A stretch of DNA of 64,000 nucleotides from the IMG/VR virus record IMGVR_UViG_3300011337_000358; one strand, written 5' to 3'. The notes beneath the pieces are model-generated. The model made no database searches. It worked only from the letters and a program-made list of their open reading frames with translations, and was not told the DNA's origin. This document shows, piece after piece, positions 1 through 64,000 of this stretch (the first letter of the stretch is position 1; the number at the start of each line of letters is the position of its first letter). Both the position numbers and the translations under genes were made by a program. The DNA comes from a virus. Lineage: Duplodnaviria; Heunggongvirae; Uroviricota; Caudoviricetes.

Positions 1-1
1 G

Positions 2-955
2 GCCGCGGCAATTTCTGCATTAGGCGGTTCAATGGGATCAGCTACAGGCGCGGCTGCAGGAGCAGTTGGCGGTGCCAGTATAATGCAAATTATTAAAAAC
101 TTATTTGCCGCAGACGAGAATAGTATACAAGCAGGAATTAAAAAGTGGGTAGAAAGACAAGTAGGTGACGAAGCCGATGTACAAGAATTTTTACTAACTC
201 ATGCCAAAGCCGCATATGACGGTAAACCTGGTTTCCGTTGGAGGGCTAAAGAGTGGCCTGTTAAATTAAGTAAAGATCAAGCAGAAGCATATTTAGAAAA
301 GAAAGATAAATCTTGGCTTGATTATGAAAAGCAAAAAATAATCGATGCTGAAAAAGCGAAGGCTGAAAAAGATAAAGAAGGTATGATGGAAGAACAACTT
401 GATGAACTAAATTGCTGGTCAGGTTACCATAGAGTTGCCGGCACTAAAGCAGGCTTTCCAGGTAGTTGTGCTAAAAATAAAACAAATGAATCAGAACATA
501 AATGCCCACATTGCGGTGGCGAGATGGTTAGTGAAGAACTAATGAATGAAAAGAAAGATGCTTGCTACTATAAAGTAAAGAGCCGTTATAAAGTATGGCC
601 AAGTGCTTATGCTAGTGGTGCGTTAGTTAAGTGCCGTAAGAGTGGTGCTGATAGCTGGGGCAACGGTGGAAAGAAGAATGAAGGTTCTATACTAGAAGGT
701 ATTAACCGAGCAGACGAAAGTTTGCATGATTGGTTTAATAAAGAAAAGTGGGTTCGCATGGATACTAAAGGAAAGATTAAAGGTCCGTGTGCTAGAGAAC
801 CAGGAGAAGGTAAACCTAAATGTTTACCTCAAGCAAAGGCACATAGTTTAGGCAAAAAAGGTCGTGCAAGCGCGGCTGCTAGAAAACGCAGAGAAGATCC
901 CAATCCAGAACGTAGTGGTAAAGCCATCAATGTTAATACTAAAAAGAAAGACTAA
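2..955 (+). CDS. Hypothetical Gly/Ala-rich, Lys-rich protein with a CxxC…CxxC zinc ribbon; 5'-truncated. Shares Gly-rich and 'EEQLDE(L/I)N' segments with the 593-aa capsid-targeted protein at 30334-32115.
   Basis: Reading frame is open from the window edge ('AAISALGGS' precedes the first Met). It shares 'G(M/T)EEQLDE(L/I)N' and 'GxxGxxG'-type Ala/Gly stretches with ORF 30334-32115(-). 'CPHCGG' is present. Confidence 0.5.
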   Translation, partial: AAAISALGGSMGSATGAAAGAVGGASIMQIIKNLFAADENSIQAGIKKWVERQVGDEADVQEFLLTHAKAAYDGKPGFRWRAKEWPVKLSKDQAEAYLEKKDKSWLDYEKQKIIDAEKAKAEKDKEGMMEEQLDELNCWSGYHRVAGTKAGFPGSCAKNKTNESEHKCPHCGGEMVSEELMNEKKDACYYKVKSRYKVWPSAYASGALVKCRKSGADSWGNGGKKNEGSILEGINRADESLHDWFNKEKWVRMDTKGKIKGPCAREPGEGKPKCLPQAKAHSLGKKGRASAAARKRREDPNPERSGKAINVNTKKKD

Positions 956-964
956 AGGACAATA

Positions 965-1405
965 ATGTTATCAGATAATCTAAAAGTACTTTTAGCTAGT
1001 ACACAAAGTTTTGCTATTAAAACACAAAACTTTCATTGGAATGTTGAGGGGAGTAATTTTCCACAGTATCATGCATTTTTTGATACGTTATACGGTGATG
1101 TAAGTGCTACTATCGATCCTATCGCTGAATATATCAGAATATTAGGTGCTTACACACCCGGCAGTTTACAACGTTATGCTGAACTAAGTATCATTCAAGA
1201 CCAAATCAAAATCCCACGTGCTCAACTAATGTTTGCTGAATCACTACAAGATTGTGAAAAAATGAGTGAATTAGTCGTTGCTATGTTTGACGAAGCAACA
1301 AACGAACGTCAGCAAGGCATTGCTAATTACATGGCTGAACTACAAGACCTATACGGTAAGAAAGCATGGTTCATTCGTTCTACATTGAAAACAGAACGTG
1401 AGTAA
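965..1405 (+). CDS. dps: Dps-like ferritin (DNA-binding protein from starved cells) homolog
   Basis: 'QNFHWNVEGSNF' matches the Dps signature 'HNFHWNVKGPNF'. Size (~146 aa) and the downstream 'ELSIIQD' helix pattern fit the ferritin-like fold. Confidence 0.75.
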   Translation: MLSDNLKVLLASTQSFAIKTQNFHWNVEGSNFPQYHAFFDTLYGDVSATIDPIAEYIRILGAYTPGSLQRYAELSIIQDQIKIPRAQLMFAESLQDCEKMSELVVAMFDEATNERQQGIANYMAELQDLYGKKAWFIRSTLKTERE

Positions 1406-2675
1406 ATTAGAATTTACCCAGAAAGAATGGGAAAAGATAGAAAATAACGGGACTTATTGTCCCGGTTTATTTAACAGCAAATACATAGAAACTGACGGTG
1501 GACTGAGAGCATGTTGTGTTCAAGATTTAAAAGGTGAACATTATACAAATACAGAATCCTATAACACCACTTCGTTAAAACAAGCCAGACAAAATTCATT
1601 ATCAGGGATTAAAGATTCCAGTTGCGCTAGATGTTGGGAAAATGAATCATTAAACACCAGATCATATAGACAAGGTCTAGTAGAGTCTGCTATTCACTGG
1701 AAAAGTAAAATCAAAGATAATATAAATGTTGACTATTCCATCACAGAACCCACCATAGACTACTTAGACATTAGATTTGATAATATCTGTAATTTAAGAT
1801 GTAGATATTGCAGTACTATTTTTAGTTCTAGTTGGAGACACGAAACTGAGTTACTAGAAAAAGAATTACCAATATTTAAATATATAAAAAGAAGATCAGT
1901 AGATACAAAAATATTGAATAGTGTAACCGATATTGACACGATATTAGCTGACCTTAGAACAGTTAAAAAAATATTTTTTGCGGGTGGCGAGCCATTAGTA
2001 AACGATAAACATTATGAAGTGTTAGAATATCTAATAGATAATAATAGAACCAACATTGAAATAACGTATAATACTAATTTTACAAACATTAAAAAAGTTA
2101 TTCCTTATTGGAAAAAGTTTTCAAACATACACGTGGGTGCAAGTTTAGATGCAAATTATAAAAGAGGAGAATACATTCGTAAAAATCTCGTATGGGACCA
2201 GATTGTAGAAAATAGAAAATTAATGATTGCCGAAGTTCCTCATGTTCAATTTGAAATAAATGCGTCAATGAGTATATTGAATGCGTATAATGTAGTAGAT
2301 TTTCATAAAGAATGGATTAATGATAAATTAATTGGACCTTTTGATTTAACTGCATGGAATTTTGTATCTAAACCTGAACATTATGATATTAGGAATTTAC
2401 CTGACCATCATAAGATTAAATTAAAAGAAATATATCAAACTCATATTGATTGGTTAAACTCCCTCACATCAGGCAATGATATTAAGTTTAAAAGTAAAAA
2501 TGATTCTAGTTTTGCTATTCAATCATATCAAGGTATAATTAATAGGTTAAATTTAAGTAGAAATTCATCTTTTGACAAATTTTGGGAATTTGACAAATGG
2601 TTAGATAATAATAGAGATGAAAACTTTTTTGATGTGTTTCCTGAGTATGAGGACTTTGCTAGATATTTTAGCTAA
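1398..2675 (+). CDS. Radical SAM enzyme with an additional N-terminal Cys cluster; substrate unknown
   Basis: 'DIRFDNICNLRCRYCS' is a canonical CxxxCxxC radical-SAM motif. An N-terminal 'YCPG…ACCVQ…SCARCW' extra Cys cluster is present. GTG start overlaps the dps stop. Confidence 0.7.
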   Translation: MSKLEFTQKEWEKIENNGTYCPGLFNSKYIETDGGLRACCVQDLKGEHYTNTESYNTTSLKQARQNSLSGIKDSSCARCWENESLNTRSYRQGLVESAIHWKSKIKDNINVDYSITEPTIDYLDIRFDNICNLRCRYCSTIFSSSWRHETELLEKELPIFKYIKRRSVDTKILNSVTDIDTILADLRTVKKIFFAGGEPLVNDKHYEVLEYLIDNNRTNIEITYNTNFTNIKKVIPYWKKFSNIHVGASLDANYKRGEYIRKNLVWDQIVENRKLMIAEVPHVQFEINASMSILNAYNVVDFHKEWINDKLIGPFDLTAWNFVSKPEHYDIRNLPDHHKIKLKEIYQTHIDWLNSLTSGNDIKFKSKNDSSFAIQSYQGIINRLNLSRNSSFDKFWEFDKWLDNNRDENFFDVFPEYEDFARYFS

Positions 2676-2704
2676 ATATTATTATAAGAACAATAGAGAG
2701 TAAC

Positions 2705-3142
2705 ATGAAAAAAATTATAACAACAATACTATTGGCATTAGCCACTGTAACATATGCACAGAAAACACCTCAAGGTGTTACATACGATGCAAACATCATT
2801 AAAGTAAGTGACGGTGACACTATTGTTATTGCCGCACCTTTTTTACCAGCTCCATTAAAGCCACAGTTAGCAGTTAGAATATTTGGTGTTGACACCCCTG
2901 AAAAAGGATTCAGAGCTAAATGTGAATCAGAAAATCAACGTGGTTTAGCCGCTAGCGAGTTTACTAAGAAACTCGTAGGTGCTAGTCAGAAGCGTCAAGT
3001 GATATTATATGATTGGGATAAGTTTGGCGGCCGTGTCTTGGGTGACATTATATTAGACGGCAAAAGCCTACGACAACAATTGATTGCTAATGGCTTTGCC
3101 CGTGAGTATTTTGGTGAAGCCAAGCAATCTTGGTGTAATTAA
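2705..3142 (+). CDS. Secreted staphylococcal-nuclease (SNase/thermonuclease)-like nuclease with signal peptide
   Basis: N-terminal signal peptide 'MKKIITTILLALATVTYA'. SNase motifs 'VSDGDTIVI' and 'RIFGVDTPE' are present. A C-terminal Cys pair is present. Confidence 0.7.
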   Translation: MKKIITTILLALATVTYAQKTPQGVTYDANIIKVSDGDTIVIAAPFLPAPLKPQLAVRIFGVDTPEKGFRAKCESENQRGLAASEFTKKLVGASQKRQVILYDWDKFGGRVLGDIILDGKSLRQQLIANGFAREYFGEAKQSWCN

Positions 3143-3867
3143 TTCTTAGTATAAACAAAGTATAATCTATCGTTATTGTCTTTCTTAAAGGTATCTAACT
3201 TTAGATTGTATTTCTCAGCAAACTCATTTACAACTTCAAAGCTCCAAGGGAAGATTTCTACATAAGGTCCATTTTTGTGAGGAATTCCTGGATTGGCTCG
3301 TAGATAAAATTTTCCACCTACCTTTAGCAAACTAACACAGTGTTCAAATCGTGTTTCAATCTCATCTTTGCTATTGAAGTTAATTGAACCAAGAGCCAGA
3401 ATTACATCGTGTGATTCTGGTTTTACTTTGTACTCTAATATATCAACTTCATAATCAGCTTGATTATTGTATGGATCAATGCCAATCAGATTCTGAATGC
3501 GACCCTTGAATGGGTGATATCCGCAACCAACATCAAGTACTTTTTCTGGGTTTAGTTTGTTAACTTCATCAGCTAGTTCCCAACCAGTGTGTTCATAGTC
3601 ACCTGTGCGTGGTTTCCAAATCTCACTAAAAAAACGTAAGATATAACGTTCACTTAAGTCATGTACAATTTCTTTTAATGTACCCACATAGTCGCAGGGT
3701 AGACTTAATTCAGCTTCCACCGCGTTTTTAAACTTGCTATATCGTGCAGGAGTCCAGGGTAAGTCTTGGACAATAGTGTTTTCATCAATAGAAATTTTGG
3801 AATACTTAGGTAAATTAAACGCAAGTTCTAAATTTTCCTTGACTAACTTAAAAATTTTTGTGTTCAT
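3139..3867 (-). CDS. Class I SAM-dependent methyltransferase (no DNA-MTase DPPY/NPPY motif, so probably a small-molecule or RNA methyltransferase)
   Basis: Motif I 'VLDVGCGYHPF' followed by 'LIGIDP'. Convergent with the nuclease gene. Confidence 0.65.
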   Translation of the reverse strand: MNTKIFKLVKENLELAFNLPKYSKISIDENTIVQDLPWTPARYSKFKNAVEAELSLPCDYVGTLKEIVHDLSERYILRFFSEIWKPRTGDYEHTGWELADEVNKLNPEKVLDVGCGYHPFKGRIQNLIGIDPYNNQADYEVDILEYKVKPESHDVILALGSINFNSKDEIETRFEHCVSLLKVGGKFYLRANPGIPHKNGPYVEIFPWSFEVVNEFAEKYNLKLDTFKKDNNDRLYFVYTKN

Positions 3868-3947
3868 AGTAATTTTTTCTATATTTTGTAAATTTTTATG
3901 CCAAATGGAATAAATATATGTTCATCATATTTATTATCGGAGGACAG

Positions 3948-4907
3948 ATGAGAAAACTTTTAGTATTATTAGCATTTATACCGTTAGTTGCTTTTGCTTG
4001 GCAACCAACAAAACCTGTAACAGTTATATTCCCAAATGGCCCGGGAGCAGGAAATGAAATATCATTTCGTATTGTAGCAGAGATTGTAGAAAAACAAACT
4101 GGTGCAAAATTTGTACCTGAATATAGGCCGGGAGCTGATGGCAATATAGCTATCAATCACTTTGTAACAGTTCCTACTGATGGGCACACTATCAGTGTTC
4201 CAGCATGTCAGTCAAATTGGGTCACCCCTGAAGTGTGGTATCCAAAGGTAATCAAGTATAACCCAATGGATTTAGAACCCATTGCTAATATTGCACGTAG
4301 TCCATTAGCATTCTGGGCGCATCCTAGCAGTAAGATTAATACTCCCGAAGAACTAGTAGCCGCTATTCGCAAAAAAGAGCGCCCTATTACAATAGCAATA
4401 GGTGGCGGCGGTCATAAGTTAGCAGTTGAATATCTTGCTGCCAAACTAAATGTACCGGGCGGTGATCGAATAGAAACAGCTATGTATAAAGGTCCAGCAC
4501 AAGCGTTATTAGATGTAATGGGAGGTCACGTTGAATTTGGAGTGACCCCGGTTGCTGTTGGATACCCTCACGTACAAACAGGAAAACTAAAGTTAATTGG
4601 TATTGCTGATACTAGACCATTGCCTGGATTAGAAACAGCACCATTGATGAATAAGGCAGCACCTGGATTAAGCATACATGGTTGCTGGAATATAGTTCTA
4701 CCTCCCAATACCCCGCAGGATATACAAAAATGGTATGCTGAACACTTTGTTCCTGCAATACGTAGCGCGGAAGCAGGCGCTAAATTCAAAGAAAACATGA
4801 TGTACATTACACCCGAAGAACATAGCCCAGCAGGTGTTCGTGCTAGTATGTCGAGACTACAGCAAGTTTGGCAACCGATTGCTAGAAGAATAGATCCTAA
4901 TAAATGA
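3948..4907 (+). CDS. Periplasmic TctC/Bug-family (tripartite tricarboxylate transporter substrate-binding) protein homolog
   Basis: Signal peptide 'MRKLLVLLAFIPLVAFA'. 'YRPGADGNIA' and 'PTDGHTISV' match Bug/TctC 'RPGAGG…PDGYTL'. RBS GGAGGA precedes the ATG at 3948. Confidence 0.65.
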   Translation: MRKLLVLLAFIPLVAFAWQPTKPVTVIFPNGPGAGNEISFRIVAEIVEKQTGAKFVPEYRPGADGNIAINHFVTVPTDGHTISVPACQSNWVTPEVWYPKVIKYNPMDLEPIANIARSPLAFWAHPSSKINTPEELVAAIRKKERPITIAIGGGGHKLAVEYLAAKLNVPGGDRIETAMYKGPAQALLDVMGGHVEFGVTPVAVGYPHVQTGKLKLIGIADTRPLPGLETAPLMNKAAPGLSIHGCWNIVLPPNTPQDIQKWYAEHFVPAIRSAEAGAKFKENMMYITPEEHSPAGVRASMSRLQQVWQPIARRIDPNK

Positions 4908-5479
4908 AAATAGGTTTATCAATGGAGATGACCCGCAAGTTGCGTGATACGTGGCATGCGGCTATCAATTACGAATGGTATGACTTTTTATCAGAGCATG
5001 ATACTGTTCCTTTATCCTGTCATGGAAAAGTTCCGCAGACAGATGAGTTTGACTTAATCATATTGGCAGGTGGTAATGACATGCACGGCATTAAAACATG
5101 GCGTGACAATCATTATCCAATACGTGACCACTATGAGCATAGTTTGATTCAACAATGTTTGTTAACTAACACCCCTGTTGCTGGCATATGCAGAGGAGCT
5201 CATTTTATCAATCATGTTATGGGTGGCACACATAAGTTAATGGATCACCCATACGACAATGTTAAAGTTCAATTGCCTCAGTTTGAAGTAACTTGCCATC
5301 ACACAATTCAACTTGATACATTAGCTCCTGGCTTTGAAGTGTTACAACAAGATAAAAATGGTATTGTTGAATTAGCAGTAAATAAATCACAACGTATGTT
5401 AGGTATTGGTTGGCATCCAGAACGTGAAGTTAACAAACATACTAGACAATACATTTTAGATTTGATTAAGGACTTATGA
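4904..5479 (+). CDS. Class I glutamine amidotransferase-like / peptidase C26 (PuuD-type) protein
   Basis: Nucleophile elbow 'GICRGAHF' (GATase1 'G-x-C-x-G'). 'GIGWHPE' matches the His-containing 'QFHPE' block. Confidence 0.6.
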   Translation: MKIGLSMEMTRKLRDTWHAAINYEWYDFLSEHDTVPLSCHGKVPQTDEFDLIILAGGNDMHGIKTWRDNHYPIRDHYEHSLIQQCLLTNTPVAGICRGAHFINHVMGGTHKLMDHPYDNVKVQLPQFEVTCHHTIQLDTLAPGFEVLQQDKNGIVELAVNKSQRMLGIGWHPEREVNKHTRQYILDLIKDL

Positions 5480-6096
5480 AATACATATTTGTAGCAGGTG
5501 CACCGGGCAGTAAGTGGAGTAGTGTGGTAAAGAACATTTACTATAGCCCTAGTGTTGACCAATCAGACTATAGTGATGATAGAACATATTATCACGATGC
5601 CAGTGGTAAGTTGGAGTTGATGCATCTAGGTGCATACTATGATCCTGGTATGGAGTTTGGTAAATTGTTTCACAGACTACCTATGTATGACAAAGAAACA
5701 TTAGAACGTGACTTTGATGAAGCATTTACTGGTGAAGGTGTTCGTATTATTAAGTCACACGTGTTTAGTAATCACATTGACTATATCAAAGAAACATGGC
5801 CTGAATGTCCATTAGTTCTGGTGCATCGTCCCGATGACGCATGTTTAGGATGGTGGGTGAAGTGCGGGCATTTCAACATCACATACCCTGACTATAGTGA
5901 ATATTATCAGAACTTGAAAGTAATGGCTGAAAAGATTAAAGAACAGAATCAGGGTATTATCAAAGCAACATATAAGTATCCAGGTCGAGCACCATTAACT
6001 AATCACATGCTGTGTAAGATGCTAAATATAGAACTACCACCGAGTGAGTATGAACAAAATTACGGTGTATCAAACATAAGGGTAACAGTAATATGA
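5476..6096 (+). CDS. Hypothetical protein with a degenerate P-loop-like N-terminus ('VAGAPGSKWSS')
   Basis: ORF with ATGA overlap to its neighbours. No confident motif. Confidence 0.5.
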   Translation: MKYIFVAGAPGSKWSSVVKNIYYSPSVDQSDYSDDRTYYHDASGKLELMHLGAYYDPGMEFGKLFHRLPMYDKETLERDFDEAFTGEGVRIIKSHVFSNHIDYIKETWPECPLVLVHRPDDACLGWWVKCGHFNITYPDYSEYYQNLKVMAEKIKEQNQGIIKATYKYPGRAPLTNHMLCKMLNIELPPSEYEQNYGVSNIRVTVI

Positions 6097-6779
6097 TAAG
6101 CAGTTGGGAACAAAGTAAGAAAAAAAGTAATTATCATTTTGATAATTTCAAAAATGATTTACAAGTTGACAAAGTAACTAAGTTGGGTAAGATAGTTGCA
6201 GACTACAGTGAGGATGTTAAACATGCAATAGAATCTTCAAAGCCAGCAACATGGCGTACACGTGGTGCAGTGGGTAAAACAAGACCTGAAGAAGAATTAG
6301 CCGCAGAAGACTATGATTTGGAACAATTTGGTTATGGTAAAGATTATCAAATCACTCACTTAAATTGGGAAATAACTCCTAACTTGAAAAAGATTAGTGA
6401 TTTGTTCGGTCTATCAGATTGCATGGAACGTATACATGTTCAAAAGCCCGGTGAAGTTTGGAATCTGCATTTAGATAAATTAGAGAAGTGGGCACCCGAT
6501 TCACCTTGGACAGTCATGCGTGTGCAAGTAGCATTGACTGATTGGGAGCAAGGTCATTTCTGGAGTTATGGTAATTACAATCATCAGCAATGGCATGCAG
6601 GCGATGTGACAACATTTGACTGGCATAATTTACCACATTGTACTGCAAATGCAGGACATAACCCTAGAGTCACGTTTCAATTAACTGGTGTTATTACTGA
6701 AAAAACTACAGAGTTTTTAAGTAGATTAAAGAGATTTGATAATTATACCTTGAATTTGTCAGAGAATTCTTGGTTCTGA
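6093..6779 (+). CDS. Hypothetical His/Trp-rich protein (possible cupin-like metal site)
   Basis: ORF that follows the overlap-coupling pattern. No confident motif. Confidence 0.5.
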   Translation: MISSWEQSKKKSNYHFDNFKNDLQVDKVTKLGKIVADYSEDVKHAIESSKPATWRTRGAVGKTRPEEELAAEDYDLEQFGYGKDYQITHLNWEITPNLKKISDLFGLSDCMERIHVQKPGEVWNLHLDKLEKWAPDSPWTVMRVQVALTDWEQGHFWSYGNYNHQQWHAGDVTTFDWHNLPHCTANAGHNPRVTFQLTGVITEKTTEFLSRLKRFDNYTLNLSENSWF

Positions 6780-6871
6780 ACACACCTTAGGACCGGTACT
6801 TGTTACCGCGGTGTAGCCGGCTGCTGGCTTGACGTATGAATTCGCTACTCAGAAGTCTAAAGTGAGCTTTA
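6780..6871 (+). other. Anomalous GC-rich structured intergenic element
   Basis: ~55% GC in a ~38% GC genome. Hairpin CGGTA-CTTGT-TACCG. Palindrome AGCCGGCT. Contains 'TTACCGCGG', 'CTGCTGGC' and 'TACTTGTTAC', which resemble conserved 16S rRNA primer-site sequences. Confidence 0.3.
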
Positions 6872-7141
6872 ATGATAAATAGTATACAAAGGACATTTAT
6901 TATGAAAGAACATATCTACACATCATCCAAAGGAGAGAGTTTTTTATCATGGGATGATTGGGCACTCCAAACACTAAACGAAAGTGATTTGAGTGTTTAT
7001 CTTAGCCCCCAAGTAGAAGGTTCAACATTATCTGCTGATAAATTGGCTTTATATGCACGTTGGGTAGACGAAGAACAAATATTAACACACGTTGTTAAAG
7101 AAGATGATGTTATAATACAACAATCAAATGCACTCAAGTAA
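6872..7141 (+). CDS. Hypothetical small protein
   Basis: ORF; an alternative start 'MKEHIY' at 6902 is possible. Confidence 0.4.
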   Translation: MINSIQRTFIMKEHIYTSSKGESFLSWDDWALQTLNESDLSVYLSPQVEGSTLSADKLALYARWVDEEQILTHVVKEDDVIIQQSNALK

Positions 7142-7700
7142 TTTTATTACAGAATCTGCCGTAGATGAGTTAGCAAAAAAACTACCCTCATTGACTAAAC
7201 ACGACTATGATACCATTGATACATTAATGAGAAGTATTGCCAGTAGACATAGCATGAGTGGTAATGCATTACATGATTTGTTTGTAAAAAAATATAAAAG
7301 AACACCCGATAACTGGATTAAACATAAATTAGACGAAGGTGATGATTCAGATTTGCAACAAGAAGTTGATAAATTCTGCGATTGGGCATGTAAACGATTG
7401 CATATAAAATCTAAACCTGAAATTGAACTCAGTATGGATACTGAAGAAGCACAAAATAATCATCATACAGGTGGTCATCAAATGGGCGCTGATAGTATTT
7501 GGGTATATGTAAATAATCGTAACCTAGTTGATATACTACGCACAGTATTTCATGAATTGGTTCATGTGCGCCAAGGTGAATTAGATATGATTAAGCCGGG
7601 TGATAGTTACCCAGGTAGCCCAATTGAAGCAATGGCAGATATGCTTGCGGGCAAATACATCAAAATTTATGGTGAACAGAACCATCATATCTTTCAATAA
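7128..7700 (+). CDS. Hypothetical HExxH zinc-metallopeptidase-like protein
   Basis: 'VFHELVHVRQGE' HExxH motif. Confidence 0.45.
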   Translation: MHSSNFITESAVDELAKKLPSLTKHDYDTIDTLMRSIASRHSMSGNALHDLFVKKYKRTPDNWIKHKLDEGDDSDLQQEVDKFCDWACKRLHIKSKPEIELSMDTEEAQNNHHTGGHQMGADSIWVYVNNRNLVDILRTVFHELVHVRQGELDMIKPGDSYPGSPIEAMADMLAGKYIKIYGEQNHHIFQ

Positions 7701-7726
7701 TTGATTATTTGTGCTATAATGCACAG

Positions 7727-8323
7727 ATGATTAAGATTACAGTTCCATTACCCAAACAAATTACTGTTGCATGTAGCGGCGGTGTTGATAGTATGGCTGT
7801 AGTTGACTTTCTAAGTCGCAAACACGATGTAACTATTGCCCATTTTAATCATAGAACACAAAACGGTGAACGTGCCGCCCAATTTGTTTCTGGGTATTGT
7901 GGTGATAATAATATTCCTATGCTATACGGATCACCTCGCAGTGAACGCGGAACAAAAGAATCAATGGAAGAATATTGGCGCAGAGAACGATATGAATTCC
8001 TAAGCGAATTAGGACCGGTCATCACTTGTCATCATCTGGATGACTGTGTTGAGACATATGTTTGGTCTAGTTTACATGGTACAGCCAAAGTTATCCCACT
8101 CACTCGCAAAAATGTATTGCGCCCATTTTTAACTACACGTAAGAGTGAATTTGTTCGATGGTGTGAACAACATAAAGTTCCTTGGATTGAGGACGAATCA
8201 AACAAAGATACCAAATACACAAGAAATTACATTCGCAACGAAATGATGCCACATATATTGAAAGTCAATCCGGGCATTCATACTTTGGTCAAGAAGATTG
8301 TAGAAGGTAAGCAAAATACTTGA
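7727..8323 (+). CDS. tilS: PP-loop ATP pyrophosphatase; matches TilS (tRNA(Ile)-lysidine synthetase) catalytic domain better than QueC
   Basis: 'ACSGGVDSMAV' PP-loop. 'AHFNHR' matches the TilS 'HxNHxLR' block. 'CHHLDDCVETYVW' matches TilS 'HHLDDQAET'. 'WIEDESNKDTKYTRNYIRN' matches TilS 'W.EDESN.D..Y.RN.IR'. The QueC C-terminal CxxC…C zinc cluster is absent. An extended -10 'TGCTATAAT' lies at 7712-7720. Confidence 0.7.
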   Translation: MIKITVPLPKQITVACSGGVDSMAVVDFLSRKHDVTIAHFNHRTQNGERAAQFVSGYCGDNNIPMLYGSPRSERGTKESMEEYWRRERYEFLSELGPVITCHHLDDCVETYVWSSLHGTAKVIPLTRKNVLRPFLTTRKSEFVRWCEQHKVPWIEDESNKDTKYTRNYIRNEMMPHILKVNPGIHTLVKKIVEGKQNT

Positions 8324-8348
8324 CTTCTCTACGCAAGCCAAGTACAAT
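8320..8348 (+). promoter_or_regulatory. Promoter TTGACT-17-TACAAT
   Basis: Hexamers with a 17-nt spacer. Confidence 0.5.
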
Positions 8349-8371
8349 AACTAATTATTTAAGGAGAAACT

Positions 8372-8638
8372 ATGTCAGATTATAACAGAACCTTTAACGG
8401 TGAGGCAAAAATTAAACTAACTCAACTAGTAAATGAGGGCATGACAGTCCTACATGAGATTGATACATTGAATGGTGGATTGAATGACACTATTAAAGCA
8501 GTCGCAGAAGAACTTGAAATCAAGGCTTCTACTTTGAAGAAAGCAATTAAAATTGCTCACAAAGCAAGTCTCGGTCAGACTAACAAAGACCACGATGAAC
8601 TCAACACTATCTTGGAAACTGTGGGCAAAACACTTTGA
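8372..8638 (+). CDS. Hypothetical small protein
   Basis: ORF preceded by TTGACT-17-TACAAT (8320-8348) and RBS AAGGAGA. Confidence 0.55.
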   Translation: MSDYNRTFNGEAKIKLTQLVNEGMTVLHEIDTLNGGLNDTIKAVAEELEIKASTLKKAIKIAHKASLGQTNKDHDELNTILETVGKTL

Positions 8639-11343
8639 GTTACGTTGACGCTATTCATAGTAGGGATGAAGACCGTATCTACGTGGTAGAACGTGATAAG
8701 AATGGCGTACGCCAGTATAAAGAATATCCTACTAACTATGTGTTGTATTACCCTGACCACAAGGGTAAACATCGTAGTATCTATGGCAATCCAGTTAGTC
8801 GTTTCAGTACACGCAAACGCACCGAGTTTGAAAAAGAAAAGCGCATCCACTCAGGTAAAACATTGTTTGAATCTGATATCAATGTAGTCTTTCGTTGTCT
8901 AAGCGAAAACTATCTTAAAGTTGATGCACCTAAACTTCATACTTGCTTCTTTGACATTGAAGTGGACTTTGATCCAGTCAAAGGATTCAGTCCTACAAGT
9001 GATCCATTCAATCCCGTAACTGCTATCAGTTGTTACTTAGATTGGCTTGACCAATGTATTACATTAGTTATTGCTCCTAAGCACATGACCACTGAGACTG
9101 CGTGGGAAATAGTTAGAGAGTTTCCTAATTGTTTTCTTTGCAATAACGAAAAGGAAATGTTTGATACATTCTTTGAATTAATTGAAGATGCTGATGTATT
9201 AACTGGCTGGAACTCAGAAGGATACGATATTCCATATATGGTCAATCGTGTTACTAGAGTAATGAGTAAAGATGATACACGCAAGTTTTGCTTGATGGGT
9301 CAGCTTCCTAAACCTCGTGAGTACGAACGATTTGGTAAGAAAGAAATGACTTACGATTTAGTCGGTAGAATTCACCTTGACTATTTACAACTTTACAAAA
9401 AGTATAACTATGAATCTCGACATTCATATAAGTTAGATGCTATCGGTGAGATGGAAGTTGGTGAAAACAAAACACAATATGAAGGTACTCTTGACCAGTT
9501 GTATAACAAAGACTTTAAAAAGTTCATTGAATACAATAGGCAAGATACAATGTTGTTGGTGAAGATTCACAACAAACTTAAGTTTTTAGAATTAGCTAAT
9601 CAACTTGCACACGAAAATACAGTACTGCTTCCAACAGTAATGGGTTCAGTGGCAATGATTGAGATGGCAATTTTTAATGAGGCCCACGAACGTGGGTTAG
9701 TTGTCCCAGATAAAAAACGAAAGGTTGAAAATGCAGAAGAAATCCAGCAGGCAGCAGGTGCCTATGTTGCTACGCCCAAAAGAGGTATGCACGAATGGGT
9801 CGGCGCCGTCGACATTAACTCGCTCTATCCCTCGGTTATTCGTGCCGTCAACATGGGAGGAGAAACGATTGTCGCACAAGTCAGACAAACATTAACCGAT
9901 CACTACATGAAAGAAAAGGGTCGTAATCTTGCTGAAGGAAAGAAATATTTCAAAGAAGGTGATGAAGATGTGACTGGTGCTATATTATGGGAGAACTTGT
10001 TCGGCTCATTAGAATATACTGCTATTATGAACCAAGAGCGTGGCACAATGCTTACTGTAGATTACGAAGATGGTCGTAGTGAAGAAATGAGTGCGGCAGA
10101 AGTATGGAAGATGATTTTTGATAGTCACAAACCCTGGATGCTCTCTGCAAACGGAACAATCTTCACATATGAAAAAGAAGGTGTTGTTCCTGGTCTACTC
10201 ACACGCTGGTATACAGAACGTAAAGTAATTCAAAAACAAGCAAAAGAAGCATATGGCACAGATATGTATGATTATTACGACAAGCGACAACTAGTTCGTA
10301 AGATTTTATTGAACTCCGCGTATGGTGCATTGTTGAACGAACATTGTCGTTTCTATGATAAGCGCATTGGTCAAAGTGTTACATTGAGTGGGCGTCAAAT
10401 CGTGCGACACATGATGAGTACAATCAATGAATCAGTAACTGGTGATTATAATCACGAAGGTCCTGCAATTGTTTATGGTGATACTGACTCATGTTATTTC
10501 ACAGCATATCCTATTCTTAAACAGCAAATTGAGAGTGGCGAACTAACTTGGGATAAAGAAACTTGTATCGGATTGTATGATGGCATCGCTGACCAAGCTA
10601 ATGAATCGTTCCCTGCATTTATGGAACGTGCATTTCATGCACCTCGCAAGAATGGTGAGATTATTAAAGCTGGTCGTGAACTGATCGGTGATCGTAGTAT
10701 CTTTATCACTAAGAAACGTTATGCTATTAACATCTTTGACAAAGAGGGCAAGCGTAAAGATAAAGACGGTGCTCTTGGTGATATCAAAGCTATGGGTCTT
10801 GACTTGAAACGTGCTGATACACCTAAGTATGTACAAGAATTCTTAATGGATGTGCTTGAGATGGTTCTTCAACGAGGTAAAAATCGTGAGGATGTAATTG
10901 AACGTGTTAAGGAATTTAAACGTGTTATGGTAGCACAGGACAGCTGGACTAAAGGTTCTCCTAAATCAGTTAATAATTTAACTAAGCATACACAAATATT
11001 TGACAAAACAGGTAAGTGTGGTGTTGGTCACGCACGTGCCGCAATCAATTGGAACTATCTACGCAGAATGAATGGGGACAACTACAGTCAACAAATTGTT
11101 GATGGTATGAAAATTATTGTATGTAAACTTAAATCTAACCCATTAGGCTTTAATAGTATTGCTTATCCGGTTGATGAATTACGATTGCCTACATGGTTCA
11201 AAGAATTACCATTTGACGATAGTGCAATGGAATCAACATTGGTTGATGAAAAGATTGACAACTTGCTTGGTGTTCTTAATTGGGACATTAAGAGTAACAT
11301 TGATGTTAAATCTACGTTTGATGACTTATTCAGTTTCGGTTAA
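8635..11343 (+). CDS. Family B DNA polymerase, T4 gp43-like
   Basis: Exonuclease I motif 'FFDIEVDF' and polymerase motif C 'VYGDTDS'. The N-terminus 'RIYVVERDKNGVRQYKEYPTNY' parallels T4 gp43 'NIVERYIDENGKERTREVEYLPTMF'. Length is 902 aa (T4 gp43 is 898 aa). TTG start overlaps the upstream stop. Confidence 0.95.
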   Translation: MSYVDAIHSRDEDRIYVVERDKNGVRQYKEYPTNYVLYYPDHKGKHRSIYGNPVSRFSTRKRTEFEKEKRIHSGKTLFESDINVVFRCLSENYLKVDAPKLHTCFFDIEVDFDPVKGFSPTSDPFNPVTAISCYLDWLDQCITLVIAPKHMTTETAWEIVREFPNCFLCNNEKEMFDTFFELIEDADVLTGWNSEGYDIPYMVNRVTRVMSKDDTRKFCLMGQLPKPREYERFGKKEMTYDLVGRIHLDYLQLYKKYNYESRHSYKLDAIGEMEVGENKTQYEGTLDQLYNKDFKKFIEYNRQDTMLLVKIHNKLKFLELANQLAHENTVLLPTVMGSVAMIEMAIFNEAHERGLVVPDKKRKVENAEEIQQAAGAYVATPKRGMHEWVGAVDINSLYPSVIRAVNMGGETIVAQVRQTLTDHYMKEKGRNLAEGKKYFKEGDEDVTGAILWENLFGSLEYTAIMNQERGTMLTVDYEDGRSEEMSAAEVWKMIFDSHKPWMLSANGTIFTYEKEGVVPGLLTRWYTERKVIQKQAKEAYGTDMYDYYDKRQLVRKILLNSAYGALLNEHCRFYDKRIGQSVTLSGRQIVRHMMSTINESVTGDYNHEGPAIVYGDTDSCYFTAYPILKQQIESGELTWDKETCIGLYDGIADQANESFPAFMERAFHAPRKNGEIIKAGRELIGDRSIFITKKRYAINIFDKEGKRKDKDGALGDIKAMGLDLKRADTPKYVQEFLMDVLEMVLQRGKNREDVIERVKEFKRVMVAQDSWTKGSPKSVNNLTKHTQIFDKTGKCGVGHARAAINWNYLRRMNGDNYSQQIVDGMKIIVCKLKSNPLGFNSIAYPVDELRLPTWFKELPFDDSAMESTLVDEKIDNLLGVLNWDIKSNIDVKSTFDDLFSFG

Positions 11344-11351
11344 ATTGCTCA

Positions 11352-11380
11352 TTGACATTTGCAATAAATGCCATTATAAT
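11352..11380 (+). promoter_or_regulatory. Sigma70-type promoter (TTGACA-17-TATAAT) for 11425-12153
   Basis: Consensus hexamers. Confidence 0.6.
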
Positions 11381-11424
11381 ACACAACATAACTACCTAAA
11401 TAGTACTATACATAAAGGAAAAAC

Positions 11425-12153
11425 ATGAAAGACTATCTTAAAGACTTAATCGACCATACACATGGTCTTGGTATTGATTTGATTAAAATCACAGGTACCG
11501 ACACAGAAACACAATTCAATGCTATTGCAGAAGATAAAAGTGTTATTGTTAGTGGAACATTTAAAAACCCAATTCACGATTTCATCGGTGTATTTGGTAT
11601 GCCTAACTTAAGCAAACTAAAAACAATCGTTGGCTTTGATGAGTATGATGAACATGCTAAAATCAATGTGTCTAAAACACAACGTGACGGTGAAGATGTT
11701 CCCGGAGCAATTCACTTTGAAACAAAGGCAGGTGACTTCATTAATGACTATCGTTTGATGTATAGAACAGTTGTTGAAGAAAAGATTAAATCTGTTGGCT
11801 TTAAAACTCCACCATGGAACGTTAGCTTTGAGCCTACTATTGCTGGCATTCAACGTTTGAAAAAACAAGCAAGTGCTAATAGCGAAGAAGAACATTTTGT
11901 TGCAAAAACTGACGGTGATGACTTGAAATACTATTTTGGTGACCCATCAACACACAGTGGTAGTTTTGTGTTTCATCCACAAGTAGGTGGTACATTATCT
12001 AAGAGTTGGTACTGGCCTGTTAAACAGGTTATTGGCATCATGGATCTAGTCGGTGATAAAATTGTTCGTATCAGTGATGCTGGTGCAACAGAAATTATTG
12101 TTGATAGTGGTTTAGCTACATATTGCTATAGACTCCCAGCACAAGCAAAATGA
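11425..12153 (+). CDS. Hypothetical protein; possible sliding-clamp (gp45-like) by position and size
   Basis: Lies immediately downstream of the polymerase. At 242 aa it is close to T4 gp45 (228 aa), with a loosely similar hydrophobic pattern ('FIGVFGMPNLSKL' vs gp45 'AIYDLNGFLGILSL'). Own promoter at 11352-11380. Confidence 0.35.
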   Translation: MKDYLKDLIDHTHGLGIDLIKITGTDTETQFNAIAEDKSVIVSGTFKNPIHDFIGVFGMPNLSKLKTIVGFDEYDEHAKINVSKTQRDGEDVPGAIHFETKAGDFINDYRLMYRTVVEEKIKSVGFKTPPWNVSFEPTIAGIQRLKKQASANSEEEHFVAKTDGDDLKYYFGDPSTHSGSFVFHPQVGGTLSKSWYWPVKQVIGIMDLVGDKIVRISDAGATEIIVDSGLATYCYRLPAQAK

Positions 12154-12542
12154 TAGACTATATACATGGTGGCGAGTATCTTAATGTTGTTAGTAACAAA
12201 GGTGCTCAGCCTTATATCAATATGAGTAGTACTCAGCCCATGATTGGTGCATTGTCTTATGACCATAGTAGTCAACATATGAAAGTATATGATGGTAATG
12301 GGTGGATGACTATTGGCGGTGGCAGTGCTACTGTCAATCTAGCACCAAATGCTATCAATATTTTAAAGTGGGCTGAACAGAAAATGCTAGAAGAAGCCGA
12401 GCGCAACAAATTAGCAGAAACAACCCCCGCTATTAGAGATTTGATGGACCAGATAAAAGAAAAAGAAGAACAGATAAAAATGGTCATGACTTTAATTAAA
12501 AGTACTGGTAATGATGCAATTAAACCCTCAATGGTACCCTAA
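12150..12542 (+). CDS. Hypothetical protein with C-terminal coiled coil
   Basis: ORF with overlap coupling. Confidence 0.5.
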   Translation: MIDYIHGGEYLNVVSNKGAQPYINMSSTQPMIGALSYDHSSQHMKVYDGNGWMTIGGGSATVNLAPNAINILKWAEQKMLEEAERNKLAETTPAIRDLMDQIKEKEEQIKMVMTLIKSTGNDAIKPSMVP

Positions 12543-14095
12543 TGGAACAAGATAATCTATCAGCAAAACAAAACCCAGAGTGGGCATTGTTCTTACCCGC
12601 AGTTAGTAGTTTTTATATTAGTGGTTTGGGTAAGCAACGTAAAGGTGAGGAGTACTTTGATAAGGCTCGTATCCCTACTCAGTTCAACGGTGATGTTGAG
12701 AAATTAAATTTCTTAAACAGTAGTGAAGGTCTCTATTATTATAAATGGGGCTTGTACAGTGCTGGTCACGCTAACTTAGATACTACTAAAGACGATGCTA
12801 GTGAATCAATCATTAGAGAACGTGAAGAAGGTACATTTATGTTGGGTGACAGTGGTGGATTTCAGATTCTTAAAGGTCAATGGCCAGCAGACTGGAAAGA
12901 TCCTAACTGCCCACGTGCTATGATTAAGCGTAAAGCTGTGTTGAATTGGATGGATACATATATGGATTATGGTATGTGTTTAGATATCCCAAGTCAATCA
13001 CTAACAACGTTTGGCATGAAAGATAAGAATGGTAATAGTCTGCATGGTATCAGTACTATTGAAGAAGCTATTACTGCCACTCACATTAACAACGAATACT
13101 TTATTAAGAATCGTAATGGGAAATGTAAGTTCTTAAATGTACTTCAAGGTCGTAATCATGGTCAGTCGGAAGACTGGTACAATGAAATGAAGAAGTACTG
13201 TGATCCAAACGTATATCCGGACAATCATTTCAATGGCTGGGCATTCGGTGGTCAGAACAAGATTGATGTACACTTGATGTTAACACGTATGGTTGATATT
13301 ATCCATGATGGATTGTTGGTAGAAGGTAAACATGATTTGATTCATTGTTTGGGTACAAGTATCTTAGAGTATGCGGTATTGTTTACTGATATTCAAAAAG
13401 CTATACGTAAATATCATAACTCAAAACTTCAGATTACATTTGACTGTGCTAGTCCATTTTATAGTGCGGCTAAAGGATTAGCATATTTCAATACTAACAT
13501 TGAGCATAATAAAAAATGGTCATACAGTATGGAAAAGACTGCTGAAAAGAAAAGTTATGCTAATGATACACGTAAATACCGTGATGCTGTGTTAGCAGAA
13601 GGCATCCATAAACTCTTTACAGATAGTCCAGTTACTGATAAACTACTACTTAAGGACATGTGTTATCGTGGTCAAGGGTTCATAGGACAACATGGTAAAG
13701 AAACTAAAACTAGTTGGGATACATTAAGTTACACATTGATTCAAAGTCATAATGTTTGGATGCATATGAATGCAGTTCAAGAGGCTAATCGTCAATATGA
13801 AACAGGTATTACTCCTAAAATGCTTATTCATAAATTTGAAGGTAGTAAGTTTTTTGGTGAAATAGTTGATGAAATTTTCTCAAAGAAAACTAAACAAGAA
13901 GCTATTGACTTGATTGATTATCATCGTAGTTATTGGATGCAATTTCAATCAGGTAGTCAGGGTATTAGTGGTAAGCGTACAGTTAATGCTATGACAATGT
14001 TTGACCAATTATTTGAAGTAAATACAGATGAACCGGAAGTTGATGAAGTCATTGAGGACAGTGATGATGAAATTTTCAAAGTACTAGGAGAATAA
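12542..14095 (+). CDS. dpdA: DpdA-like tRNA-guanine transglycosylase (TGT) family protein; likely 7-deazaguanine DNA transglycosylase
   Basis: 'MLGDSGGFQILKG' is the TGT 'DSGGFQ' catalytic-Asp block. 'ITFDCASP' matches TGT 'MFDCV' (second catalytic Asp). No CxCxxC zinc site, as in phage/bacterial DpdA. Confidence 0.8.
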   Translation: MEQDNLSAKQNPEWALFLPAVSSFYISGLGKQRKGEEYFDKARIPTQFNGDVEKLNFLNSSEGLYYYKWGLYSAGHANLDTTKDDASESIIREREEGTFMLGDSGGFQILKGQWPADWKDPNCPRAMIKRKAVLNWMDTYMDYGMCLDIPSQSLTTFGMKDKNGNSLHGISTIEEAITATHINNEYFIKNRNGKCKFLNVLQGRNHGQSEDWYNEMKKYCDPNVYPDNHFNGWAFGGQNKIDVHLMLTRMVDIIHDGLLVEGKHDLIHCLGTSILEYAVLFTDIQKAIRKYHNSKLQITFDCASPFYSAAKGLAYFNTNIEHNKKWSYSMEKTAEKKSYANDTRKYRDAVLAEGIHKLFTDSPVTDKLLLKDMCYRGQGFIGQHGKETKTSWDTLSYTLIQSHNVWMHMNAVQEANRQYETGITPKMLIHKFEGSKFFGEIVDEIFSKKTKQEAIDLIDYHRSYWMQFQSGSQGISGKRTVNAMTMFDQLFEVNTDEPEVDEVIEDSDDEIFKVLGE

Positions 14096-14096
14096 T

Positions 14097-14306
14097 ATGC
14101 CATATAAAAGCCGTATTAAAACATTAGAAGAATCACATAGATTAGTAGAAAATCAACTTTTTCAATTAGAAAAATCAAATGGTGATCCTGAAAAAATTAA
14201 AAAGTTGAGAGAGGCTAAGGAAAAGTATTTCACTGAATTACGTGCAATGAATCGGGCTCAATGGGATCATGACCATGAAACTGTAGATTTGAACGATGAC
14301 CGATGA
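14097..14306 (+). CDS. Hypothetical small coiled-coil protein
   Basis: ORF. Confidence 0.45.
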   Translation: MPYKSRIKTLEESHRLVENQLFQLEKSNGDPEKIKKLREAKEKYFTELRAMNRAQWDHDHETVDLNDDR

Positions 14307-14871
14307 TATTAAATTAATTCCCAATATACTAAAACCAGAGGTAGAGTGGGATATTAATAAACGAGTTATTGTTATTGATAACGCAATTAGCCCGGATATG
14401 TGTGATAGTATTATTAATTTTGCAACTGATAGAGTAGCAAAAGGAGTAAACAAATATCCACATGTATTTGGTATTAGTTTTCATTCATGTCTACTTCAGT
14501 TAGAACATGAAGTTCATCAATTGTTGCAACCAATATGGCAACAATCAATTAATCAATTGGGATTTGATATTGATTTCGTTGAACCATATGAAGTTAAAAA
14601 GTATACTTCTAAAGATTTCTTTGGTAAACACGTAGATAATTACTACAGTTTGACCAAAGACATAGACAGAAAGATAACAATGAGTGTACAATTGACTGAC
14701 AAATCAGAATATACTGGTGGTGAGCTATTAGTGTTAGGTAGAGACATGGGTGCTAAGTCTAAAGGTAGCGTCACTGTGTTTCCTAGCATTTTTTCACATG
14801 AAGTAAAACCCATTACTTTTGGTACACGATGGTCATTAATAAGTTGGGCTTGGGGCCCTTATTGGAAATAA
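14296..14871 (+). CDS. 2OG-Fe(II) oxygenase (prolyl-4-hydroxylase-like fold)
   Basis: HxD 'GKHVDNYY', a second His in 'FSHEVKPI' and a 2OG-binding Arg in 'TRWSLISW'. 'GGELLV' is typical. Confidence 0.65.
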   Translation: MTDDIKLIPNILKPEVEWDINKRVIVIDNAISPDMCDSIINFATDRVAKGVNKYPHVFGISFHSCLLQLEHEVHQLLQPIWQQSINQLGFDIDFVEPYEVKKYTSKDFFGKHVDNYYSLTKDIDRKITMSVQLTDKSEYTGGELLVLGRDMGAKSKGSVTVFPSIFSHEVKPITFGTRWSLISWAWGPYWK

Positions 14872-14872
14872 C

Positions 14873-15325
14873 ATGGAACAACATATTCAAGCAGAAACAG
14901 AAAAACGAGTACGCATTAAGCATCATGCAAAGCGTATGATTTTCGTAACATTTCAAAAAGAGGGTATTCATATGTACCCGGCGGCGGCAACAGATCCAGC
15001 ACTCGCAACGGGTGATGAATATGATGTTCGCTTTTTAGGAACTCCACATCGTCACATCTTTCACTTTAACGTGGCGATTGAAGTATTTCACAACGACAGG
15101 GATATTGAATTCATTCAATTTAAACGCTGGTTAGAGAATCTCTATAAAGGCGGTACACTTGAATTGAATTACAAGAGTTGTGAAATGATTAGTGATGACC
15201 TCTATGAAGTTATTGCTACTCGCTATCCCGATCGTAACATTGAGATTACCGTCAGTGAAGATGGTGAGAACGGTGCTACGATTTATTACAACACAATTAG
15301 ACCTTATCTTTCAACCGCTATTTAA
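14873..15325 (+). CDS. Hypothetical protein
   Basis: ORF. Confidence 0.5.
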   Translation: MEQHIQAETEKRVRIKHHAKRMIFVTFQKEGIHMYPAAATDPALATGDEYDVRFLGTPHRHIFHFNVAIEVFHNDRDIEFIQFKRWLENLYKGGTLELNYKSCEMISDDLYEVIATRYPDRNIEITVSEDGENGATIYYNTIRPYLSTAI

Positions 15326-15337
15326 AGGATTATCAAA

Positions 15338-15544
15338 ATGGCAAAACCAACATTTCAAACTAACCCACGTGTTCATCAAATATTTGAGGACTTGGAAAAG
15401 TATCTTGAATTCTGTCAAGAGTATGGATATAAGTATAATGAGGCAGACCTCTATGACCAACGCAGTTATGTGTTTCGTCAGTTTGCAAAATGCATGACAG
15501 GTAAGCCTGCAAAAAATCAATGGACAGAACACTCACGTCCATGA
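15338..15544 (+). CDS. Hypothetical small protein
   Basis: ORF with RBS. Confidence 0.45.
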   Translation: MAKPTFQTNPRVHQIFEDLEKYLEFCQEYGYKYNEADLYDQRSYVFRQFAKCMTGKPAKNQWTEHSRP

Positions 15545-16293
15545 AGATAGTATTAGTAACTGGTGGATTTGATCCATTACACAGCGGTCATATTGAATAT
15601 TTCAAAGCCGCAAAACAACTCGGTGACAAGTTAGTTGTCGGGGTAAACAGTGATGCATGGTTGGCTCGTAAAAAGGGCCAACCTTTTATGCCTAGCATTG
15701 AGCGTATGTCAATAATTGAAAATTTAAAAATGGTAGATCATTGTGTTATCTTTAATGATGATGATGGTTCTAGTATTGAAGCTATCAATAATGTAAAGAT
15801 GATGTATCCTGATTCTGAAATCATCTTTGCTAATGGAGGGGATAGAACATCAGCCAACATTCCAGAAATGATCTTTGATGATGTAGAATTTGTTTTTGGT
15901 GTAGGTGGCGAGAATAAAATGAACAGTAGTTCATGGATACTACGTGAATGGAAACAACCTAAAACATTGCGGCAATGGGGTTATTATCGTATACTACATG
16001 ATGTGCCCGGGACTAAAGTAAAAGAACTAACAGTAGAATCTGGAAAGAGTTTGAGTTTACAACGACACAAACATAGAGCAGAATACTGGCATGTATCAGA
16101 GGGAAGATGTGCAGTAGAACAAAGAATGCCTAATGGCTATCAACTACCTACTCTAGAATTAGATACACTAAGTCAAATAGTTATTCCTATGAATGATTGG
16201 CATAGGCTATACAATCCGTTTGATGTCCCATGTAGAATTATTGAAGTTCAATATGGTACTATGTGCGAAGAAGAAGATATAGAACGCAAATGA
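15541..16293 (+). CDS. Bifunctional nucleotidyltransferase (RfaE-domain-II / TagD-like HIGH cytidylyl/adenylyltransferase) fused to a C-terminal cupin domain
   Basis: 'VLVTGGFDPLHSGHIEYF' is the HxGH nucleotidyltransferase signature (compare RfaE 'GCFDILHAGHVSYL'). The C-terminal 'QRHKHRAEYWHVSEG' is a cupin G(X)5HXH(X)3-4E(X)6G motif. Confidence 0.7.
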   Translation: MKIVLVTGGFDPLHSGHIEYFKAAKQLGDKLVVGVNSDAWLARKKGQPFMPSIERMSIIENLKMVDHCVIFNDDDGSSIEAINNVKMMYPDSEIIFANGGDRTSANIPEMIFDDVEFVFGVGGENKMNSSSWILREWKQPKTLRQWGYYRILHDVPGTKVKELTVESGKSLSLQRHKHRAEYWHVSEGRCAVEQRMPNGYQLPTLELDTLSQIVIPMNDWHRLYNPFDVPCRIIEVQYGTMCEEEDIERK

Positions 16294-17018
16294 ATCGTGC
16301 TATCTGTGCCCCGTGCGGTGGTTTAATGAATCATGTCAGATGGTTAACATTAATGTCATCTGAATTTAAACTTCCTTTTAAAGGTAAGTTAGAATTTATG
16401 AAGGGTGTTTACGCTACCAACAGATCGCCATTTGTATGGTTAAAAAATGAATATTTTTATAGGGAACGACCTTTTATAAAGGATTTGGTATTTGGAACTC
16501 ATCACATTGAAGACTGCCTAACATTAGAAAGTCCTAGAAAAATTTTAATATTGGTTCCTTCCCCTGAATTAAGTTTCACCCATTATTTAAAGTTTAATCC
16601 ATCATTGAATGGATTATTAAAACTACGAATCAATCAGCCCTACCTTACAGTAGAAGATATAAAAAATCTGTATTTGCTTGGCATTTCGGATCACAATTAC
16701 CGTAATAAGTTGCATGATACCTCAACTAATGATATAATTACTTCAAATATTGATAAATTATATACTAATAGAGAATTAGATGTGGACACGTATCGTACTA
16801 TAACTGATTTTTTTGAGATATCAAATGAATACAACTTAGCAAATGAAGTTCACAATATGTGGTTTGATTTACAAGAACATGGTAAAAAATTAATGCTAAC
16901 ACTCTCAGAAAACGCAAAAGATGTAGAGAATTATTGGAGATTGAATCATATTGAAGCAATCAACCAATCTGATTATAATATTGCACTTAAACTTATTAAA
17001 GAGACATACGGAGAATAA
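16290..17018 (+). CDS. Hypothetical protein
   Basis: ORF; ATGA overlap. Confidence 0.5.
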   Translation: MNRAICAPCGGLMNHVRWLTLMSSEFKLPFKGKLEFMKGVYATNRSPFVWLKNEYFYRERPFIKDLVFGTHHIEDCLTLESPRKILILVPSPELSFTHYLKFNPSLNGLLKLRINQPYLTVEDIKNLYLLGISDHNYRNKLHDTSTNDIITSNIDKLYTNRELDVDTYRTITDFFEISNEYNLANEVHNMWFDLQEHGKKLMLTLSENAKDVENYWRLNHIEAINQSDYNIALKLIKETYGE

Positions 17019-18218
17019 ATGAAAACATTATATTATATGGGACTAGAACCCTACAAAGCACGTTACACTCTACAGTTACAAGAGTGGAATGAACGGGTCT
17101 TTAAACAACGTGGTATTAACTATGTCATTGTACCCGGTGAAACACTAACTAATGACCAAGCTATTGTAACTGGTCAAGTACTAGATGCACATGGTCGTAC
17201 ATACTTTGGTATGAGTCAACTTATGAATCTAGTTAAGATGATGAAGCAAGGTGAAGTAGGTGCAGGTGATATCGTATACTTTGAAGATATGTTTCAGCCG
17301 GGCATTGAGTCATTGCCATACATTATGAAACAGATTCCGATCACAAGTCGTCCTAAGATTTTTGTTCGCTGTTTAGCACAAAGTATTGACCCAGATGACT
17401 TTGTTCATGTCTGGGGTATGAGTGAATTCATGGGTCACTATGAGAAGATGGTTGATTCGTTTGTTGATGGTGTGCTTGCTAGTAACGAAGAAATGGTAAT
17501 GCACATGAAGATTGCGGGTTGGAAAGCTCCTATCTATAATATATCAGGTCTAGCATTTGGTAAAGATGAAGTTCGTAGTCGTATTAATAATAATATTAAA
17601 CCCTTTGATGAACGTAAAATGCGTATTGCTTTTAGTGCAAGATGGGACCAAGAGAAACAACCTGACTTCTACATGGATGTGATTGAAGAATTCTTTAATC
17701 GGTATGGTGAGAAGGATCGTCACGGTATATATCGTGGTGTAGAATTTTGTGTATTCAGTGGTAGCAAATTAAAAAGCAATAACGATAGTTATATGAAACG
17801 CACACACGACTTTCAAGGTCGTGGATTGTTGACAGTTTATGAAGACTTGGACAAGAATGCATATTATGAATTATTAAATGATACCAGAGTATTGTTTAAT
17901 TGTGCATTACAAGATTGGGTAAGTAATACAGTTAGTGAAGCAGATAGTTTGGGTTGTAATGTGTTGTATCCAGCATATCGCAGTTTTCCAGAAACGTTTG
18001 CAAACGACTATACAAGAATGTATGCGCCCTGGTCAGTTGAAGATGCGGCAATAAAGTTGTATAATATGTTACATCAGCCACATATAAATCAAGGAAAGAT
18101 TAGTGATTGGACTGATGGTACTATTGATAGAATCTGTGATATCTTAGAAGGTAAGGGACAACAATGGTTGCGTATGGACAAAGATTATCGCAAACATACT
18201 AGAGAAAATAAATACTAA
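17019..18218 (+). CDS. Hypothetical 399-aa protein; candidate (unsupported) glycosyltransferase by context and size
   Basis: Large ORF inside the sugar-metabolism cluster. No motif identified by eye. Confidence 0.5.
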   Translation: MKTLYYMGLEPYKARYTLQLQEWNERVFKQRGINYVIVPGETLTNDQAIVTGQVLDAHGRTYFGMSQLMNLVKMMKQGEVGAGDIVYFEDMFQPGIESLPYIMKQIPITSRPKIFVRCLAQSIDPDDFVHVWGMSEFMGHYEKMVDSFVDGVLASNEEMVMHMKIAGWKAPIYNISGLAFGKDEVRSRINNNIKPFDERKMRIAFSARWDQEKQPDFYMDVIEEFFNRYGEKDRHGIYRGVEFCVFSGSKLKSNNDSYMKRTHDFQGRGLLTVYEDLDKNAYYELLNDTRVLFNCALQDWVSNTVSEADSLGCNVLYPAYRSFPETFANDYTRMYAPWSVEDAAIKLYNMLHQPHINQGKISDWTDGTIDRICDILEGKGQQWLRMDKDYRKHTRENKY

Positions 18219-18230
18219 AAGGAGAAAATT

Positions 18231-18920
18231 ATGTTTGAAACAACTTATACAGATAATGTAAATTACCGTTCTGCTAGCGAAATTAACTCAGCAATGGGCC
18301 GTGTTTATGGTCACATGAGTCTAGCTGTCATTGTATCAATGTTAGTTAGCTATTTTGTAGGCTCTAGTCCAGAGTTACTACAATTCTTTTTTACAGGTGT
18401 ATTGAAATGGATTGTGATCTTTGCCCCATTAGCGGCAATATTTGGTGTTGCTATGGTCCTAGGTAACAACCCTAGTAAGGGCGTAGCACAACTATGTTTA
18501 CATGGATTTGCCGCACTAATGGGATTAAGTTTTGCTACAATCTTTGCTGTATTCAACATGGGTAGTATTGTAAGCTCATTTATGGGAGCAGCCATATTGT
18601 TTGGCGTTATGAGTGGCTATGGTTATTTTACTAAACAAAGTTTAGACAGTCTTGGCAAGTTTATGTTTGTTGGATTGATTGCAATAGTTATTGCCAGCAT
18701 TGTCAATATCTTTATCGGCAGTACCGTAATGCAAATGGTTATCAGTGCGTTGGCTATCATTATCTTTTTAGGATTGACTGCTTACGACACACAAAAGATT
18801 CGTGAAGAATTAAGTCTAGAAACCAGTGATAGTGCAGAAGTACGCGGTGCATTAACATTGTACATGGACTTCATTAATTTGTTTATTAACCTCTTACAAC
18901 TATTTGGTGATAGGAAATAA
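18231..18920 (+). CDS. Bax-inhibitor-1/YccA family membrane protein (FtsH modulator homolog)
   Basis: Seven-TM-like hydrophobic profile. C-terminal 'ALTLYMDFINLFINLLQLFG' matches the BI-1/YccA C-terminal signature. Strong RBS AAGGAGAAA. Confidence 0.7.
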   Translation: MFETTYTDNVNYRSASEINSAMGRVYGHMSLAVIVSMLVSYFVGSSPELLQFFFTGVLKWIVIFAPLAAIFGVAMVLGNNPSKGVAQLCLHGFAALMGLSFATIFAVFNMGSIVSSFMGAAILFGVMSGYGYFTKQSLDSLGKFMFVGLIAIVIASIVNIFIGSTVMQMVISALAIIIFLGLTAYDTQKIREELSLETSDSAEVRGALTLYMDFINLFINLLQLFGDRK

Positions 18921-18922
18921 TC

Positions 18923-19339
18923 ATGGCAACATGGATATTAAAAACACTGCACAAAAAGAGTGCATATGAAAGACAGCATTGGTACAAAGATGGTAAAGAA
19001 ATCATCCGTGAAGAAGGTTACCGTTGGGGCACATTTTACTGTGAAAGTGATGAGAAACCTGATATTGACCTAACTAATGATGATGGTTATGAAATTGGTC
19101 AAGATGAGTATGAGTGGGAGCTTGATAGCCTCGATGACGGTTGTTGGGCTGATTGGGAATTCCCCGATGACATGAGTGAAGAAGAACAAGAAGAAATTCA
19201 AAATGCTTGGGATGAAAATTATTTTGAAGGCATGGAAGAATTAGGTTGGAGTTGCGATGATACAGATTATATCTTGCAAGGTCCGTTAGAATTATCAGAT
19301 GAAGATGGTAATGTAGTAGGTTCTGGTGATACAGAATAA
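18923..19339 (+). CDS. Acidic Trp-rich protein, 'WEF.DD' family member 1 (DNA-mimic candidate)
   Basis: 'EYEWELDSLDDGCWADWEFPDDMSEEEQEEI' is paralogous to 19735-20220 and 50887-52254. Confidence 0.55.
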   Translation: MATWILKTLHKKSAYERQHWYKDGKEIIREEGYRWGTFYCESDEKPDIDLTNDDGYEIGQDEYEWELDSLDDGCWADWEFPDDMSEEEQEEIQNAWDENYFEGMEELGWSCDDTDYILQGPLELSDEDGNVVGSGDTE

Positions 19340-19362
19340 GTTCATTTCAAATAGGAGAAAAC

Positions 19363-19557
19363 ATGAGCGCACAAAATGATATCGAAACAAGTTTGGCAGC
19401 ATACAACGCTGAAAACGATAAGTTTAACAAAGGCAATGCAGCCGCAGGTACACGTGCCCGCAAAGCATTAGCAGAACTAGCTAAAGCAGTTAAGGCTCGC
19501 CGTAACGAAATTACAGCAGAAAAAGCCGCACGTGCTGAAGCAAAGGTAAAGGCTTAA
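19363..19557 (+). CDS. Small basic Ala/Lys-rich DNA-binding-like protein (histone H1/HU-tail-like)
   Basis: 'KARRNEITAEKAARAEAKVKA'; strong RBS AGGAGAAAAC. Confidence 0.5.
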   Translation: MSAQNDIETSLAAYNAENDKFNKGNAAAGTRARKALAELAKAVKARRNEITAEKAARAEAKVKA

Positions 19558-19558
19558 T

Positions 19559-19732
19559 ATGACCTGCAGAGGCTATGATAGCAGGGCAATTAAATTGCCA
19601 AAAGAGATAAAATGCAGAGCGGCAACTATTTTAGATAATCATCAGCGAGGTGAATTTATACGTAGTTGGGTAGCAATATATAAAGAGGCCGCACATTCAA
19701 GGGGCTCCAATAAAAAACATTCTAAGGATTAA
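19559..19732 (+). CDS. Hypothetical small protein (57 aa)
   Basis: ATG overlaps the upstream stop (TAATATG); below the 60-aa track cutoff. Confidence 0.3.
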   Translation: MTCRGYDSRAIKLPKEIKCRAATILDNHQRGEFIRSWVAIYKEAAHSRGSNKKHSKD

Positions 19733-19734
19733 TA

Positions 19735-20220
19735 ATGGCTAATGTCTACTGTATTAAACCACTAGAGAAGAAAAGTATTAGCTGGCGGGTAGAAATGTAC
19801 CGTGAGAATAGTGACGGATCTTTCAGTTGGTTTAATATGGAAGAATTATATCGTTGGGGTCAGGGTTTTATTGAAGAAGACCTTGATTGCAACCTGCCTT
19901 GGAAAGGTTCTAACTCTGCACATTGCAAAACAGATGCAGGTTGGGGATGTGAGTTTGAAGATTCTATCAGTATTGACTGGGAATTTTCAGACGATATCAC
20001 AGAATTGGAACAACAAGAAATTAAAGAATCATACTATGATGGTGGCGCGGCTTGGTTGTTTGACGGTGAACATGATTGGCAAACTGAAGATGATTATGTC
20101 ATAGTCTTGGCGCCCTTTAGTGTTGACTATGCTAGTGACAACGGTGATATAATCACTGAGAACGTAGAATTAAAAGAACGTCCACCATTAGACCCAAATG
20201 CGGCATGGCCTTTTTCTTAA
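19735..20220 (+). CDS. Acidic Trp-rich protein, 'WEF.DD' family member 2
   Basis: 'GWGCEFEDSISIDWEFSDDITELEQQEIKESY' is a paralog of 18923-19339. Confidence 0.55.
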   Translation: MANVYCIKPLEKKSISWRVEMYRENSDGSFSWFNMEELYRWGQGFIEEDLDCNLPWKGSNSAHCKTDAGWGCEFEDSISIDWEFSDDITELEQQEIKESYYDGGAAWLFDGEHDWQTEDDYVIVLAPFSVDYASDNGDIITENVELKERPPLDPNAAWPFS

Positions 20221-20304
20221 ACAAACACACACTAAGATAAATAAAGATGTAACACAAAGGTTACAAAATTTCAAAACAAAAACCATCACAAAGGAAGGTT
20301 ATCT

Positions 20305-20985
20305 ATGAGTTATAATAAAACAAAAACAGATCCAGAGTTGGGTCAACGAGTACACGAACATCTAGTTAAGATGGGTGTTGAAACTCCCACTAATCCAAAC
20401 AACTATGACCGTAAAGAAAAGATAGATCATATTGAAGCGCATTTTACACACATTATGCGTATCTTGGGTCTTGACTTAACAGACGATAGTTTGATTGAAA
20501 CCCCTAAGCGTGTTGCCAAGATGTATGTCAACGAAATCTTTTGGGGACTTGACTATGACGCATTCCCTAAATGTACAACAGTTGACAACAAGATGCAATA
20601 CAACGAAATGGTTGTAGAGCGTAATGTTAACGTTCAATCTAACTGCGAACATCATTTTGTAGTCATCGATGGACTAGCTACTGTAGCTTATGTCCCTAAA
20701 CAAAAAGTTCTAGGGCTTAGTAAGATAAACCGTATCGTAGAATATTTTAGCAAAAGGCCTCAAATCCAAGAGAGGTTAACAGAGCAAATTTTTCACACCT
20801 TACAGTTCATCCTTGAAACAGAAGATGTTGCAGTTATGATTGATGCACAACACTATTGTGTAAAATCACGTGGTGTAGAAGATACGGGATCTAGTACTGT
20901 TACTTGTCGTTTAGGTGGCGGTTTCAAATCAGATCCTGCGGCAAGACAAGAGTTTTTACAGATTGCTAACAAAGGTTGCAAATGA
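20305..20985 (+). CDS. folE: GTP cyclohydrolase I (FolE)
   Basis: 'QSNCEHHFVVIDG' matches FolE 'CEHHLVPF'. 'GLSKINRIVEYFSKRPQIQERLTEQI' matches the FolE C-terminal block. Confidence 0.9.
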   Translation: MSYNKTKTDPELGQRVHEHLVKMGVETPTNPNNYDRKEKIDHIEAHFTHIMRILGLDLTDDSLIETPKRVAKMYVNEIFWGLDYDAFPKCTTVDNKMQYNEMVVERNVNVQSNCEHHFVVIDGLATVAYVPKQKVLGLSKINRIVEYFSKRPQIQERLTEQIFHTLQFILETEDVAVMIDAQHYCVKSRGVEDTGSSTVTCRLGGGFKSDPAARQEFLQIANKGCK

Positions 20986-21113
20986 TTATTACAATATTAG
21001 TTACAATAGCAGTAATAATAGCTATTGTTATAATGATTGCTACGATGCCAAATGCTAGTAGATGTAACGGAGACTGCAATCAAGGTCGTAACTGTACTTG
21101 TAGGGAGCAATAA
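20982..21113 (+). CDS. Small hydrophobic Cys-rich membrane peptide (43 aa)
   Basis: 'MIITILVTIAVIIAIVIMIA…CNGDCNQGRNCTC'; ATGA-coupled to folE. Confidence 0.35.
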   Translation: MIITILVTIAVIIAIVIMIATMPNASRCNGDCNQGRNCTCREQ

Positions 21114-21331
21114 TGGCACTGATATATAAAGAAGTAGAAGTTGATATTGATCTGAGCGATTTTGATACTGACGAATTAGTTGAAGAATTGGAAAACCGTG
21201 GCTCAGGTGTTATGGACTACGATGACGGCAAGGAAGTACTACAGTCGATTTACGAAAAACGTAGACTTGGACAAGACTATCAGCAAGAACTAGACCAATT
21301 AATTTGGTTAGGATTAGGGAGAGTTGTATGA
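21113..21331 (+). CDS. Hypothetical small acidic protein
   Basis: ORF. Confidence 0.45.
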
Positions 21332-21522
21332 TGAAATTTAAATTAGGTGACATGGTTAAAAAAGTGTCTGGTTCACAATGGCATGGAAAAGTAGTTGGTA
21401 CATACTCAACTGAGTTAACGCCTGAAGGATATGCAGTTGAGAGTCATACAGAAAAAGGTTCTGTACAAATATACCCTGCAAAGGCTCTTGAGTTATGGGA
21501 GTTGAATAATGGGATTTCGTAA
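21328..21522 (+). CDS. Hypothetical small protein
   Basis: ORF with ATGA overlap. Confidence 0.45.
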
Positions 21523-21745
21523 ACAAATGGACTACAATGCAGTACATCATCAAATCTATATGAGTGGTGTAGAATTACATAGTAATTACAATGATGGTTA
21601 CAATCAGTTTGAAATCAAAAAAGATTTACATCGTATCAAGTGGTTGTTAGATGAGATTATGGCTGACAGCCCTACATTTGCAGGGGAAGACGAATTCTTA
21701 AAAGAACATGAACAAACTAAGATGTGGAGAACTCTTTCAAAATGA
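21509..21745 (+). CDS. Hypothetical small protein
   Basis: ORF. Confidence 0.45.
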
Positions 21746-22215
21746 TTTTCAATCACATTAAAAAACTCAAACAAGATGGAAAGAAGATAGGTATTACTTT
21801 TAGTACATTCGACCTACTTCACGCAGGTCATATTGCTATGTTAAGTGAAGCAAAAAATCATTGTGATTATCTTATTTGTGGATTACAAACTGACCCCACG
21901 ATTGATCGACCTGAAACAAAGAATAAACCCATTCAAAGTATCGTAGAACGACAGATTCAACTTGCGGCTTGCCGCTATGTCGATGAAGTTGTTGTTTATC
22001 AAACTGAACAGGACCTTATTGACTTGTTACTTATTCTACCACTAGATGTTCGCATTTTGGGTGTAGAGTATGCAGATAAAGACTTTACCGGAAGATATGA
22101 AGGTAGTGAGCGTGGCATTGAAATTGTATTCAATGGTCGTGACCACAGTTTCAGCAGTAGTAGTTTACGAAAACGGGTAGCTGATGCCCAGATTATTAAC
22201 GTTCTTAATAAATAA
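21742..22215 (+). CDS. Cytidylyltransferase-like nucleotidyltransferase (TagD / glycerol-3-phosphate cytidylyltransferase-like)
   Basis: 'GITFSTFDLLHAGHIAMLSEAK' matches TagD 'VITYGTFDLLHWGHIKLLERAK'. Confidence 0.75.
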   Translation: MIFNHIKKLKQDGKKIGITFSTFDLLHAGHIAMLSEAKNHCDYLICGLQTDPTIDRPETKNKPIQSIVERQIQLAACRYVDEVVVYQTEQDLIDLLLILPLDVRILGVEYADKDFTGRYEGSERGIEIVFNGRDHSFSSSSLRKRVADAQIINVLNK

Positions 22216-22243
22216 CTATAGCGGTCTTTGGACATCATCCCGC

Positions 22244-22271
22244 TTTACAAATTCTGCTGCCTATGCTATAA
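22244..22271 (+). promoter_or_regulatory. Promoter TTTACA-16-TATAAT for queD
   Basis: Hexamers. Confidence 0.5.
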
Positions 22272-22289
22272 TCAACATAGGAGAAATTC

Positions 22290-22772
22290 ATGGCAAACAA
22301 AAAATTCTTTTCAACAAAGACATACAGACAAATAGGTCCTGTCGCTTATCGTCAATGGCGTGCTGACAGTCATTGTAACTTAATTCATGGCTATGCTATG
22401 AGTTTTCACTTTGAGTTTGAGGCTGATACGTTAGACGCACGTAACTGGGTAACTGACTTCGGTGGATTACGACCTCTCAAAGATAAACTAGAAGAATGGT
22501 TTGACCATACATTACTAGTTGCACAAGATGACCCAATGCGTGAACATCTATTAGAACTAGGTCGTTTAAAGCTAGCTAAAATTACAGAAGTAGAACGTAC
22601 TGGGTGTGAAGGTATTTCTGACTTTTTATATGAATACATTAACACAATTTTTTTGCCTAACTGCGGTAGTGAAGAAGCTAAACGTGTATGGTGCTGTAGA
22701 GTAGAAGTCCGCGAGACTGATAGTAACATGGCAGGACGTAGTGGTCATAGGGAAGATAGAGAGTTTGAATAA
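22290..22772 (+). CDS. queD: QueD / 6-pyruvoyl-tetrahydropterin synthase family protein (CPH4 synthase-like), variant metal site
   Basis: 'HCNLIHGYAMSFHFEFE' matches QueD 'CGRLHGHSFMVRLE' (C-x3-H-G-[HY]). Own promoter TTTACA-16-TATAAT at 22244-22271. Confidence 0.7.
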   Translation: MANKKFFSTKTYRQIGPVAYRQWRADSHCNLIHGYAMSFHFEFEADTLDARNWVTDFGGLRPLKDKLEEWFDHTLLVAQDDPMREHLLELGRLKLAKITEVERTGCEGISDFLYEYINTIFLPNCGSEEAKRVWCCRVEVRETDSNMAGRSGHREDREFE

Positions 22773-23395
22773 TGTTAGAAACAATTTGCGATACATTAGT
22801 TGAAGCATATAAACGCAACTGGATTACCAGTCGTGATGGCAATGTAAGTATTCGTCATCATGATCGGGATCATTTTTACATCACACCCAGTGGTGTGCGT
22901 AAGCAGACAATGCAACCGGATCAGTTTAAGAAGATTCGTATTGTTGGTAGTATGTTATGGGAAGAGCAACCATACACTGATATCAGTGCTAATCTTAAAC
23001 CGTCAGGTGAGCTACCACTACACCTCGGACTACAGCGAAAAATGGGACAGCACAATAATGATGTTAGAGTAGTAGTACATTTACATCCCACATACTGTGT
23101 TGCCGCTATGCACCGCGGCATTGAGTTGAGTAGTCTGGCTAATGACTTTCCTGAACTCAGTCGCTATACTAGCGTGGCACCCAATGTGGGTGATGTGCCT
23201 CCTATTAGCCAGGAACTTGCAGACCGCTGTCATGAAAATTTGGGACTAGATAAGAATGGTACTATTGCTTATGACATTGTAGGTATCAAAGGTCACGGTG
23301 TGGTCGCTATAGATACTAGCCCATGGAGGGCTTTTGAACATATTGAACGATTAGAACATATTTGTCAAATCGTATTAGCATCAGGGAAATATTAA
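22772..23395 (+). CDS. Class II aldolase/adducin-family protein (fuculose-1-phosphate aldolase-like)
   Basis: 'GELPLHLGL' and 'VVHLHPTYCVAAM' match the class II aldolase metal-binding blocks. Confidence 0.55.
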   Translation: MLETICDTLVEAYKRNWITSRDGNVSIRHHDRDHFYITPSGVRKQTMQPDQFKKIRIVGSMLWEEQPYTDISANLKPSGELPLHLGLQRKMGQHNNDVRVVVHLHPTYCVAAMHRGIELSSLANDFPELSRYTSVAPNVGDVPPISQELADRCHENLGLDKNGTIAYDIVGIKGHGVVAIDTSPWRAFEHIERLEHICQIVLASGKY

Positions 23396-23396
23396 A

Positions 23397-23810
23397 ATGT
23401 TAGACTGTATAATTATAGGTGATAGCATTGCAGTTGGTACAGCTATGGCTCGTCCAGAGTGTGTAAGTTATTCAAAAGGCGGCTGGAACAGTTGGCAATG
23501 GAACAAGGATTACTTAGCCAAAGCCTCTGCTCAACCTGCTCAAACTATAATCATTAGTCTTGGAGCCAACGACCACAAGGGTGTTAAGACTGAGCTTGAG
23601 TTACGTAAAATGCGAGAAGCAGTTAAGGGCCAGCGTGTGTTTTGGATCGATCCAGGTCAAGACCGTAAACCTATTCCACACGATGCAATTATTCGCATTG
23701 CTAAAGAATATGGTGATACAGTATTGCCTAGGCCAAAGAATCATATGAGTGCTGACGGAGTACATCCAACTGGTCGAGGTTATAAGATTTTAGGAGAGAT
23801 GGCAAAATGA
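23397..23810 (+). CDS. SGNH/GDSL-family hydrolase (short)
   Basis: Block I 'IIGDSIAVG', block III 'GANDH' and block V 'DGVHPT'. Confidence 0.6.
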   Translation: MLDCIIIGDSIAVGTAMARPECVSYSKGGWNSWQWNKDYLAKASAQPAQTIIISLGANDHKGVKTELELRKMREAVKGQRVFWIDPGQDRKPIPHDAIIRIAKEYGDTVLPRPKNHMSADGVHPTGRGYKILGEMAK

Positions 23811-24442
23811 GTTATATTGTAGGATCATTACCTCCTATTAAGTGTTGGATAAAACGTGAATTTCTTTACAACTTTGAAAAAGGTCACGGAGAATTAGAAC
23901 CTGCCATATGGGTAAGTCTTAAAGCATTACGTGGACAAGTGTTTCGTATTGAATCATTATTACCCAATTACGGAGCACTCTACGATAAACTGCCCATTCA
24001 TGCCTATGTATGGCAAGACAACTACACAGGCAATCTACCTATAGATACTTTACAACTCTGGGACTGCATGGGTTATCGCTTTACTATCATTGAAAAAATA
24101 GGTTTACGTAATCTAGGCGTTAAGTTCTTGGGCAAAGATAAAGAATGGCATCACGGAACTTATTTATTTACAGTAGATTTTTGTGCTGATGGAATGGATG
24201 TAGATACAGGTTTTACTGAAGTAGCAGAAGAACACAAGTCGTTTAATTTTATTAGATTAGAAAATGGACAGTTTGCTTGTCAACCCAATAATCGATGTTT
24301 GTGGTACGACCAAAGTTTGATTTCAGGTACAGTGAAATTTCCAGACTTTAAAGCCGCACAGACCATATTTACAGTAGATGGTACTCGCAAGTGGAGTGCA
24401 GGAGATGATTGGTTTTATTCTATTGAGGAAAAAAATGAATAG
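23807..24442 (+). CDS. Hypothetical protein
   Basis: ORF. Confidence 0.5.
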   Translation: MSYIVGSLPPIKCWIKREFLYNFEKGHGELEPAIWVSLKALRGQVFRIESLLPNYGALYDKLPIHAYVWQDNYTGNLPIDTLQLWDCMGYRFTIIEKIGLRNLGVKFLGKDKEWHHGTYLFTVDFCADGMDVDTGFTEVAEEHKSFNFIRLENGQFACQPNNRCLWYDQSLISGTVKFPDFKAAQTIFTVDGTRKWSAGDDWFYSIEEKNE

Positions 24443-24626
24443 TTTAGAAAAAATATGGGCTAGAGCAACTGGTCATTTAATGGGTAACACTGATGATGAT
24501 AGACCCGATGTACCTATTCTTACTTTACGAGAAGCAAGAATTGCATTGTTCCTAAAAACTTTCTGGATTATACTACATGTGATAACATGTTGTTTCATCA
24601 TAGCAAATACATTACGTCATTGGTAA
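24435..24626 (+). CDS. Hypothetical small membrane protein
   Basis: C-terminal TM 'FWIILHVITCCFIIANTL'. Confidence 0.35.
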   Translation: MNSLEKIWARATGHLMGNTDDDRPDVPILTLREARIALFLKTFWIILHVITCCFIIANTLRHW

Positions 24627-24629
24627 AAT

Positions 24630-24827
24630 ATGAACAAAAAAATTACAGAACTATGGGAACAGGCCGCTCAACGAGATGACTTACTAGACGAAAAACGGTA
24701 TGAGCATTTTGCTGAATTATTAATTAGAGATTGTGCAAAACAAGTTAATCATCTGGCTAAACAAGGTGGCGGAACTTGGGGCGAAGTCATTCTAGAAAAC
24801 TACAATATAAGTGTATATAAAAAATGA
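24630..24827 (+). CDS. Hypothetical small protein
   Basis: ORF. Confidence 0.4.
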   Translation: MNKKITELWEQAAQRDDLLDEKRYEHFAELLIRDCAKQVNHLAKQGGGTWGEVILENYNISVYKK

Positions 24828-25672
24828 GTCATTTAAAAGTATCAGAATTATTTTACAGTATCCAGGGAGAAGGTCGCTATATGGGAGTGCCAAGTATTTT
24901 CCTAAGAACATATGGATGCAATTTTACATGCGGTGGCTTCGGTATGCCTAAGGGAGAAATGAGTAATGAGAGAGATGTTATCGCAATTAAAGCAGAAGAT
25001 TATACAGATTATAAATCCTTACCACTTGTCAGTACTGGATGTGATAGTTACGCATCTTGGGACCCTCGCTTTAAACATCTTAGTCCTGTTATCTCTACCG
25101 ATTCTATTGCTGACAGTATTATGGATATACTTCCTCACAAGCGTTGGATGGATGAACATCTTGTTATTACAGGTGGTGAACCTTTGCTTGGATGGCAAAG
25201 AGCGTATCCAGACTTACTTTCAAACGAGAAAATGAGAGCATTGAAAGAGATTACATTTGAAACTAATGGCACACAAGAACTAAGTAAAGACCTTACTAAC
25301 TATCTTCATCAATGGAAGATCAGCCGTGAAAATAACGCACTTACATTCAGTGTGAGTCCTAAACTTAGTATCAGCGGTGAGAAGTGGGAAGAAGCAATAT
25401 GTCCACAAGTTGTTCGTCAATATGAAAGTGTTGGCTTTGTATATCTTAAATTTGTTATTGCTACTAAAGAAGATGCGATTGAGGCAGATAAAGCAGTTAA
25501 AGAATTTCGTACAGCTGGATTCAGAGGTCCAATATACTTCATGCCATGCGGTGGTGTAGAAAGTATCTATAATTTAAATGCTAGAAATGTTGCTATTGAA
25601 GCAATGAATCGTGGCTATCGCTATAGTGATAGATTACAGGTGCCTCTATTTAAAAATGAATGGGGGACATAA
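24824..25672 (+). CDS. queE: QueE-family radical SAM 7-carboxy-7-deazaguanine synthase
   Basis: 'ELFYSIQGEGRYMGVPSIFLRTYGCN' matches QueE 'EMFQTLQGEGYFTGVPAIFIRLQGC'. The Cys cluster 'GCNFTCGG' is atypical. Confidence 0.8.
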   Translation: MSHLKVSELFYSIQGEGRYMGVPSIFLRTYGCNFTCGGFGMPKGEMSNERDVIAIKAEDYTDYKSLPLVSTGCDSYASWDPRFKHLSPVISTDSIADSIMDILPHKRWMDEHLVITGGEPLLGWQRAYPDLLSNEKMRALKEITFETNGTQELSKDLTNYLHQWKISRENNALTFSVSPKLSISGEKWEEAICPQVVRQYESVGFVYLKFVIATKEDAIEADKAVKEFRTAGFRGPIYFMPCGGVESIYNLNARNVAIEAMNRGYRYSDRLQVPLFKNEWGT

Positions 25673-25875
25673 TGACAGAAACAAAAAAACGCACAGTGGT
25701 AAGGATGCTTACCTATAGATTGACAGCATGGTTATTCACAATCTTTTGGACTTATCTGTTTACAGGTAATCTAGGTAACTCAGCCGGCTTTGCTACTGCA
25801 TTACATATATTATTAAGTATAGACTATTACATTCACGAACGCATTTGGTTGAGAATCAAATGGGGTAAGGAATAA
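25672..25875 (+). CDS. Hypothetical small membrane protein
   Basis: Two hydrophobic segments. Confidence 0.4.
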   Translation: MTETKKRTVVRMLTYRLTAWLFTIFWTYLFTGNLGNSAGFATALHILLSIDYYIHERIWLRIKWGKE

Positions 25876-25876
25876 T

Positions 25877-26101
25877 ATGCCATTAGATCAAGTCCAATCA
25901 TATGATTACTTTTATGACAAATTGATAGGTACTGAACTTAAGTTTACTTGGCTACCCCAAACTTGTGACATATCAGGTAAGCGTATTTGGTTAAAGTATG
26001 GGTATAGGATGACTAGGATGATTACTGGACCGGGCACACCTGTCTTTGAGTATAGATGGCACGATAAGAATACCCATATTATATGGAAACTAAAAAGGTA
26101 A
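25877..26101 (+). CDS. Hypothetical small protein
   Basis: ORF. Confidence 0.4.
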   Translation: MPLDQVQSYDYFYDKLIGTELKFTWLPQTCDISGKRIWLKYGYRMTRMITGPGTPVFEYRWHDKNTHIIWKLKR

Positions 26102-26105
26102 ATAT

Positions 26106-26285
26106 ATGTATGAATTAAGATATCTTGTCCGAAACGGTTGGGATGGACCTGAACAAGTGTTACAATATAGAACTCAACATGAAGTAACAGACTATAGTGG
26201 CACAGATCCTAAAACAGGTGGATTCATTAGAAAAATAGAATGGACTGAATGGAAGTATGTCCCCACCGTAGATGAAACAAAATGA
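26106..26285 (+). CDS. Hypothetical small protein (59 aa)
   Basis: ORF coupled to neighbours. Confidence 0.3.
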   Translation: MYELRYLVRNGWDGPEQVLQYRTQHEVTDYSGTDPKTGGFIRKIEWTEWKYVPTVDETK

Positions 26286-27631
26286 AATTATACGATAAAC
26301 GAATTGCTTTTTTGATTAGTGACCAACATTTTATACCGCATGGTGGTATAGGTAGTTTTGCTAAAGGCTTTACTGAGATGTGTGGTCGTATCGGGTGGAA
26401 GGTTGATATTATATTAGACAAAGCACCTACTAATTTATTCAGTGATTTAATTATTAGTCTAGGTGCTAACATTGTTTACCCTGATGAACCACTACGATAC
26501 AGTGACCATACTGCTACGTTTGCATTTAGCGATACTATCAACTTTGAAAAGATTATCAACTTCCGTAAAGCAATATTAAAAGCATTTGAAACAAATGTAT
26601 ACGACATGATTGTGTGTAATACACAAGAGGCAATGACTGCTAGTTATGCCATGACGGTTAACAAGTATATACCTGTTGTATTCTATACTCATTTGCACAG
26701 TATGATTTTTCGTGAAAGTCAAGGTAGTGATGTATTTTTAGACAGCTATCACAATTTCTATAACAAACATATGGAGTTTACTGATATCATTATAGGCACA
26801 CAAAGTCAAAAGAACATTGACGAACTAACTAAGTTTGGTGCAACTAACTGTCAGTTATTGCGTATGCCAATGAGTGAACGTGGTCTATTAGAACGATACA
26901 ATGGATCTAAGAAGGGTGTACTATTCATTGGACGATGGGAAGAAGGTAAGAACCCTGAAGCATATATTCGTGTAATGAAAGAATGTAAATTACCATGTAA
27001 GGTAATGACAAATAGTAACGGTGCAAAAAAGTTTGAGAAGGCATTCAGTGACGCAGGTATTACTGATTATGAAATCAAAGCCGGTATTACTGGACAAGAG
27101 AAAGTAGATTTTGTTCGTGGTGCTAATGTATTCTTTATGCCCAGCCTTCGTGAAAACTATCCATTTGCATTTTTAGAATGTCTTGGTCATATGCCTTGTG
27201 TTGTGCTTGATAATCAAGATTGGTCAGACAACTTTGAGCGAGAATACTATCATCAAGTTTCAATTGGTTCAGCAGCCGACATGATTAAAACATTGTATGG
27301 CACAAATCAATTATCTTCAGTATTAGACTATGTGAAACAATTAGATGATGAGGTAGCTCAAGGTTGGATTACATTCTTAGATAATTTTGCAGGCAAGCGT
27401 AGCAACACAAATGCCGCAAAGATTAATACATATGATACAGTTAAGTATAGTGATTATATCAAGGATTTAAATCGTACACATTTAGCACGTGAGGACTTTG
27501 AAAGCGTACTCGCAAACAAATATAAGTTTTTAAATGTCTGCTACACAGATAGTGACACTTACCTAAGCAAAGACCCAACATATAAACCAGTCGAGGAAGA
27601 AACAGCATTAAGTCTGTTTGAAGGATTATGA
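26282..27631 (+). CDS. GT-B glycosyltransferase, family 4-like
   Basis: N-terminal 'ISDQHFIPHGGIGSF' (GT4 N-domain) and C-terminal 'FMPSLRENYPFAFLECLGHMPCVV' (E-x7-E motif). Confidence 0.7.
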   Translation: MKLYDKRIAFLISDQHFIPHGGIGSFAKGFTEMCGRIGWKVDIILDKAPTNLFSDLIISLGANIVYPDEPLRYSDHTATFAFSDTINFEKIINFRKAILKAFETNVYDMIVCNTQEAMTASYAMTVNKYIPVVFYTHLHSMIFRESQGSDVFLDSYHNFYNKHMEFTDIIIGTQSQKNIDELTKFGATNCQLLRMPMSERGLLERYNGSKKGVLFIGRWEEGKNPEAYIRVMKECKLPCKVMTNSNGAKKFEKAFSDAGITDYEIKAGITGQEKVDFVRGANVFFMPSLRENYPFAFLECLGHMPCVVLDNQDWSDNFEREYYHQVSIGSAADMIKTLYGTNQLSSVLDYVKQLDDEVAQGWITFLDNFAGKRSNTNAAKINTYDTVKYSDYIKDLNRTHLAREDFESVLANKYKFLNVCYTDSDTYLSKDPTYKPVEEETALSLFEGL

Positions 27632-28458
27632 AAAAAGTTTTAATTACAGGTAACTCAGGTTACATTGGCAGTCATCTAAGTAAGATGTTAATGGATACAA
27701 TGAAATATGAAGTTCATGGATTAGATATCCGTGACCCGCAATATGCATTGAATAGATTTTATCGTCAAGATATCAATAGACAATTTTCATTAGATGAAGA
27801 ATTTGATGCAGTCATTCACTTAGCCGCATTAGTTAATGTAGGTGAAAGTGAACAGATACCCATTCAATATTATATCACTAACTTAAATGGCACAATGAAT
27901 GTCATTAACAAAGTAAAGACTAAAAACTTTATATTTGCAAGTACGGGTGCCGCAGTTGGTTGCGAAAGTGCTTATGGTATCAGTAAACGTGCCGCAGAAG
28001 ATGTAGTCAAAGAATACTGCACACATCACAATAAAAAAGATTATACTATCTTTAGATTTTATAATGTGATTGGTACTACCGTTGTTCCACCTACAAATCC
28101 AGATGGATTAATGTATAACTTAATGAAAGCACGTGAAACAGGTGAGTTTACTATCTTCGGTAATGACTATGACGTTAGTGATGACGGTACATGTGTGCGT
28201 GATTATGTACATGTGAATGAAATTTGTGACTCATTAGCACAGGCTATCGAAAAGCCTAGTAACCAAATTGAATCATTGGGTCACGGAGTGGGATGGACAG
28301 TTAAAGAGATTGTCGATGAGTTTCAAAAAGTCAATCACGTTGACTTTGAAGTAAAATACGGCCCAAGAAGAAAGGGTGATCTTGCTAGTTCTGTACTAGA
28401 AGATGTTTCACCCTATATGCGTAATCTATATACTATGGATGAGTTGCTTAAGGTTTAA
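27628..28458 (+). CDS. NAD-dependent epimerase/dehydratase (extended SDR; UDP-sugar 4-epimerase-like)
   Basis: Rossmann 'ITGNSGYIGSHL' and catalytic 'YGISK' (YxxxK). Confidence 0.75.
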   Translation: MKKVLITGNSGYIGSHLSKMLMDTMKYEVHGLDIRDPQYALNRFYRQDINRQFSLDEEFDAVIHLAALVNVGESEQIPIQYYITNLNGTMNVINKVKTKNFIFASTGAAVGCESAYGISKRAAEDVVKEYCTHHNKKDYTIFRFYNVIGTTVVPPTNPDGLMYNLMKARETGEFTIFGNDYDVSDDGTCVRDYVHVNEICDSLAQAIEKPSNQIESLGHGVGWTVKEIVDEFQKVNHVDFEVKYGPRRKGDLASSVLEDVSPYMRNLYTMDELLKV

Positions 28459-28459
28459 T

Positions 28460-28933
28460 TTATAGACCAATCTTGGGTGGATACATTGGGCCAGACTTTA
28501 TTCGTTCACCACCGTCAAAGTAACTAATTTCTACTGGTAATTCTTTCCAGCCTAATCTATGTGCAGCCATGATACGATGATTACCTTCGTTTACCCAGGC
28601 ACTGCCATCATAGGCCACATTGATAAAAGGTTTGTATTCTTCACTAGAGTGTGAATGTAATGGTAGCTTGCCGGTGTCCTTCATTATTTTCATAATTGCA
28701 ATAAGATCACCTTGACGCACATTTTGTTGTTCGTTTCGCATACCGGGTATTTGTCTTAGTAAGTTAACAGGAATTTCAACTTTTCTGACAGTAGCAGTTG
28801 TCTTTCCCATGTAGGGCAAACCATTACGATCAGGACTTTTTTGCTTGGCATACGCAATAGCATCGTTTAGCCATTCCTCATTAGGCACATCAACACTAAG
28901 TGTTCCTTCAGTTATAAATTCTTTTGCTCTCAC
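28460..28933 (-). CDS. ParB/sulfiredoxin-superfamily protein with T4-type capsid-targeting N-terminus
   Basis: 'GNHRIMAAHRLGWKELP' matches ParB 'GERRWRAAKLAGL'. N-terminus 'MRAKEFITE|G' resembles the T4 capsid-targeting sequence / gp21 cleavage site. Confidence 0.55.
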   Translation of the reverse strand: MRAKEFITEGTLSVDVPNEEWLNDAIAYAKQKSPDRNGLPYMGKTTATVRKVEIPVNLLRQIPGMRNEQQNVRQGDLIAIMKIMKDTGKLPLHSHSSEEYKPFINVAYDGSAWVNEGNHRIMAAHRLGWKELPVEISYFDGGERIKSGPMYPPKIGL

Positions 28934-29604
28934 ATTGATCCTTTAGAATTAACAAACCAGGGGTCAACTATAACTAATTCTCCATTACTACGTTGCATGA
29001 CATTTTCGGTGTGCAAGTCCCAACCAAATTTGTTTATTCTACCCGATTGATATAATAGTTTCATTACACTAAACAAGGTAGCATACGTCTTATAAAAAGT
29101 AACACCTTGCTGTGTCATTGCATTATCTATAAGTTTAGCCATTTTAGATGATATTGGGCTAGAGAAGAATTTCCAAGTTTCAGGATCAGTTAGTGAAGGT
29201 AAGATTTGTTGCCAAGTCTCACCTGTAACAGCATAGTCACTTAATATCCAGACCATTGCTTCTTCAACACTGTTCTTTTTAATAGGCTGAAGATGTTCCA
29301 TGTCAATTTGTATGTAATCCTCACCGGCAATATCGATTGTATTCATTTCATTAAATATAGGTAAACAAGAAATCTCAGGATGATTTTCACAGAATTCGTA
29401 AAACTTTTTAAATACTTTTTCAGCGTGACCACTAGGATCATCTGGCATTAATATTTTAATCACATGACTAGTATCTTTAGCCCATACTCTTGCATCAGCT
29501 CCGCTACCAATATGTTTGTAACCTAGTGATTTTAAATGCGCGGCAATTTCTTTGAAGGCTGGTCCTGTTGCAGCCTCATCTACTGCAAATTCATTGGCTC
29601 TCAT
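28930..29604 (-). CDS. Protein-kinase-like fold protein with capsid-targeting N-terminus (candidate injected kinase)
   Basis: Gly-rich loop 'IGSGADARVW'. Catalytic-loop-like 'WDLHTENVM' (D-L-H-x-x-N). 'LVIVDPWF' is DFG-like. N-terminus 'MRANEFAVDE|A'. Confidence 0.55.
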   Translation of the reverse strand: MRANEFAVDEAATGPAFKEIAAHLKSLGYKHIGSGADARVWAKDTSHVIKILMPDDPSGHAEKVFKKFYEFCENHPEISCLPIFNEMNTIDIAGEDYIQIDMEHLQPIKKNSVEEAMVWILSDYAVTGETWQQILPSLTDPETWKFFSSPISSKMAKLIDNAMTQQGVTFYKTYATLFSVMKLLYQSGRINKFGWDLHTENVMQRSNGELVIVDPWFVNSKGSM

Positions 29605-29783
29605 TTCTTGCGACCCCTAAACCCTACTGGCATCTGCAAATCATTAACGGGAAACATTGCTTTGAACCACTCATCAGTACCAGGCTTAGCAGTAATTTTG
29701 CTACGGTCTATAGGCACAGAAGATGTAGGTTTTCCTCTATGGTCGGTAACTCCTGCAAGTCTTTTAAGTTGATCTATGTTCAT
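29601..29783 (-). CDS. Hypothetical small protein
   Basis: ORF coupled within the minus-strand operon. Confidence 0.4.
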   Translation of the reverse strand: MNIDQLKRLAGVTDHRGKPTSSVPIDRSKITAKPGTDEWFKAMFPVNDLQMPVGFRGRKK

Positions 29784-30334
29784 AGACTCTTACCCCAGCG
29801 TGTGTTAATCACATTCCAGTTGATAATCTTCCACTGTTCAGCCAAATACTTTTTCTTATCAGCACCGTAGTCTAATATCCACGCATGTTCCCACCAATCA
29901 ACTAATAACAATATATCATTGCGTACTTCATGGTTCTTAATTGTTTTAATTTTACCATCAGTTGCTAAATATACCCACCCACTACCTTGTATCTTCATTG
30001 CTTCAGTTTCAAACTGTGACTTCATATTATCGTATGAGCCAAAATGTTTGTTAATAAAGCCCATCATGGGGCCGTTTGGATTGTTTTTATTTCTTACTTC
30101 ACGGAACTGAGGGAACAATGTATTATGTAAGAATGCACCTGCATAGTTAAATTCTTTATCTCCGATATCTTTGTTATATCTTTCAGCATAGCCATGTGCT
30201 AACTTGCCATAGTGTAAGTCTATAGTGTCTACCGACAAAACCGGACTTAGTTCTTTTGGCTCAAAATTAAGCTGAATGATTTCTATATCTTGAGGTTTTG
30301 ACTTATCCTCAAGTAACTGAATTAAATCACGCAT
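29780..30334 (-). CDS. Fe/Mn superoxide dismutase-like protein
   Basis: C-terminal 'VDWWEHAWILDYGADKKKYLAEQWKIINW' matches SOD 'DVWEHAYYL…Y……INW' (Asp/His metal ligands). 'HYGKLAHGYAERYNK' and 'AFLHNTLF' resemble the SOD N-terminal His blocks. Length is 184 aa. Confidence 0.6.
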   Translation of the reverse strand: MRDLIQLLEDKSKPQDIEIIQLNFEPKELSPVLSVDTIDLHYGKLAHGYAERYNKDIGDKEFNYAGAFLHNTLFPQFREVRNKNNPNGPMMGFINKHFGSYDNMKSQFETEAMKIQGSGWVYLATDGKIKTIKNHEVRNDILLLVDWWEHAWILDYGADKKKYLAEQWKIINWNVINTRWGKSL

Positions 30335-32115
30335 CAGTGTTTCAATAATAATGTAGAAATGATGTTAGGATCGTTAGCACTGATATCACCTTCACCGGGT
30401 GCAACGATAACATTGTACTTCATACCGGCTGGTATTGATTTACGTTTAGCCATGTACTGATTATAGTCTAATATAGAGTTGGCACTTAATCCATACTCTT
30501 TTGCAAGACGATTCTTTAGTTCAGGTAACTTATCAGGTTGTACTTGCCATTGGCCTTCTGACCCCTTAACTAAGTTTTTCTTTTCGTCCTTAACTAATAA
30601 ATCTTGGAACAAGTCATCTGGAACAATACGACTATTCTTAGTTTTATCTAAGTTAGCATCACTTGCCTTAACTTGTTTCTCTTGTGATGTATGAGCACCT
30701 TCACTCCAATTGATAATAAAGTTAGGTGGCTTCTGACCTAATGCGGCACCAGCCATCTTTGTGTAAGCATAGAACTTAGTATCAGGATGCTTTGCAGCCA
30801 TCTTTAATGCCAAGTCTAAATATTCTGGGCTGAAGAAGTCACCAGCATCATGCCAACGAATAGTAGTTTGCCAACCTTTAGGGAATTTCTTATCACCCTT
30901 TTGACCAGCTTGTTCTTCTTTGCTAATCTCACTACTTAATTGATTGAAGAACCCGTCTGGATCATTCAATAGATATGTTAATATTCTTCCGTCACTTTGC
31001 CATGCGTTCTTAAACTGAATTTTTCCGCCCTTCATAGCAAAACAATCTATTTTACATGAGCCTGCGCCCGGGCATGTATTAACAATGATTAGTTTATTTG
31101 TTTGTTCGTCTAGTGCAATACCAGTCAATGCCGCAAAGCCAACGTTGAAGAATTGTTCAAACTCTCCGTTACTATGCTTCATCTTTTCGTTTTGCTTTAG
31201 TAATGATTTAGGGCGTTGTGACAATGTTTTCTTAACTGCATCCTCATCATATGTTGCACCATCTGGACCTAAGTATTCAACTACACTACTACGGTGGATA
31301 TAAGGCATTTTGTATCTATCTGTTTTTGTTTTACCAGATACATATTTTTCATTACCCTTTTTATCTACCTTAACATTACCTGCTTTGTCTGTATCAGGAG
31401 TACCAACAATACGTTTCATGTAATCTTGGAACTCATCGCCACCAAACTCACGGCTACTTGCTGGCAGTTTAGTTGCTTCTTCTAAGCCAGATAGTTTGCG
31501 AATTCTATCTAAGCCTTCCGCCACACCTTCATTTGCACTTTGACTAGCCAATTTATAAATATACGCAGTACCGTTGGGTAATAGATACGTAGTATAATTT
31601 CCTATACCCCTCTCACCCATTTGAGCCTGTTGAATTTTTATCATTTTTGCGCCGCGCGGCGTTGGGCCATCTTTAGGTACCAGCATACCTTTATATTCTT
31701 TGCCTCCATGGTGCACAACTATACCAGTGTCGCTTCGTTCTACTTTTTCTGCTGTATCAACATTTTGATTTGGCATCTGACCACCAGATTTTTCTGCACT
31801 GGCTTGAAATCCTTGTTGAGCCATTTGTTGTGCGGCACTAGGTGACATTTGGCCATCAGCACCAAGACTAACTCTTGCGTGTGCAGAGCCAGCTGACCCT
31901 AACGCACCCATTGCACCTAATGCCATTGCACCTGTTGCGGCTGCTTTTTTCCAATTAATTTCGTCAAGTTGCTCTTCCGTCATACCTTCTTCTGATTCTT
32001 CATCGGGCATATCACCCGCTTTAGTAACGAATTGCTGAGGTGTCATAATTTGGATGCCACTAGGTGCTCCAGGCATTTTTGGCTCTACGCCTTCGAATAG
32101 TTCTTTGAAATTCAT
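30334..32115 (-). CDS. Large internal-protein-like protein (593 aa) with capsid-targeting N-terminus; Alt-like by architecture only
   Basis: N-terminus 'MNFKELFE|GV' (compare T4 Alt 'MELITELFDE'). Gly/Ala-rich linker. Shares 'EEQLDEIN' with ORF 2-955. Confidence 0.5.
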   Translation of the reverse strand: MNFKELFEGVEPKMPGAPSGIQIMTPQQFVTKAGDMPDEESEEGMTEEQLDEINWKKAAATGAMALGAMGALGSAGSAHARVSLGADGQMSPSAAQQMAQQGFQASAEKSGGQMPNQNVDTAEKVERSDTGIVVHHGGKEYKGMLVPKDGPTPRGAKMIKIQQAQMGERGIGNYTTYLLPNGTAYIYKLASQSANEGVAEGLDRIRKLSGLEEATKLPASSREFGGDEFQDYMKRIVGTPDTDKAGNVKVDKKGNEKYVSGKTKTDRYKMPYIHRSSVVEYLGPDGATYDEDAVKKTLSQRPKSLLKQNEKMKHSNGEFEQFFNVGFAALTGIALDEQTNKLIIVNTCPGAGSCKIDCFAMKGGKIQFKNAWQSDGRILTYLLNDPDGFFNQLSSEISKEEQAGQKGDKKFPKGWQTTIRWHDAGDFFSPEYLDLALKMAAKHPDTKFYAYTKMAGAALGQKPPNFIINWSEGAHTSQEKQVKASDANLDKTKNSRIVPDDLFQDLLVKDEKKNLVKGSEGQWQVQPDKLPELKNRLAKEYGLSANSILDYNQYMAKRKSIPAGMKYNVIVAPGEGDISANDPNIISTLLLKH

Positions 32116-32804
32116 TTCTTGTGGTTCCTAATAAATTGTTCTGCTAGCATTACTAATTCTTGCATTTGCTCAATAGATTCACAATGCCATCTACGTAAAC
32201 TCTTATTAATATTGCTGTTTGGATCACGTGCTGTTTTAGCACTTGTACGATGTTTCTTCATACCGCGCATTCTAGCGCAAAAACTAGCACGGCGCTTTGC
32301 GTCCTTGCTACCCTTTTTAATCTTGCTTGGCTTTTTAGTAACTGCTGTTTGAATCTTGCTACCAGGATGACTACGGCGATAACTACTTACAGATTTTTTA
32401 CTCATCCCACCTACACGTTTGTTATTGTGCTTTGACCAATTCTCGCCTTCCGCCACACCTTGACTTAATAATTTTTTAACAGATATTGGACCTGATTGAT
32501 TTTCTGCACCGGTTAAAAATTCATTTCCCCATGGGGTTATCCAACCATCAAATTCAATATCATTGCCTTGAACCATAATATCATTATTACCATCAAGGTT
32601 TTGATATCCATTCAACTCTTTGTACCATTTTCTTAATGATTGTAACTTGTATGGACCTTTGTAGCCTTGTTTTTTCAAAATAGAAATAATTTCCGGAGTA
32701 AATCCAACTGGTTGACCCTCAGATACTTTCTCTTTTTTGCTAATAGCAATAGCGGCTTGTTGTGCTGGATTTGCGGCTTCTGTTAAAATTTCTGTTATTC
32801 TCAT
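32112..32804 (-). CDS. Basic internal-protein-like protein with capsid-targeting N-terminus
   Basis: N-terminus 'MRITEILTE|A'. Very basic C-terminal half. First gene of the minus-strand operon. Upstream 'GATAAATA' (rc of 32860-32867) is T4 late-promoter-like. Confidence 0.5.
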   Translation of the reverse strand: MRITEILTEAANPAQQAAIAISKKEKVSEGQPVGFTPEIISILKKQGYKGPYKLQSLRKWYKELNGYQNLDGNNDIMVQGNDIEFDGWITPWGNEFLTGAENQSGPISVKKLLSQGVAEGENWSKHNNKRVGGMSKKSVSSYRRSHPGSKIQTAVTKKPSKIKKGSKDAKRRASFCARMRGMKKHRTSAKTARDPNSNINKSLRRWHCESIEQMQELVMLAEQFIRNHKK

Positions 32805-32822
32805 AATGGTATCCGTAAATAG

Positions 32823-32851
32823 TTGACTTTATTGCGTAGTTGTGCTACACT
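32823..32851 (+). promoter_or_regulatory. Promoter TTGACT-17-TACACT for uvdE. The divergent region also carries rc 'GATAAATA' (32860-32867) for the minus-strand late operon.
   Basis: Hexamers; T4 late promoter consensus is TATAAATA. Confidence 0.5.
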
Positions 32852-32880
32852 GTATATATTATTTATCACTTTGGGCTTTT

Positions 32881-33909
32881 ATGTACACAAATCAATCAGT
32901 CAAACGTATCGGCTTTGCTTGCAAATGGGCAGAAATCAACAAGAAAGGTGAAATTGCTTCAGCCGAAGGTCTTAACACTGGCGGCACAACTCATGCTTGG
33001 GCAAAGCGTAATAGTCGTAATGTAGTAGAAGAAAAGATTATGGATGTTGCAAAACGCAATATTATGAATACACATGCACTAGTTAAACGTGTCGCTACAC
33101 TAGAACCACAATTACGTATGTTGCGTCTTACTAGCGATATGCTGAGTTTTTACACACTAGATGAATATAAAGGCTTTTGGCAAAGTAGTGATGTACAAAA
33201 CAGCTTGGCTCGATGGTTTGCCCCGATCGGGGAAACAGCACGTGCCAATGATGTTCGTCTTAGTTTTCACCCTGACCAGTTTGTAGTTTTAGCAAGCGAC
33301 CGTGAAGAAGTAGTAAATAAGAGTATTGAAGAATTTGAATATCATTGTGACATGGTTCGTTGGATGGGCTATGGCAAAGAGTTTCAAGACTTCAAAGTAA
33401 ATGTACATATCTCGGGACGTAAAGGCCCACAAGGCATCAGGGATGTGTACAACAGATTGTCGCCAGAAGCGAGAAACACACTAACACTAGAGAATGAGGA
33501 ATACACACATGGACTTACTGACTGCTTATCATTATCTGACCTCGTACCTACGGTCATGGACATACATCACAATTGGATTCGTGAGGGAGAATATATTTCC
33601 CCCAATGATGACAACGTTAAAAAGGTTATTGATAGTTGGCGCGGTATTAGGCCTACTTTACATTACTCCGTCAGCCGTGAAGATGTACTTGTCGGGCATT
33701 CCGGATCACAGTTACCCGATCATGGTGCGTTGATTGAATCTGGATACAGTAAGCAAAAACTTCGGGCACATAGTGATTACTATTGGAACGAAGCTGTGAA
33801 CGATTGGGCATTGACATTCATTGATAAATTTGATATGATGTGTGAATCGAAGGCAAAGAATCTTGCCAGCTTTAAATTATTAGAGAGATATAAATGTTTG
33901 ACAAAATAA
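32881..33909 (+). CDS. uvsE: UV DNA damage endonuclease (UvdE/UvsE) homolog
   Basis: The ordered blocks match B. subtilis UvsE: 'RIGFACKW' / 'RFGFVSNA', 'VRLSFHPDQFVVLAS' / 'LRTSFHPNQFTLFTS', 'VNVHISG' / 'INIHIGG', 'TLTLENEE' / 'RMTLENDD', 'DIHHNW' / 'DFHHF', 'RAHSDYV' / 'RSHADYV'. Promoter TTGACT-17-TACACT at 32823-32851. Confidence 0.8.
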   Translation: MYTNQSVKRIGFACKWAEINKKGEIASAEGLNTGGTTHAWAKRNSRNVVEEKIMDVAKRNIMNTHALVKRVATLEPQLRMLRLTSDMLSFYTLDEYKGFWQSSDVQNSLARWFAPIGETARANDVRLSFHPDQFVVLASDREEVVNKSIEEFEYHCDMVRWMGYGKEFQDFKVNVHISGRKGPQGIRDVYNRLSPEARNTLTLENEEYTHGLTDCLSLSDLVPTVMDIHHNWIREGEYISPNDDNVKKVIDSWRGIRPTLHYSVSREDVLVGHSGSQLPDHGALIESGYSKQKLRAHSDYYWNEAVNDWALTFIDKFDMMCESKAKNLASFKLLERYKCLTK

Positions 33910-34325
33910 AAAACTTATTTAAAAAGCCAGAACCTGTAAAGCCTGTACAGCAAAAGAAACCACGACAGCCTAAAAAGAAGAAGGAAGATACACCTCTTTC
34001 AGAAAAAGAAAAAGCTACAATGGAAGGCATGCCCTATGTTAATATTCTTAAAATGGAACTAGATCCATACGATATTAATACAGGTGCATTTGAATTAGAT
34101 TGGAACGATAAGTTTGTATTGAACTTAATCAAATCTGGATTTAAGATTCGTGAGGATGATACTGATACAATGATTGTTGAACGTTGGTTTCAAACAGTAT
34201 GCCGCAATGTCGCACTAGAACTCTATGAACAGCAACAAGCTGATCCAGAGAATCGTACAATGGCTAGTGAAATGCGTGTGGTCCGTGCTAAAGATTTGGG
34301 CGATGGCCGTACTGAGGTAAGCTAA
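33894..34325 (+). CDS. Hypothetical protein with basic Lys/Pro-rich N-terminus
   Basis: ORF. Confidence 0.5.
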   Translation: MFDKIKNLFKKPEPVKPVQQKKPRQPKKKKEDTPLSEKEKATMEGMPYVNILKMELDPYDINTGAFELDWNDKFVLNLIKSGFKIREDDTDTMIVERWFQTVCRNVALELYEQQQADPENRTMASEMRVVRAKDLGDGRTEVS

Positions 34326-34351
34326 TTTACCCAAAATCTTAACGAATAAAG

Positions 34352-34380
34352 TTGACATATATTCCATTTAACTGTATAAT
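34352..34380 (+). promoter_or_regulatory. Promoter TTGACA-17-TATAAT
   Basis: Consensus. Confidence 0.65.
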
Positions 34381-34415
34381 ACTATTTCTTTCAACAACTC
34401 TTAAGGGGTAAACAA

Positions 34416-35600
34416 ATGGCTTATTTCTATAAATGGAAAAACAATAGTCAAAAACGCAAACTTGTCCCAATCGACAATAAACTCAAACGTGAGAAGAATA
34501 CCTTTAAGGTTAAGGATGTTGTTGGATTAGCAAAAGAATTGAATGATCCTTCCAATACAGGATGGCATGACAACATTGCACACTATACTGCAAACAATAT
34601 TTATTTTGAACTTAACAAGCGTCCTAAGCATGACCAAATTGAATTGCGTCTGTTACTTAGTGACGAGGACATTCAACGGTTGTTAGATGGTGGACACTGT
34701 GCTGACATTTCGGCCCCGGGAGTATTTGATGAGCGCAGACTTAATCCCATTTTTGCTGTAAAATTACCTAACGAAGATTATTTTCACGTTACTGATGGCC
34801 AACACACTCTTGCAGTTATTGCTGGATTAGCACTAGCAGGTAGATTGAAACTTAATGGTAAAATCATTGAGTCAAAAGATTGGTTGAGCGTTAAGGTTGA
34901 TGTGATGTATGTAGAAAGTGATAGCCTAAGTTTTGCACGTAAACACTTCCTATATATCAATGGTGAAGGTAAGAAACCAATTGAAGAATATGATACTCAT
35001 GCAGTTAATACATTATGTGTTCGTTTAGATAGTGATACTGATCCAGATTCTCTCAAAGCAGAAGAATTGCAGGCTATTGCAGAAGAATATGGTATTACTA
35101 CATTACCTAAAAATCATTCTCAATCAGAAGAACCAAACGCAGTAACTCACATTAGTGGTATGAATAAGATGACTGCTGAGGCATGGCGCTTCTTATGTGC
35201 AAATCACGCAAAATATTGGTCAAGCGAGAAAGTTGACAATGCTGAATTTGGTTTGTTTGGTGGACTGTATGAACATTGTACTAAAACTAAATCTGGAATA
35301 CGTACTGATACTAAAGCATTCACTGAATTTCTCCGTGATTTTAATGCTACAGTAAAAGAAGTTTTTGTAAATCCAAATGGATTAAAGGAAGCTACTACTG
35401 AAGCATATAAAAAGTATTCACTGCAAACAGTTAAGTATGAAAAAAGTCCTGATAAAACAGTTGCATTGGCAATCGTACTAAAGATTTACAAAAAAGCAGG
35501 TGGCACACATATTGTTCCCGGAGTTATTATGGCTCACGCACAAGATGGGTACGATGTTACTGATTTTCTTTCTGATGAAATTAAGGCAAAGTTACCATGA
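34416..35600 (+). CDS. Hypothetical protein (394 aa)
   Basis: Strong promoter at 34352-34380 and RBS AAGGGGTAAACAAATG. Confidence 0.6.
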   Translation: MAYFYKWKNNSQKRKLVPIDNKLKREKNTFKVKDVVGLAKELNDPSNTGWHDNIAHYTANNIYFELNKRPKHDQIELRLLLSDEDIQRLLDGGHCADISAPGVFDERRLNPIFAVKLPNEDYFHVTDGQHTLAVIAGLALAGRLKLNGKIIESKDWLSVKVDVMYVESDSLSFARKHFLYINGEGKKPIEEYDTHAVNTLCVRLDSDTDPDSLKAEELQAIAEEYGITTLPKNHSQSEEPNAVTHISGMNKMTAEAWRFLCANHAKYWSSEKVDNAEFGLFGGLYEHCTKTKSGIRTDTKAFTEFLRDFNATVKEVFVNPNGLKEATTEAYKKYSLQTVKYEKSPDKTVALAIVLKIYKKAGGTHIVPGVIMAHAQDGYDVTDFLSDEIKAKLP

Positions 35601-36019
35601 AATGGTTCTATGTTATTAAAACAAGTCACAATGACACACTAGGATTTGGAATTACTATTCATTTGTCTAAACGATTAGTTGATGGTTATTGTAATCCTAG
35701 TGCGGCAAAACAACAATTTTCAAAATTGTATTATGGAGAAAATCTCCATATCAATCAATTAGAAAAATATATCAAACAGGTATATAGTAATAAACGATTA
35801 AACTTTACTAACACACGTACCCGTAAATTAGAATGGATAGATCCAAAATATGACATTTCAATTGAGGATTTGATTGATACTGTTGAGGATCGTATTTTGG
35901 GCTACCCATTACCTATCAAACGTATCAGGGATAAATTCTTACCATACACCCTTGATAATCCGGATATCTTTAAAACAATCAATGAGAATCCTGATTTGTT
36001 TTTGGAACAACTCGGTTGA
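35597..36019 (+). CDS. Hypothetical protein
   Basis: ORF. Confidence 0.5.
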   Translation: MKWFYVIKTSHNDTLGFGITIHLSKRLVDGYCNPSAAKQQFSKLYYGENLHINQLEKYIKQVYSNKRLNFTNTRTRKLEWIDPKYDISIEDLIDTVEDRILGYPLPIKRIRDKFLPYTLDNPDIFKTINENPDLFLEQLG

Positions 36020-36044
36020 CAACATCTAAATAGTAGTATATAAT
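36016..36044 (+). promoter_or_regulatory. Promoter TTGACA-17-TATAAT for the rnh-like gene
   Basis: Consensus. Confidence 0.65.
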
Positions 36045-36050
36045 AGACAC

Positions 36051-37049
36051 ATGAAATACGCACTCATTGACACAGCAAATACATTCTTCCGTGCCCGTCA
36101 CATTGCATCACGTAATAGTGATACATGGGAAAAGATCGGCATGGCCCTACACTTGACATTGGCAAGTACTAATCAAATTGTTCGCAAGTTTGGTGTGGAT
36201 CACGTTGTGTTTTGTTTAGAGGGTCGTAGCTGGCGCAAAAGTTTCTACGAGCCATACAAGAAAAATCGCATTGTTGATACACTATCACAAACAGAAGCCG
36301 AGATTGAAGAAAATAAAATGTTCTGGGAGACGTATGAAGTATTTACAAATTTTTTACGTGAGAAAACTAATGTTAGTGTCCTTCGTCATGCTGAGGCTGA
36401 GGCTGATGACTTAATTGCACGTTTCATTCACTTGCATCCCGATGATGAACATTTTATTATCAGTAGCGATAGCGACTATGTGCAATTGATTACCGAAAAT
36501 GTAAAACAATATAATGGGGTAGCTAATCAACTGATTACGTTAGATGGTTACTTTGATGACAAGGGTAAGATTGTCAAAGATAAGAAAACTAAAGAACCCA
36601 AGCTACTAGAAGATCCACAATATTTGCTATTTAAAAAATGTATGCGGGGTGATGGTACTGACAATGTGTTTAGTGCTTATCCTGGTGTGCGTGAGAAAGG
36701 TAGCAAGAATAAAGTTGGCTTGATGGAAGCATATGCTGATAGAGAAAAACAGGGCTACCAGTGGAACAATCTACTACTTCAACGCTGGCTAGACCATAAT
36801 GGAGTAGAACATCGTGTACGTGAGGATTATGAACGTAATCGTATACTAATTGATTTGACTGCACAACCTCAGGATATCAAAGACAAGGTTGATGCTAGTA
36901 TCATTGAGGGTGTTCGTACAACTACTACCCCTCAAGTTGGTATTCACTTTATGCGATTCTGTGGCAAATATGAGTTGACTAAGATTAGTGAACAAGCAGA
37001 AACATATGCGAAATGGTTGAATAGTCCTTACATGGGAAGTTTAGTATGA
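36051..37049 (+). CDS. rnh: 5'-3' exonuclease / flap endonuclease (T4 RNase H-like)
   Basis: 'LIDTANTFFRARHI' matches the FEN 'LLVDGSSLAFRAFYA' block. 'ISSDSDYVQLI' matches 'GDKDLLQLV'. Promoter at 36016-36044. Confidence 0.8.
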   Translation: MKYALIDTANTFFRARHIASRNSDTWEKIGMALHLTLASTNQIVRKFGVDHVVFCLEGRSWRKSFYEPYKKNRIVDTLSQTEAEIEENKMFWETYEVFTNFLREKTNVSVLRHAEAEADDLIARFIHLHPDDEHFIISSDSDYVQLITENVKQYNGVANQLITLDGYFDDKGKIVKDKKTKEPKLLEDPQYLLFKKCMRGDGTDNVFSAYPGVREKGSKNKVGLMEAYADREKQGYQWNNLLLQRWLDHNGVEHRVREDYERNRILIDLTAQPQDIKDKVDASIIEGVRTTTTPQVGIHFMRFCGKYELTKISEQAETYAKWLNSPYMGSLV

Positions 37050-37252
37050 ATGAAATAATTAAAGAACTAATGAAACATGCCGGTACTGATACTAGTGGTA
37101 AATGGATGGGTGTAGAACACGCTGAAAAGTTCACCGAATTGATTGTGCAGGAATGTGCTGATGTTCTATTAAAGTGGAAGGGTGAACCCTTTCCATTTGA
37201 TGAAGACCTTGCGGCAAGTCTAATTAAAGAACATTTCGGAGTTGGATCGTGA
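37046..37252 (+). CDS. Small protein, 'MNERI…FAELIVREC…KEHFGV' family member
   Basis: 'FTELIVQECADV…IKEHFGVGS'. Confidence 0.5.
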   Translation: MNEIIKELMKHAGTDTSGKWMGVEHAEKFTELIVQECADVLLKWKGEPFPFDEDLAASLIKEHFGVGS

Positions 37253-37452
37253 ACGAACGAATTAAACAGATTGCAGATGACTGCGGATTGTATATTGCCT
37301 ACGACAATAGAGAAGTGACTAACAAAGAGTTATCATTTTTTGCCGAGACAATCGTGCGAGAATGTATGGATGTTGTTAGTAAAGCCACTGCCAGTCCAAA
37401 CGGATATCAGGCTCTTATGAAACATTTCGGAGTTGATAATGTGGGCACGTGA
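37249..37452 (+). CDS. Small protein, same family
   Basis: 'MNERIKQIADD…FAETIVRECMDV…MKHFGVDN'. Confidence 0.5.
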   Translation: MNERIKQIADDCGLYIAYDNREVTNKELSFFAETIVRECMDVVSKATASPNGYQALMKHFGVDNVGT

Positions 37453-37639
37453 ACAAAGTATACACTATCTCAAACAGTATATTCATGCCAGGAAAACAAC
37501 ACCATGGGTTGTGAGTATGTGTCCCAATAGTGAAGAACGTGCTAGATGTGCTATACAATACTTAGGTGGCATGGCCGGAGATTGGTATGGTAACCGAAAT
37601 GACTGTCACTACTATTATTCTCAACAGGTAAAAGAATGA
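37439..37639 (+). CDS. Hypothetical small Cys/His-containing protein
   Basis: ORF; the track start 37433 is a TTG. Confidence 0.4.
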   Translation: MWAREQSIHYLKQYIHARKTTPWVVSMCPNSEERARCAIQYLGGMAGDWYGNRNDCHYYYSQQVKE

Positions 37640-37779
37640 AACTATACAAACACAGCAACGGTAAGTCAAGTCTCTTCCCCGAGCATATCCCTAAGGGTTG
37701 GGAAGTTATGTTGAAGCCAACTACATTCGAAATTGTATGGCGTAGAATTAAATCAGGCCTACTGCATATCAAGCGTTAA
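37636..37779 (+). CDS. Hypothetical small protein (47 aa)
   Basis: ATGA-coupled ORF. Confidence 0.3.
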   Translation: MKLYKHSNGKSSLFPEHIPKGWEVMLKPTTFEIVWRRIKSGLLHIKR

Positions 37780-37801
37780 TGGAACATTGGAGTATTGAAG
37801 A

Positions 37802-38029
37802 ATGAACTACTCATTCCCTGACAAAATTATCAAAACGATTAGGAAAGATGATCCAGACTTTCATATTGTTAATGGCATCACTATGGCACCACGTGCAGGG
37901 TTTGAGATTAGTAACAAATGTCCGAGTCAATATAAATTTATGATTATAGAAGCTATTAACAATGGTTGGCTCAAACCCATAGCATACATGAAAGATTCTG
38001 AATATATGTGGGAAAAACTAGGAGAATAA
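37802..38029 (+). CDS. Hypothetical small protein
   Basis: ORF. Confidence 0.45.
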   Translation: MNYSFPDKIIKTIRKDDPDFHIVNGITMAPRAGFEISNKCPSQYKFMIIEAINNGWLKPIAYMKDSEYMWEKLGE

Positions 38030-38030
38030 T

Positions 38031-38273
38031 ATGAATGATGAAGGACGAGAATACATTATCAATGGATTAACCTCAGCAGAAGTTAAAATGCTTGAAATAA
38101 TGTGGAATATCCAATCGTCTGACGATATGGAAGATTGGTTAATGAGCCTTAGTCGTAAAAAACGTGTAATGGCGCATCGTCTTAAAATGTTGTTGCTCAT
38201 TGAAATGATTGATTATGATGCAATAAAAGATTTGTCTATAGCCAAAACTTACTTGAAAAAGTTTCAATTATGA
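38031..38273 (+). CDS. Hypothetical small protein
   Basis: ORF. Confidence 0.45.
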   Translation: MNDEGREYIINGLTSAEVKMLEIMWNIQSSDDMEDWLMSLSRKKRVMAHRLKMLLLIEMIDYDAIKDLSIAKTYLKKFQL

Positions 38274-38734
38274 AAAAAATATTTTATGAAAAGGTAGGTC
38301 GTAGATACGTACCAGTGTACGAATACGACCAAACCATGATGGATGCTTTTCCCAAAGGTAATCACATTGTGATGTGCTACCCAGGGGGACAAAGCCGTCG
38401 GTACAATATTGATCCCAACTATGCGGCTATGATTGCCGCAGGGCGTGTAGCTGAGGATGCTATTAGCAGTGCTATTCACAAAGCAAGCGAACTAAGTCCA
38501 CAACGAACACCACTAACTAAGAGTCAACTTAAGGCTTGGCAGAACTTGGCTAAAGAGTTTGGTGAAGAGCTTTGCACCTTGCAAGGGGCAAGCACCCGAG
38601 ACATTGCGGAAGCAGGCGTAAAGGCTATGATGGAAGAGGCTAATAAATTGATGTCAAATCCAGCCGCTAAAAAAGCATTCGAACATTTTCTTTTAGTGTG
38701 TGAATTAACTAAAGAACAACATGAACCTAGCTGA
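38270..38734 (+). CDS. Hypothetical protein
   Basis: ORF. Confidence 0.5.
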   Translation: MKKIFYEKVGRRYVPVYEYDQTMMDAFPKGNHIVMCYPGGQSRRYNIDPNYAAMIAAGRVAEDAISSAIHKASELSPQRTPLTKSQLKAWQNLAKEFGEELCTLQGASTRDIAEAGVKAMMEEANKLMSNPAAKKAFEHFLLVCELTKEQHEPS

Positions 38735-38999
38735 TTACTTTGATAAACATCGGTACAAGCCCAAATATGAGTTTATGGCTAGGGTAACCGGAATGCACGG
38801 AAAAATCAGATGGATTGGTAGTGTGGGTAATGACACTGTTATAAGTGAACAGCGTGGACCCGAATTACATATCCATCTAGATTTACCATTAAAGATTGAC
38901 AATAGATACACAAATGTGTTAGTATGTACACATAAGGGCGTAACAAGATTAACTAATTTTGATGACGAGCCTTCAACAAAGAAAAGAAAAAAATTATGA
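38721..38999 (+). CDS. Hypothetical small protein
   Basis: ORF. Confidence 0.45.
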   Translation: MNLADYFDKHRYKPKYEFMARVTGMHGKIRWIGSVGNDTVISEQRGPELHIHLDLPLKIDNRYTNVLVCTHKGVTRLTNFDDEPSTKKRKKL

Positions 39000-39457
39000 C
39001 TAATAAAATACTAATTGCAAAACCAGTAGTACAGAACCAGTTCTGGATAGTAACAGACGGAAACGAAAAAGTCGGTAACGTATTAGCTGATGGTTCCGGG
39101 TTTGAAGTTAAACTGAATGGTAACAAAACTCATTTTAAAAATACAAATGCTATTGAGAAGCAAACTAAAATTGAATTCCAGAAGGTTAAGAAAGAAAAAG
39201 TTAAAAAAGATATTCCTTTCAGTGAATACCCAACAACTAAAAAGGTATATAATTCTATCTTAGATATCAAACGTAAGATTCACTTGTTTACAAAGACACC
39301 AAAAAGTAAGTGTTATTATGCCGCAGGATGGTATATTGTTAGTCAGGGTAGTGAACCTACTATAGAATTTTGCCCTAAATATATCTTTATTCAGCGTTAT
39401 GACTACGTTGGTCCATTTAAAACAGAAGATGAAGCAAAAGACTTGATAAATATCTAA
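38996..39457 (+). CDS. Hypothetical protein
   Basis: ORF. Confidence 0.5.
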   Translation: MTNKILIAKPVVQNQFWIVTDGNEKVGNVLADGSGFEVKLNGNKTHFKNTNAIEKQTKIEFQKVKKEKVKKDIPFSEYPTTKKVYNSILDIKRKIHLFTKTPKSKCYYAAGWYIVSQGSEPTIEFCPKYIFIQRYDYVGPFKTEDEAKDLINI

Positions 39458-39654
39458 TGATTCAAATTAAGCGGTTTATTGAGAGAGTATCGTTAATTGA
39501 GGGGCGCCAAGGTAAGGATGTGGTTATTCCAGTATCTGACGCTAGAGGCCTACGTGATGAATTATCTAAGCTATTAGCAGACCACTATGAAATGAAAAAG
39601 GATTCCCCGAATGAGGTAATTCAAGTTCAAGTAACCGGGGGAACATTTAAATGA
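39457..39654 (+). CDS. Hypothetical small protein
   Basis: ORF. Confidence 0.4.
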   Translation: MIQIKRFIERVSLIEGRQGKDVVIPVSDARGLRDELSKLLADHYEMKKDSPNEVIQVQVTGGTFK

Positions 39655-39944
39655 GTAGAACACAACCAAAAGTCTTACTAGAATTAGTAGATAAAGTAAC
39701 ATACAAGTGCGATCAGATTGTTGAAGCAAGTGGCATCTGGGCTGTATTCTATGATGGACAACCAATTAATCTAAAATCACAACATTACTTAGATAACGAG
39801 GCTACACCCAAGTATAAGAAGACAAGTTTTAGTAATCCCGGTCACGCAAGAAACTTATGTAGAAAATTAAACGCACAATTTAAATCTGATAAATTTACTG
39901 TCGTGTTTATGAATAATGGTACTATTGTGTACCCCAATGAGTGA
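39651..39944 (+). CDS. Hypothetical small protein
   Basis: ORF. Confidence 0.45.
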   Translation: MSRTQPKVLLELVDKVTYKCDQIVEASGIWAVFYDGQPINLKSQHYLDNEATPKYKKTSFSNPGHARNLCRKLNAQFKSDKFTVVFMNNGTIVYPNE

Positions 39945-40329
39945 TAGCAAATCAAATAAGCAACGTATCACTGAGGCTGTACTTAAACAGTTGCCGCCCA
40001 CAGATCAACCTATAGATAAAATAATTAACGAATGGTGGTTCACTAGATCCAGTGAGGGACTACGATTATCTGCCATTGGTGATTTAAGTTTTCGTCACGC
40101 ACAAATAGAATTCTTTAATCTCCCATTAAAAATTACTCAGGACAATTGGCATAAGTTTATAGTTGATTGTAGTAAGAAGATTAAATGTCCATATTACTTT
40201 GGTGTCAATAAAAATGAATTAAAAGAAAAAGAGGCATACATAAGATTGTATGACAGTAAAATTGCTATGATGATACAATTATATGGGGATATACACAGTT
40301 ATTTAGAATCAGTAAAGGCAAGAAAATGA
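39937..40329 (+). CDS. Hypothetical protein
   Basis: ATGA-coupled start at 39937. Confidence 0.45.
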   Translation: MSDSKSNKQRITEAVLKQLPPTDQPIDKIINEWWFTRSSEGLRLSAIGDLSFRHAQIEFFNLPLKITQDNWHKFIVDCSKKIKCPYYFGVNKNELKEKEAYIRLYDSKIAMMIQLYGDIHSYLESVKARK

Positions 40330-40493
40330 CAGAAGAAAAGAAAAGTAAAAATCCGTTTATTAATTTAGCTAATGCCGCTAAGAAAGATAGTAAGCATCCT
40401 GGATTAGGTAAAGCTCCTAAATCACAAGGACCTAAACCAACTAAGGGTAACGGTGGTGCAACGGTTGTTCGTAGAAGCGGTCGCGGTGGTTAA
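40326..40493 (+). CDS. Small basic Gly/Lys-rich protein (55 aa)
   Basis: '…KAPKSQGPKPTKGNGGATVVRRSGRGG'; below the track cutoff. Confidence 0.3.
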   Translation: MTEEKKSKNPFINLANAAKKDSKHPGLGKAPKSQGPKPTKGNGGATVVRRSGRGG

Positions 40494-40978
40494 TACCATC
40501 TACCTTCATTACGCATACGTTTAATGAGAGTTAGATAAGTGCTACATACACCATAGCATTTTAATTGCACAGTACTAAACAAACTACGGTCATCTATTTC
40601 GGGAAGAAAGATAATACTAGTATTGTTTATAGCAACAGTACCCGGAGTGATTAGTTTCCCACTACTTGTAGTAACTGGGGTACTCTCAGTAGCATCGGGA
40701 AACCAAAAGTAATTAGGATATAATTTACTCGGTTGAGTAGTTAACCAAGTTTGCATGTCTGTATTTCTAGCGTTGATCCAAAAACGTACACCTTGTAGAT
40801 ATTTTTCGGTCACTTCAGTAGTTGGTTCAAAACTACCCAAATATAGTTTTCCATCTACTCTCCAAACATCTACCATGCAGGAATATCCGGCGTTGAATGC
40901 TTTTCCTATTTGTGCTGGGGTATTAGCATCTTCAAAATTTTGGCTATCAAAGATACCCTGGTAAGATATATATAACAT
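40490..40978 (-). CDS. Hypothetical protein (lone minus-strand gene)
   Basis: 162-aa ORF, convergent with the upstream + strand genes. Confidence 0.45.
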   Translation of the reverse strand: MLYISYQGIFDSQNFEDANTPAQIGKAFNAGYSCMVDVWRVDGKLYLGSFEPTTEVTEKYLQGVRFWINARNTDMQTWLTTQPSKLYPNYFWFPDATESTPVTTSSGKLITPGTVAINNTSIIFLPEIDDRSLFSTVQLKCYGVCSTYLTLIKRMRNEGRWY

Positions 40979-41076
40979 AATATGTATTTATGTCAACGGA
41001 ATACATAGCTGCCGCGTTATATATATGTAGACACAAAAAATGTTGTTCTACTTTCATTAACATAAAGGAAATCAAA

Positions 41077-41397
41077 ATGAAACAACTTATCGCTCTATTT
41101 GCCGCTGTTGCAGTTGGCACCGCTTTTGCTCAAGCTCCTGCTAAAAAGGAAGAAGCCAAGCCAGCCGCGGCTGCTCCTGCTAAAAAGGAAGAAGCCAAGC
41201 CAGCCGCGGCTGCTCCTGCTCCAGCTAAAGCAACAGCGCCGGCTGCACCTGCTAAAGCAGAAGCACCAAAAGAAGAAATGAAATTAGCTAAGAAGAAAGA
41301 AGACAAAAAAGCTGATGCCACTAAAAGTGAAGCAAAGCCTGCTAGTCCAGCGCCAGCAAAAGCTGACGATAAAAAAGCCGAAGCTCCTAAGAAGTAA
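41077..41397 (+). CDS. Secreted low-complexity Ala/Lys/Pro-rich repeat protein
   Basis: Signal peptide 'MKQLIALFAAVAVGTAFA'. Tandem 'APAKKEEAKPAAAA' repeats (42-bp direct DNA repeat at 41136-41219). RBS AAAGGAAATC. Confidence 0.6.
   Translation: MKQLIALFAAVAVGTAFAQAPAKKEEAKPAAAAPAKKEEAKPAAAAPAPAKATAPAAPAKAEAPKEEMKLAKKKEDKKADATKSEAKPASPAPAKADDKKAEAPKK
41136..41219 (+). repeat. 42-bp perfect tandem duplication inside the AKP-rich gene
   Basis: 'GCTCCTGCTAAAAAGGAAGAAGCCAAGCCAGCCGCGGCT' ×2. Confidence 0.8.
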
Positions 41398-41614
41398 TCC
41401 ATATAGGCTCACTGCAATTAGAATCTGGGGTTTCGATCCCAATAAGGTTCTAGTTGATGATGAGGATATATTAGTTAATTCCCGTCGTATCATATTAAAG
41501 ATTAAAACTTCTTTAGATAATGATGTGGAATTAACTGATTATGTCAAGTTAAGATTGTTTCTGGCCAGAGAAATGGCTATGTCAAAATATAGAGAAATCT
41601 ATCAGACGGCATAA
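41315..41614 (+). CDS. Overlapping/+1-frame ORF. The C-terminal 72 codons (41399-41614) look protein-like but have no canonical start.
   Basis: Frame-2 ORF overlaps the 3' end of 41077-41397. A6 runs lie in the overlap. A terminator-like hairpin follows at 41631-41657. Confidence 0.25.
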   Translation: MPLKVKQSLLVQRQQKLTIKKPKLLRSNPYRLTAIRIWGFDPNKVLVDDEDILVNSRRIILKIKTSLDNDVELTDYVKLRLFLAREMAMSKYREIYQTA

Positions 41615-41630
41615 ATATACATGAAGTTAT

Positions 41631-41657
41631 GAGTTCTTCATAAAAACTCAATTTTTA
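41631..41657 (+). terminator. Terminator-like hairpin GAGTT-N9-AACTC followed by AATTTTT
   Basis: Hairpin plus T-run. Confidence 0.4.
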
Positions 41658-41680
41658 AACACACACATAGGAGATATAAA

Positions 41681-41956
41681 ATGTTTAACACAGCAACTTA
41701 CGCCTTTATTGACGGCGTTTCAGACTTCAAAAAGAAATTCGTAGAACAAACAGTTCAACACGATGGCATCAAAACAGCATTAAACGGTTTTGTTGATGCA
41801 CAATCAAAATACACAAAAGCAGCCGCAGATGCAGGAATGCAATCTATGATGGCTATGGGTATGATTTTTAGTAGCAAAGAATTCTACACACAATTAGCTG
41901 ACCAGTATAAAGCAATGGTTCCTGCTTTCAACGCTAAAAAAGCTAAGGCTAAGTAA
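41681..41956 (+). CDS. Hypothetical small abundant-looking protein
   Basis: Strong RBS TAGGAGATATAAAATG. Confidence 0.55.
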   Translation: MFNTATYAFIDGVSDFKKKFVEQTVQHDGIKTALNGFVDAQSKYTKAAADAGMQSMMAMGMIFSSKEFYTQLADQYKAMVPAFNAKKAKAK

Positions 41957-42329
41957 TTATGAAACTTTTAGGAATGCTAATAGCGTTCCTAGGTTTCTCT
42001 ACAGACACCTACGGAACTGAGTTGGAAAAATATATAGTCGGCCGAAATCCACAAGATGTAGGTGACATTGAACGATTAACATACGAGTTCCATCGCAAAC
42101 AATCTGATTGGAGATTTCTATGAACACACTTAAACAACTTTTTAACAGCCTACTAGAGGCAATACAATCTATCAAAGACTACAAAGCGAGTAAAATGAAA
42201 TGAATCAATGGCAACCTATGACTGACGAAGATTGGGAATGGGTTAATCATGGTACATTACCAAAACCGGTTGACATCCCAGTCAAAACAAACTATAATTA
42301 ACACACATACACTTTTTTAAGGAAATAAA

Positions 42330-42605
42330 ATGACAGACTTTACACCAAAATTGCCAGAAGTTAAATTTAACAAAAATGGCTACGAACTACGTACAGATAT
42401 TTTAGCTATGGCTAAAGATGTTGTTCAACAAGAATATCAAATGAAATTTCAAGGTTGGGAACTAACAGCAAAACGTGATGAGAAAACAGGTCAACTAGTA
42501 ACAACAGTTGGTATGCCTGAGTTTCCAGGTCTAGATAAGGTCCTTGAAACTGCTGAAAAAATGTACGGCTTTGTAAATCAAGGTCAAACACAATCTAAGA
42601 AGTAA
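42330..42605 (+). CDS. Hypothetical small protein
   Basis: RBS AAGGAAATAAAATG. Confidence 0.55.
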   Translation: MTDFTPKLPEVKFNKNGYELRTDILAMAKDVVQQEYQMKFQGWELTAKRDEKTGQLVTTVGMPEFPGLDKVLETAEKMYGFVNQGQTQSKK

Positions 42606-42613
42606 TTCTTAAC

Positions 42614-43282
42614 ATGAAGGCTCTTTGTGAGCCTTCCTTTACGGCTATAAATAATTTTATGAAATATCATATTTTAGGAAGACCGGGCGGAAGCAGACCA
42701 CTAGTATCAACTATTTTTAATATGATGGGATACAATTCGTATTACGGCTCTTTAGATAAACCCAATGACAATGATACAGCAATATTAATAACATATCAAT
42801 ACGATATGTTCGCATGGGTAATGACCTCTAGATACGTTGAAGATATATTATACAATTATAATTTAGGTAATAAAGAAAACTTTAATCATTGGCTTACTCA
42901 CTATGTGGGTCCAGGCACACCGTCAACCCCAGATGATATCAGCATGAGTGATTGGGCGGCGCACGTAGTGAACAGTTATAAACACATAGGAATGTTTGCT
43001 CCTTTAAACGGTATCTATGAAGATTTAGAATTATATTGTAAAGATTCAAAATGTATGCGACACGAATTGCCGTTAGAATTAATTGTAGATAGTCCAAATC
43101 AGGCTATAATTAGGATAGAAGAAATTACAGAAAAAGTTATGGATCAACAAATTAAGAATTTTTTCTTAAAAGAAGTTGAGAAACAAAAAATATTACTTTC
43201 TCCATGGATGGATGATTACTATAAAGCAAAAGAAAAATCCACAGACAGTTATCTGTGGCTTAAAAAGCAATCCTCAATTTGA
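42614..43282 (+). CDS. Hypothetical protein
   Basis: ORF; start uncertain (42614 or 42659). Confidence 0.45.
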   Translation: MKALCEPSFTAINNFMKYHILGRPGGSRPLVSTIFNMMGYNSYYGSLDKPNDNDTAILITYQYDMFAWVMTSRYVEDILYNYNLGNKENFNHWLTHYVGPGTPSTPDDISMSDWAAHVVNSYKHIGMFAPLNGIYEDLELYCKDSKCMRHELPLELIVDSPNQAIIRIEEITEKVMDQQIKNFFLKEVEKQKILLSPWMDDYYKAKEKSTDSYLWLKKQSSI

Positions 43283-43307
43283 CATAAATTCCAAATAGTG
43301 TTACAAT
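43279..43307 (+). promoter_or_regulatory. Promoter TTGACA-17-TACAAT for the lipoprotein
   Basis: Consensus. Confidence 0.6.
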
Positions 43308-43313
43308 AAGGGT

Positions 43314-44615
43314 ATGAAAAAATTTATACTCATACTATCTATTGTTCTATCCGGTTGTGGGGGCGGTGGTGGCACCAGTACTGGCGATAGTTCGCAGGCA
43401 GTATCAGTAAAATCAACGTGTACCCTTGCTGTAAATTCAAATACAGTTCCACAATCATATTATGGCACTAATTCAATACCCACACCATTATCAAAATTTG
43501 ATAATACTATTCTAAGAGGTATTGGTCTTAAAGATTATCATCCTAGATTTAATCTGGCAAATACAAATTGCACTCAAGATGAACATTCCAGATTACTATA
43601 TCAAAAAACACTAGACAGATTAAAACTATTAAACGTAGATTATGTTGAAGTATATCAATATGGCCCGGTAGTTGATTTTAATGCTACTACTTGGGTAGTA
43701 GATAAATCTACATGGCAAATACCAGAAAGTGAATTGATCTGGTTTATTAAAGAGGCTAATAGTAGAAACATTAAAGTAAATATTATTTGGCAATTATGGC
43801 CAACTGATAGTAAAGGTAATACTATAAATTCAAGTTATGATATGTCAGAAGCGGAAATGTTAAAAGTATTGCGGGGATGGCATAATATTATTGTAGATTT
43901 AGCTAAGTTTGGTGGTAGTAATGGTTTGAATATATTAACCGTACATTGGAATGCATTTCATTTTCCAGTAACTAACAAATATAAAGAATCTGCCACCTTA
44001 GAATTTTTATCAATCATTAATGATGTGCGACAACATTTTAATGGTAAATTATTTATGGGAGCATCGCCTGTATTTTTTGATAAGAGAATTGTTGAAAAGG
44101 TCGATGGTATTATTATTCCATTAACTCCTAGTAATTGGTCTAGAAATGATGATATTAATATATCTGTCAGTTTGTTAAAAAGCCGATATTTAGATAATAT
44201 ATTAGGAAAAGCATTAGAACTTTCTATGGCTACTGGATTAGATTTAAAAAGTATTCCGGTTATCTGGGATTTTAATATTCAGAGCAGAGATAAAGCATTG
44301 AGTGAAGGTTGGGTAGAAGATGGATTTTGTATTAAAGAAGGTGGCGATGGTGCCCCTGTAAGTTGGGGTAATCCTGAATGTGCCAAACAAATGAATTATA
44401 TAACCGATTTTAGTATTCAAGCATTAGCTATTGAAGGTGCATTTCAGGCTATTAAAGAACAAACATTAATTAAAACATATGGTATTAACTTTAGTACTAG
44501 TTATTGGCATACTGATACGTTAGTACCCGGGCAAGAAGGCTTTCCCAACTTGTCGCAATCTATTCGAGGAAAACCTGCTGAGAATGTAGTCAAACATTGG
44601 TTCTCCAAAAATTGA
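43314..44615 (+). CDS. Lipoprotein (433 aa), unknown function
   Basis: Lipobox 'LSIVLSGCGGGGG'. Promoter TTGACA-17-TACAAT at 43279-43307. Confidence 0.6.
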   Translation: MKKFILILSIVLSGCGGGGGTSTGDSSQAVSVKSTCTLAVNSNTVPQSYYGTNSIPTPLSKFDNTILRGIGLKDYHPRFNLANTNCTQDEHSRLLYQKTLDRLKLLNVDYVEVYQYGPVVDFNATTWVVDKSTWQIPESELIWFIKEANSRNIKVNIIWQLWPTDSKGNTINSSYDMSEAEMLKVLRGWHNIIVDLAKFGGSNGLNILTVHWNAFHFPVTNKYKESATLEFLSIINDVRQHFNGKLFMGASPVFFDKRIVEKVDGIIIPLTPSNWSRNDDINISVSLLKSRYLDNILGKALELSMATGLDLKSIPVIWDFNIQSRDKALSEGWVEDGFCIKEGGDGAPVSWGNPECAKQMNYITDFSIQALAIEGAFQAIKEQTLIKTYGINFSTSYWHTDTLVPGQEGFPNLSQSIRGKPAENVVKHWFSKN

Positions 44616-44640
44616 CAATAAATGGGTATTGTGCTATAAT
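44612..44640 (+). promoter_or_regulatory. Sigma70-type early promoter cassette, copy 1 (TTGACA-17-TATAAT) with conserved UTR 'AGAATCTTAAACAGTAAAGAAAAGGA'
   Basis: Exact consensus hexamers with a 17-nt spacer. Confidence 0.7.
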
Positions 44641-44672
44641 AGAATCTTAAACAGTAAAGAAAAGGAAACGAA

Positions 44673-44945
44673 ATGTCAGCACTCACAGAATACACATTGG
44701 AAATTTACAAAACTGACAAGCGTACCAAAGAAGGTAAGCGTTTGGTTTCAAAGCAAGATTTTGCACCAGTAACAGTAGACTACATTAATGCCGTTGCAGA
44801 CGGTAAGCGTAGGTTGGGTTTTGTTGTTGAAGTGTTCGAAACCTTTGTTACCCGCAAAAACTTGATGGCAGGTAAGTCATTCCAAGAACGTTATGACACC
44901 CCTTACTTTTGTTCACCAAGTTCCGAATCTTACTGGTCAATGTAA
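44673..44945 (+). CDS. Hypothetical small protein (promoter-cassette gene)
   Basis: Cassette promoter at 44612-44640 plus the conserved UTR. Confidence 0.55.
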   Translation: MSALTEYTLEIYKTDKRTKEGKRLVSKQDFAPVTVDYINAVADGKRRLGFVVEVFETFVTRKNLMAGKSFQERYDTPYFCSPSSESYWSM

Positions 44946-44948
44946 AGG

Positions 44949-44977
44949 TTGACAGTAATTGGATTTGGGTATATAAT
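44949..44977 (+). promoter_or_regulatory. Promoter cassette copy 2 (TTGACA-17-TATAAT)
   Basis: Spacer '…ATTGGATTTGGGTA' is shared. Confidence 0.7.
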
Positions 44978-45008
44978 ACTTGTATTGACTTGATTAAAGG
45001 ACTACAAA

Positions 45009-45275
45009 ATGGCTAAGAAAATCTCTATCAAAGTGTTTGCAGACCCCGGACATGCTTGGGCACGTTTTCCCAAAGCAAAATTGGTCAGTCTCGGTATTGC
45101 TGACAAAATTAGTACTTATAGTTACATGAATGGTTCCAATGCATTCTTGGAAGAGGACTGTGATTTGTCTGTATTGCTGGTTGCTCTCCGTAATCGTGGC
45201 TATGAGATTAAATTTAACGAAAGTCACACAAACCGTCAAAGCAAAATCCGCAATTATTTTACCTACAAGGCTTGA
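45009..45275 (+). CDS. Hypothetical small protein (promoter-cassette gene)
   Basis: Cassette promoter at 44949-44977. Confidence 0.55.
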   Translation: MAKKISIKVFADPGHAWARFPKAKLVSLGIADKISTYSYMNGSNAFLEEDCDLSVLLVALRNRGYEIKFNESHTNRQSKIRNYFTYKA

Positions 45276-45300
45276 CAATAAATCACTTTGGGTATATAAT
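45272..45300 (+). promoter_or_regulatory. Promoter cassette copy 3 (TTGACA-17-TATAAT), UTR subtype 2
   Basis: Consensus. Confidence 0.7.
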
Positions 45301-45334
45301 AGAGTCTTATTCAGTCAAACAACAGGAGTTAAAA

Positions 45335-45538
45335 ATGGGTCTCGAAAAAGACGTTCTCGCTAAGGTTGCTAGTGTTATCGGTGATGACAAATCTGCCGCG
45401 TTTGAATATGGTACTTTGTTTGTTATGTGTGAAGAAAGTCAGGCCCGTTCAGTGTTTCACAAACTGAGCAAAGACTACGGTTTTGGTAAAGTACGTGTTT
45501 CTAAAACCCCCTTTGAATATGCTTTTGATTTTGTTTAA
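45335..45538 (+). CDS. Hypothetical small protein (promoter-cassette gene)
   Basis: Cassette promoter at 45272-45300; RBS AGGAG. Confidence 0.55.
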   Translation: MGLEKDVLAKVASVIGDDKSAAFEYGTLFVMCEESQARSVFHKLSKDYGFGKVRVSKTPFEYAFDFV

Positions 45539-45547
45539 GGAGTAATC

Positions 45548-46201
45548 ATGGCTCGCTATCAAAAACCCGTTCTCAATATCCCTGCTGAAAACGTCTGGGG
45601 TGCGGCATGTCAGGCACAACGCATTAACGGTGCCTATGTTAAACTGAGTGTGTTGACAGAGGCTGACAAGACAGAGAACAAATTGTCCAATCGTCAACTG
45701 GTCGAAAGTTTCATGGTTGACCCTAGCTTGATTACCGAAGAAGATATGGAGCAAGGTAAAAAAGTTCGTGCATTTTATCAGGCATTCACTTTCAAAATCT
45801 TGCAAGGCAAACGATTGAATGAATTTGACAACACCGCAATGTTGCTTGCCAATCGTGATGTTATTACTGGTAGTTATGATGTTGCGGTTATTGCTAGTTT
45901 GCCAAGTTGCTATGAGCGTGGTATGAAACGTCAAACAGCAGACCAACGTGTTAATTTTGCTAGCGGTGGATTTGTGGGTTCAGTTGGTGATAAAGTTTCA
46001 ACTACTATTGAAGTATTGAAATCTGTATTCTCAATGAAATGGGGCACACACTATGTTACCGGCATCACTAGTGATGACCAAGTAGTGTTCTTTGCTTACA
46101 AAAGTGAATTACCAATTGGTAAGATATATGATATTTATGGTACTGTTAAAGCACACCGAGATAACACTACCCAACTTAATCGTGTAAAGGTTATTGTATG
46201 A
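45548..46201 (+). CDS. Hypothetical protein
   Basis: RBS AAGGAG. Confidence 0.55.
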   Translation: MARYQKPVLNIPAENVWGAACQAQRINGAYVKLSVLTEADKTENKLSNRQLVESFMVDPSLITEEDMEQGKKVRAFYQAFTFKILQGKRLNEFDNTAMLLANRDVITGSYDVAVIASLPSCYERGMKRQTADQRVNFASGGFVGSVGDKVSTTIEVLKSVFSMKWGTHYVTGITSDDQVVFFAYKSELPIGKIYDIYGTVKAHRDNTTQLNRVKVIV

Positions 46202-46485
46202 ACGAACGAATTCGACAACTGGCTCTACAGGCTGATGAATATGCTGAACAAACTGTTCATTATTATATGGGTCAGTTTGATGGATTGACTTGGGAAGGCA
46301 AAATCAAACAAACAAGAGATACAAAGTTCGCCGAGTTGATTGTTAGGGAATGTATTGACAAGATTACAACTTATGATTTGGTTCCAGGTCATTCAGCCAA
46401 ATGGGAAGATATCTACGATATCCATACTAGGCTGCTACAAGACTTAGGTGAAGAATTGAAAGAACATTTCGGAGTTGAAGAATGA
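46198..46485 (+). CDS. Small protein, 'MNERIRQL…FAELIVREC…KEHFGVEE' family
   Basis: Paralog motifs present. Confidence 0.5.
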   Translation: MNERIRQLALQADEYAEQTVHYYMGQFDGLTWEGKIKQTRDTKFAELIVRECIDKITTYDLVPGHSAKWEDIYDIHTRLLQDLGEELKEHFGVEE

Positions 46486-46709
46486 ATACAGAATTGATTC
46501 AGAAATTGAAGTCACAATGTATCTTCCGTGAAATGCGTGGTACTACTGCGTTTAACAGTTATATGGTAGATCGGTTTGATAGTGAAAAGTTTGCAGAACT
46601 GATTGTACGAGAGTGTGACCGTTATGCCCGTAGTGTATGGGAACATGGTCCATTGTTAGGTAAGGATTTGTTAATACATTTTGGAATTGAGGAGATGAGT
46701 GATGAGTAA
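46482..46709 (+). CDS. Small protein, same family
   Basis: 'FAELIVRECDRY…IHFGIEE'. Confidence 0.5.
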   Translation: MNTELIQKLKSQCIFREMRGTTAFNSYMVDRFDSEKFAELIVRECDRYARSVWEHGPLLGKDLLIHFGIEEMSDE

Positions 46710-46830
46710 ATTAATTATTGGTTTTATTCTTGGTATTGTTGTATCAACGGTTGGCTTTAGTGGCATCGCTAGAATGGCTGATAAAGGCGTAGACAAGGTT
46801 AAAGAAGTAACCATCGAACAAGCAAAGTGA
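46702..46830 (+). CDS. Small single-TM membrane peptide (42 aa)
   Basis: 'MSKLIIGFILGIVVSTVGFSGIA'. Confidence 0.3.
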   Translation: MSKLIIGFILGIVVSTVGFSGIARMADKGVDKVKEVTIEQAK

Positions 46831-46859
46831 AATTTAAACGTAAACAGGTGGAGGATAAA

Positions 46860-47282
46860 ATGGGACTAGATATGTATGCTTATGTTGCCAGCAGAAAAGG
46901 TCAGTATGATGAATTCCATGAAAAGGCTGAATGGGATGAGACTATAAAAGATTTTACCTCTCCTATCAGTAAGCCATTGGAGATTGCTTATTGGCGTAAG
47001 CATCCTAACTTGCATGGTTGGATGGAACAACTATGGGAACGCAAAGGCAAACCCGGTGCAGGCCCTAAAGAAATATTCAATGGCATTGAATTGGAACTGA
47101 CATGGGATGATTTGGATGAGCTTGAACGAGCTATTCTCCGTGGTCAACTCCCGGATACTCAAGGTTTCTTTTTTGGTAAACCAGCAGATAATCGTTATTA
47201 TGAACAAGACCTAGAGTTTGTAGACAACGCTAAGGCGGAAGTGTTTTTGGGATTGAAAGTATTTTACAACAGTAGTTGGTAA
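46860..47282 (+). CDS. Hypothetical protein
   Basis: RBS GGTGGAGG 7 nt upstream of the ATG at 46860. Confidence 0.5.
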   Translation: MGLDMYAYVASRKGQYDEFHEKAEWDETIKDFTSPISKPLEIAYWRKHPNLHGWMEQLWERKGKPGAGPKEIFNGIELELTWDDLDELERAILRGQLPDTQGFFFGKPADNRYYEQDLEFVDNAKAEVFLGLKVFYNSSW

Positions 47283-47385
47283 TGTATATTACAAATAAAT
47301 ATCATTCAATTAAGTTGCCATATAGTGAAGATTTATTAGAATGGCTGATTGAAACATATCCTAAATCAGAATATAGAGTAGTAAA

Positions 47386-47724
47386 ATGAACGAAAATATT
47401 AAAGCAGGTGGAGACATTCACGCAGGTGATGGTGGTTACTCTATTGGCACCAAAGAAAAATATGATGAATTTGTGAAGAATAGGAATCGTATGAACGACC
47501 GAATTCGACAACTTATAGAGCAAGCTACGGATACTATAGAAATTGTTAATCCAGATACTGGAATCACTCATTATCGTGAGTTTTTTGATAAGGAAAAATT
47601 TGCCGAGTTGATTGTGTGGGAATGTATGGAACAGGTTTGGTATAGTCGTGAAGATAGTATCAACGGCAATGTTTCCGAAGTTATCAAAGACAGGATTAAG
47701 AAACATTTCGGAGTTGAAGAATGA
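47386..47724 (+). CDS. Small protein of the MNERIRQ family (alternative start at 47491 'MNDRIRQL' matches the paralogs)
   Basis: 'MNDRIRQLIEQ…FAELIVWECMEQ…KKHFGVEE'. Confidence 0.45.
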   Translation: MNENIKAGGDIHAGDGGYSIGTKEKYDEFVKNRNRMNDRIRQLIEQATDTIEIVNPDTGITHYREFFDKEKFAELIVWECMEQVWYSREDSINGNVSEVIKDRIKKHFGVEE

Positions 47725-48116
47725 ACTTAACAAAATACAGTAAAAACAAAATGTTGCAAACATTTGCACGTTGGGAAGTTCCCAAAGAGTTTGTTGAACC
47801 TTTCTATAACTATCTAGTCTGGGGATTTAGGCCAGGTAGTTGTTTTGAAGCAATACTGGCTAATGATTTTGCCAAGGCAATCTCACGTAGTCATCCTAGT
47901 AATACTATAGAAGCGTACAAAGCCTTGGTAGGTTGGATTGACAGCACAGTACCGAAAGTAGCACGTGGCAGTCATAAACAGATTCTGCTTTGGTCTAGTA
48001 TTGATGAAGAACAACGTAGAAGTATTTTAGAAGAACATCGCTTGATCTTCACCAGCAAGGAAGAAGTTATGTTGATTCTAAAAGATGAACGTATAGTTGA
48101 ACCACACTTATATTAA
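47721..48116 (+). CDS. Hypothetical protein
   Basis: ORF. Confidence 0.5.
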   Translation: MNLTKYSKNKMLQTFARWEVPKEFVEPFYNYLVWGFRPGSCFEAILANDFAKAISRSHPSNTIEAYKALVGWIDSTVPKVARGSHKQILLWSSIDEEQRRSILEEHRLIFTSKEEVMLILKDERIVEPHLY

Positions 48117-48156
48117 GGTAACATAATCACTAACTAAATATGCTACTAGGTGTAGT

Positions 48157-48390
48157 ATGTTCCACAAATTGTTTAAAGATGTAATTATAATAATATTATC
48201 AATATTAGCAATATACTTTTGGTTGGGAAATGAAACAGAATATTATGAATATGATAACTCCGATGATGTTACCATTGAATATAAATGTAGTGTAATTAAA
48301 GAATACCAACATGTTCCAGCCGAAGTTCTTAAGGAATGTAGGAAACGGAAAAACGTACCCGAAGATATTGACGATAAAACAGCAGTGTGA
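48157..48390 (+). CDS. Hypothetical small membrane protein
   Basis: N-terminal TM segment. Confidence 0.4.
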   Translation: MFHKLFKDVIIIILSILAIYFWLGNETEYYEYDNSDDVTIEYKCSVIKEYQHVPAEVLKECRKRKNVPEDIDDKTAV

Positions 48391-48396
48391 TATAAT
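48368..48396 (+). promoter_or_regulatory. Promoter TTGACG-17-TATAAT (extended TGTGATATAAT) for the ligase
   Basis: Hexamers. Confidence 0.55.
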
Positions 48397-48425
48397 ATAA
48401 CATATTATTAACTTAAGGAATTTTC

Positions 48426-49763
48426 ATGTCAGCATCGTGGATTCGTAAACTAAATGAATCAGACAGCCGCCTTCACAAGGAAGACGTAATCAAACAAGCA
48501 TTAGAGGCAAGTGTCCTTGGTAGCACAAATGCTATTAATTTCCTCTCATTCACTAAAGCCTGTTATAACCCGTATGTAACATTTGGTGTTCGTCAAATAC
48601 CAGAACTGGTAGGGATCACTAACGCAGAAAATCCCTGGGAAGAATTTAATGAGTTGATGTTACAACTTAGTCAACGTAGATTGACTGGTCATGCCGCACG
48701 TGATGCTATTCAAAGTATGGCTGAACGTTTTGATAGTGACGAATGGAATACATTCTTAGCACCTGTATTGCGTAGAGACTTACGTGCAGGCATTAGCGAC
48801 AAAACAATCAATAAAATTTGTAAGAAAACAGATTATGAAATTCCAATCTTTGGTTGTCAATTAGCGACCAACAGTGAAGGTCGTCCTGAGATGAAAGGCA
48901 TCAAACGTCTTGAACCTAAGTTAGACGGTGTTCGCATGTTGATGATGGTCATCCCAAGCGATTTTGGTGATGTGACTATTATCTGTTTTAGTCGCAATGG
49001 CAAACAGTTTGATAACTTCATTGACATTGAAAAACAAGTGCGTGATAATTGGGTCAAGATGGTTCGCAAGGCCGCAACGTCAAACTTGAGTATGGGATTT
49101 GTACTTGATGGTGAAGTGATTGGTAATAGTTTCCAAGAACTAATGCGACAAGCCCGCCGCAAGACTGATGTACGAGCAGAAGATAGTGTCTATAATGTGT
49201 TTGACATTTTACCTCTAGATGCTTTCCGTGAAGGTCATTGGAATGCTCAACTTGAAAAGCGCATCAAAATCTTAGATGACATGCGCCCGATCATTGATAC
49301 TATGCCTAATGTCGAATTGCTTCCGCACATCATGGTTGACCTTGATACGGCCGCAGGTAAGGATCAACTTGAACGCTATGCCAAAGATAATGTGAACGCA
49401 GGGTTTGAGGGCATTATGATTAAAGAATTAGAAGCACCATATATCTGTAAGCGTAGTACAGATTGGATGAAATGGAAACCTACGATTACAGTAGACTTGG
49501 AGGTAGTAGGTGTTGAAGAAGGAACTGGTAGAAATTTGGGAAGACTTGGAGCACTTGTTTGTCATGGAGTTGACGACGGGAAAGAAATTACAGTCAATGT
49601 GGGTAGTGGCTTTAGTGATACTGATAGAGATGACTATTGGACTAACCGTAATTTGGTCATTGGTCGTACTGCTGAAGTCCTGTGTGATGTGATTACACAG
49701 AACCAAGATGGAACATACAGTTTACGTTTTCCTCGATTTGTTAGATTTAGGGATGACAAATGA
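48426..49763 (+). CDS. ATP-dependent DNA ligase, T4 gp30-like
   Basis: Motif I 'LEPKLDGVRMLM' (KxDG). 'LTGHAARDAI' and 'VLRRDLRAGISDKT' parallel T4 ligase 'LTGNAAIEEL' and 'VMMRDLECGASVS'. Promoter TTGACG-17-TATAAT at 48368-48396. Confidence 0.85.
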   Translation: MSASWIRKLNESDSRLHKEDVIKQALEASVLGSTNAINFLSFTKACYNPYVTFGVRQIPELVGITNAENPWEEFNELMLQLSQRRLTGHAARDAIQSMAERFDSDEWNTFLAPVLRRDLRAGISDKTINKICKKTDYEIPIFGCQLATNSEGRPEMKGIKRLEPKLDGVRMLMMVIPSDFGDVTIICFSRNGKQFDNFIDIEKQVRDNWVKMVRKAATSNLSMGFVLDGEVIGNSFQELMRQARRKTDVRAEDSVYNVFDILPLDAFREGHWNAQLEKRIKILDDMRPIIDTMPNVELLPHIMVDLDTAAGKDQLERYAKDNVNAGFEGIMIKELEAPYICKRSTDWMKWKPTITVDLEVVGVEEGTGRNLGRLGALVCHGVDDGKEITVNVGSGFSDTDRDDYWTNRNLVIGRTAEVLCDVITQNQDGTYSLRFPRFVRFRDDK

Positions 49764-49936
49764 TTAAAGTAGTATTTGCATTCATTGTTATTTTTGCACT
49801 ATTCTTTTTGGGCATCAAAACTATCAGAAATATGTCCGGTAAAGATGCATTGGCATTGACAAAAATAGTAGGTTATAGTATACTATGTTCACTACTGACG
49901 ATTGCGATATTAATTTCAATCGTTGTTATTTTTTAA
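49760..49936 (+). CDS. Small two-TM membrane protein (58 aa)
   Basis: 'MIKVVFAFIVIFALFFLGI…ILCSLLTIAILISIVVIF'. Confidence 0.35.
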   Translation: MIKVVFAFIVIFALFFLGIKTIRNMSGKDALALTKIVGYSILCSLLTIAILISIVVIF

Positions 49937-49946
49937 GGACTATAAT

Positions 49947-50033
49947 ATGTTTCCTGACTTTCTTATTAGACCTTTGTATTTTATACTTGGGTTTGTTTTT
50001 TGTTTTTTTCTTTTTGTAAAAGGTATTATCTAA
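49947..50033 (+). CDS. Tiny hydrophobic peptide (28 aa)
   Basis: 'MFPDFLIRPLYFILGFVFCFFLFVKGII'. Confidence 0.2.
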   Translation: MFPDFLIRPLYFILGFVFCFFLFVKGII

Positions 50034-50034
50034 A

Positions 50035-50832
50035 ATGATTCGCTCTATTAAAATTGGTTTTGTTCTCACCGCAGTTGCACTGGTTAGTGCATGTACTCGC
50101 ATTGAGACTGGTGAGGTTGGTGTACGTGTTGGTTTTGATAAACAAGTGCAAAGTGGTGAACTCTTACCCGGCTCATTTAATCAAACCTTTATTGGTGACG
50201 TTCTTACATTTCCAATCAAAGACGTTAATGTTAAACTGGATGATATGACTCCAGTTGCTAAAGATAACAGCACCATGAAAGACTTTGATGCTGTGGTTAT
50301 CTATAACATCAATCAAGCACAGGTTGCTGAATTGTACTCAACTAAGAGTCAAGCATTCCACGCTCGGCATAACGGTGATATTTACTTGATGTACAACTAT
50401 ATTGTTCAAGCCACACGTAATGCTATCTACAAAGAAGCACGTAAGTATGAAGCACTGGATATGGCAGACAATCGCCAGGCTATGGAACAGGCAATTAAAG
50501 AACAAGTTCAAAAGTCACTAGCTGATGAAAAACTTGACGGTAGTTTAATTATTGGACAGGTATTGATTCGAAATATTGTACCTGCAGATTCAGTTGTTGC
50601 TAGTGCAAATGAGTTGGTTCGTGCTAAGAATGAATTGAAACAAAAAGAAGTTGAAGTTAAGACAGCAAAGATGGAAGCTGAACGTATGCAAGCATTGAGT
50701 AATCAAGGTGCTCAAAGTATTGCTTACATGCAAGCGCAGGCCATGATGAATATTTCTGAAGGTATTAAGAACGGCAAGGTGCAGACTATTGTTGTTCCAA
50801 GTAACTTCAATGCATTGATGATGAGCAGGTAA
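50035..50832 (+). CDS. SPFH/band-7 (HflC/prohibitin-like) domain lipoprotein
   Basis: Lipobox 'ALVSAC'. 'IETGEVGVRVGFDKQV' matches the SPFH N-terminal block. Long C-terminal coiled coil. A terminator follows. Confidence 0.65.
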   Translation: MIRSIKIGFVLTAVALVSACTRIETGEVGVRVGFDKQVQSGELLPGSFNQTFIGDVLTFPIKDVNVKLDDMTPVAKDNSTMKDFDAVVIYNINQAQVAELYSTKSQAFHARHNGDIYLMYNYIVQATRNAIYKEARKYEALDMADNRQAMEQAIKEQVQKSLADEKLDGSLIIGQVLIRNIVPADSVVASANELVRAKNELKQKEVEVKTAKMEAERMQALSNQGAQSIAYMQAQAMMNISEGIKNGKVQTIVVPSNFNALMMSR

Positions 50833-50840
50833 TAAAAATA

Positions 50841-50875
50841 GGGGAGATTCTCTCCCTTATTCCTTAATTTTTGAA
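50841..50875 (+). terminator. Rho-independent terminator after the SPFH gene
   Basis: 'GGGGAGATTCTCTCCC' hairpin followed by 'TTATTCCTTAATTTTT'. Confidence 0.6.
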
Positions 50876-50886
50876 AGGACCATATT

Positions 50887-52254
50887 ATGGTAACAATCGT
50901 TAAACATGAATGGCATCAACATGATAGACAATATGCTATTGAACTTGATGAAGCACTATTGAGTGAGATTTATCCCGACAAGGAAGAAGATGAGATTAAA
51001 GTAATACTAGATGGTATTGCTGATGGCACATATGATTATGAAGATGTTATTAATGATGCCTATGAGAATGACGTAGAGATTGAATGGGAGTTTCAGTATG
51101 ATGATTGTTGGACTGACCGCAAAGGTGGGTACGATGTTACATACGAACTAGGTGATGAAGATAGTTGGCATAGTGACCCGCCTCCACCAGAGCCTACTCA
51201 TAAGTGCACCAAATGTAAGTGGACTGGTCAGAGTTATGATGCTGAATGGGTGTGGCCCGATGAAGATGCTCCCGGCAAGCATGAGGCAAAGAAAGTCTGT
51301 CCTTACTGTGAAAGTGATGTTGAACTAACAGAAGCCGGTGTCATAGCAGAAAAAGAAAGTGCTGAACGTACAGCACGATGGGCTAAAGAAGCCAGTGATG
51401 CTGAGGAAGAAGTTCCTTGTTTCAGTTGTGGTGCAATGCACAAAGAAAGTGAACTACCTGAAATCAAAGAGAGTGGTTACTACTGTCCTGATTGCCATGA
51501 AGGTTGGGTTATGATGGAAGATCGGCCGACAGATGAAGAACCGGTTGATGAGGTTGAATTGGAACGAGCATTAGAAGAACTCAAAGCAGAGTTTGAAACA
51601 TTGACTGCGGATGATGATTCATTAAAAGAAAGTTATCCTGAAGATACATATACAATTCGTATCTGGGGTCGCACCCGTGAGATTGGTGTACATAAGATTA
51701 AGAAACAACAATACGACCATTGGAGTAGTGAAGAACACGAAGATGATTTGAGTGATGCTCTTAATGAGAACTATGACTATGATGAGAATGGTACTCCCAA
51801 AGCGGCAAGATTTGATTCTGCTTATTACGAGTACCAAGATAAGATTTCGTTCTGGGGTTTTGACCAAGATGATACACACATGACTATTGAAAATAGTGAA
51901 GGTGAAACAATATATGATGGTGATTTGGAATCATTCTTTGGCGAAGCACATGGTGAAGAAGATAGTCTATATGATACTACCGAAGAACAAGAAGAACTAT
52001 ATCCAGAATATCTTGGTAAAGGTTACTGGTTGATGTGGACACAAGGTGGTAAAGGATCTTGTATTCAAACTACTATTGAGGGTGTGTTTGAACCTAAGAA
52101 ACTTAAAGCACTTAACTGGGATATTCAGGGCACAAGTGTAGTTACACGATTAGTATATGACGGTGAAGAATTAAGTGATGATGGTATGGACAGTGAACAT
52201 GACAACTGGCGTGGTCAGTGGTCACAGTTTGATGTATATCATAATACAAAATGA
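50887..52254 (+). CDS. Acidic protein with two zinc ribbons, 'WEF.DD' family member 3
   Basis: 'VEIEWEFQYDDCW'; 'CTKCKW…CPYCESD'; 'CFSCGAMH…CPDCHEG'. Confidence 0.55.
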   Translation: MVTIVKHEWHQHDRQYAIELDEALLSEIYPDKEEDEIKVILDGIADGTYDYEDVINDAYENDVEIEWEFQYDDCWTDRKGGYDVTYELGDEDSWHSDPPPPEPTHKCTKCKWTGQSYDAEWVWPDEDAPGKHEAKKVCPYCESDVELTEAGVIAEKESAERTARWAKEASDAEEEVPCFSCGAMHKESELPEIKESGYYCPDCHEGWVMMEDRPTDEEPVDEVELERALEELKAEFETLTADDDSLKESYPEDTYTIRIWGRTREIGVHKIKKQQYDHWSSEEHEDDLSDALNENYDYDENGTPKAARFDSAYYEYQDKISFWGFDQDDTHMTIENSEGETIYDGDLESFFGEAHGEEDSLYDTTEEQEELYPEYLGKGYWLMWTQGGKGSCIQTTIEGVFEPKKLKALNWDIQGTSVVTRLVYDGEELSDDGMDSEHDNWRGQWSQFDVYHNTK

Positions 52255-52472
52255 CACCAGAACAATTAATACCCGGATTAAGCTATACGTTTGAAGATGG
52301 TAATAAGATTGAAATCATTCAAGTAAGAATGGTTGATGAACAAAGAGGTGGCCCATCAGTCACTTACTTTACTCATCAAGGTCGTGGCATACCTCAAAAG
52401 TTAATTATGCCTATGGAACCCTTCCTTGAATTGTATGGCCATCTATTCGAAGATAATCCACCCATAGAATAG
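52251..52472 (+). CDS. Hypothetical small protein
   Basis: ORF. Confidence 0.45.
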   Translation: MTPEQLIPGLSYTFEDGNKIEIIQVRMVDEQRGGPSVTYFTHQGRGIPQKLIMPMEPFLELYGHLFEDNPPIE

Positions 52473-52485
52473 ACTAAATACATAG

Positions 52486-54096
52486 ATGTTAAATAGAATA
52501 TTAAATTTTTCCAACCTCACATTATTAGTAGCACTGTCACTTAGTTCAGTAGCTGCCTGGTATAGTATCATAGGTCTAACTGCTATCTTTGCAGGTGCAG
52601 TTATTCCTGTTATCATCATGGGTAGTATCCTAGAAATAGGTAAGATTACTACTACAGTATGGCTACGTAAATACTGGCATCGTGCTGGATGGCTACTAAA
52701 ACTATACTTGGTTCCCGCCGTTATAGCATTGGCATTATTAACCAGCATGGGTATCTTTGGCTTCTTAAGCAAAGCACACATGGATCAAGGTATGATATCA
52801 GGTGACGTAATAGCTAAGATTGCAATATATGATGAAAAAATCAAAACCGAAAAAGAGAATATTGAAGCAAACCGTAAGGCACTTAAACAGATGGATGAGG
52901 GAGTGGACCAAGTACTGGGCCGCTCAACAACAGAAACGGGTGCAGAAAGAGCTGTGGCTATGCGAAAGTCCCAGCAGAAAGAGCGTACTCGACTTCAAAA
53001 TGAAATACTACAGTCGCAAAAGTCTATCGCGGAACTTAACGATGCACGTGCGCCTATTGCCGCCGAGGTACGTAAAGTCGAAGCAGAAGTTGGGCCAATT
53101 AAGTATATCGCCGCATTAATATACGGTGACAATACTGATGCGAACATGTTGGAAGCCGCAGTTCGTTGGGTTATTATTTTACTTGTTATTGTATTTGATC
53201 CATTAGCTATTGCACTTGTACTTGCGGCAAATGCAAGCAGAGAATGGGACGATGAAGAACCTAATAAAGAAGAACCGGCATATGAACCAGATGACGGACC
53301 ATTAACAGAAAATCAAATTGAACAAATAAAACAAAATGTTAATGATCTTGAGGTAACAACAGAAGAGGAAGAAGCGTTTAAATCGCTTGAACCAAAAGGT
53401 AGTGACCCTACAAATAACTGTTATTTGTGTGGTACTGAGTTAATCAATGCTCCCGGTATAGGTCCATTCTGTCCCAATAAGTCATGTAAGGTGATGGATA
53501 ATACAATGGGGGCAAACTGGGAAGTTATTAAACCGGAACCTGAAAAATCTTTATTAGAACAACATCCTTACTTAAATAAAGGATTTGACCATTTCAAAAA
53601 TCTAAAGCCAATGGTTACGTCAACTAATAAGATAGTTCCAGAAATAACGGAACTTACAGTTGACTCAACTAAGCCAATTGATGTTGTAACTGAGGGTGTT
53701 ACTATTCCCAAACCGTTTAAAGAATTAGAAGGTGGTTATGTAACATTTGAAGGTAAACACATGCACCGTGATGTGTTAATGGGTAATCATCCCGAAGTAT
53801 TTAAATTAGTAGCAGATTCCGCAAGATCAGCTAATACTAGTTTTGGAACTGAATTCCCAAAAATAGCAGAAAAAGGTGATTCTTTTGTTCGGGTAGATGT
53901 ATTGCCAAACCGTGTGTATAAGTTTGATGGAACTAGATGGATTATCGTAAATAAGGATGTATCCAAAAGTTATTTACATGACCAAGAATATATAAAATAT
54001 CTCATAACTAAAATAGACAATGGTGAGTATGATATTGAATTATTGAGTGATTCCGAAAAACAGCAAATTGAAGAACACTTGACCAAAAAGTCTTGA
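52486..54096 (+). CDS. Membrane protein (N-terminal multi-TM) with coiled coil and zinc ribbon
   Basis: Hydrophobic N-terminal 110 aa plus 'IILLVIVFDPLAIALVLAA'; 'CYLCG…CPNKSC'. Confidence 0.55.
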   Translation: MLNRILNFSNLTLLVALSLSSVAAWYSIIGLTAIFAGAVIPVIIMGSILEIGKITTTVWLRKYWHRAGWLLKLYLVPAVIALALLTSMGIFGFLSKAHMDQGMISGDVIAKIAIYDEKIKTEKENIEANRKALKQMDEGVDQVLGRSTTETGAERAVAMRKSQQKERTRLQNEILQSQKSIAELNDARAPIAAEVRKVEAEVGPIKYIAALIYGDNTDANMLEAAVRWVIILLVIVFDPLAIALVLAANASREWDDEEPNKEEPAYEPDDGPLTENQIEQIKQNVNDLEVTTEEEEAFKSLEPKGSDPTNNCYLCGTELINAPGIGPFCPNKSCKVMDNTMGANWEVIKPEPEKSLLEQHPYLNKGFDHFKNLKPMVTSTNKIVPEITELTVDSTKPIDVVTEGVTIPKPFKELEGGYVTFEGKHMHRDVLMGNHPEVFKLVADSARSANTSFGTEFPKIAEKGDSFVRVDVLPNRVYKFDGTRWIIVNKDVSKSYLHDQEYIKYLITKIDNGEYDIELLSDSEKQQIEEHLTKKS

Positions 54097-54121
54097 ACAA
54101 AACTCCAGTTTAGTATATAAT
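54093..54121 (+). promoter_or_regulatory. Promoter TTGAAC-17-TATAAT for the lipoprotein
   Basis: Hexamers. Confidence 0.5.
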
Positions 54122-54151
54122 AATAACATTATTAACTAACTGGAGTTTCCA

Positions 54152-54784
54152 ATGAAAAAACTAATTGTTTGTGCAACTGTACTAGCCTTAACTGGTTGCG
54201 GCAATTTTGGTAAAAAATCTGATGAGCATGAACCAATTCGCAATCAGAAACTTTCAACCTCTTTTAAAAATGATACAATCCGTATTGAAACAGATTGTGT
54301 TTGGTATAAGCCATGGAAAAGTGATTGTGATGTGACTTCAATCGAAGCTACCGCAACTGCTAGTGCTAACGGCAATACTGATTCAAATCGCCGTACTGCG
54401 TTGATTCGTGCAGGTGATCGTGCTAGGGCTAGTGTTCGTCATTTTATTCAAGAAGACTTGAATAGTACCCGAACTCAGTCTACACTTGCCAAGAATGTAG
54501 AGAAAGCAAGTGATAGAATGAAATCATCTACTGTCAATGGCGAGACGGTAGCAATTAGTGATACTGATGCTGAAAAGGATTCAAGCCATAGTATTCGCAC
54601 TAATAGCAATGATACTGCATATCAATTACAAGAATCTATTCGTGTTAATGCAAGTGGCATTTTGCGTGGATTCAGGGTAGTAAAACAAGAAGTTATTGGT
54701 GGGCAAGAAGTTAGTGTAACGATTCGCTGGGATAAAGATTCCGAAAATACTGCTAATCTTTTGCGTAAAAAATTCGGTAATTAA
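54152..54784 (+). CDS. Lipoprotein (210 aa)
   Basis: Lipobox 'LALTGCG'. Promoter TTGAAC-17-TATAAT at 54093-54121. Confidence 0.6.
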   Translation: MKKLIVCATVLALTGCGNFGKKSDEHEPIRNQKLSTSFKNDTIRIETDCVWYKPWKSDCDVTSIEATATASANGNTDSNRRTALIRAGDRARASVRHFIQEDLNSTRTQSTLAKNVEKASDRMKSSTVNGETVAISDTDAEKDSSHSIRTNSNDTAYQLQESIRVNASGILRGFRVVKQEVIGGQEVSVTIRWDKDSENTANLLRKKFGN

Positions 54785-54787
54785 AAA

Positions 54788-55753
54788 ATGAGACTGCTGT
54801 TAATAGCGGTTTGTTTATTCTTTACAAATGCATTTGCTGGTGACTATACTAGAGTGGTAGGGCACGGGCCTAACATTGAGACTGCAAAAGAAAATGCATT
54901 TCGTGAAGCAATAATGATTCGTGTAGGTACCGTTGTACTTAGTGAGCGTGAATCTACTATAAACAATCTAAAACGTGATGACATTTCTGTGTACAGCGCC
55001 GGCTATGTTAATGATTACAAAATCATTTCAGTAGAAAGATATGGATCAACAGTTAAAGTAACAGTTGATGTGTTAGTTGCTGATAGTAAACTTGTCAATC
55101 AACGATTAAATTCAGGTACTACAATTAATACTATCAACGGTGATAATGCATTTACCAATTACAAAACCTTTATTGACCAAAAACTTAAAGCTGATAGATT
55201 AATCAAATCAGTCTTATCATCCTATCCCAACAATGCTTATATAGTAGAGCAATCACCTTATCAAATAGGTGTTGATTCTTTTCGCAATGCTATACTAACA
55301 GTTCAATATAAGTTAAAGTGGAACTATGATTATATCATTGCCTTTAATGAATTAATGTCATTAGTAGAAGATAGTAAGTATGGCATGCTAGAACATGCAC
55401 CTAGTAATGTCATCATTCTAGGTAAAAATCCCAAAGATTTTGTTTTAGGTGAAAAGAAGCATTATAAATTTAGTGATATCCTTTTGTTAGATAGAATTAA
55501 AGACTCAATGACATACGGGAGAGAAGTAAAGTTAAAATTGTCAATGAGTGATATTAATTTTAACAATTTAATTTCTCAATGTTTTAACGTGAACAAAACT
55601 TATTTTTCAGTTGGCAATCCTAGAAGTCTGGTGTTATACGGGAATACTAAAGAAGAAGGGGTATTGCAATTACGTATCCCAGTAGAGTATAATAACGTTA
55701 TACAACGAGCAAGCAACATACAAGTATCGGTTGTTCCATACAATCAATGTTAA
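54788..55753 (+). CDS. Secreted protein (signal peptide)
   Basis: 'MRLLLIAVCLFFTNAFA'. Confidence 0.55.
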   Translation: MRLLLIAVCLFFTNAFAGDYTRVVGHGPNIETAKENAFREAIMIRVGTVVLSERESTINNLKRDDISVYSAGYVNDYKIISVERYGSTVKVTVDVLVADSKLVNQRLNSGTTINTINGDNAFTNYKTFIDQKLKADRLIKSVLSSYPNNAYIVEQSPYQIGVDSFRNAILTVQYKLKWNYDYIIAFNELMSLVEDSKYGMLEHAPSNVIILGKNPKDFVLGEKKHYKFSDILLLDRIKDSMTYGREVKLKLSMSDINFNNLISQCFNVNKTYFSVGNPRSLVLYGNTKEEGVLQLRIPVEYNNVIQRASNIQVSVVPYNQC

Positions 55754-55789
55754 AAAATATTAGTGAAAATAAAAACGATAAATTAAAGT

Positions 55790-56995
55790 ATGACCTCTGA
55801 ATCTAAACTAAACCATTGTTCCTTTTGTGGCAATCACAAAGATAAAGTTACTAAACTTATCGTAAGCGAAGATGTTGCTATTTGTAGTGACTGTATTGAA
55901 TTATGCAACCAATTAGTTATTGATGAACTTGTAACCAGTGAATCGGCTAATGTAAAAGAAAACACCATTAATGACCCTCATTTAATTAAAGAGTACCTGG
56001 ATGAGCATGTAATTGGACAAGATTCTGCTAAAACAGTACTGAGTGTGGCTATTGCTAATCATTATAAACGCATTACCTATCCACCAAAAGACTTAGAAAT
56101 TTCTAAAGGTAATGTCTTAATTATTGGGCCTACTGGATCAGGTAAAACACTATTAGCTAAAACAGTAGCAAAATACTTAAATGTACCTTTCATTGTTGCT
56201 GATGCTACTAGTTTAACTGAAGCAGGGTATGTGGGTGATGATGTTGAATCAATGATTAGTATGCTTGTTAATGCCGCAGGTGGAGATCCTAAACTAGCAG
56301 AACGTGGTATTGTGTTTGTTGATGAAATTGATAAGATTGCACGTAAGAGTGAGGGTACTAGTATTACCCGTGACGTATCAGGTGAGGGTGTTCAACAGGC
56401 GTTATTGAAATTAGTTGAAGGCACCGTGTGTCGTATTCCAGCTAGTGGCGGACGCAAACATCCCGGTGGTGATATGCTAGAAATTAATACAAAAAATATA
56501 TTGTTCATTGCAGGTGGGGCATTTGTTGGATTAAAAGAAATTATTTCTAATCGTAAAAACGGTACCAGTATTGGATTTGGGGCAAATATTAAAGAAAATA
56601 AAAAAGAAGGTGAACTAAGCCAAGTAACTCCTGACGATTTGACTAAGTTTGGTATGATTCCTGAGTTTATCGGCCGCTTTACTACTACAGTTAGCATTGG
56701 TGAATTGGGGAAAGATGAGTTAAAACAAATATTAACTTCCGTTAAAAACAATTACATCAAGCAATATCAATATCTATTAAGTATTGATGGTATTGAATTG
56801 AACTTTGAAGATGGTGCTTTGAATCAAATTGTAGATAATTGCTTGAAATTAAAGACCGGAGCACGTGGATTACATACTGAAATTGAACGTGTATTGATGC
56901 CACATATGTTTAATGTCAACAAGTATAAGGAAAATAACGTAAAAGTGATAAATATAAGTCAGGACGCAGTTATAGAACCAAAAATTATGTTATGA
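55790..56995 (+). CDS. clpX: ClpX ATP-dependent protease unfoldase subunit
   Basis: N-terminal C4 zinc-binding domain 'CSFCGN…CSDCIELC'. Walker A '[11 protein letters not shown]'. Length 401 aa. Confidence 0.9.
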
Positions 56996-57213
56996 GTATT
57001 AAAGGAAGACGAGTTATTGTACAAGACGGGAATTTTGAAAAAGCATTACGCAAATTCAAAAAGAAGATATCCGACCTGGATTTATTACAAGAAGTTCGTG
57101 ACCGTCAACAATATGTTAAACCTACTGTTAAACGCAAACTAGCAAAAAGCCAAGCTAAACGTAGATGGCAAAAATATCTACGTGACCAAAGTCTACCCAA
57201 GAAACTTTTTTAA
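56992..57213 (+). CDS. rpsU: Ribosomal protein bS21 (RpsU) homolog
   Basis: '[41 protein letters not shown]' matches E. coli S21 '[41 protein letters not shown]'. Length 73 aa. Confidence 0.85.
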
Positions 57214-57261
57214 CCTAAATATTATAATTTATTGCGTATTAGTAGTATAATAAATACATAC

Positions 57262-57313
57262 GTAGATGCCGATAATCGGGTCTACATATAGTCATCTTGC
57301 TTAATAAAGGAGA
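57262..57313 (+). promoter_or_regulatory. Candidate ROSE-like RNA thermometer in the Hsp20 5'UTR
   Basis: Nested hairpin 'GTAGATGCCGATAATCGGGTCTAC' followed by 'UUGCU' (57297-57301) positioned to pair with SD 'AGGAG' (57308-57312), with the G·G mismatch typical of ROSE elements. Confidence 0.4.
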
Positions 57314-57319
57314 AAACAA

Positions 57320-57772
57320 ATGACAAAAACTTTAACCCTTCGTTCCCTCGACATTCCGTCGCTTCATAAATTTGGTATCGGTTTCGATTCAATGTTTGAT
57401 GAATTGCACAGAATTCATTCTCAACAATCCAACACAAACTATCCCCCATATAACATAGTCCAAATTAATGAGGACGAGTATATGATTAGTGTAGCTGTAG
57501 CTGGATTTGGTCTTGATAATCTTTCAATAACAAAAGACAAAAACTTTTTGATTATTGAAGGGAAGGAATATCAATCTGATAGCGAAGAAATCATACCAAA
57601 CTATCTACACAAAGGTATTAGCAACAGAGACTTCCGTCGTGAATTCAAACTTGCAGACCACGTAGAGATAGTGGATGCAAATTTAGAATTGGGTATCCTC
57701 AACGTTCATTTAAAACGTGAAGTTCCTGAAGAACAAAAGCCCAAGTCTATTGCAATTACTTATACTAAGTGA
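57320..57772 (+). CDS. Small heat-shock protein Hsp20/alpha-crystallin family (IbpA-like)
   Basis: 'FRREFKLADHVEIVDANLELGILNVHLKRE' is the alpha-crystallin domain C-terminal block. Confidence 0.85.
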   Translation: MTKTLTLRSLDIPSLHKFGIGFDSMFDELHRIHSQQSNTNYPPYNIVQINEDEYMISVAVAGFGLDNLSITKDKNFLIIEGKEYQSDSEEIIPNYLHKGISNRDFRREFKLADHVEIVDANLELGILNVHLKREVPEEQKPKSIAITYTK

Positions 57773-57795
57773 TATAATAGAATTTCAATAAATAA

Positions 57796-57817
57796 GTGTG
57801 CGGGGTAACTCGCACAC
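57796..57817 (+). promoter_or_regulatory. Stem-loop (GTGTGCG-N8-CGCACAC) in the clpS leader, after a TGATATAAT extended -10
   Basis: 7-bp perfect inverted repeat. Confidence 0.35.
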
Positions 57818-57832
57818 AACTTAAATAAAATT

Positions 57833-58138
57833 ATGTCCAAAACTGATACTAAAGTAAAAATCAAACCTAATCTCGCTTTAAGAGAGCCGCCCTTGTTTAA
57901 AATCATTTATTTCAATGATGATGTTACAAGTCTGGAATTTGTTGTGGGAAGTTTAATTGATTATTTTAATTATAATCAGGATACTGCTACTTCTATTAGT
58001 GAAAATATTCATCATCAAGGAAGTGCTGTGGTTGCAGTACTACCTTATGAAATTGCAGAGCAAAAAGGCATCGAAGTTACACTAGAAGCTAGAAGCCAAG
58101 GTTACCCGCTTCAAGTTAAGATTGAAGCTGAAGTTTAA
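57833..58138 (+). CDS. clpS: ClpS adaptor protein
   Basis: 'PLFKIIYFNDDVTSLEFVVGSL' matches E. coli ClpS '[23 protein letters not shown]'. Confidence 0.85.
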   Translation: MSKTDTKVKIKPNLALREPPLFKIIYFNDDVTSLEFVVGSLIDYFNYNQDTATSISENIHHQGSAVVAVLPYEIAEQKGIEVTLEARSQGYPLQVKIEAEV

Positions 58139-58836
58139 ATAGTTATTTCAATTCGTTTAGCCCAATAAGGGTTTCGATTGTAATATGAATTGTTGATGTA
58201 GTTGATACCATTAATAGTGGTATCAACTACTTTTCCATATGTGCCATAGACCCAATTAGTTACTTTACTTTCGGTATCATATGTTAAAGTAATTCCCAAA
58301 CTTAGTTGATTTTTTACTGATTCCGGTTGTTCTTTAAAATACAAATCTACACTAGGCACAGAGTTAGATACTAATATAATTTTTTTAACATCTAAGTGTT
58401 TTTGTAATCGTTCAACCGTATTTTTAAGATATAGTATATCTTCATTCCTGTGTTGTTCAATTAATGCTTCTGTCGTTGCATCAGATGGTATAGTATTTCC
58501 GTACCATCCATTTGCTCCAGCTAATGCAATGCCATCAACAATTACCACATGATGGTGCATCACTGCAACATTTTTTATGGTTTGACATAGTTTATGAATT
58601 TCGTTGGTTCGTGCTTCTATATCAGACGTTTGATGATATTCAGTAGAACCTAAGGTATAGAAAATACCCTGATAAAACCTAGACAGATGCAATAGAGTTT
58701 GCCTAATTGTGCGTAAATCACTACTAATATTACCTGCAATAATGAGGTATAAACTAGTTGCTTTGCCTTCCCAATTAAAACTACTTTCGGGTGACAAATT
58801 TAAGTCACTGATTACGTCAAACCCTATTGTTGTCAT
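58135..58836 (-). CDS. Hypothetical protein, possibly a degenerate calcineurin-like metallophosphoesterase
   Basis: 'VISDLNL' (DxH-like with H→N), 'IIAGN', 'MHHHVVIVDG'. Weak. Confidence 0.35.
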   Translation of the reverse strand: MTTIGFDVISDLNLSPESSFNWEGKATSLYLIIAGNISSDLRTIRQTLLHLSRFYQGIFYTLGSTEYHQTSDIEARTNEIHKLCQTIKNVAVMHHHVVIVDGIALAGANGWYGNTIPSDATTEALIEQHRNEDILYLKNTVERLQKHLDVKKIILVSNSVPSVDLYFKEQPESVKNQLSLGITLTYDTESKVTNWVYGTYGKVVDTTINGINYINNSYYNRNPYWAKRIEITI

Positions 58837-58839
58837 CAG

Positions 58840-59094
58840 TTATTTTGCTACGCTAATTTTTGGCTTTCTTGGTGCCTTTGGCTTAGCAGGTGCTTTAGCT
58901 TTTGGGGCAGCCGGTCCTCGGGCGGCGGCTGTGCGAGCCGGAGCTTTTGGCTTAGCTGGTGCTTTTTCAGCAACCGGGGCAGGTGTTTCCACTTTTGCCG
59001 GTTCAACCGCTTTTGGTGCTTCTACTTTGTACGGGGCGGGCGCCTCGACTGGTTTAGCTGAAAAGCCAAATAAACGCTTGATAAAGTCTATCAT
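58840..59094 (-). CDS. Small basic Ala/Lys/Pro-rich histone-H1-tail-like protein
   Basis: 'APKAVEPAKVETPAPVAEKAPAKPKAPARTAAARGPAAPKAKAPAKPKAPRKPK'. Confidence 0.5.
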   Translation of the reverse strand: MIDFIKRLFGFSAKPVEAPAPYKVEAPKAVEPAKVETPAPVAEKAPAKPKAPARTAAARGPAAPKAKAPAKPKAPRKPKISVAK

Positions 59095-59175
59095 TTCTAT
59101 CTCCTAAACATATATTTACTCGGGTTTGAACCATAAACATTTTTTCCTTAAGTATATGAAGTTTCCAAAAGTTAA

Positions 59176-59685
59176 GTGTATCATAAATACATGATGTTCA
59201 GAAAAGCCAATCTTGCCGAACTTATGCGTGAGGAGTTGCCTCCGATAGCATACCAAAAACGCCTTTGTTACAGGACCGACCGTGACGAAGTTGTAATGCT
59301 TTATCGTCTAATTAATAAGACAATTTTTGACAACAAATTAAAGATGCCAGAGATTGAAGTTATGGCACGATGCCGTAAATATTGGGGAATGTGCTATGGG
59401 TCATACGAAACACCCACAAAAAACAAAAGCTCCTGCAAGATTAGAATGATGGACAAATGGTACTGTCGGCAATGGCTTATTACAGTATTAGCACACGAAA
59501 TGTGCCATCAATATCAATGGGATGTGCAGGGTATAGAACGTAGAAAGATCGGAAAAGATCCTATTATGAGTCATGGTCCTAGCTTCTTTGTATTCAGAGA
59601 TAAATTAAAGAAGAATGGAATCTCATTAAAAAGCGCACATGGCCGCAAACGTTGGTTCAAACATCAAAACTTCTTTAAGTGCTAA
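59176..59685 (+). CDS. SprT-like zinc metalloprotease domain protein
   Basis: 'VLAHEMCHQYQW' matches the SprT 'HEMCH' signature. Confidence 0.6.
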   Translation: MYHKYMMFRKANLAELMREELPPIAYQKRLCYRTDRDEVVMLYRLINKTIFDNKLKMPEIEVMARCRKYWGMCYGSYETPTKNKSSCKIRMMDKWYCRQWLITVLAHEMCHQYQWDVQGIERRKIGKDPIMSHGPSFFVFRDKLKKNGISLKSAHGRKRWFKHQNFFKC

Positions 59686-59689
59686 CATT

Positions 59690-59697
59690 GATAAATA
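59690..59697 (+). promoter_or_regulatory. T4 late-promoter-like motif 'GATAAATA' ~20 nt upstream of the capsid-targeted protein gene
   Basis: 7/8 match to TATAAATA. Same motif in front of the minus-strand capsid-targeted operon. Confidence 0.4.
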
Positions 59698-59715
59698 CTT
59701 CATAGGTATATTATT

Positions 59716-61140
59716 ATGAGAGCACTAGAATTTTTAACTGAAGCCCCACTTACACCAGGAAACTTATTTGACCCTCGTCACTTAAACTGGAGACCACAAA
59801 ACTTTCTTAAAAAGTTAGAAGCAGGGACACCGTTCGTAGATAAATCCGGTAATAAGTATTACCCGGAAGATGGAGAATTTGAAAGAATTACTCCTATCGT
59901 TACTCAAATATTACAACAGTTAGAAAAACAACCTAACGCCCCTCTACCAAGTATCAGCATCAATATGAAAGATGTTGGTCCTGTTTCATTGAGCAAATTA
60001 GAAAAAGCAGATTTGCAAACAGCAGGTGGACAGTTTACTAGTGACGTTAATGTACAACCATTAGGTATTGGTATTGCGGCTGATCCTATCAATAAACCCG
60101 GCACAAAGCCTGCTGATAAAATAACAATGACAACTGATGAAGAAATTCAGGCTGCATTGGACAAACATCAAGAAATTAAAGCTGGTCAATTGTATGAGGT
60201 TATCATGTCTAATAAGACACTTGACCAAGCAGGAGAGTTGGGTAAAGCAATCAAGCAAGCCGCAACTGAAATGAATAATAATCAAGTACCTATTATTAAA
60301 CAGTATGCGGAATCAGTACAAAAGAAAATCGCAATTGATGCAGGTGAATATTTAGGTGTATTGGCAATGGTCAAAGATGTTGCTGACTTTCCCAAAAAAG
60401 CCGCATTCTTAAACTTTCTACGTGCAAATGATTTTGAAAATTTATCAATTATTTTTCCCGGAGAACAGAACTCTCCATTAGGTGACAGTTACGGTGTACA
60501 AAATGCAGAAACTGGTCATAATATTGTTATCAGTAGCAAAGGTGGTAAGGGTAGTACGGCATCTGGCGCCGCCCCTAGCCTAGGAGGTTTAAAGACTTCT
60601 GTTGACAAACGTGCATCGAAGATTAGAAAAGGTAACGGACTCGATTTTATTAATCATATTATTCAAGTTAGTCCAACTTCAGCGCAAGGCTTTGCAGGTA
60701 TTAATTGGATTGCAAATAATTATCCAGAATCAGTGCCAGACAAATATAAAAATTTAGTTCCATTCTACAGCGAAGATGTGAAACAAATATTGAAAAACAT
60801 TCGCACAAAGGGCGCAGAACCTATTCCAGAAAAGTTCTTATCATTAATCAGTGCTCCTAGTATTCAAGCAAGTAAAGGTACTGATGGTGGTAAGTTAGTA
60901 TATGTTGTAACTAAAGATTTGGTGAGTGCCATCAATGCAGGTATCATTAAAAACTTTAGAACTACTGTGTTAGAACTATTAGATGAGAACTTTGTTCAAA
61001 TCTTCTCACGCATTATTGGTGGCAAACTTGTTACCAAAGTATTGTGGCCAGGTAAAGTTGATGGCAATGTATCGTTGCATACTAAGATTTCTCCGGGAGA
61101 TCCAGGTGGTGCAGGATTAAGTTTCAAGGTTACCGATTAA
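59716..61140 (+). CDS. Internal-protein-like protein (474 aa) with capsid-targeting N-terminus
   Basis: N-terminus 'MRALEFLTE|A', paralogous to the minus-strand block N-termini. Upstream 'GATAAATA' at 59690-59697 is late-promoter-like. Confidence 0.55.
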   Translation: MRALEFLTEAPLTPGNLFDPRHLNWRPQNFLKKLEAGTPFVDKSGNKYYPEDGEFERITPIVTQILQQLEKQPNAPLPSISINMKDVGPVSLSKLEKADLQTAGGQFTSDVNVQPLGIGIAADPINKPGTKPADKITMTTDEEIQAALDKHQEIKAGQLYEVIMSNKTLDQAGELGKAIKQAATEMNNNQVPIIKQYAESVQKKIAIDAGEYLGVLAMVKDVADFPKKAAFLNFLRANDFENLSIIFPGEQNSPLGDSYGVQNAETGHNIVISSKGGKGSTASGAAPSLGGLKTSVDKRASKIRKGNGLDFINHIIQVSPTSAQGFAGINWIANNYPESVPDKYKNLVPFYSEDVKQILKNIRTKGAEPIPEKFLSLISAPSIQASKGTDGGKLVYVVTKDLVSAINAGIIKNFRTTVLELLDENFVQIFSRIIGGKLVTKVLWPGKVDGNVSLHTKISPGDPGGAGLSFKVTD

Positions 61141-61152
61141 CACTAAAATCAA

Positions 61153-61181
61153 TTGACTTTGACATAAACTTCCGTTATAAT
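61153..61181 (+). promoter_or_regulatory. Promoter TTGACT-17-TATAAT for clpP
   Basis: Hexamers. Confidence 0.6.
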
Positions 61182-61209
61182 AGTGGAAACATTTATATAA
61201 AGGAAGTTT

Positions 61210-61797
61210 ATGTCTCTAGTCCCAATGGTTCTTGAACAAACAGCAAAAGGTGAGCGTAGCTATGATATCTACAGCCGCCTATTACGTGACCGTGTTATTT
61301 TACTTGAAGGTGAAGTGCATGACCAAATGGCAAATCTTATCGTTGCCCAATTGCTTTACTTAGAAAGTGAAAGCGACAAAGATATCTCAATGTACATCAA
61401 TAGCCCAGGTGGTAGTGTGACTGCTGGTATGGCAATATATGATTGTATGCAATTTGTTAAACCTGACATTCACACTATTGTAATGGGTCAAGCCTGTTCA
61501 ATGGGGTCATTACTTGCACAAGCAGGCAGTGCAGGCAAACGATTTATGTTGCCCAATGCACGACATATGATTCACCAACCAAGTGGTGGCGCACGTGGTA
61601 TGCAAAGTGACATTGAAATCAGTTACAAAGAAATCACATACTTGAAAAAACGTCTAACTGAAATTTATGTTAAGCATAACTCAGCCGGCAAATCATACGA
61701 AGATTTTGAACGTGACATGGATCGTGATAAGTTTATGAGTGCTGAGGAAGCTTTGGCCTACGGACTTATTGACAAGATTGTTGAAAAGCGCCAGTGA
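61210..61797 (+). CDS. clpP: ClpP protease proteolytic subunit
   Basis: '[17 protein letters not shown]', catalytic Ser '[10 protein letters not shown]', His 'MIHQPSGG'. Promoter TTGACT-17-TATAAT at 61153-61181. Confidence 0.9.
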
Positions 61798-62465
61798 TTA
61801 AATTTATCCCCGTACCTGTAAATGAGCATGATGCAATATTGGGTAGTAACTTTAATCAATTATTTGCCCAAGAAATGCAGTCATACTATTCACCTTTCGT
61901 TGCCAAGAACAGAGATATTCAGGTAGCAAAAGAGACATGGGAGTATGCTGTTGCTGATAGCATACTTAACTCTGAGTGGTGCGGGGCAGGAAAAAACGTA
62001 GTAGATGTTAAAGCACCTATAGCAGACCTAGATGTTAAGGGTATTAGTATCGGGGTGATTACTGACAGCCAAACGACAGAAGCCAGTTTCTTACAGAATA
62101 ACAAACAAGAAAACGATGGTTTTAGTAAATTGTTTGAGAACAAAGATTTTTTAGCATTAAAGCAAATGTTTGTCGATCCAATGGATGACAAAATAAAGGG
62201 CACTAACAATTTACATTTGCTTAGTATCATCAGAGAAAAATCCACTAGGAAAGTATATTATTGTTTACTTAAGGTGGAATCCAGCACAATATCCGATATT
62301 GATTTTCTATCACAAATGACTATCGATGGAAAACGTAGCGTGACATTACCTATGATCGATCCTACACACGGAAAAACATACATCTACATAGCCAAACGAA
62401 GACTGGAAATTCGGTTGAACGGGGAGGGCCTGACACCGTTCTTGGTCTATTCCCATAGCTACTGA
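61794..62465 (+). CDS. Hypothetical protein
   Basis: ORF coupled to clpP. Confidence 0.5.
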
Positions 62466-62467
62466 CG

Positions 62468-62496
62468 GTTGACAATAAATGGATTTGGGTTTATAA
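62468..62496 (+). promoter_or_regulatory. Promoter cassette copy 4
   Basis: 'TTGACAATAAATGGATTTGGGTTTATAAT'. Confidence 0.7.
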
Positions 62497-62528
62497 TACA
62501 TGTATTGAATCGATAAAAGGAGCTAGTA

Positions 62529-62816
62529 ATGAGTAACGTAGATTTTGACATTCGTGTAGCAGTCGGTAACGATATGCAACAAAAACGTGAAATTCGTATG
62601 TATGGTTGCACAGAAGCCCAAATGCGTGAGGCTGTAGAACAAAGTCTTACTTTACGTCATTCAGGTCCTGCAATGATGGCCGCTAGTCTCATGTCCGATG
62701 CCCAAGAGATGATTAACACCGAATACGGTGACATTGACTACATGCGAGCCGAGGACGCCCGTCAATGTCTGAACCGTGCTAAGTGGATCCTGTTTGAGTA
62801 TTGCGATAAAAAGTAA
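62529..62816 (+). CDS. Hypothetical small protein (promoter-cassette gene)
   Basis: Cassette promoter at 62468-62496; RBS AAAGGAG. Confidence 0.55.
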   Translation: MSNVDFDIRVAVGNDMQQKREIRMYGCTEAQMREAVEQSLTLRHSGPAMMAASLMSDAQEMINTEYGDIDYMRAEDARQCLNRAKWILFEYCDKK

Positions 62817-62840
62817 TACTTAGTACTACATATCCAAAAT

Positions 62841-62869
62841 TTGACAATAAATGGCTTTGGGTATATAAT
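62841..62869 (+). promoter_or_regulatory. Promoter cassette copy 5 with conserved UTR 'AGAATCTTAGACAGTAAAGAAAAGGA'
   Basis: Consensus. Confidence 0.7.
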
Positions 62870-62902
62870 AGAATCTTAGACAGTAAAGAAAAGGAACACA
62901 AA

Positions 62903-63394
62903 ATGAATTGCAACCCCACTCTGACAGCCGATGAATTCAAGACCATTCACAATGCATTGTGTGAATTGGATTATGTCAAGCGAAGATTGGAAGATATCCT
63001 GAGCAAGGATCTATACATTAAATTGGTTAAAGCCTCTAATGATATCCGTAAGGGTCTGGAAGGTGCTTACGAGCAGGACAGCAAGGCTTTTGATACTAAG
63101 ATGGACTATTACGATAGCGTCCGTAAAGAACTTGGTTTGAGTGCTACTTGGTCTATGTACGAGGTTGACAATCTTAGCGACCGTCATCCGTTTGAAGGTG
63201 TGACAAAAGTGGTATATCGTGCTTATGGCTCCGGCGATCATGAGGTTGCTATCAATGGTGCTACTTGGGCGGCATTGTATGTTGCGGCCAATGCACTTAT
63301 CCGCGATAGCGGTGACGATCACCATTCATTCATTGAGGGTTTTACTCAGTCCTCTATTGACCCCACAATTCTTTTCTTGTCAACTGGATCCTAA
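62903..63394 (+). CDS. Hypothetical protein (promoter-cassette gene)
   Basis: Cassette promoter at 62841-62869 plus the conserved UTR. Confidence 0.55.
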   Translation: MNCNPTLTADEFKTIHNALCELDYVKRRLEDILSKDLYIKLVKASNDIRKGLEGAYEQDSKAFDTKMDYYDSVRKELGLSATWSMYEVDNLSDRHPFEGVTKVVYRAYGSGDHEVAINGATWAALYVAANALIRDSGDDHHSFIEGFTQSSIDPTILFLSTGS

Positions 63395-63395
63395 A

Positions 63396-63617
63396 ATGAC
63401 TAAATTTGAAAACCTCCAAGAATTGGTATCTTTGCTTAACGAAGCACAGGATATGATTGAAGAAATTTTTGGTGATGCTGACGAGGCTTTTGACATGTCC
63501 ATCAACCTTAGCAATGTCATCTCTGATGCGGAAAACTTGATGGAATTCCAAGAGTTTGTCGATAACCAAAACTTGACAATAAATGGTGTTTCTGTTACAA
63601 TAGAATCTAGACAGTAA
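63396..63617 (+). CDS. Hypothetical small acidic protein
   Basis: ATG at 63396 directly follows the upstream stop. Confidence 0.45.
   Translation: MTKFENLQELVSLLNEAQDMIEEIFGDADEAFDMSINLSNVISDAENLMEFQEFVDNQNLTINGVSVTIESRQ
63574..63602 (+). promoter_or_regulatory. Promoter cassette copy 6 (TTGACA-17-TACAAT) with conserved UTR
   Basis: Consensus. Confidence 0.65.
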
Positions 63618-63632
63618 AGAAAAGGACTTGAA

Positions 63633-63905
63633 ATGCGTACAAAAACTATCATCGAAGGTTTCAAAAATTCACAAAAATTCCGTGTAATTTTTAAGGGTGA
63701 CGGATCCGAAAACGATATCGGCATGTACTTGACCATCAAGCAAATGTCCGAGCAATTTGCTACTGTTAACGCTAGGGCTACTTGCTGGGATGCTATGATT
63801 AAATTGTCATACCTGCGTTATGAGGCCAAGCGCAAAAACGAGACAGTCCCAACAGGTCTAGGCACTACGATCCGCAACAAACAAGTCCAAGTTGACTTGG
63901 TGTAA
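63633..63905 (+). CDS. Hypothetical small protein, 'MRTKTIIEGF' family (promoter-cassette gene)
   Basis: Cassette promoter at 63574-63602. Confidence 0.55.
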   Translation: MRTKTIIEGFKNSQKFRVIFKGDGSENDIGMYLTIKQMSEQFATVNARATCWDAMIKLSYLRYEAKRKNETVPTGLGTTIRNKQVQVDLV

Positions 63906-63909
63906 AAGG

Positions 63910-63938
63910 TTGACAATAAATGGATTTGGGTATATAAT
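63910..63938 (+). promoter_or_regulatory. Promoter cassette copy 7, UTR subtype 2
   Basis: Consensus. Confidence 0.7.
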
Positions 63939-63972
63939 AGAGTCTTAGATAGTTAAACAACGGAGCAAACAA

Positions 63973-64000
63973 ATGCGTAGGAAAACAATCATCGAAGGTT
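63973..64000 (+). CDS. 3'-truncated paralog of 63633-63905 ('MRRKTIIEG…')
   Basis: Cassette promoter at 63910-63938. The N-terminus is near-identical to the previous gene. Confidence 0.45.

Follow-up and report, generated by a model that had tools for sequence, protein, structure and literature searches.

The region at 15541-28458 of the window (the whole 64-kb stretch of DNA analysed) appears to encode a 7-deazaguanine DNA-modification cassette with a glycosylation arm, in which X399, a predicted glycosyltransferase of 399 aa, would belong to the pathway by association with its genes; we give this reading, which is drawn from sequence comparisons and structure models, a probability of roughly 0.55. 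The cassette lies within the replication module, in a hypervariable island where unrelated or loosely related sugar genes have also gathered, and two gene layers interleave in the region (Table 1). The first is a DpdL-type 7-deazaguanine cassette, made up of a divergent DpdA (which lies outside the 15541-28458 interval), DpdL, FolE, QueD and QueE, with X399 within it. The second consists of non-core parts that are lineage-specific or rare: two cytidylyltransferase-like enzymes, a cupin, a class II aldolase-family protein and a mini-SGNH hydrolase. A preliminary description had grouped the sugar-nucleotide genes into one module. All of the genes it listed are present, on the + strand and at or near the positions first assigned to them, with domain matches too strong to be due to chance, but the single coherent module did not hold up, since FolE, QueD, QueE, DpdL and unrelated insertions (a Bax1-I membrane protein and ORFs without an assigned family) are interleaved among the sugar genes. 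Conservation was counted over 23 full related loci (close relatives), with 80 related loci for the SGNH-like gene, and co-occurrence over 57 diverse IMG/VR viral contigs carrying an X399 homolog.

Table 1. Features of the cassette and its surroundings; fractions give the related loci that carry the gene.
Position	Strand	Feature	Evidence	Related loci
12542..14095	+	DpdA517, divergent DpdA-type DNA transglycosylase candidate, 517 aa	DSGGFQ motif; profile-profile match to DpdA3	23/23 full
14296..14871	+	2OG-Fe(II) oxygenase, accessory insertion	PF13640 E 2e-12	1/23 full
14873..15325	+	DpdL, QueD paralog, proposed CDG decarboxylase	LGTPHRHIF fits LxxxHRHxF; 57% identity to ACP17 gp125	23/23
15541..16293 (start 15520/15541)	+	Cytidylyltransferase-like NTase fused to PMI-type cupin	PF01467 E 9e-15; PF01050 E 4e-21	10/23
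16263..17018	+	251-aa ORF between NTase-cupin and glycosyltransferase	No Pfam, PHROG or NCBIfam match	0/23 full
17019..18218	+	X399, predicted GT4-like GT-B glycosyltransferase, core partner of DpdA/DpdL	AF2 model, Foldseek, co-occurrence	
18231..18920	+	Bax1-I/YccA-like membrane protein, unrelated insertion	PF01027 E 6e-53	4/23
20305..20985	+	FolE (GTP cyclohydrolase I)	PF01227 E 2e-61	23/23
21724..22215	+	NT163, second cytidylyltransferase-like NTase, 163 aa	PF01467 E 2e-12; FDLLHAGHIAML present	19/23 close relatives
22244..22272	+	Sigma-70-like promoter match, intergenic, upstream of QueD	TTTACA-17-TATAAT with TG, 11/12 positions; consensus match only	
22290..22772	+	QueD (CPH4 synthase-like)	PF01242 E 3e-15; 71% identity to ACP17 gp119	
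22772..23395	+	Class II aldolase/epimerase/dehydratase-family protein, accessory	PF00596 E 4e-30	1/23
23397..23810	+	Mini SGNH/GDSL-like hydrolase, 137 aa, accessory	GDS and DGVH (D-x-x-H) blocks	0/23 full, 0/80 related
23807..24442	+	u211, 211-aa protein, PHROG 3704	phrog_3704 E 5e-75; no Pfam match	2/23
24824..25672	+	QueE (CDG synthase, radical SAM)	phrog_2076 E 5e-53; 47% identity to BUCT-ZZ01 QueE	20/23
26282..27631	+	GT449, predicted second GT4 glycosyltransferase, 449 aa	AF2 pLDDT 81; GRWEEGKNP and E-x7-E	
27628..28458	+	GalE-like SDR, nucleotide-sugar 4-epimerase-like	PF01370 E 5e-32; YGISK present	21/23

The first layer resembles the DpdL scheme of Cui et al. 2023 (PMC10516641), which likewise combines FolE, QueD, QueE, a DpdL with the signature LxxxHRHxF, and a distant TGT-like DpdA. 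QueC is absent from that system and, as far as the window shows, from this one (none was found in the 64 kb). The phage ACP17 is 71%, 60% and 57% identical to the window in QueD, FolE and DpdL, respectively, and the QueD at 22290-22772 has C-x3-H-G-Y instead of C-x3-H-G-H. The DpdA candidate had no Pfam, NCBIfam or PDB sequence match; profile-profile comparison with the DpdA3 group (ACP17 gp123, BUDD and BUCT-ZZ01) gave a probability of 97.4% (E 1e-11), with DSGG, HxLG and SxDS aligned. It forms a separate branch common to PA5oct (gp168) and Phosso, whose link to DpdA3 is seen by profile comparison only. In contrast to the published scheme, which has no glycosyltransferase, both the window and ACP17 (gp124) have a GT-B enzyme between or beside dpdA and dpdL.

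X399 had been singled out as a candidate second transferase, and structure prediction bears this out. No HMM matched the protein, and its AF2 model (pLDDT 73) has a GT-B fold, with BshA, PimB', MshA and OtsA as the best Foldseek matches in the PDB (E down to 8e-10) and a 370-aa phage protein (A0A889IQ48) and ACP17 gp124 as the top viral structural matches. The R..EK.P motif and the second glutamate of E-x7-E are invariant in the family, although the window protein itself has D-x7-E in place of E-x7-E; the donor-binding R/K and the E-x7-E glutamate are kept across seven lineages at only 21-37% identity. We conclude that X399 is probably a GT4-like GT-B glycosyltransferase, as judged from a model that, like that of GT449, is confident in its GT-B/GT4 fold and contains low-confidence loops. 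The proteins of the family are acidic (pI 5.4-6.2), which does not favour DNA binding, though the DpdAs here are similar.

The association of X399 with DpdA and DpdL is kept over large distances. Homologs adjoin these genes in ACP17, BUDD, BUCT-ZZ01, BCSR5, Phosso and PA5oct, cultured phages in which the gene order is otherwise shuffled. Among the 57 diverse loci, DpdL lies no more than 10 kb from X399 in 49, and in 32 of these 49 it is within 500 bp; the loci with no DpdL in this range are mostly contigs in which X399 is near the contig end. When neighbouring ORFs were clustered de novo, the top companions of X399 were DpdL, FolE, QueE and DpdA. Three bacterial islands share the order 853-aa protein, DpdA-like protein, Vut_1/YhhQ-like transporter and X399 homolog (in Ochrobactrum, next to GmrSD and Mrr genes), and thus pair a DpdA-like gene, a transporter and a glycosyltransferase without FolE or QueD. 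The exception is phiST, the only member of the Cui et al. system with measured dDG, in which no X399 homolog was found within 10 kb of DpdL, nor in the phiST records by tblastn with two family members. Since phiST has DpdL and DpdA3 and its DNA contains plain dDG (PMC10516641), the glycosyltransferase is not needed for the basic modification. From this pattern, the best reading is that X399 belongs to the deazaguanine pathway in many phages.

A GT4 enzyme with E-x7-E had also been proposed at 26282-27631; the protein has this motif, and AF2 predicts a GT4-type GT-B fold for it. Foldseek matched GT449 to MshA, BshA, SPS and PimA (E about 1e-10), and Pfam GT1 matches were below cut-off. The proposed 4-epimerase-like SDR was likewise recovered, with a score of 158 bits against GalE (TIGR01179), below cut-off; there is a 4-nt overlap between its start and the stop of GT449. 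In BUCT-ZZ01, and likewise in one metagenomic phage (L140), FolE and DpdA flank a GT449 homolog, which in another (L139) directly follows FolE-SDR; an SDR or a cupin adjoins GT449 in all three diverse loci that carry it (L139, L140 and L152). Thus, GT449 appears to be a GT4-type glycosyltransferase travelling with the GalE-like SDR.

We considered that the sugar genes (the NTases, SDR, aldolase, SGNH, cupin and possibly GT449) might instead be auxiliary genes of the cyanophage-island type, acting in the remodelling of host LPS or capsule or making CDP-alcohols, and that their place among queuosine-type genes is incidental. This is unlikely in our judgement, but several observations speak for it. 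The islands of marine T4-like cyanophages such as S-SM2 and S-SSM7 also hold cytidylyltransferase-like NTases (sharing ~50% identity with the N-terminal half of the 15541-16293 protein), together with nucleotide-sugar epimerases, glycosyltransferases and a member of the class II aldolase family, in variable regions near replication genes, S-SM2 with a phosphoheptose isomerase as well and S-SSM7 with the NTase directly after gp43; unlike the window, they lack dpdA, dpdL, queE and the 399-aa glycosyltransferase family. This hypervariable region also holds many unrelated genes: a census of the relatives gave 149 accessory families (including TctC, ferritin, SbtA, SAM synthetase and DHFR).

The sugar enzymes, which had been taken for a full route leading from the synthesis of an NDP-sugar to its transfer, do not add up to one. 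The two NTases, the cupin fusion, the aldolase and the SGNH-like gene are all there by Pfam domains or motifs, the last just under the cut-off (PF13472, 32.5 bits compared to 32.9), but no sugar kinase, mutase or phosphatase was found among the region proteins scanned, and conservation among close relatives is poor for the aldolase (1/23), the SGNH (0/23) and the cupin fusion (10/23). Neither NT163 nor any other NTase or aldolase gene accompanies X399 in the 57 diverse loci, and a cupin of this type does so once, as a stand-alone protein with no NTase domain adjoining the X399 homolog in L152. The nearest solved relatives of the NTases are alcohol-phosphate cytidylyltransferases, which make CDP-ethanolamine or CDP-glycerol, and RfaE-domain-II-like enzymes: the NTase-cupin, which contains GGFDPLHSGHIEYF and whose start at 15541 overlaps the upstream ORF stop as ATGA, is nearest in the PDB to ECT, an RfaE-like protein and TagD (83 bits against RfaE domain II, below cut-off), and NT163 to ethanolamine-phosphate cytidylyltransferase (2e-19) and TagD (3e-13). 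The aldolase-family protein matched no NCBIfam equivalog at its cut-off.

Against an envelope or metabolic role, most close relatives retain NT163 and the SDR, and overlaps of 1-4 nt join the QueD, aldolase, SGNH and u211 genes (1 nt between QueD and aldolase), which suggests co-expression. Moreover, such a role leaves X399 unexplained, with its near universal linkage to DpdA and DpdL. Thus, of the two targets initially entertained, a nucleobase or nucleic acid is much better supported than the host envelope for X399, by this linkage across distant phages and bacterial islands, and the closeness of FolE and DpdA to GT449 in BUCT-ZZ01 and two metagenomic phages points the same way; the NTase, epimerase and aldolase sets of cyanophages without dpd genes do not.

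A second alternative, which we regard as quite improbable, is that X399 works in the deazaguanine pathway and glycosylates no DNA, either by acting on a small molecule in free form (a deazapurine or pterin intermediate, as in huimycin or the cyanobacterial biopterin glucoside) or by helping DpdA without transferring any sugar. Biopterin synthesis starts with two steps that are catalysed by FolE and a PTPS-family enzyme, and tetrahydrobiopterin glucosyltransferases are found among the fold matches of GT449, but at ranks 36 and 48 and no better than generic GT4 matches; since the bacterial islands have neither FolE nor QueD, a pterin acceptor is unlikely there. For a free deazapurine, the precedent is the GT4-type HuiG, proposed to transfer GlcNAc onto the 2-amino group of the free 7-deazaguanine base (PMC7439116, bioRxiv 10.64898/2026.04.15.718813). 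At the level of enzyme families, the huimycin/dapiramicin pathway has FolE, QueD, QueE and a GT4-family glycosyltransferase, like the window; in contrast, actinomycetes produce huimycin as a secondary metabolite in free-base form, starting from preQ0 and using QueC and an O-methyltransferase, with no DpdA and no DNA insertion. A helper would fit with the lack of activity of DpdA3 by itself in E. coli, where no dDG was obtained when only DpdL and DpdA3 were co-expressed and a possible need for additional enzymes was raised by the authors (PMC10516641). The acidic pI of the family is consistent with a helper or a free acceptor, but the conserved donor-binding and catalytic residues argue against a purely structural role.

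Finally, the glycosyltransferases could act on a hydroxylated pyrimidine (5hmC, 5hoC or 5hmU), with the synthase outside the window and deazaguanine as an independent second modification. T4, with glucosyl-hmC, and RB69 and DLP3, with arabinosyl-5-hydroxycytosine (PMC13326640), also cluster several GT4-like GT-B transferases with base-synthesis and nucleotide-sugar genes and build their glycans stepwise, as we propose from the genes here; the RB69 and DLP3 arabinosyltransferases have the same structural neighbours as X399 and GT449 (3mbo, 3c4q, 6kih and 2gej). A hydroxyl is the acceptor in every characterised phage DNA glycosylation described in the literature examined (PMC13326640), on a pyrimidine made by a thymidylate-synthase homolog, whereas the window would offer a deazapurine with no obvious hydroxyl and lacks the arabinose-5-P isomerase, kinase and HAD phosphatase set. 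One relative does encode a thymidylate synthase, but this explanation is very improbable, as there is no thymidylate-synthase homolog, dCTPase or extra dNMP kinase among the window proteins scanned, no such gene among the conserved companions of X399, and, in the bacterial islands, no partner for X399 other than a DpdA-like gene and a transporter.

In the glycosylated 7-deazaguanine pathway that we favour, FolE, QueD and QueE would convert GTP to 7-carboxy-7-deazaguanine, DpdL would convert this to 7-deazaguanine, and the divergent DpdA would exchange guanine in phage DNA for the DpdL product, as expected from known families and the prediction of Cui et al. 2023. X399 may then use an NDP-sugar to glycosylate the deazaguanine, before its insertion as a free base or after it, in DNA, a step that is new here. 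HuiG is a chemical precedent for such a transfer, and the failure of DpdL and DpdA3 alone to yield dDG in E. coli also speaks for this reading. In this lineage, GT449 might add or vary a second sugar, with the donor epimerised by the overlapping SDR, and the NTases, cupin, aldolase-family protein and SGNH hydrolase perhaps tailor donors or glycan. Since 7-deazaguanine has no hydroxyl, the usual logic of O-glycosylation in phage DNA does not apply and the acceptor is speculative; N2, C7 or the carboxylate are possible atoms. If this is true, the DNA is predicted to contain a sugar-decorated modified guanine; we found no description of a glycosylated deazaguanine DNA base in the searchable literature. 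In support of this reading, PA5oct, which carries this cassette, has DNA that resists enzymes cutting at G-containing sites (PMC12191111).

Domain calls bore out the gene list that the preliminary description had drawn up for 15541-28458, and FolE, QueD and QueE are interleaved among those genes (see table). All real genes at 8.6-28.5 kb lie on the + strand and are tightly packed; between 11425 and 19557 intergenic gaps are at most 23 nt, and in several cases a gene start shares 1-4 nt with the stop of the gene before it. Compared with cultured phages at the nucleotide level, the region gave zero matches.

Features of the window, with presence among the 23 close relatives that have full 10-kb flanks
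Feature	Coordinates	Strand	Relatives (of 23)	Remarks
Ferritin-like protein	965-1405			
Radical SAM protein	1398-2675			425 aa
TctC-family solute receptor	3918-4907			
Class-I glutamine amidotransferase	4904-5479			upstream of DNA polymerase
TilS-like PP-loop protein	7709-8323			upstream of DNA polymerase
Sigma-70 match	11352-11380			TTGACA-17-TATAAT, perfect consensus; intergenic
DpdA candidate	12542-14095	+	23	
DpdL (QueD paralog)	14873-15325	+	23	
NTase-cupin fusion	15520/15541-16293	+	10	cytidylyltransferase-like NTase + PMI-type cupin
251-aa ORF	16263-17018	+	0	
X399	17019-18218	+	23	399 aa
Bax1-I membrane protein	18231-18920	+	4	unrelated insertion directly after X399; PF01027, E 6e-53
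FolE	20305-20985	+	23	
Second NTase	21724-22215	+	19	
Sigma-70 match	22244-22272			11/12, extended -10; intergenic
QueD	22290-22772	+	22	
Class II aldolase-family protein	22772-23395	+	1	
SGNH-like protein	23397-23810	+	0	137 aa
u211	23807-24442	+	2	PHROG 3704
QueE	24824-25672	+	20	
GT449	26282-27631	+	16	449 aa; weak GT1 matches
GalE-like SDR	27628-28458	+	21	
2OG oxygenase			1	
Protein-kinase-like ORF	28930-29604	-		PHROG 15752, E 4e-11; convergent with SDR gene
Fe/Mn superoxide dismutase	29780-30334	-		
UvdE	32842-33909			
ClpX	55790-56995			
ClpP	61210-61797			

The DpdA candidate carries DSGGFQ, which contains the catalytic DSGG motif of accepted DpdA subgroups. We located it only through this motif, and it was then confirmed by profile-profile comparison (hhalign) with the DpdA3 group (97.4% probability, E 1e-11, 221 columns); neither the protein nor its family profile matched anything in Pfam (including TGT, PF01702), NCBIfam, PHROG or PDB sequences. 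The QueD paralog that follows, a QueD-like T-fold protein, has LGTPHRHIF, fitting the LxxxHRHxF (in place of CxxxHGH) that is the signature of DpdL, the proposed decarboxylase of 7-carboxy-7-deazaguanine (CDG) (Cui et al., PMC10516641). It is 57% identical to gp125 of phage ACP17, and we infer from the LGSPHRHLF motif and cluster position of gp125 that this is the dpdL of Cui et al. In Vibrio phage Bakedbeans gp176 (L092, 9221-10372, 383 aa) and in a protein of Chryseobacterium phage MA9V-3 (L097, 9395-10276, 293 aa), DpdL makes up the C-terminal part, which suggests a fusion to an uncharacterised N-terminal domain. The QueD zinc motif is C-x3-H-G-Y in the window, in ACP17 gp119 and in the Synechococcus phage BUCT-ZZ01, compared to the canonical C-x3-H-G-H. 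QueC was not found within the window; its sole PP-loop protein carries SGGVDS and is TilS-like by Pfam, and it could form a split amidotransferase with the class-I glutamine amidotransferase. In Xanthomonas phage BUDD a PP-loop (PAPS-reductase-like) gene adjoins FolE.

We next consider the two candidate glycosyltransferases, X399 and GT449. AlphaFold (AF2) models built on metagenomic homologs (pLDDT 73 for X399, 81 for GT449) and Foldseek comparisons both gave a two-Rossmann-domain GT-B fold, and the best PDB matches of both proteins were retaining GT4-type GT-B enzymes (MshA, BshA, PimA/PimB', sucrose-phosphate synthase and OtsA; probability 1.00). The PDB neighbours reported for the RB69/DLP3 DNA arabinosyltransferases (PMC13326640) are the same, these entries being generic GT4 neighbours. 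Both proteins retain two GT4 hallmarks, a C-terminal E-x7-E (with D for the first E in the window's X399) and the R/K residues that contact the diphosphate of the donor. In GT449 the GR...KG (GRWEEGK) and E-x7-E (RENYPFAFLE) motifs are canonical. In an alignment of seven lineages of the X399 family (21-37% identity), R..EK.P and the second Glu of E-x7-E are invariant, five lineages have the leading E of that motif where the window and BUCT-ZZ01 have D, and an N-terminal E-x4-RYT motif specific to the family is kept throughout. GT449 scored 20-21 bits against Pfam Glycos_transf_1 and Glyco_trans_1_4, below the gathering cut-offs of 26-27, X399 matched neither, and precomputed PF00534 matches exist for a minority of close homologs. 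Neither X399 nor the 251-aa ORF found anything in Pfam, PHROG, NCBIfam or PDB sequence searches. Isoelectric points were uninformative as an indicator of DNA binding. Thus, the earlier suggestion that 17019-18218 encodes a second transferase gains support from its predicted GT-B fold and from the donor-binding and catalytic residues conserved in its family. This family is large and abundant in freshwater metagenomes: clustering at 50% identity gives about 800 groups, of which 185 reach E 1e-30 or better, and over 8,000 of the 90%-identity clusters are close to the window's X399.

In cultured phages we found X399 homologs beside the deazaguanine genes. The nearest cultured phage, BUCT-ZZ01, has in contiguous order QueE, PRTase, an uncharacterised ORF, QueD, FolE, a GT449 homolog (44% identical to that of the window), DpdA, DpdL and an X399 homolog (63%); its DpdA gave zero tblastn matches to the window. 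The X399 homolog lies between DpdA3 (gp123) and DpdL (gp125) in ACP17, adjoins DpdA and DpdL in Xanthomonas BUDD and X1, stands directly 3' of DpdL in Sinorhizobium Phosso, and is about 3 kb from DpdL in Burkholderia BCSR5. Pseudomonas jumbo phage PA5oct has a compact set (222985-228313 of its record) of gp168 (DpdA-like), gp167 (GT), gp166 (DpdL, with HFH replacing HRH), gp164 (a short, truncated SDR), gp163 (PRTase) and gp162 (QueE). DpdL is present in every cultured phage with a clear X399-family member. The converse fails, as six DpdL lineages have no X399-type GT near DpdL; among them is phiST, whose DNA contains plain deoxy-7-deazaguanosine (PMC10516641). A more distant GT related to X399 occurs in PhiXhv-type Xanthomonas phages; in PhiXhv-12 (120910-124144 of its record) its neighbours are GlmS and a deacetylase of LmbE type, dpd genes are absent, and the set may represent an independent system for amino-sugar modification.

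The same association was seen among 57 diverse viral contigs, in which the GT is 31-49% identical to ACP17 gp124 (ACP17's own contig excepted). These loci were retrieved with a three-sequence alignment; single distant proteins returned their own contig or nothing. DpdL lies within 10 kb of the X399 homolog in 49 of the 57, the misses being mostly cases with the GT near a contig end, and within 500 bp in 32 of these 49. FolE was found in 41 of the 57 loci, QueE in 40, DpdA of either type in 37 and PRTase in 21, in at least eight gene arrangements. When all neighbouring ORFs were clustered blind, the most frequent families were DpdL, FolE, QueE, PolB and DpdA.

The sugar-activating genes form a looser layer. 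In the diverse loci the second NTase and the aldolase were absent, the NTase-cupin fusion was represented once (by the cupin only), and the SDR occurred in five and GT449 in three; in all three of the latter, SDR or cupin accompanies GT449, and one (L139) has the order DpdA-DpdL-X399-FolE-SDR-GT449. Both NTases reached only the generic family (TIGR00125, PF01467) and no equivalog cut-off (at best 82-83 bits vs 181 for RfaE domain II, and 48-58 vs 165 for TagD); their closest solved relatives are ethanolamine-phosphate (ECT) and glycerol-3-phosphate (TagD) cytidylyltransferases. The SGNH-like protein retains GDSIAVG (block I) and DGVHPT (block V), and scores 32.5 bits against a Pfam cut-off of 32.9. 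We class the aldolase, the SGNH-like protein and the cupin fusion as accessory. A census in the relatives counted 149 accessory gene families, showing that auxiliary genes of many kinds accumulate in the region; 11 of 80 relatives have the Bax inhibitor-1/YccA-family protein. A complete phage-encoded pathway as in RB69/DLP3 would make the sugar-1-phosphate with an isomerase, a kinase and a phosphatase, or with a mutase, besides the nucleotidyltransferase. In the scan of proteins at 11-34 kb, sugar kinases, HAD phosphatases, SIS isomerases and mutases were all missing, and just a PMI-type cupin and a class II aldolase-family protein turned up.

Three loci with an X399-family member came out of a scan of 185,579 species genomes, in Azospirillum isscasi, the Rhizobiales isolate AFS055504 and Ochrobactrum sp. 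MYb379. All three share the order uncharacterised 853-aa protein, DpdA-like protein, membrane protein and X399-family GT, the membrane protein being Vut_1/YhhQ-like by a Pfam match just above the cut-off. YhhQ proteins are a family of preQ0/preQ1 precursor transporters. An integrase is nearby in two of the three (Azospirillum and Ochrobactrum), and GmrSD and Mrr endonuclease genes are near the Ochrobactrum locus. None of the three loci has DpdL, FolE or QueE; therefore, the GT follows DpdA and a supply of deazapurine rather than DpdL specifically. These islands resemble Dpd-like systems for marking DNA, with a composition that is new.

We considered what X399 and GT449 might modify. We rejected a pterin glucoside as the main reading because of the co-occurrence of QueE, DpdA and DpdL and because the bacterial islands lack FolE and QueD. 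We also rejected a conserved hydroxylase that would supply an O-acceptor beside X399, as no oxygenase is among its top companions and the window's 2OG oxygenase is rare in relatives. The preliminary description had proposed a complete sugar-nucleotide pathway directed at a nucleic acid or nucleotide. The complete pathway is not supported, with no sugar kinase, mutase or phosphatase seen in the region. For X399 there is good support for a nucleobase or DNA target, and for GT449 with the SDR such a target is plausible; gene associations and predicted structures are the basis of every functional claim made here.

The cassette belongs with the DpdL-type deazaguanine systems, closest to those of ACP17 and phiST, and adds to the published DpdL scheme a conserved glycosyltransferase that lies outside it. 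It is similar in logic to the multi-GT DNA glycosylation of T4 and RB69/DLP3, but the scan of window proteins gave no counterpart of their defining pyrimidine hydroxylase, a dCMP/dUMP hydroxylase or hydroxymethylase of the thymidylate-synthase family. In S-SM2 and other marine cyanophages, similar sets of NTase, epimerase, aldolase and GT occur without dpd genes. Our literature search, which was incomplete, found no publication on a GT in dpdA/dpdL clusters or on glycosylated deazaguanine in DNA.

From established families and the scheme of Cui et al. (PMC10516641), FolE, QueD and QueE would convert GTP to CDG, DpdL would convert CDG to 7-deazaguanine, and DpdA would exchange the resulting base into DNA. 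To this we add that X399 would glycosylate the deazaguanine, probably with a common host NDP-sugar as the donor in most phages, and that GT449 and the overlapping SDR would add or vary a second sugar in the window's lineage. A possible role for the PRTase is salvage of the guanine that is released, or synthesis of a deazapurine nucleotide. Of the candidate acceptors, N2 finds a precedent in natural-product biosynthesis, namely HuiG (KALB_4073; PMC7439116; bioRxiv 10.64898/2026.04.15.718813), and C7 or the CDG carboxylate would be unprecedented.

We put at roughly 40% the probability that the DNA of many phages bears glycosylated 7-deazaguanine made by a DpdA-partnered GT4-like enzyme, and that the DpdA-GT pair with a YhhQ-like transporter marks bacterial DNA in mobile islands as a new Dpd-like self/non-self system. 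The phages concerned would be abundant freshwater T4-like phages, PA5oct, ACP17, Xanthomonas BUDD and X1, and a freshwater cyanophage. The known 7-deazaguanine bases of DNA are preQ0, preQ1, ADG, G+, mdPreQ1, fdPreQ1, DG and CDG, and to our knowledge all bear small substituents. In the literature that we found, described phage DNA glycosylations sit on pyrimidines; if our reading is right, glycosylated 7-deazaguanine would, as far as our search went, be the first purine in DNA to bear a sugar, and a GT regularly present in the dpdA/dpdL cassette would carry DNA glycosylation over to a purine analogue. The DpdA3/DpdL pair of ACP17 was not reconstituted in E. coli (PMC10516641), and a requirement for the glycosyltransferase could explain this failure. 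The DNA of PA5oct is resistant to several enzymes whose cutting sites contain G, and a preprint reports a modified G, the base not identified (PMC12191111); a glycosylated deazaguanine would be a concrete candidate for this modified G of PA5oct-like therapeutic phages. Since the X399 family is large and abundant in freshwater metagenomes, such a modification would have consequences for work on sequencing, restriction and defence systems in many environmental phages.

We also note several features of the wider region. Promoter and terminator scans gave total counts near chance, and two strong intergenic sigma-70 matches stand out, one before the block with the DpdA-like gene and the other, a consensus match only, before QueD. 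Genes for a bicarbonate transporter (Sbt_1), SAM synthetase, IMPDH/GMP reductase and APS kinase occur in relatives at this variable region. Because of this varied transporter and enzyme cargo, together with the window's TctC-family receptor, a 'cyanophage' label for the window's lineage is not established. The protein-kinase-like ORF occurs in 0 of 80 relatives; in the RB69/DLP3 system, kinase-fold enzymes act as sugar kinases (PMC13326640).

Follow-up and report, generated by a model that had tools for sequence, protein, structure and literature searches.

Head-internal proteins in described phages

In phage T4 the internal proteins IPI, IPII, IPIII and Alt start with a capsid-targeting sequence (CTS), a stretch of about 10 residues that closes with (I/L)-x-E, has a small residue behind it and is processed by the prohead protease gp21. 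Targeting depends on CTS residues 4 and 7 and processing on residues 8 (I) and 10 (E), and the scaffold and small core proteins become degraded (PMC9026906). The T4 internal proteins are small and basic, unrelated proteins share the leader, scaffold and vertex proteins have similar N-termini, and the composition of the locus differs among relatives (PMC3012670, PMC9026906). The Dar proteins of phage P1 (DarB, DdrB and others) are likewise packaged inside the head via an N-terminal signal, the first 30 residues of DarB being sufficient for packaging (PMC9024508), and DdrB contains a ParB/Srx domain (PMC5512222); loading proceeds in a stepwise hierarchy with no T4-type (I/L)xE leader common to the cargo. 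Giant phages of the phiKZ/SPN3US type possess many head-internal ejection proteins that a gp21-related protease processes by cutting after Glu (PMC5694885); the motif there is (A/S)-x-E, most propeptides exceed 100 residues, and the various cargo types have no short leader in common. A fourth system, the polyvalent proteins found in phages and in conjugative elements, fuses 2-15 effector domains into a single chain, usually with an MPTase that separates them, and these proteins are proposed to be delivered with the invading DNA (PMC5512222), via MuF or portal fusions.

We examined a 64,000-nt stretch of DNA (the window; GC content 37%) whose source is an uncultured T4-superfamily jumbo phage. 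Among cultured phages it is most closely related to Sinorhizobium phage Phosso, Agrobacterium phage Atu_ph07 and the RaK2/PBECO4 group. The lineage is very distant from T4; the PBECO4 capsid protein shares ~34% identity with T4 gp23 across part of its length.

A leader shared by unrelated proteins

At least seven proteins of the window begin, at the extreme N-terminus, with a leader of 8-10 residues that has the consensus M-R-A-x-E-F-(I/L)-x-E and ends in a gp21-type (I/L/V)-x-E cleavage motif (Table 1; arrows mark the predicted cleavage position). The leaders MRANEFAVDE, MNFKELFE, MRDLIQLLE and MHSSNFITE depart from this consensus. A preliminary description of the window had quoted six of these N-termini, all of which are present in the translated ORFs, but direct translation showed three strings to have been paired with the wrong coordinates, those of the SOD-like, 593-aa and 230-aa proteins; its statement that the 60-aa ORF has no leader was confirmed.

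The leader is far from a chance occurrence. At internal positions, the strict pattern M[RK]xx[ED][FILVM][ILV]xE is found at a rate of 5e-5 to 1.3e-4 per residue position. Among the 106 genes of the window there are three strict N-terminal matches and four variants (~0.01 expected), and in related loci L001-L095 the strict pattern heads 117 of 2103 genes (~0.3 expected). A PSSM trained without the window sequences scored three window ORFs at 26.0, 23.4 (the 230-aa protein) and 23.0 bits, where the background averaged -42.6 (sd 11.2). Its best match outside the genes listed earlier was a seventh leader gene, encoding a 190-aa protein with a diverged leader, whose orthologues in 80 related loci begin with MRYTEFIIES, MRATEFITES, MRFNELLSES or the like.

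Homologues drawn from a protein database of 5.8 billion clusters keep the leader down to ~50% identity. It was retained in 115 of 119 homologues of the 474-aa protein, 84 of 117 of the ParB/Srx protein and 84 of 116 of the kinase, and the most distant ParB/Srx homologues are without it. Its position is always the extreme N-terminus irrespective of the domain behind it, and 40 representatives of the leader-headed cargo fell into 16 similarity groups, giving at least 16 unrelated groups. Consistent with an added element, the SOD domain begins at residue 18, which aligns to residue 4 of canonical SOD, and the leader is predicted to be disordered in both structure models. In relatives, the leader genes form a hypervariable cassette between UvdE and an epimerase gene, with three to nine leader genes whose identities differ from one relative to another.

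Leader genes of the window and their cargo

Neighbours among the six genes on the minus strand overlap by 1-4 nt and are therefore considered translationally coupled.

Table 1 Features of the window (positions in nt; strand left empty where not recorded)
Feature	Position	Strand	Details
First cassette gene, 230 aa	32112-32804	-	leader MRITEILTE↓A at 32778-32804
593-aa protein	30334-32115	-	short leader MNFKELFE↓G at 32092-32115; scaffold-like motif IRKLSGL at 31483-31503
Fe/Mn superoxide dismutase (SOD), 184 aa	29780-30334	-	N-terminal extension MRDLIQLLE↓D at 30308-30334
60-aa ORF without leader	29601-29783	-	N-terminus MNIDQLKRLAGV; scaffold-C-terminus-like motif at 29748-29768
Protein-kinase-like enzyme, 224 aa	28930-29604	-	leader MRANEFAVDE↓A at 29575-29604
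ParB/sulfiredoxin (Srx)-fold protein, 157 aa	28460-28933	-	GTG start; leader MRAKEFITE↓G at 28907-28933
474-aa protein, no assigned function	59716-61140	+	leader MRALEFLTE↓A at 59716-59742
Seventh leader gene, 190 aa	7128-7700	+	HELVH (HExxH) motif; diverged leader MHSSNFITE↓S
GATAAATA, candidate T4-late-like promoter element	32860-32867	-	56 nt upstream of the cassette's first ATG
GATAAATA	59690-59697	+	19 nt upstream of the 474-aa gene
GATAAATA	6874-6881	+	upstream of the small gene preceding 7128-7700
ClpX	55790-56995
ClpS	57833-58138
ClpP	61210-61797

The three cargo identities of the preliminary description, an intact kinase, an Fe/Mn SOD and a ParB/Srx fold, all hold up. The kinase-like protein matches phrog_15752 (T7 gp0.7-type kinase; 3.9e-11); its own match to Kinase-PolyVal is weak, and its homologues have PF18762 on record. 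Across 69 sequences the residues G33xG35, K50, D196-L-H-x-x-N201 and D214 are invariant or nearly so, as is the leader junction E10↓A11; these cover the Gly-rich loop (G33xG35), the catalytic Lys (K50), the catalytic loop, which reads D196-L-H-T-E-N201 in the window protein, and the metal-binding Asp (D214). The SOD matches Sod_Fe_C at 4.3e-24 and, below the Pfam cutoff, Sod_Fe_N at 1.5e-4. Aligned from residue 18 on to the P. gingivalis SOD 1ues, it keeps all four metal ligands (the His of HYGK, the His of LHN, and the Asp and His of DWWEH). A Pfam search with the 157-aa protein returned no match, and its similarity to phrog_8071 (ParB-like) is 8e-4. Its AlphaFold model (pLDDT 92, residues 1-8 below 50) was compared with the PDB by Foldseek, where the top ~40 matches all belonged to the ParB/Srx superfamily (best E 4e-3, which is weak; probability 1.0), including sulfiredoxin, Noc, ParB, PadC, SbnI and SerK, with Osa further down. 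The EGNHRI motif (E116-G-N-H-R120), with its Arg-containing G-x-x-R, is invariant.

The remaining cargo is more varied. The C-terminal part of the 230-aa protein is a basic DUF6321 domain (Pfam, 4.9e-11), and PHROG matches place this domain C-terminally in many phage proteins; in T4-like cyanophages it lies inside proteins annotated as 'virion' or 'structural' protein. The cyanophage DUF6321 virion proteins inspected have no CTS-like N-termini, so DUF6321 cargo can enter virions by other routes. The 593-aa protein consists of the leader, a variable Ala/Gly-rich N-terminal part, the scaffold-like motif and a conserved GP88 domain (Pfam 1.1e-23, residues 306-480). In 37 unique homologues the motif lies anywhere from residue 61 to residue 508, and in 31 of them (V/L)xE sites are found on both of its sides. 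The 60-aa ORF is conserved in L017, L018, L022 and L023. No homologue of the 474-aa or the 593-aa protein was found in cultured phages, none of which carries these leader genes, and the 190-aa protein has no significant Pfam family.

Cassettes of relatives additionally hold an ADP-ribosyltransferase (ART), GNATs, a GH19 lysozyme and a deaminase. The ART-PolyVal protein of the L060 cassette (128 aa, leader MRAREFIAE↓S) parallels T4 Alt. Most cassette genes encode one recognisable domain and a few encode two or three, e.g. GNAT with DUF6934. The domain repertoire is that of the polyvalent proteins (Kinase-PolyVal, ART-PolyVal, ParB/Srx, GNAT, lysozyme and HExxH peptidase-like), and the proposed role is also alike (PMC5512222). 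However, because most genes here carry a single recognisable domain, and mostly stand as separate genes each with its own leader, the cassette was not classified as a polyvalent protein; only the repertoire is shared, and delivery here would use the head protease and scaffold. The kinase, ParB/Srx and ART domains had already been predicted as virion cargo in polyvalent proteins and P1 DdrB (PMC5512222), so that the label 'new types of injected effectors' in the preliminary description is fair for the SOD but overstated for these three.

Promoter-like element

All three leader loci of the window are preceded by GATAAATA. The preliminary description had taken this element, seen before two of them, as a T4-type late promoter; it is indeed present at both sites, but it is not enriched in the window (6 observed vs 5.9 expected) and also lies upstream of the non-leader genes for GTP cyclohydrolase and S21. 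The copy upstream of the cassette is kept in 21 of 33 relatives, but the entire intergenic region is likewise conserved. Upstream of the 474-aa gene, ATAAATA is retained in L009, L010 and L011 amid varying flanks. The late-promoter argument is therefore weak.

Head genes of related phages

A gp21-family (S77) prohead protease was not found in the 64-kb window, and three capsid-protein scans yielded no contig with both the cassette and the head module (gp21, gp22, gp23). A gp21-type protease adjoins the major capsid protein gene in PBECO4, Phosso and more than 70 metagenomic relatives, and was seen in every related capsid locus of sufficient length. It shares a contig with leader-bearing genes in L105, L108, L111 and L113, the last of which has a gene beginning MRLTEILTE↓S within a head module of portal, protease, scaffold and capsid genes. 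Relatives with this protease also bear similar leaders on scaffold proteins (MLDALKTLFE, MNQGLKELLE, MSKLEKLLKE) and small core proteins (MKARDLLVE, MRAEEFEG), in agreement with the capsid-targeting reading.

A candidate capsid-targeting system

The leader was compared with the N-termini of the T4 record, namely IPII/IPIII (MKTYQEFIAE↓A), gp22 (MLKEQLIAE↓A) and gp24 (MAKINELLRE↓S), as well as gp67 and gp21. It matches those of IPII/IPIII, gp22 and gp24, and the core EF(I/L)xE↓A is literally common to IPII/IPIII and the window leaders. Leader length, cleavage motif, the use of one leader by unrelated proteins, the similar N-termini of structural head proteins, variable locus composition and an ADP-ribosyltransferase among the cargo are common to both systems, and sequence comparison supports the view that the present one may be a variant of the T4 internal-protein system. 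The two differ in several respects: none of the leader-bearing proteins here has a homologue among the T4 internal proteins; the leader, shorter by one residue, reads R-A-x at residues 2-4 in place of K-T-Y-Q; the cargo comprises mostly full-size enzymes of 157-826 aa; the 64 kb contain seven leader genes, and a cassette can have as many as nine; and the ART is of the Tox-ART-HYD2/PolyVal type in place of the Alt type. The P1 signals have no sequence similarity to the leader.

Every part of the capsid-targeting reading that could be tested on sequence, including the retention of the leader in homologues and its occurrence on unrelated cargo in a variable cassette, came out favourable, and the reading is supported to that extent. 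The presence of the same short T4-type tag on at least seven unrelated proteins suggests an injected enzyme toolkit, and we consider it likely that the leader works like the T4 CTS in this way. The steps that we infer, from docking and cleavage to head retention, ejection and every activity in the host, are as follows. The leader genes would be expressed during head building, and the leader would dock each protein on the gp22-like scaffolding core as the prohead assembles. A gp21-family prohead protease would then cut after the Glu of (I/L/V)-x-E, freeing the mature enzyme inside the shell. The enzymes would remain in the DNA-filled head and exit with the DNA at the next infection, to act ahead of any phage gene expression. 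From the window, this putative cargo would comprise the kinase, the NTPase/nuclease-like ParB/Srx-fold protein, the Fe/Mn SOD, and the GP88, basic DUF6321, HExxH and 474-aa proteins.

Targeting to the prohead core and cleavage could also serve proteins whose work is confined to the head, where they would assist the core or scaffold, condense DNA or protect packaged DNA, and which are then degraded or retained. We regard this as unlikely, although the same leader type occurs on scaffold and small core proteins, which T4 degrades (PMC9026906), the DUF6321 part is strongly basic and resembles the T4 internal proteins, the GP88-type protein has its scaffold-like motif between cleavage-type sites, and a SOD might shield the DNA in the head or the virion itself. 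The catalytic residues of the kinase are all intact, and cassettes also encode ART-PolyVal, GNATs, a deaminase and a GH19 lysozyme; since such enzymes need cellular ATP, NAD, acetyl-CoA or peptidoglycan, they would make little sense inside a sealed capsid, and the hypervariability of the cassette fits an arms race.

Two explanations dispense with packaging. The window encodes ClpX, ClpS and ClpP, and clpP immediately follows the 474-aa leader gene, so the leader might be a degron or adaptor signal that times destruction by the phage's own Clp proteins. This we find very improbable: the leader has the core of the T4 CTS and closes with the gp21 cleavage motif, leaders of this type also head scaffold and core proteins within the head modules of relatives, all but one of the seven leader genes lie far from the clp genes, and the leader is unlike the ClpS N-degron class (N-terminal F, L, W or Y). 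Scarcely any credence can be given to a nucleic-acid feature without protein targeting, either a translation-initiation/downstream-box element, as the coupling of the genes and the predominance of AGA and GCA at leader codons 2 and 3 might suggest, or a recombination sequence for cassette shuffling, T-even internal-protein loci being thought to shuffle at conserved ends. Among 95 unique leaders, 70% have Ala3 and 100% have I/L/V at position 7, positions left free by the search pattern, yet the 95 are encoded by 91 distinct DNA sequences with synonymous codons. Position 7 is specified by ATC, ATA, ATT, TTA, CTA or GTA, and other leader residues also vary in codon (TTT/TTC, GAA/GAG, AGA/CGT/CGA). 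The use of several synonymous or similar codons for the conserved residues argues for selection on the peptide, and the isolated genes at 59716 and 7128 have the leader too.

Leader-bearing genes in the window

The window encodes a family of otherwise dissimilar proteins that begin with a common leader of 8-10 residues (consensus M-R-A-x-E-F-(I/L)-x-E). Six N-terminal strings had been quoted in the preliminary description, five from the minus-strand cassette and one from the gene at 59716-61140, and translation confirmed that all of them are present, three of the six having been attached to the wrong ORFs. The gene at 7128-7700 had been overlooked and was flagged by a leader PSSM; with it, the window has no fewer than seven such genes, spread over three loci. 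Its orthologues in 80 related loci begin with canonical leaders (MRYTEFIIES, MRATEFITES, MRFNELLSES and similar). The cassette comprises six genes, with neighbouring ends overlapping by 1-4 nt. As a separate observation, the 524,565-bp record IMGVR_UViG_3300027749_002876 contains the 190-aa leader gene twice, near its opposite ends and in opposite orientation, in diverged versions that share 84% and 74% identity with that of the window (L237, 509120-517671; L260, 12227-20799); possible causes are a chimeric or concatenated record, or a duplication of the gene.

Features of the window (in leader sequences, "|" marks the putative gp21-type cleavage point)
Feature	Coordinates	Strand	Remarks
190-aa leader gene	7128-7700	+	HELVH (HExxH) motif; diverged leader MHSSNFITE|S
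Epimerase/glycosyltransferase pair	26282-28458		cassette border
ParB/Srx gene, 157 aa	28460-28933	-	GTG start; leader MRAKEFITE|G
Kinase gene, 224 aa	28930-29604	-	leader MRANEFAVDE|A
60-aa ORF	29601-29783	-	no leader
LKRLAGV	29748-29768	-	opens 60-aa ORF; scaffold-end peptide with V at final position
SOD gene	29780-30334	-	leader MRDLIQLLE|D
GP88-type gene, 593 aa	30334-32115	-	leader MNFKELFE|G
IRKLSGL	31483-31503	-	in GP88-type protein, junction of variable N-part and conserved domain
DUF6321 gene, 230 aa	32112-32804	-	leader MRITEILTE|A
UvdE gene	32842-33909		cassette border
Ribosomal protein S21	56992-57213		in 55790-61797 cluster
Hsp20	57320-57772		in 55790-61797 cluster
ClpS	57833-58138		in 55790-61797 cluster
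SprT-like HExxH protein	59176-59685		in 55790-61797 cluster
474-aa gene	59716-61140	+	leader MRALEFLTE|A
ClpP	61210-61797		in 55790-61797 cluster

Statistics and conservation of the leader

Counted per internal residue position, the strict leader pattern M[RK]xx[ED][FILVM][ILV]xE has a frequency of 5e-5 in the window and 1.3e-4 in related loci, and thus ~0.01 N-terminal matches are expected among the 106 genes of the window, compared with three strict matches and four variants observed. Across related loci L001-L095 the pattern opens 117 of 2103 genes, against ~0.3 expected. The leader PSSM, trained on relatives only, assigned three ORFs of the window scores of 26.0, 23.4 and 23.0 bits (background mean -42.6, sd 11.2); the next candidates were the gene at 7128-7700 and the kinase, whose score of 4.0 bits reflects one extra residue in its leader. 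Conservation extends to positions left unconstrained by the search pattern: 70% of 95 unique leaders have Ala3, and 100% have I/L/V at position 7. The N-terminal similarity first described for the window is retained by homologues in the global protein collection, where the leader is found in 115/119 members of the 474-aa family, 84/117 of the ParB/Srx family and 84/116 of the kinase family; leaderless entries are in many cases truncated or mis-started. M1, R2 and E9 are invariant in an alignment of 39 sequences with identities down to 50%.

Several features indicate that the leader is an addition to otherwise complete proteins. In both AlphaFold models the leader is the sole N-terminal segment of low confidence: residues 1-8 in the 157-aa protein, whose model has an overall pLDDT of 92, and residues 1-11 in the 474-aa protein, with 81.6 overall. 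The SOD domain begins at residue 18, which aligns to canonical SOD residue 4. Among ParB/Srx homologues, the remotest lack the leader and one has an insertion precisely at the leader junction, and in longer kinase-family proteins extra domains lie between leader and kinase while the leader remains at the extreme N-terminus. Such longer kinase-family members (285-390 aa, including collection entries P0253, P0259, P0283 and P0289), as well as a ParB/Srx domain fused to GNAT (P0134), are intermediates between solo cargo and polyvalent-type fusions.

Cargo of the window and its relatives

The kinase-like, ParB/sulfiredoxin-like and Fe/Mn-SOD-like assignments made in the preliminary description were each borne out. 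The kinase matched phrog_15752 (T7 gp0.7-type) at 3.9e-11, with the Gly loop, K50, D196-L-H-x-x-N201 and D214 invariant in 69 sequences, and the SOD matched Sod_Fe_C at 4.3e-24 with four of four metal ligands retained. A Pfam search with the ParB/Srx protein gave no match; its top ~40 Foldseek matches in the PDB all belong to the ParB/Srx superfamily, with weak E-values (including sulfiredoxin, Noc, ParB, PadC, SbnI and SerK, and Osa further down the list), and its E-G-N-H-R motif is invariant. The 593-aa protein contains a GP88 domain, the 190-aa protein has its HExxH motif and no family, and the 474-aa protein has no family assignment and only faint nuclease-like fold matches. PDB sequence searches with the 157-, 224-, 593- and 474-aa proteins returned no significant match. 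The 230-aa protein ends in a basic DUF6321 domain, which in T4-like cyanophages occurs within proteins annotated as virion or structural; none of the cyanophage DUF6321 virion proteins examined carries a leader. In Synechococcus phage S-SCSM1 (L295, 2755-3075), a 106-aa ORF starting MKTFKQFMSE|S, resembling the T4 IPI N-terminus, is flanked by two annotated virion proteins, one with DUF6321; CTS-like small proteins may exist in T4-like cyanophages too.

In relatives, the hypervariable interval between UvdE and the epimerase/glycosyltransferase pair contains from three up to nine leader genes, varying in order and identity around a constant GP88-type gene, and their cargo forms 16 similarity groups among 40 representatives. 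Pfam domains in this cargo include DUF6321 (11 members), DUF6934 (5), GNAT acetyltransferases (3), a DnaJ-type zinc finger and LysM, as well as a GH19 lysozyme-like enzyme in locus L093 and, behind a looser leader, a cytidine/dCMP deaminase in L082. T4 Alt has a direct counterpart in locus L060, where the leader MRAREFIAE|S opens an ART-PolyVal ADP-ribosyltransferase of 128 aa. Kinase, ART, ParB/Srx, GNAT and lysozyme domains are the same vocabulary as that of the polyvalent proteins, whose entry into the host along with DNA is predicted or known (PMC5512222); here they are encoded as separate genes with one leader apiece.

Phage identity and head module

In its family-B DNA polymerase (8635-11343), the window shares 49% identity with Sinorhizobium phage Phosso, 46% with Atu_ph07 and 44% with RaK2-like phages. 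No match to the cassette turned up when 50,697 phage records were searched by megablast, tblastn with the 474-aa protein gave none, and tblastn with the 593-aa protein gave only partial GP88-domain matches in unrelated phages; hence no cultured carrier was found. IMG/VR contains many relatives, among them contigs of 230-525 kb, and an exact-protein look-up matched only contigs of ~4 kb or less.

A T4 gp21 query, which matched T4 records at 99%, also matched PBECO4. Both PBECO4 and Phosso possess a T4-like head module with portal, small core proteins, gp21-type protease, scaffold and capsid protein in order, and the protease was found at every related capsid locus of sufficient length. Leader-like N-termini occur in the relatives' scaffolds (MLDALKTLFE, MNQGLKELLE, MSKLEKLLKE) and small core ORFs (MKARDLLVE, MRAEEFEG), and leader genes adjoin capsid genes, e.g. 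MRISEILE|A in L105; the L113 head module (portal, protease at 8246-8881, scaffold, capsid) includes a 185-aa protein beginning MRLTEILTE|S. Phosso protein XYS97485, encoded beside the protease, begins MRASELFE|F and is a candidate for a leader protein in a cultured phage. Three capsid-protein queries (a Phosso and PBECO4 alignment, L108 and L141) failed to bring up a head module from the window's lineage: each matched >600 relatives, of which 80 were kept and 0/80 lay on a contig with the cassette. A BLAST comparison of the head-module loci with every protein of the window revealed only two shared genes, both unrelated. Because this module was not recovered, we infer gp21 in the window's own genome from its relatives. 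In the Phosso record (L097, PV764938.1), the gp21-type protease at 2773-3405, which has 46% identity with PBECO4 gp21, bears the label 'scaffolding protein' and the gene in scaffold position at 7577-8989 the label 'Rad50 ATPase'; both look like public-record misannotations.

Comparison with T4 and alternative explanations

A CTS common to diverse internal proteins is a textbook principle for T-even phages. In a T4 record, IPII and IPIII begin MKTYQEFIAE|A and IPI MKTFKEFTST..., and related N-termini are found in gp22 (MLKEQLIAE|A), gp24 (MAKINELLRE|S), gp67 (MEGLIE|A) and gp21 (MNEPQLLIE|T). The window consensus xEF(I/L)xE|A matches the last six residues of the CTS of IPII and IPIII. In T4 the first 10 residues are enough for packaging of foreign proteins, with targeting dependent on residues 4 and 7 and processing on 8 and 10 (PMC9026906), and the diverse T-even internal proteins are described as having the CTS alone in common (PMC3012670). 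By analogy, the leader would dock its cargo onto the scaffolding core, a gp21-type protease would cleave after the Glu of (I/L/V)xE, and the mature enzymes would be kept inside the head and then ejected along with the DNA, which we regard as the probable course of events.

Chance similarity and a remnant of paralogy are both ruled out as sources of the shared N-terminus by the pattern statistics and the diversity of the cargo. Proteins targeted in the same way might function solely inside the head, which is unlikely and is disfavoured by the intact kinase, ART, GNAT, deaminase and lysozyme. A role as a tag for the phage's own ClpXP/ClpS system, encoded nearby, is very improbable. Least probable is an element acting at the nucleic-acid level, a DNA-level explanation that we rejected on synonymous codon variation: the 95 leaders are encoded by 91 distinct DNA sequences, with ATC/ATA/ATT/TTA/CTA/GTA at position 7 and TTT/TTC, GAA/GAG and AGA/CGT/CGA elsewhere, which points to selection on the leader at the peptide level.

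A scaffold C-terminal peptide within cassette proteins

The motif (I)R(R/K)L(A/S)G(L/I) forms the C-terminal end of the gp22-like scaffold in PBECO4, Phosso and ~50 relatives (including L097 7577-8989, L096 6604-7719 and L111-L139), and the same peptide is present inside every GP88-type cassette protein. In 31/37 unique GP88-type homologues, protease-type (V/L)xE sites lie on both sides of it, as in ...VAE|GLDRIRKLSGLEE|ATKLPA (also ...VAE|G..RIRKLSGLxE|ATKLPA). If the peptide is the scaffold's shell-binding end, its carriers would enter the head by scaffold imitation, and the GP88-type protein would be a self-dismantling polyprotein. We tentatively suggest from these sequences, as a rather doubtful proposition, that the lineage has two distinct capsid-targeting signals, the T4-type leader and a mimic of the scaffold C-terminal peptide; both would then load a rapidly exchanged cassette arsenal of at least 16 enzyme kinds, including the first injected superoxide dismutase.

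New in this system are the literal conservation of the CTS in a remote lineage of uncultured jumbo phages, its scale (seven genes in 64 kb and at least 16 cargo groups), cargo enzymes partly shared with the polyvalent-protein repertoire, with SOD as an addition, and possibly the scaffold-mimic motif; a literature search found no published account of any of these for RaK2/Phosso-like phages. If the leader acts as in T4, a nine-residue tag identifies the capsid-borne, first-arriving proteins of huge uncultured phages, and their unannotated genes would partly become a list of first-strike effectors (kinase, SOD, ParB/Srx, ART, GNATs, lysozyme and deaminase). The EF(I/L)xE logic of targeting and cleavage would then be preserved throughout the T4 superfamily, despite capsid proteins that are only about one-third identical. 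This reading brings together T4 internal proteins and the polyvalent-protein domain set, which had been treated as separate ideas, and would offer a portable packaging tag for phage protein delivery. An injected SOD would imply oxidative stress at DNA entry that needs a phage countermeasure.

Promoter motif and neighbouring modules

A T4-type late promoter had been proposed ahead of both leader operons. The motif GATAAATA is found upstream of all three leader loci, with the copy for the 7128-7700 gene at 6874-6881, and before the 474-aa gene it is conserved although its flanks vary; TG precedes five of the six sites. As evidence for a specific late promoter the motif was rejected: the window has 6 copies vs 5.9 expected, T4's canonical late-promoter octamer TATAAATA is rarer than expected (2 vs 9.1), and the remaining copies stand upstream of a small ORF and of the genes for GTP cyclohydrolase I and S21, so that housekeeping-type genes also lie downstream. 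Late expression of the leader genes is plausible.

The region 55790-61797 is a host-like proteostasis and translation gene cluster that also includes ClpX, with the 474-aa leader gene positioned between the SprT-like gene and ClpP. The region 20305-28458 encodes GTP cyclohydrolase I, a cytidylyltransferase, PTPS/QueD, a class II aldolase and a weak radical-SAM (QueE-like) match, followed by the glycosyltransferase and NAD-dependent epimerase adjoining the cassette, and looks like a deazaguanine and/or sugar DNA-modification module.

Follow-up and report, generated by a model that had tools for sequence, protein, structure and literature searches.

We propose that a gene on the minus strand of a giant uncultivated phage encodes a minimal kinase with a leader of the T4 capsid-targeting (CTS) type, and that this kinase could be loaded into the phage head, clipped there, ejected with the DNA and act on host proteins, a complete reading that we are about as ready to accept as to doubt. 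The initial annotation of the window, that is, the whole 64,000-nucleotide stretch analysed here, had described a putative packaged protein kinase from three motifs and a capsid-targeting N-terminus, and did not give the coding strand. The gene and the features that carry the argument are as follows.

28930..29604, minus strand: kinase gene of 224 aa, an ATG-to-stop open reading frame with the leader and a minimal protein-kinase-like core
29575..29604, minus strand: leader MRANEFAVDE, a putative propeptide for capsid targeting that would be cut after V-D-E10
29482..29511, minus strand: glycine-rich ATP-binding loop IGSGADARVW, residues 32-41 (beta1-beta2), from conservation and strands
29455..29457, minus strand: codon of K50, the lysine of beta3 'VIKI', equivalent of the VAIK ATP-phosphate-binding Lys
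28996..29022, minus strand: catalytic loop WDLHTENVM, residues 195-203, D196 being the predicted catalytic base and N201 the predicted Mg ligand
28954..28971, minus strand: IVDPWF, residues 212-217, holding the metal-binding Asp that corresponds to that of DFG

The kinase assignment of the initial annotation, for which a fold prediction by AlphaFold had been suggested, was upheld, as a kinase fold is predicted and all three motifs that it had named (IGSGADARVW, WDLHTENVM and IVDPWF) are conserved among homologues. The AF2 model of the 224-aa protein (pLDDT 83.1, pTM 0.80) contains a PKL-fold core, with a five-stranded N-lobe and helix C followed by the catalytic loop and the metal-binding loop, and its top Foldseek matches in the PDB are PknB, VRK2, APH(2'') and MTR kinase (prob ~1), and the best BFVD matches include annotated T7-like phage protein kinases over the full length (~220 columns, TMq 0.5-0.6). 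The best PHROG match is phrog_15752 'protein kinase' (E=3.9e-11), which carries a gp0.7-type annotation. Across 262 aligned members of the family, with denominators varying by position, the glycine-rich loop retains G33 in 243/248, G35 in 248/248 and V40 in 225/248, with modelled strands at residues 30-34 and 38-42; K50, within a strand at 47-52, is conserved in 245/249. The catalytic loop keeps D196 in 251/254, H198 in 237/254 and N201 in all 254, and the IVDPWF motif keeps D214 in 252/254 and P215 in 254/254.

The predicted protein, a minimal phosphotransferase that is expected to be catalytically competent, consists of a full N-lobe, a helical linker region, the catalytic loop and the metal-binding Asp, and both the sequence and the AF2 model lack an activation segment ending in APE and the C-lobe helices F-I. 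It terminates 10 residues past D214, and 238 of 255 members likewise stop no more than 15 aa beyond this DFG-like residue; therefore, it is not a canonical Hanks kinase. The alpha-C Glu, the usual partner of the beta3 Lys, is E62 in this protein and is found in only 126/248 relatives.

The family is large, with relatives falling into 1,538 clusters at 50% identity, and its annotation is almost nil. Neither tblastn nor a near-identity DNA search of 50,697 deposited phages matched the kinase, and the bacterial and archaeal genomes searched held no relatives, so they offer no host clue and no prophage copies. NCBIfam and PADLOC searches gave nothing useful, a PDB search with the single sequence gave a chance match only, and a vaccinia capping-enzyme small subunit, matched in a PDB profile search (E=0.02) over a helical region only, was treated as noise. 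The WDLHTENVM stretch matches faintly the defence kinase PD-T4-6.

Among described families the kinase most invites comparison with Kinase-PolyVal (PF18762), which is found in the 'polyvalent proteins' of phages and plasmids (Iyer et al. 2017). Against this family it reaches 18.1 bits (E=0.0029), under the 27-bit gathering cut-off; 47 of 59 kinase homologues match PF18762 at E<=0.01 (best 1.2e-5), and 7/120 among the homologues listed bear the precomputed PF18762 label. Of the residues that mark Kinase-PolyVal, the Gln of the final N-lobe strand may have its counterpart in Q99 (strand 95-103, 197/254), and where that family has Glu ahead of strand 2 the window kinase has D37, at a position with Asp in 228/248 and Glu in a further 11. 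Kinase-PolyVal likewise belongs to the Ser/Thr/Tyr kinase superfamily, having lost the whole C-terminal subdomain and kept the active-site residues, occurs in phages stand-alone or in big multidomain proteins alongside NTase or peptidoglycan-hydrolase domains, and is expected to enter the host together with the DNA (PMC5512222). Large relatives of the present kinase add NTase, NT5C and GH19 domains, as polyvalent injected proteins do (PMC5512222). However, the His-to-Asp insert of Kinase-PolyVal was not recognised in the window kinase, delivery here is predicted to use a short T4-type leader on a small protein rather than fusion into a giant polyprotein, and the carriers are metagenomic jumbo phages with a T4-type polymerase rather than the described (pro)phages of Verrucomicrobia and Bacteroidetes.

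T7 gp0.7 and its Autographiviridae counterparts resemble the window protein as small phage kinases, T7-type kinases being among its closest viral structure matches, and in their presumed early phosphorylation of host proteins. Hhalign with the T7 protein covered only 57 N-lobe columns (prob 74%, E=2.7e-5) and found no full-length homology. Unlike the window kinase, gp0.7 has 359 aa, is expressed early and carries no CTS-type leader; it is not known to be a virion protein. The initial annotation had set an injected kinase against the expressed gp0.7, an apt contrast, given that T7-type kinases are close in structure and related over the N-lobe only in sequence. HopBF1, a type III secretion effector that targets eukaryotic HSP90, represents minimal effector kinases of bacterial pathogens that differ in having no detectable sequence relationship to the window kinase.

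The kinase lies within a co-oriented operon, and its leader recurs on neighbouring genes and elsewhere in the window.

32112..32804, minus strand: DUF6321 gene, 230 aa, first in the operon; leader MRITEILTE|A; Pfam PF19846, E=4.9e-11
30334..32115, minus strand: GP88-family gene, 593 aa; Pfam PF17338, E=1.1e-23, domain at residues 306-480
29780..30334, minus strand: Fe/Mn superoxide dismutase (SOD) gene; Pfam Sod_Fe_C, E=4.3e-24
29601..29783, minus strand: 60-aa ORF without leader, overlapping by 4 bases on both sides
28460..28933, minus strand: ParB-like gene, 157 aa, downstream of the kinase; leader MRAKEFITE|G; contains ..NEGNHRIMAA..
59716..61140, plus strand: gene of 474 aa with leader MRALEFLTE|A, between an SprT-like gene and ClpP
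7128..7700, plus strand: gene of 190 aa with the degenerate leader MHSSNFITE|S, from a 14-member family

Beside the kinase, the ParB-like and DUF6321 proteins are the tagged members of the operon, the latter with a leader profile score of 19.3, and the starts of the GP88-family protein and the SOD are only loosely leader-like. The GP88-family protein has a long N-terminal extension beginning MNFKELFE|G, which the strict leader profile rates poorly (-5.4) and which resembles the start of a head-module ORF of phage K64-1, MLFKDIFES. The SOD has about 17 extra N-terminal residues (MRDLIQLLED..), its Sod_Fe_N match beginning only at residue 18, and its NCBIfam SOD matches fall under cut-off. The 60-aa ORF is kept together with the cassette in the related loci L001-L004. 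The GTG start of the ParB-like gene overlaps the kinase stop (GTGA); its product has a weak PHROG ParB-like match (E=7.9e-4) and one weak tblastn match among the 50,697 deposited phages. The pair recurs on a 344-kb contig, and the two are fused in a single protein, P0140, with 63% and 42% identity to these two proteins of the window. Because relatives fuse both, the ParB-like protein is probably co-delivered with, and functionally linked to, the kinase. Outside the operon, the 474-aa gene has the highest leader profile score of the window (23.1), and its product matched nothing in Pfam, PHROG or NCBIfam, nor by tblastn in the deposited phages; orthologues of the 190-aa gene begin with a full leader, MRYTEFIIES (e.g. 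L011 4339-4911).

Sequence comparisons show that approximately the first ten residues of the kinase form a separate, modular and clustered leader, conserved at the peptide level. In the AF2 model, residues 1-9 are disordered (pLDDT <50). At least five genes of the window carry the leader, compared with 0.45 expected from shuffles, and M-R-x-x-E-F-(I/L)-x-E starts at least 26 unrelated protein families in kinase neighbourhoods. DNA-pattern matches to the leader in viral contigs fall at ORF starts in 143 of 146 cases, spanning 32 families, and the conserved residues are encoded by varied synonymous codons. Where other domains, 60-900 aa in length, come ahead of the kinase, the leader still occupies the very N-terminus, and the density of leader genes is raised about 9-fold within 1 kb of kinases, all 82 being co-oriented with them. 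Across the family the consensus reads E-F-(I/L)-x-E with A, S or G next, and the kinase gene has V-D-E|A; its leader, with A-V-D-E in place of I-T-E, is a weaker example, scoring 13.1 against 19-23 for two other genes, and is third among 553 window candidates. A literature search for the leader strings returned irrelevant matches only.

In form, the leader is statistically indistinguishable from the N-termini of T4 prohead-core proteins that are clipped by gp21. Applied to T4, the leader profile places gp24 (11.1), ipII/ipIII (10.2) and a gp67 site (8.7) at the head of 304 candidates, the next scoring about 1, and the N-terminus of ipII/ipIII, MKTYQEFIAE, is similar to the kinase leader. In the T4 leader, F7 and residue 4 are the two residues implicated in targeting, I8 and E10 control processing, and gp21 cleaves after L/I-x-E (PMC9026906); it removes exactly the first 10 residues of gp24 (PMC9958956). 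T4 F7, I8 and E10 correspond to the most conserved positions of the present leader, F6, I/L7 and E9, and residue 4 has no conserved counterpart. Beside gp21-type proteases, gp68-like prohead-core proteins open with MRLNEF, MRAKDL or MRARDF; a small ORF upstream of these proteases was considered as gp67-like and rejected, as it aligns with gp68 over the C-terminal half of the latter. Leader proteins of a second phage type adjoin terminase and sheath genes, and tblastn in the 50,697 deposited phages gave no match for a small leader-bearing protein of another phage type. Together with the modularity, conservation and clustering of the leader, this likeness to T4 bears out the capsid-targeting N-terminus of the initial annotation at the level of sequence.

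The T4 system, in which IPI, IPII, IPIII and Alt are processed by gp21, thus resembles the present one in placing a short N-terminal peptide on otherwise unrelated proteins, in an E-F-(I/L)-x-E core that ends in the L/I-x-E cleavage motif, in grouping the genes in variable loci away from the head-gene block, and in that Alt modifies host proteins, as the kinase cargo would. The present leader differs in being one residue shorter and starting with M-R-A rather than M-K-T-Y, and the putative cargo is far wider (kinase, ParB-like and DUF6321 proteins, perhaps those of GP88 type and SOD, besides dozens of uncharacterised families). In addition, no gp21 gene was seen in the 64-kb window.

Head, scaffold and gp21-type protease genes were all absent from the window, and the T4 head proteins gp17-gp24 found no match in it or in 72 kinase loci with flanks of up to 10 kb; therefore, the kinase lies outside the head module. 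A contig adjoining the right edge adds 3.4 kb with no head genes, and the left-edge protein has no match on record. None of the best 120 homologues of the K64-1 protease was placed on a kinase-bearing contig, and the contig names of 80 protease loci do not overlap with those of kinase-bearing contigs. By DNA polymerase, the nearest relatives are jumbo phages, with Phosso and Atu_ph07 closest and the RaK2/K64-1 group next; gp20 and gp21 orthologues are reported for the Atu_ph07 group (PMC7824862), and K64-1 has a gp21-type protease. By analogy with these relatives, we infer that the present phage may possess a gp21/S77-type protease and a scaffold core. The relatives also suggest a Gram-negative host; samples in which this phage occurs include ERR1824253, SRR15557811, JGI 3300009164 and 3300011339. 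The T4 late promoter motif TATAAATA is rarer in the window than expected (2 copies against 9.1) and shows no preference for positions ahead of genes; a near match to TATAAATA stands upstream of the operon, and generic sigma-70 and terminator scans of the window were at background level.

Based on these findings, the kinase is probably injected with the DNA, and the route could be as follows. The kinase would be made together with the leader-tagged proteins of a co-oriented, translationally coupled operon, and its leader, by analogy with T4 IPII/IPIII, gp24 and gp68, would dock it in the prohead scaffolding core. A gp21-type prohead serine protease would then cut past (I/L/V)-x-E, here V-D-E10|A11, so that the head would contain a mature kinase of about 214 aa beginning AATGPAFK, which would exit with the DNA and phosphorylate host proteins ahead of any phage gene expression. 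Such delivery would parallel that of the ADP-ribosyltransferase Alt, which T4 packages, whereas T7 gp0.7 acts only once expressed.

Whether the leader denotes the head at all is the first point at which this proposal may fail. The kinase could be real and unpackaged, and the leader a degron or adaptor tag for phage ClpXP/ClpS, which would time the clearance of a group of early effectors, or a signal for localisation or assembly that has nothing to do with the head; an N-terminal tag could mean proteolysis instead, since ClpX, ClpS and ClpP are all encoded in the window, with the leader gene at 59716-61140 among them, and no head genes lie near the kinases in the 72 loci. However, the T4 proteins picked out by the leader profile go into the prohead core and are processed by gp21, the gp68-like core proteins of head modules begin alike, the leader ends in a gp21-type (I/L)-x-E, and the second phage type places leader proteins beside terminase and sheath genes; the distance from head genes has its precedent in T4, whose internal-protein genes also sit outside the head cluster, next to denV. 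We regard an unpackaged kinase as unlikely, while giving it real weight. If the protein does enter the head, it might act there or on phage components (scaffold, internal proteins or cargo) during assembly, as the leader evidence concerns head entry and not ejection, and fusion to a ParB-like domain of DNA-binding or nuclease type could mean a DNA-associated role. Against this, ATP should be scarce within a sealed head, the known CTS cargo (IPI, Alt) works in the host, and the multidomain relatives resemble effector arrays, so that action within the particle appears quite improbable.

The substrate and the activity itself are likewise to be weighed. A kinase fold acting on a small molecule, nucleic acid or lipid, as in aminoglycoside, choline and methylthioribose kinases, would accord with the D-L-H-x-x-N loop, which is like that of APH/ChoK, with APH(2'') and MTR kinase among the best Foldseek PDB matches, with the lack of both an activation segment and a peptide-binding C-lobe, and with weak PIP5K matches from four kinase homologues; the target might then be a nucleotide signal, a sugar or an antibiotic-like compound. 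We consider this rather unlikely. An inactive pseudokinase serving as a structural internal head protein could be imagined from the poorly conserved alpha-C Glu and the heavy truncation of the domain, whereas the glycine-rich loop, Lys50, Asp196, Asn201 and Asp214 are conserved at >=98% in 262 sequences otherwise down to about 40% identical; such conservation amid divergence is the signature of selection on catalysis, and makes loss of activity very improbable indeed.

Phage kinases, and protein cargo of T4-type heads, are already known. Our literature searches turned up no kinase that reaches the host as head cargo; the one related item was what had been predicted computationally for polyvalent proteins (PMC5512222). 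If the proposed delivery of the kinase is true, host phosphorylation could start at DNA entry, which bears on how phages pre-empt defence systems acting within minutes. We further suggest, a little short of even confidence, that M-R-x-x-E-F-(I/L)-x-E is a portable, sequence-readable head-loading tag used by a large group of uncultivated phages related to T4. As the leader occurs on dozens of unrelated, mostly unannotated viral-metagenome families, it would provide a cheap computational handle on non-DNA injected cargo; the injected protein repertoires of such phages would be readable directly from genomes, and the leader is a possible tag to load foreign proteins into non-model phages. This phage would then represent a disaggregated polyvalent effector, in which the kinase, the ParB-like and DUF6321 proteins, and possibly the GP88-type protein and SOD, are each self-tagged, and together would constitute a pre-made enzymatic toolkit acting on the host before transcription.

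The open reading frame on the minus strand at 28930-29604, initially annotated as a putative packaged protein kinase, is a real gene running from an ATG at 29604 to a TGA at 28930 and encoding 224 aa, and the three motifs quoted for it are all present (IGSGADARVW, residues 32-41; WDLHTENVM, 195-203; IVDPWF, 212-217). It occupies fifth place in a compact block of six minus-strand genes (28460-32804), outside which the genes are otherwise on the plus strand, and the sign of the GC skew reverses across the block. Neighbours in the block share 1-4 bases, the kinase stop and the ParB-like GTG start being interlocked as GTGA, so the block is read as one translationally coupled operon.

Sequence profiles identify the product as a kinase, although the support from curated families is weak: residues 4-216 match PHROG phrog_15752 'protein kinase' (E=3.9e-11), and the Pfam Kinase-PolyVal model scores 18.1 bits, under the 27-bit cut-off. 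A word-indexed search yielded 197 homologues, and an exhaustive profile search 1,538 clusters at 50% identity (E<=1e-3), 109 of them at E<=1e-30; no family member was found in the 185,579 bacterial and archaeal genomes searched. The AlphaFold2 model, built from a 59-sequence alignment, was confident (pLDDT 83.1, pTM 0.80), and predicts beta1-beta3, helix C, beta4-beta5, a helical region, the catalytic loop and two short strands, with disorder limited to residues 1-9 and 218-224. The Foldseek hits in the PDB, at probabilities close to 1, were PknB, VRK2, APH(2'') and MTR kinase. Among predicted viral structures, the best match was an uncharacterised protein of an uncultured phage (E=6e-12). Also strong were matches to T7-like phage proteins annotated as 'protein kinases', over the whole length (TMq 0.5-0.6), to further unannotated phage proteins and to small uncharacterised RaK2 and CBB proteins. 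A kinase fold is the common outcome of three fold searches with the predicted structure, as the initial annotation had anticipated. The match of the helical middle region (residues 62-186) to the poxvirus mRNA-capping-enzyme small subunit D12 (profile A1 against the PDB, E=0.02) was marginal and judged noise, though it recurs for three orthopoxvirus sequences.

The protein ends 10 residues past the DFG-like Asp, as 238 of 255 relatives end within 15 residues of it, and it lacks the activation segment and helices F-I, which excludes a canonical Hanks-type kinase. Polyvalent-protein kinases have lost the C-terminal subdomain with active-site residues intact (Iyer et al., PMC5512222), and the present kinase shares both features, together with the conserved Gln of the last N-lobe strand (Q99, 197/254); 47 of 59 homologues match the Pfam Kinase-PolyVal model at E<=0.01. 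The Glu before strand 2 is Asp here, and the His-to-Asp insert is not recognisable. Therefore, on sequence features, the family is taken to be related to Kinase-PolyVal or to form an outlying branch of it, its membership being unproven. Detectable homology with T7 gp0.7 is confined to the N-lobe (hhalign probability 74%).

The N-terminal M-R-x-x-E-F-(I/L)-x-E peptide, here called the leader, and its looser variants open the following genes of the window (the arrow marks the predicted cleavage point):

7128-7700, 190-aa gene, MHSSNFITE↓S
28460-28933, minus strand, ParB-like gene, downstream neighbour of the kinase, MRAKEFITE↓G
28930-29604, minus strand, kinase, MRANEFAVDE↓AA
30334-32115, minus strand, GP88-type protein, MNFKELFE↓G
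32112-32804, minus strand, DUF6321 gene, first of the operon, MRITEILTE↓A
59716-61140, 474-aa gene, MRALEFLTE↓A

The leader regular expression hits five real gene starts in the window versus 0.45 expected from shuffles. The kinase leader, with A-V-D-E, is weaker than those of its neighbours (profile score 13.1 versus 19.3 and 23.1). In 72 IMG/VR kinase loci, 136 ORFs open with the leader and, once it is removed, fall into 26 unrelated families; on viral contigs, 143 of 146 among the matches listed for a degenerate leader DNA pattern open ORFs (at least 60 aa, or ended by the contig edge), from at least 32 families. Kinase homologues with 60 to more than 900 extra residues carry them between leader and core, the core staying C-terminal, and the leader lies outside the predicted fold, in the disordered residues 1-9. 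The codons of its conserved residues differ synonymously between genes (Arg AGA/CGT/CGA, Phe TTT/TTC, Ile ATC/ATT/ATA); this points to selection on the peptide and argues against an mRNA element. Taken together, the N-terminal position, unrelated carriers, gene-start DNA, synonymous codons and disorder establish the leader as an independent module. Leader genes are concentrated near kinases (0.26 per kb within 1 kb versus 0.028 per kb at 6-10 kb), and 82 of 82 lie on the strand of the kinase.

In T4, propeptides of 10-19 residues direct otherwise unrelated internal proteins into the prohead core, with residues 4 and 7 serving targeting and 8 and 10 processing, and gp21 cuts after L/I-x-E (PMC9026906; PMC3012670). 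In the T4 record, ipII and ipIII begin MKTYQEFIAE↓A and ipI begins MKTFKEF...ITE↓A. With a one-residue offset, F7, I8 and E10 of this capsid-targeting sequence correspond to F6, I/L7 and E9, among the most conserved leader residues, whereas the targeting residue Y4 has no conserved equivalent. In a first, independent test, a position-specific profile trained on 238 metagenomic leaders was scanned over all 304 ATG-initiated candidates in 40 kb of T4, and the top four were gp24 (11.1; MAKINELLRE↓S), ipII and ipIII (10.2 each) and a gp67-internal site (8.7), the fifth-best scoring about 1. It is known that gp21 removes exactly the first 10 residues of gp24 and degrades gp67, and that internal proteins lose short N-terminal peptides (PMC9958956). 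In a second test, on 80 viral-contig loci with a gp21-type protease, a small ORF about 1 kb upstream begins MRLNEFYNPE, MRAKDLLVEF or MRARDFLTEG and aligns with T4 gp68, a prohead-core protein, over the C-terminal half of gp68 (...MPLNEFIV...TRTKDRK). Based on the T4 scan and these ORF starts, the kinase leader is, as judged by sequence, of the same type as the N-termini of proteins that enter a T4-type prohead core and are cut by its protease, the prohead-core status of the comparison proteins being known or assigned from gene position. The proposed capsid-targeting N-terminus is thereby supported at the sequence level, by likeness to ipII/ipIII, gp24, gp67 and gp68-like starts. Between its portal and scaffold genes, the Klebsiella phage K64-1 has ORFs that begin MLFKDIFE↓S, MANLKLLQE↓A and MTKLEKLLKE↓S, the first a small ORF (MLFKDIFES; head-module locus L201, 292-522) very like the GP88-type start MNFKELFEG.

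The source of the window is an uncultivated phage of the jumbo type, whose T4-type DNA polymerase shares 44-49% identity with the polymerases of Sinorhizobium phage Phosso, Agrobacterium phage Atu_ph07 and the Klebsiella RaK2/K64-1 phages. Megablast found no deposited phage DNA similar to 26000-34000, and no cultured relative carrying the kinase or leader proteins was found among deposited phages. The kinase cassette recurs across several metagenome assemblies that are independent of one another. Neither the window nor the flanks (up to 10 kb) of any kinase contain a head, scaffold or protease gene, and none of the 80 protease loci placed a gp21-type protease on a kinase-bearing contig. By analogy with the nearest polymerase relatives we infer that the present phage has such a protease: the Atu_ph07 group is reported with gp20 and gp21 orthologues (PMC7824862), and K64-1 demonstrably encodes a gp21-type protease. 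That the operon lies among replication and repair genes is no argument against packaging, since T4 ipII and ipIII are themselves neighbours of denV, a long way from the head cluster. A UvdE-type UV-damage endonuclease (Pfam label; 32842-33909) divergently adjoins the operon; denV is likewise a UV-repair gene, a likeness that is probably coincidence. The T4 late-promoter core TATAAATA is rarer than expected in the whole window (2 copies versus 9.1), with at least 2 copies in 100 of 100 shuffles, and late promoters of this phage, if used, differ from those of T4. The 64-kb window has no tRNA genes; other genes include:

1398-2675, radical-SAM protein
26282-28458, paired 449-aa unknown protein and NAD-dependent sugar epimerase/dehydratase, directly abutting the operon
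48426-49763, ATP-dependent DNA ligase

The ParB-like neighbour has a weak PHROG match and a ..NEGNHRIMAA.. motif. In the relative P0140 (395 aa), a single leader is followed by a ParB-like domain 63% identical to this neighbour and a kinase 42% identical to ours, and the junction NEVDVDEAE↓SGT, which keeps a leader remnant, may be an internal site at which a protease separates the two halves; such fusions, with a single leader and a leader-like ..VDVDEAE↓SGT.. junction, recur in loci L008, L009, L034, L047 and L048, and a 344-kb metagenomic phage contig carries a ParB-like and kinase pair about 2 kb apart. Very large kinase relatives match a Pol-beta-type nucleotidyltransferase (borderline, E=0.001), NT5C, GH19 lysozyme-like and DUF6934 domains. 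ParB, NTase, kinase and peptidoglycan hydrolase make up the usual domain repertoire of polyvalent proteins, whose injection alongside DNA is predicted (PMC5512222), and by analogy the operon looks like a polyvalent toolkit split into small, separately tagged proteins. The operon's Fe/Mn SOD (29780-30334) is extended at its N-terminus by about 17 residues (MRDLIQLLEDKSKPQDI) ending L-L-E, its Pfam N-domain match beginning only at residue 18, and may be packaged. The GP88-family domain (PF17338; 30334-32115) stands behind a low-complexity Ala/Gly/Gln-rich extension of about 300 residues. In a second, apparently smaller phage type, adjacent paired proteins of about 125-130 aa (L102, 8667-9436; also L085, L086, L087, L115, L130, L184 and L199) both begin MRA(K/R)EFITE and end ..KPFKGYKK, and a T4-type large terminase lies within a few kb of them; this unannotated family has 78 members, and the 60-aa operon ORF of the window ends similarly (..PVGFRGRKK).

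We propose that an active minimal kinase would be loaded into the prohead via the leader, be clipped after E10 and then be ejected with the DNA, so that it would phosphorylate host proteins as soon as infection begins. Across 262 collected family members the catalytic residues are near-invariant, namely the glycine loop (G33 243/248, G35 248/248), beta3 lysine (K50 245/249), catalytic loop (D196 251/254, N201 254/254) and DFG equivalent (D214 252/254, P215 254/254), so the motif conservation expected of a kinase was found; the helix-C glutamate, kept in just half of the family, is the sole blemish on the catalytic picture. From sequence and model, the product is very probably an active kinase-fold phosphotransferase, and there is only a very slight chance of a pseudokinase. 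That an enzyme of this fold, whose PDB matches run from PknB to MTR kinase, acts on a small molecule is distinctly unlikely, and that it works inside the particle is quite improbable.

The leader is somewhat probably a head-targeting, protease-cleaved propeptide, to judge from its prohead-core likeness. It is unlikely that it has another meaning, e.g. as a tag recognised by ClpXP/ClpS of the phage itself; all three proteins are encoded in a proteostasis set at 55790-62465, with the leader-tagged 474-aa protein between the SprT-like gene and ClpP:

55790-56995, ClpX
56992-57213, ribosomal protein S21
57320-57772, Hsp20
57833-58138, ClpS
59176-59685, SprT-like metalloprotease
61210-61797, ClpP

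To our knowledge it is unusual for one phage to encode ClpX, ClpS and ClpP together, and the complete trio could be relevant to what the leader means. The whole packaging chain, including ejection and host protein targets, is proposed tentatively, at slightly short of an even chance.

The kinase fold, phage kinases, polyvalent-protein kinases and the T4 targeting mechanism are already known, and the novelty is their combination, a large unannotated C-lobe-less kinase family with a capsid-targeting-type leader in uncultivated T4-related jumbo phages. We found no literature on the leader or on an experimentally shown head-packaged phage kinase. Besides the kinase, the leader tags dozens of other families, and the proposal of a packaged kinase is directly testable.
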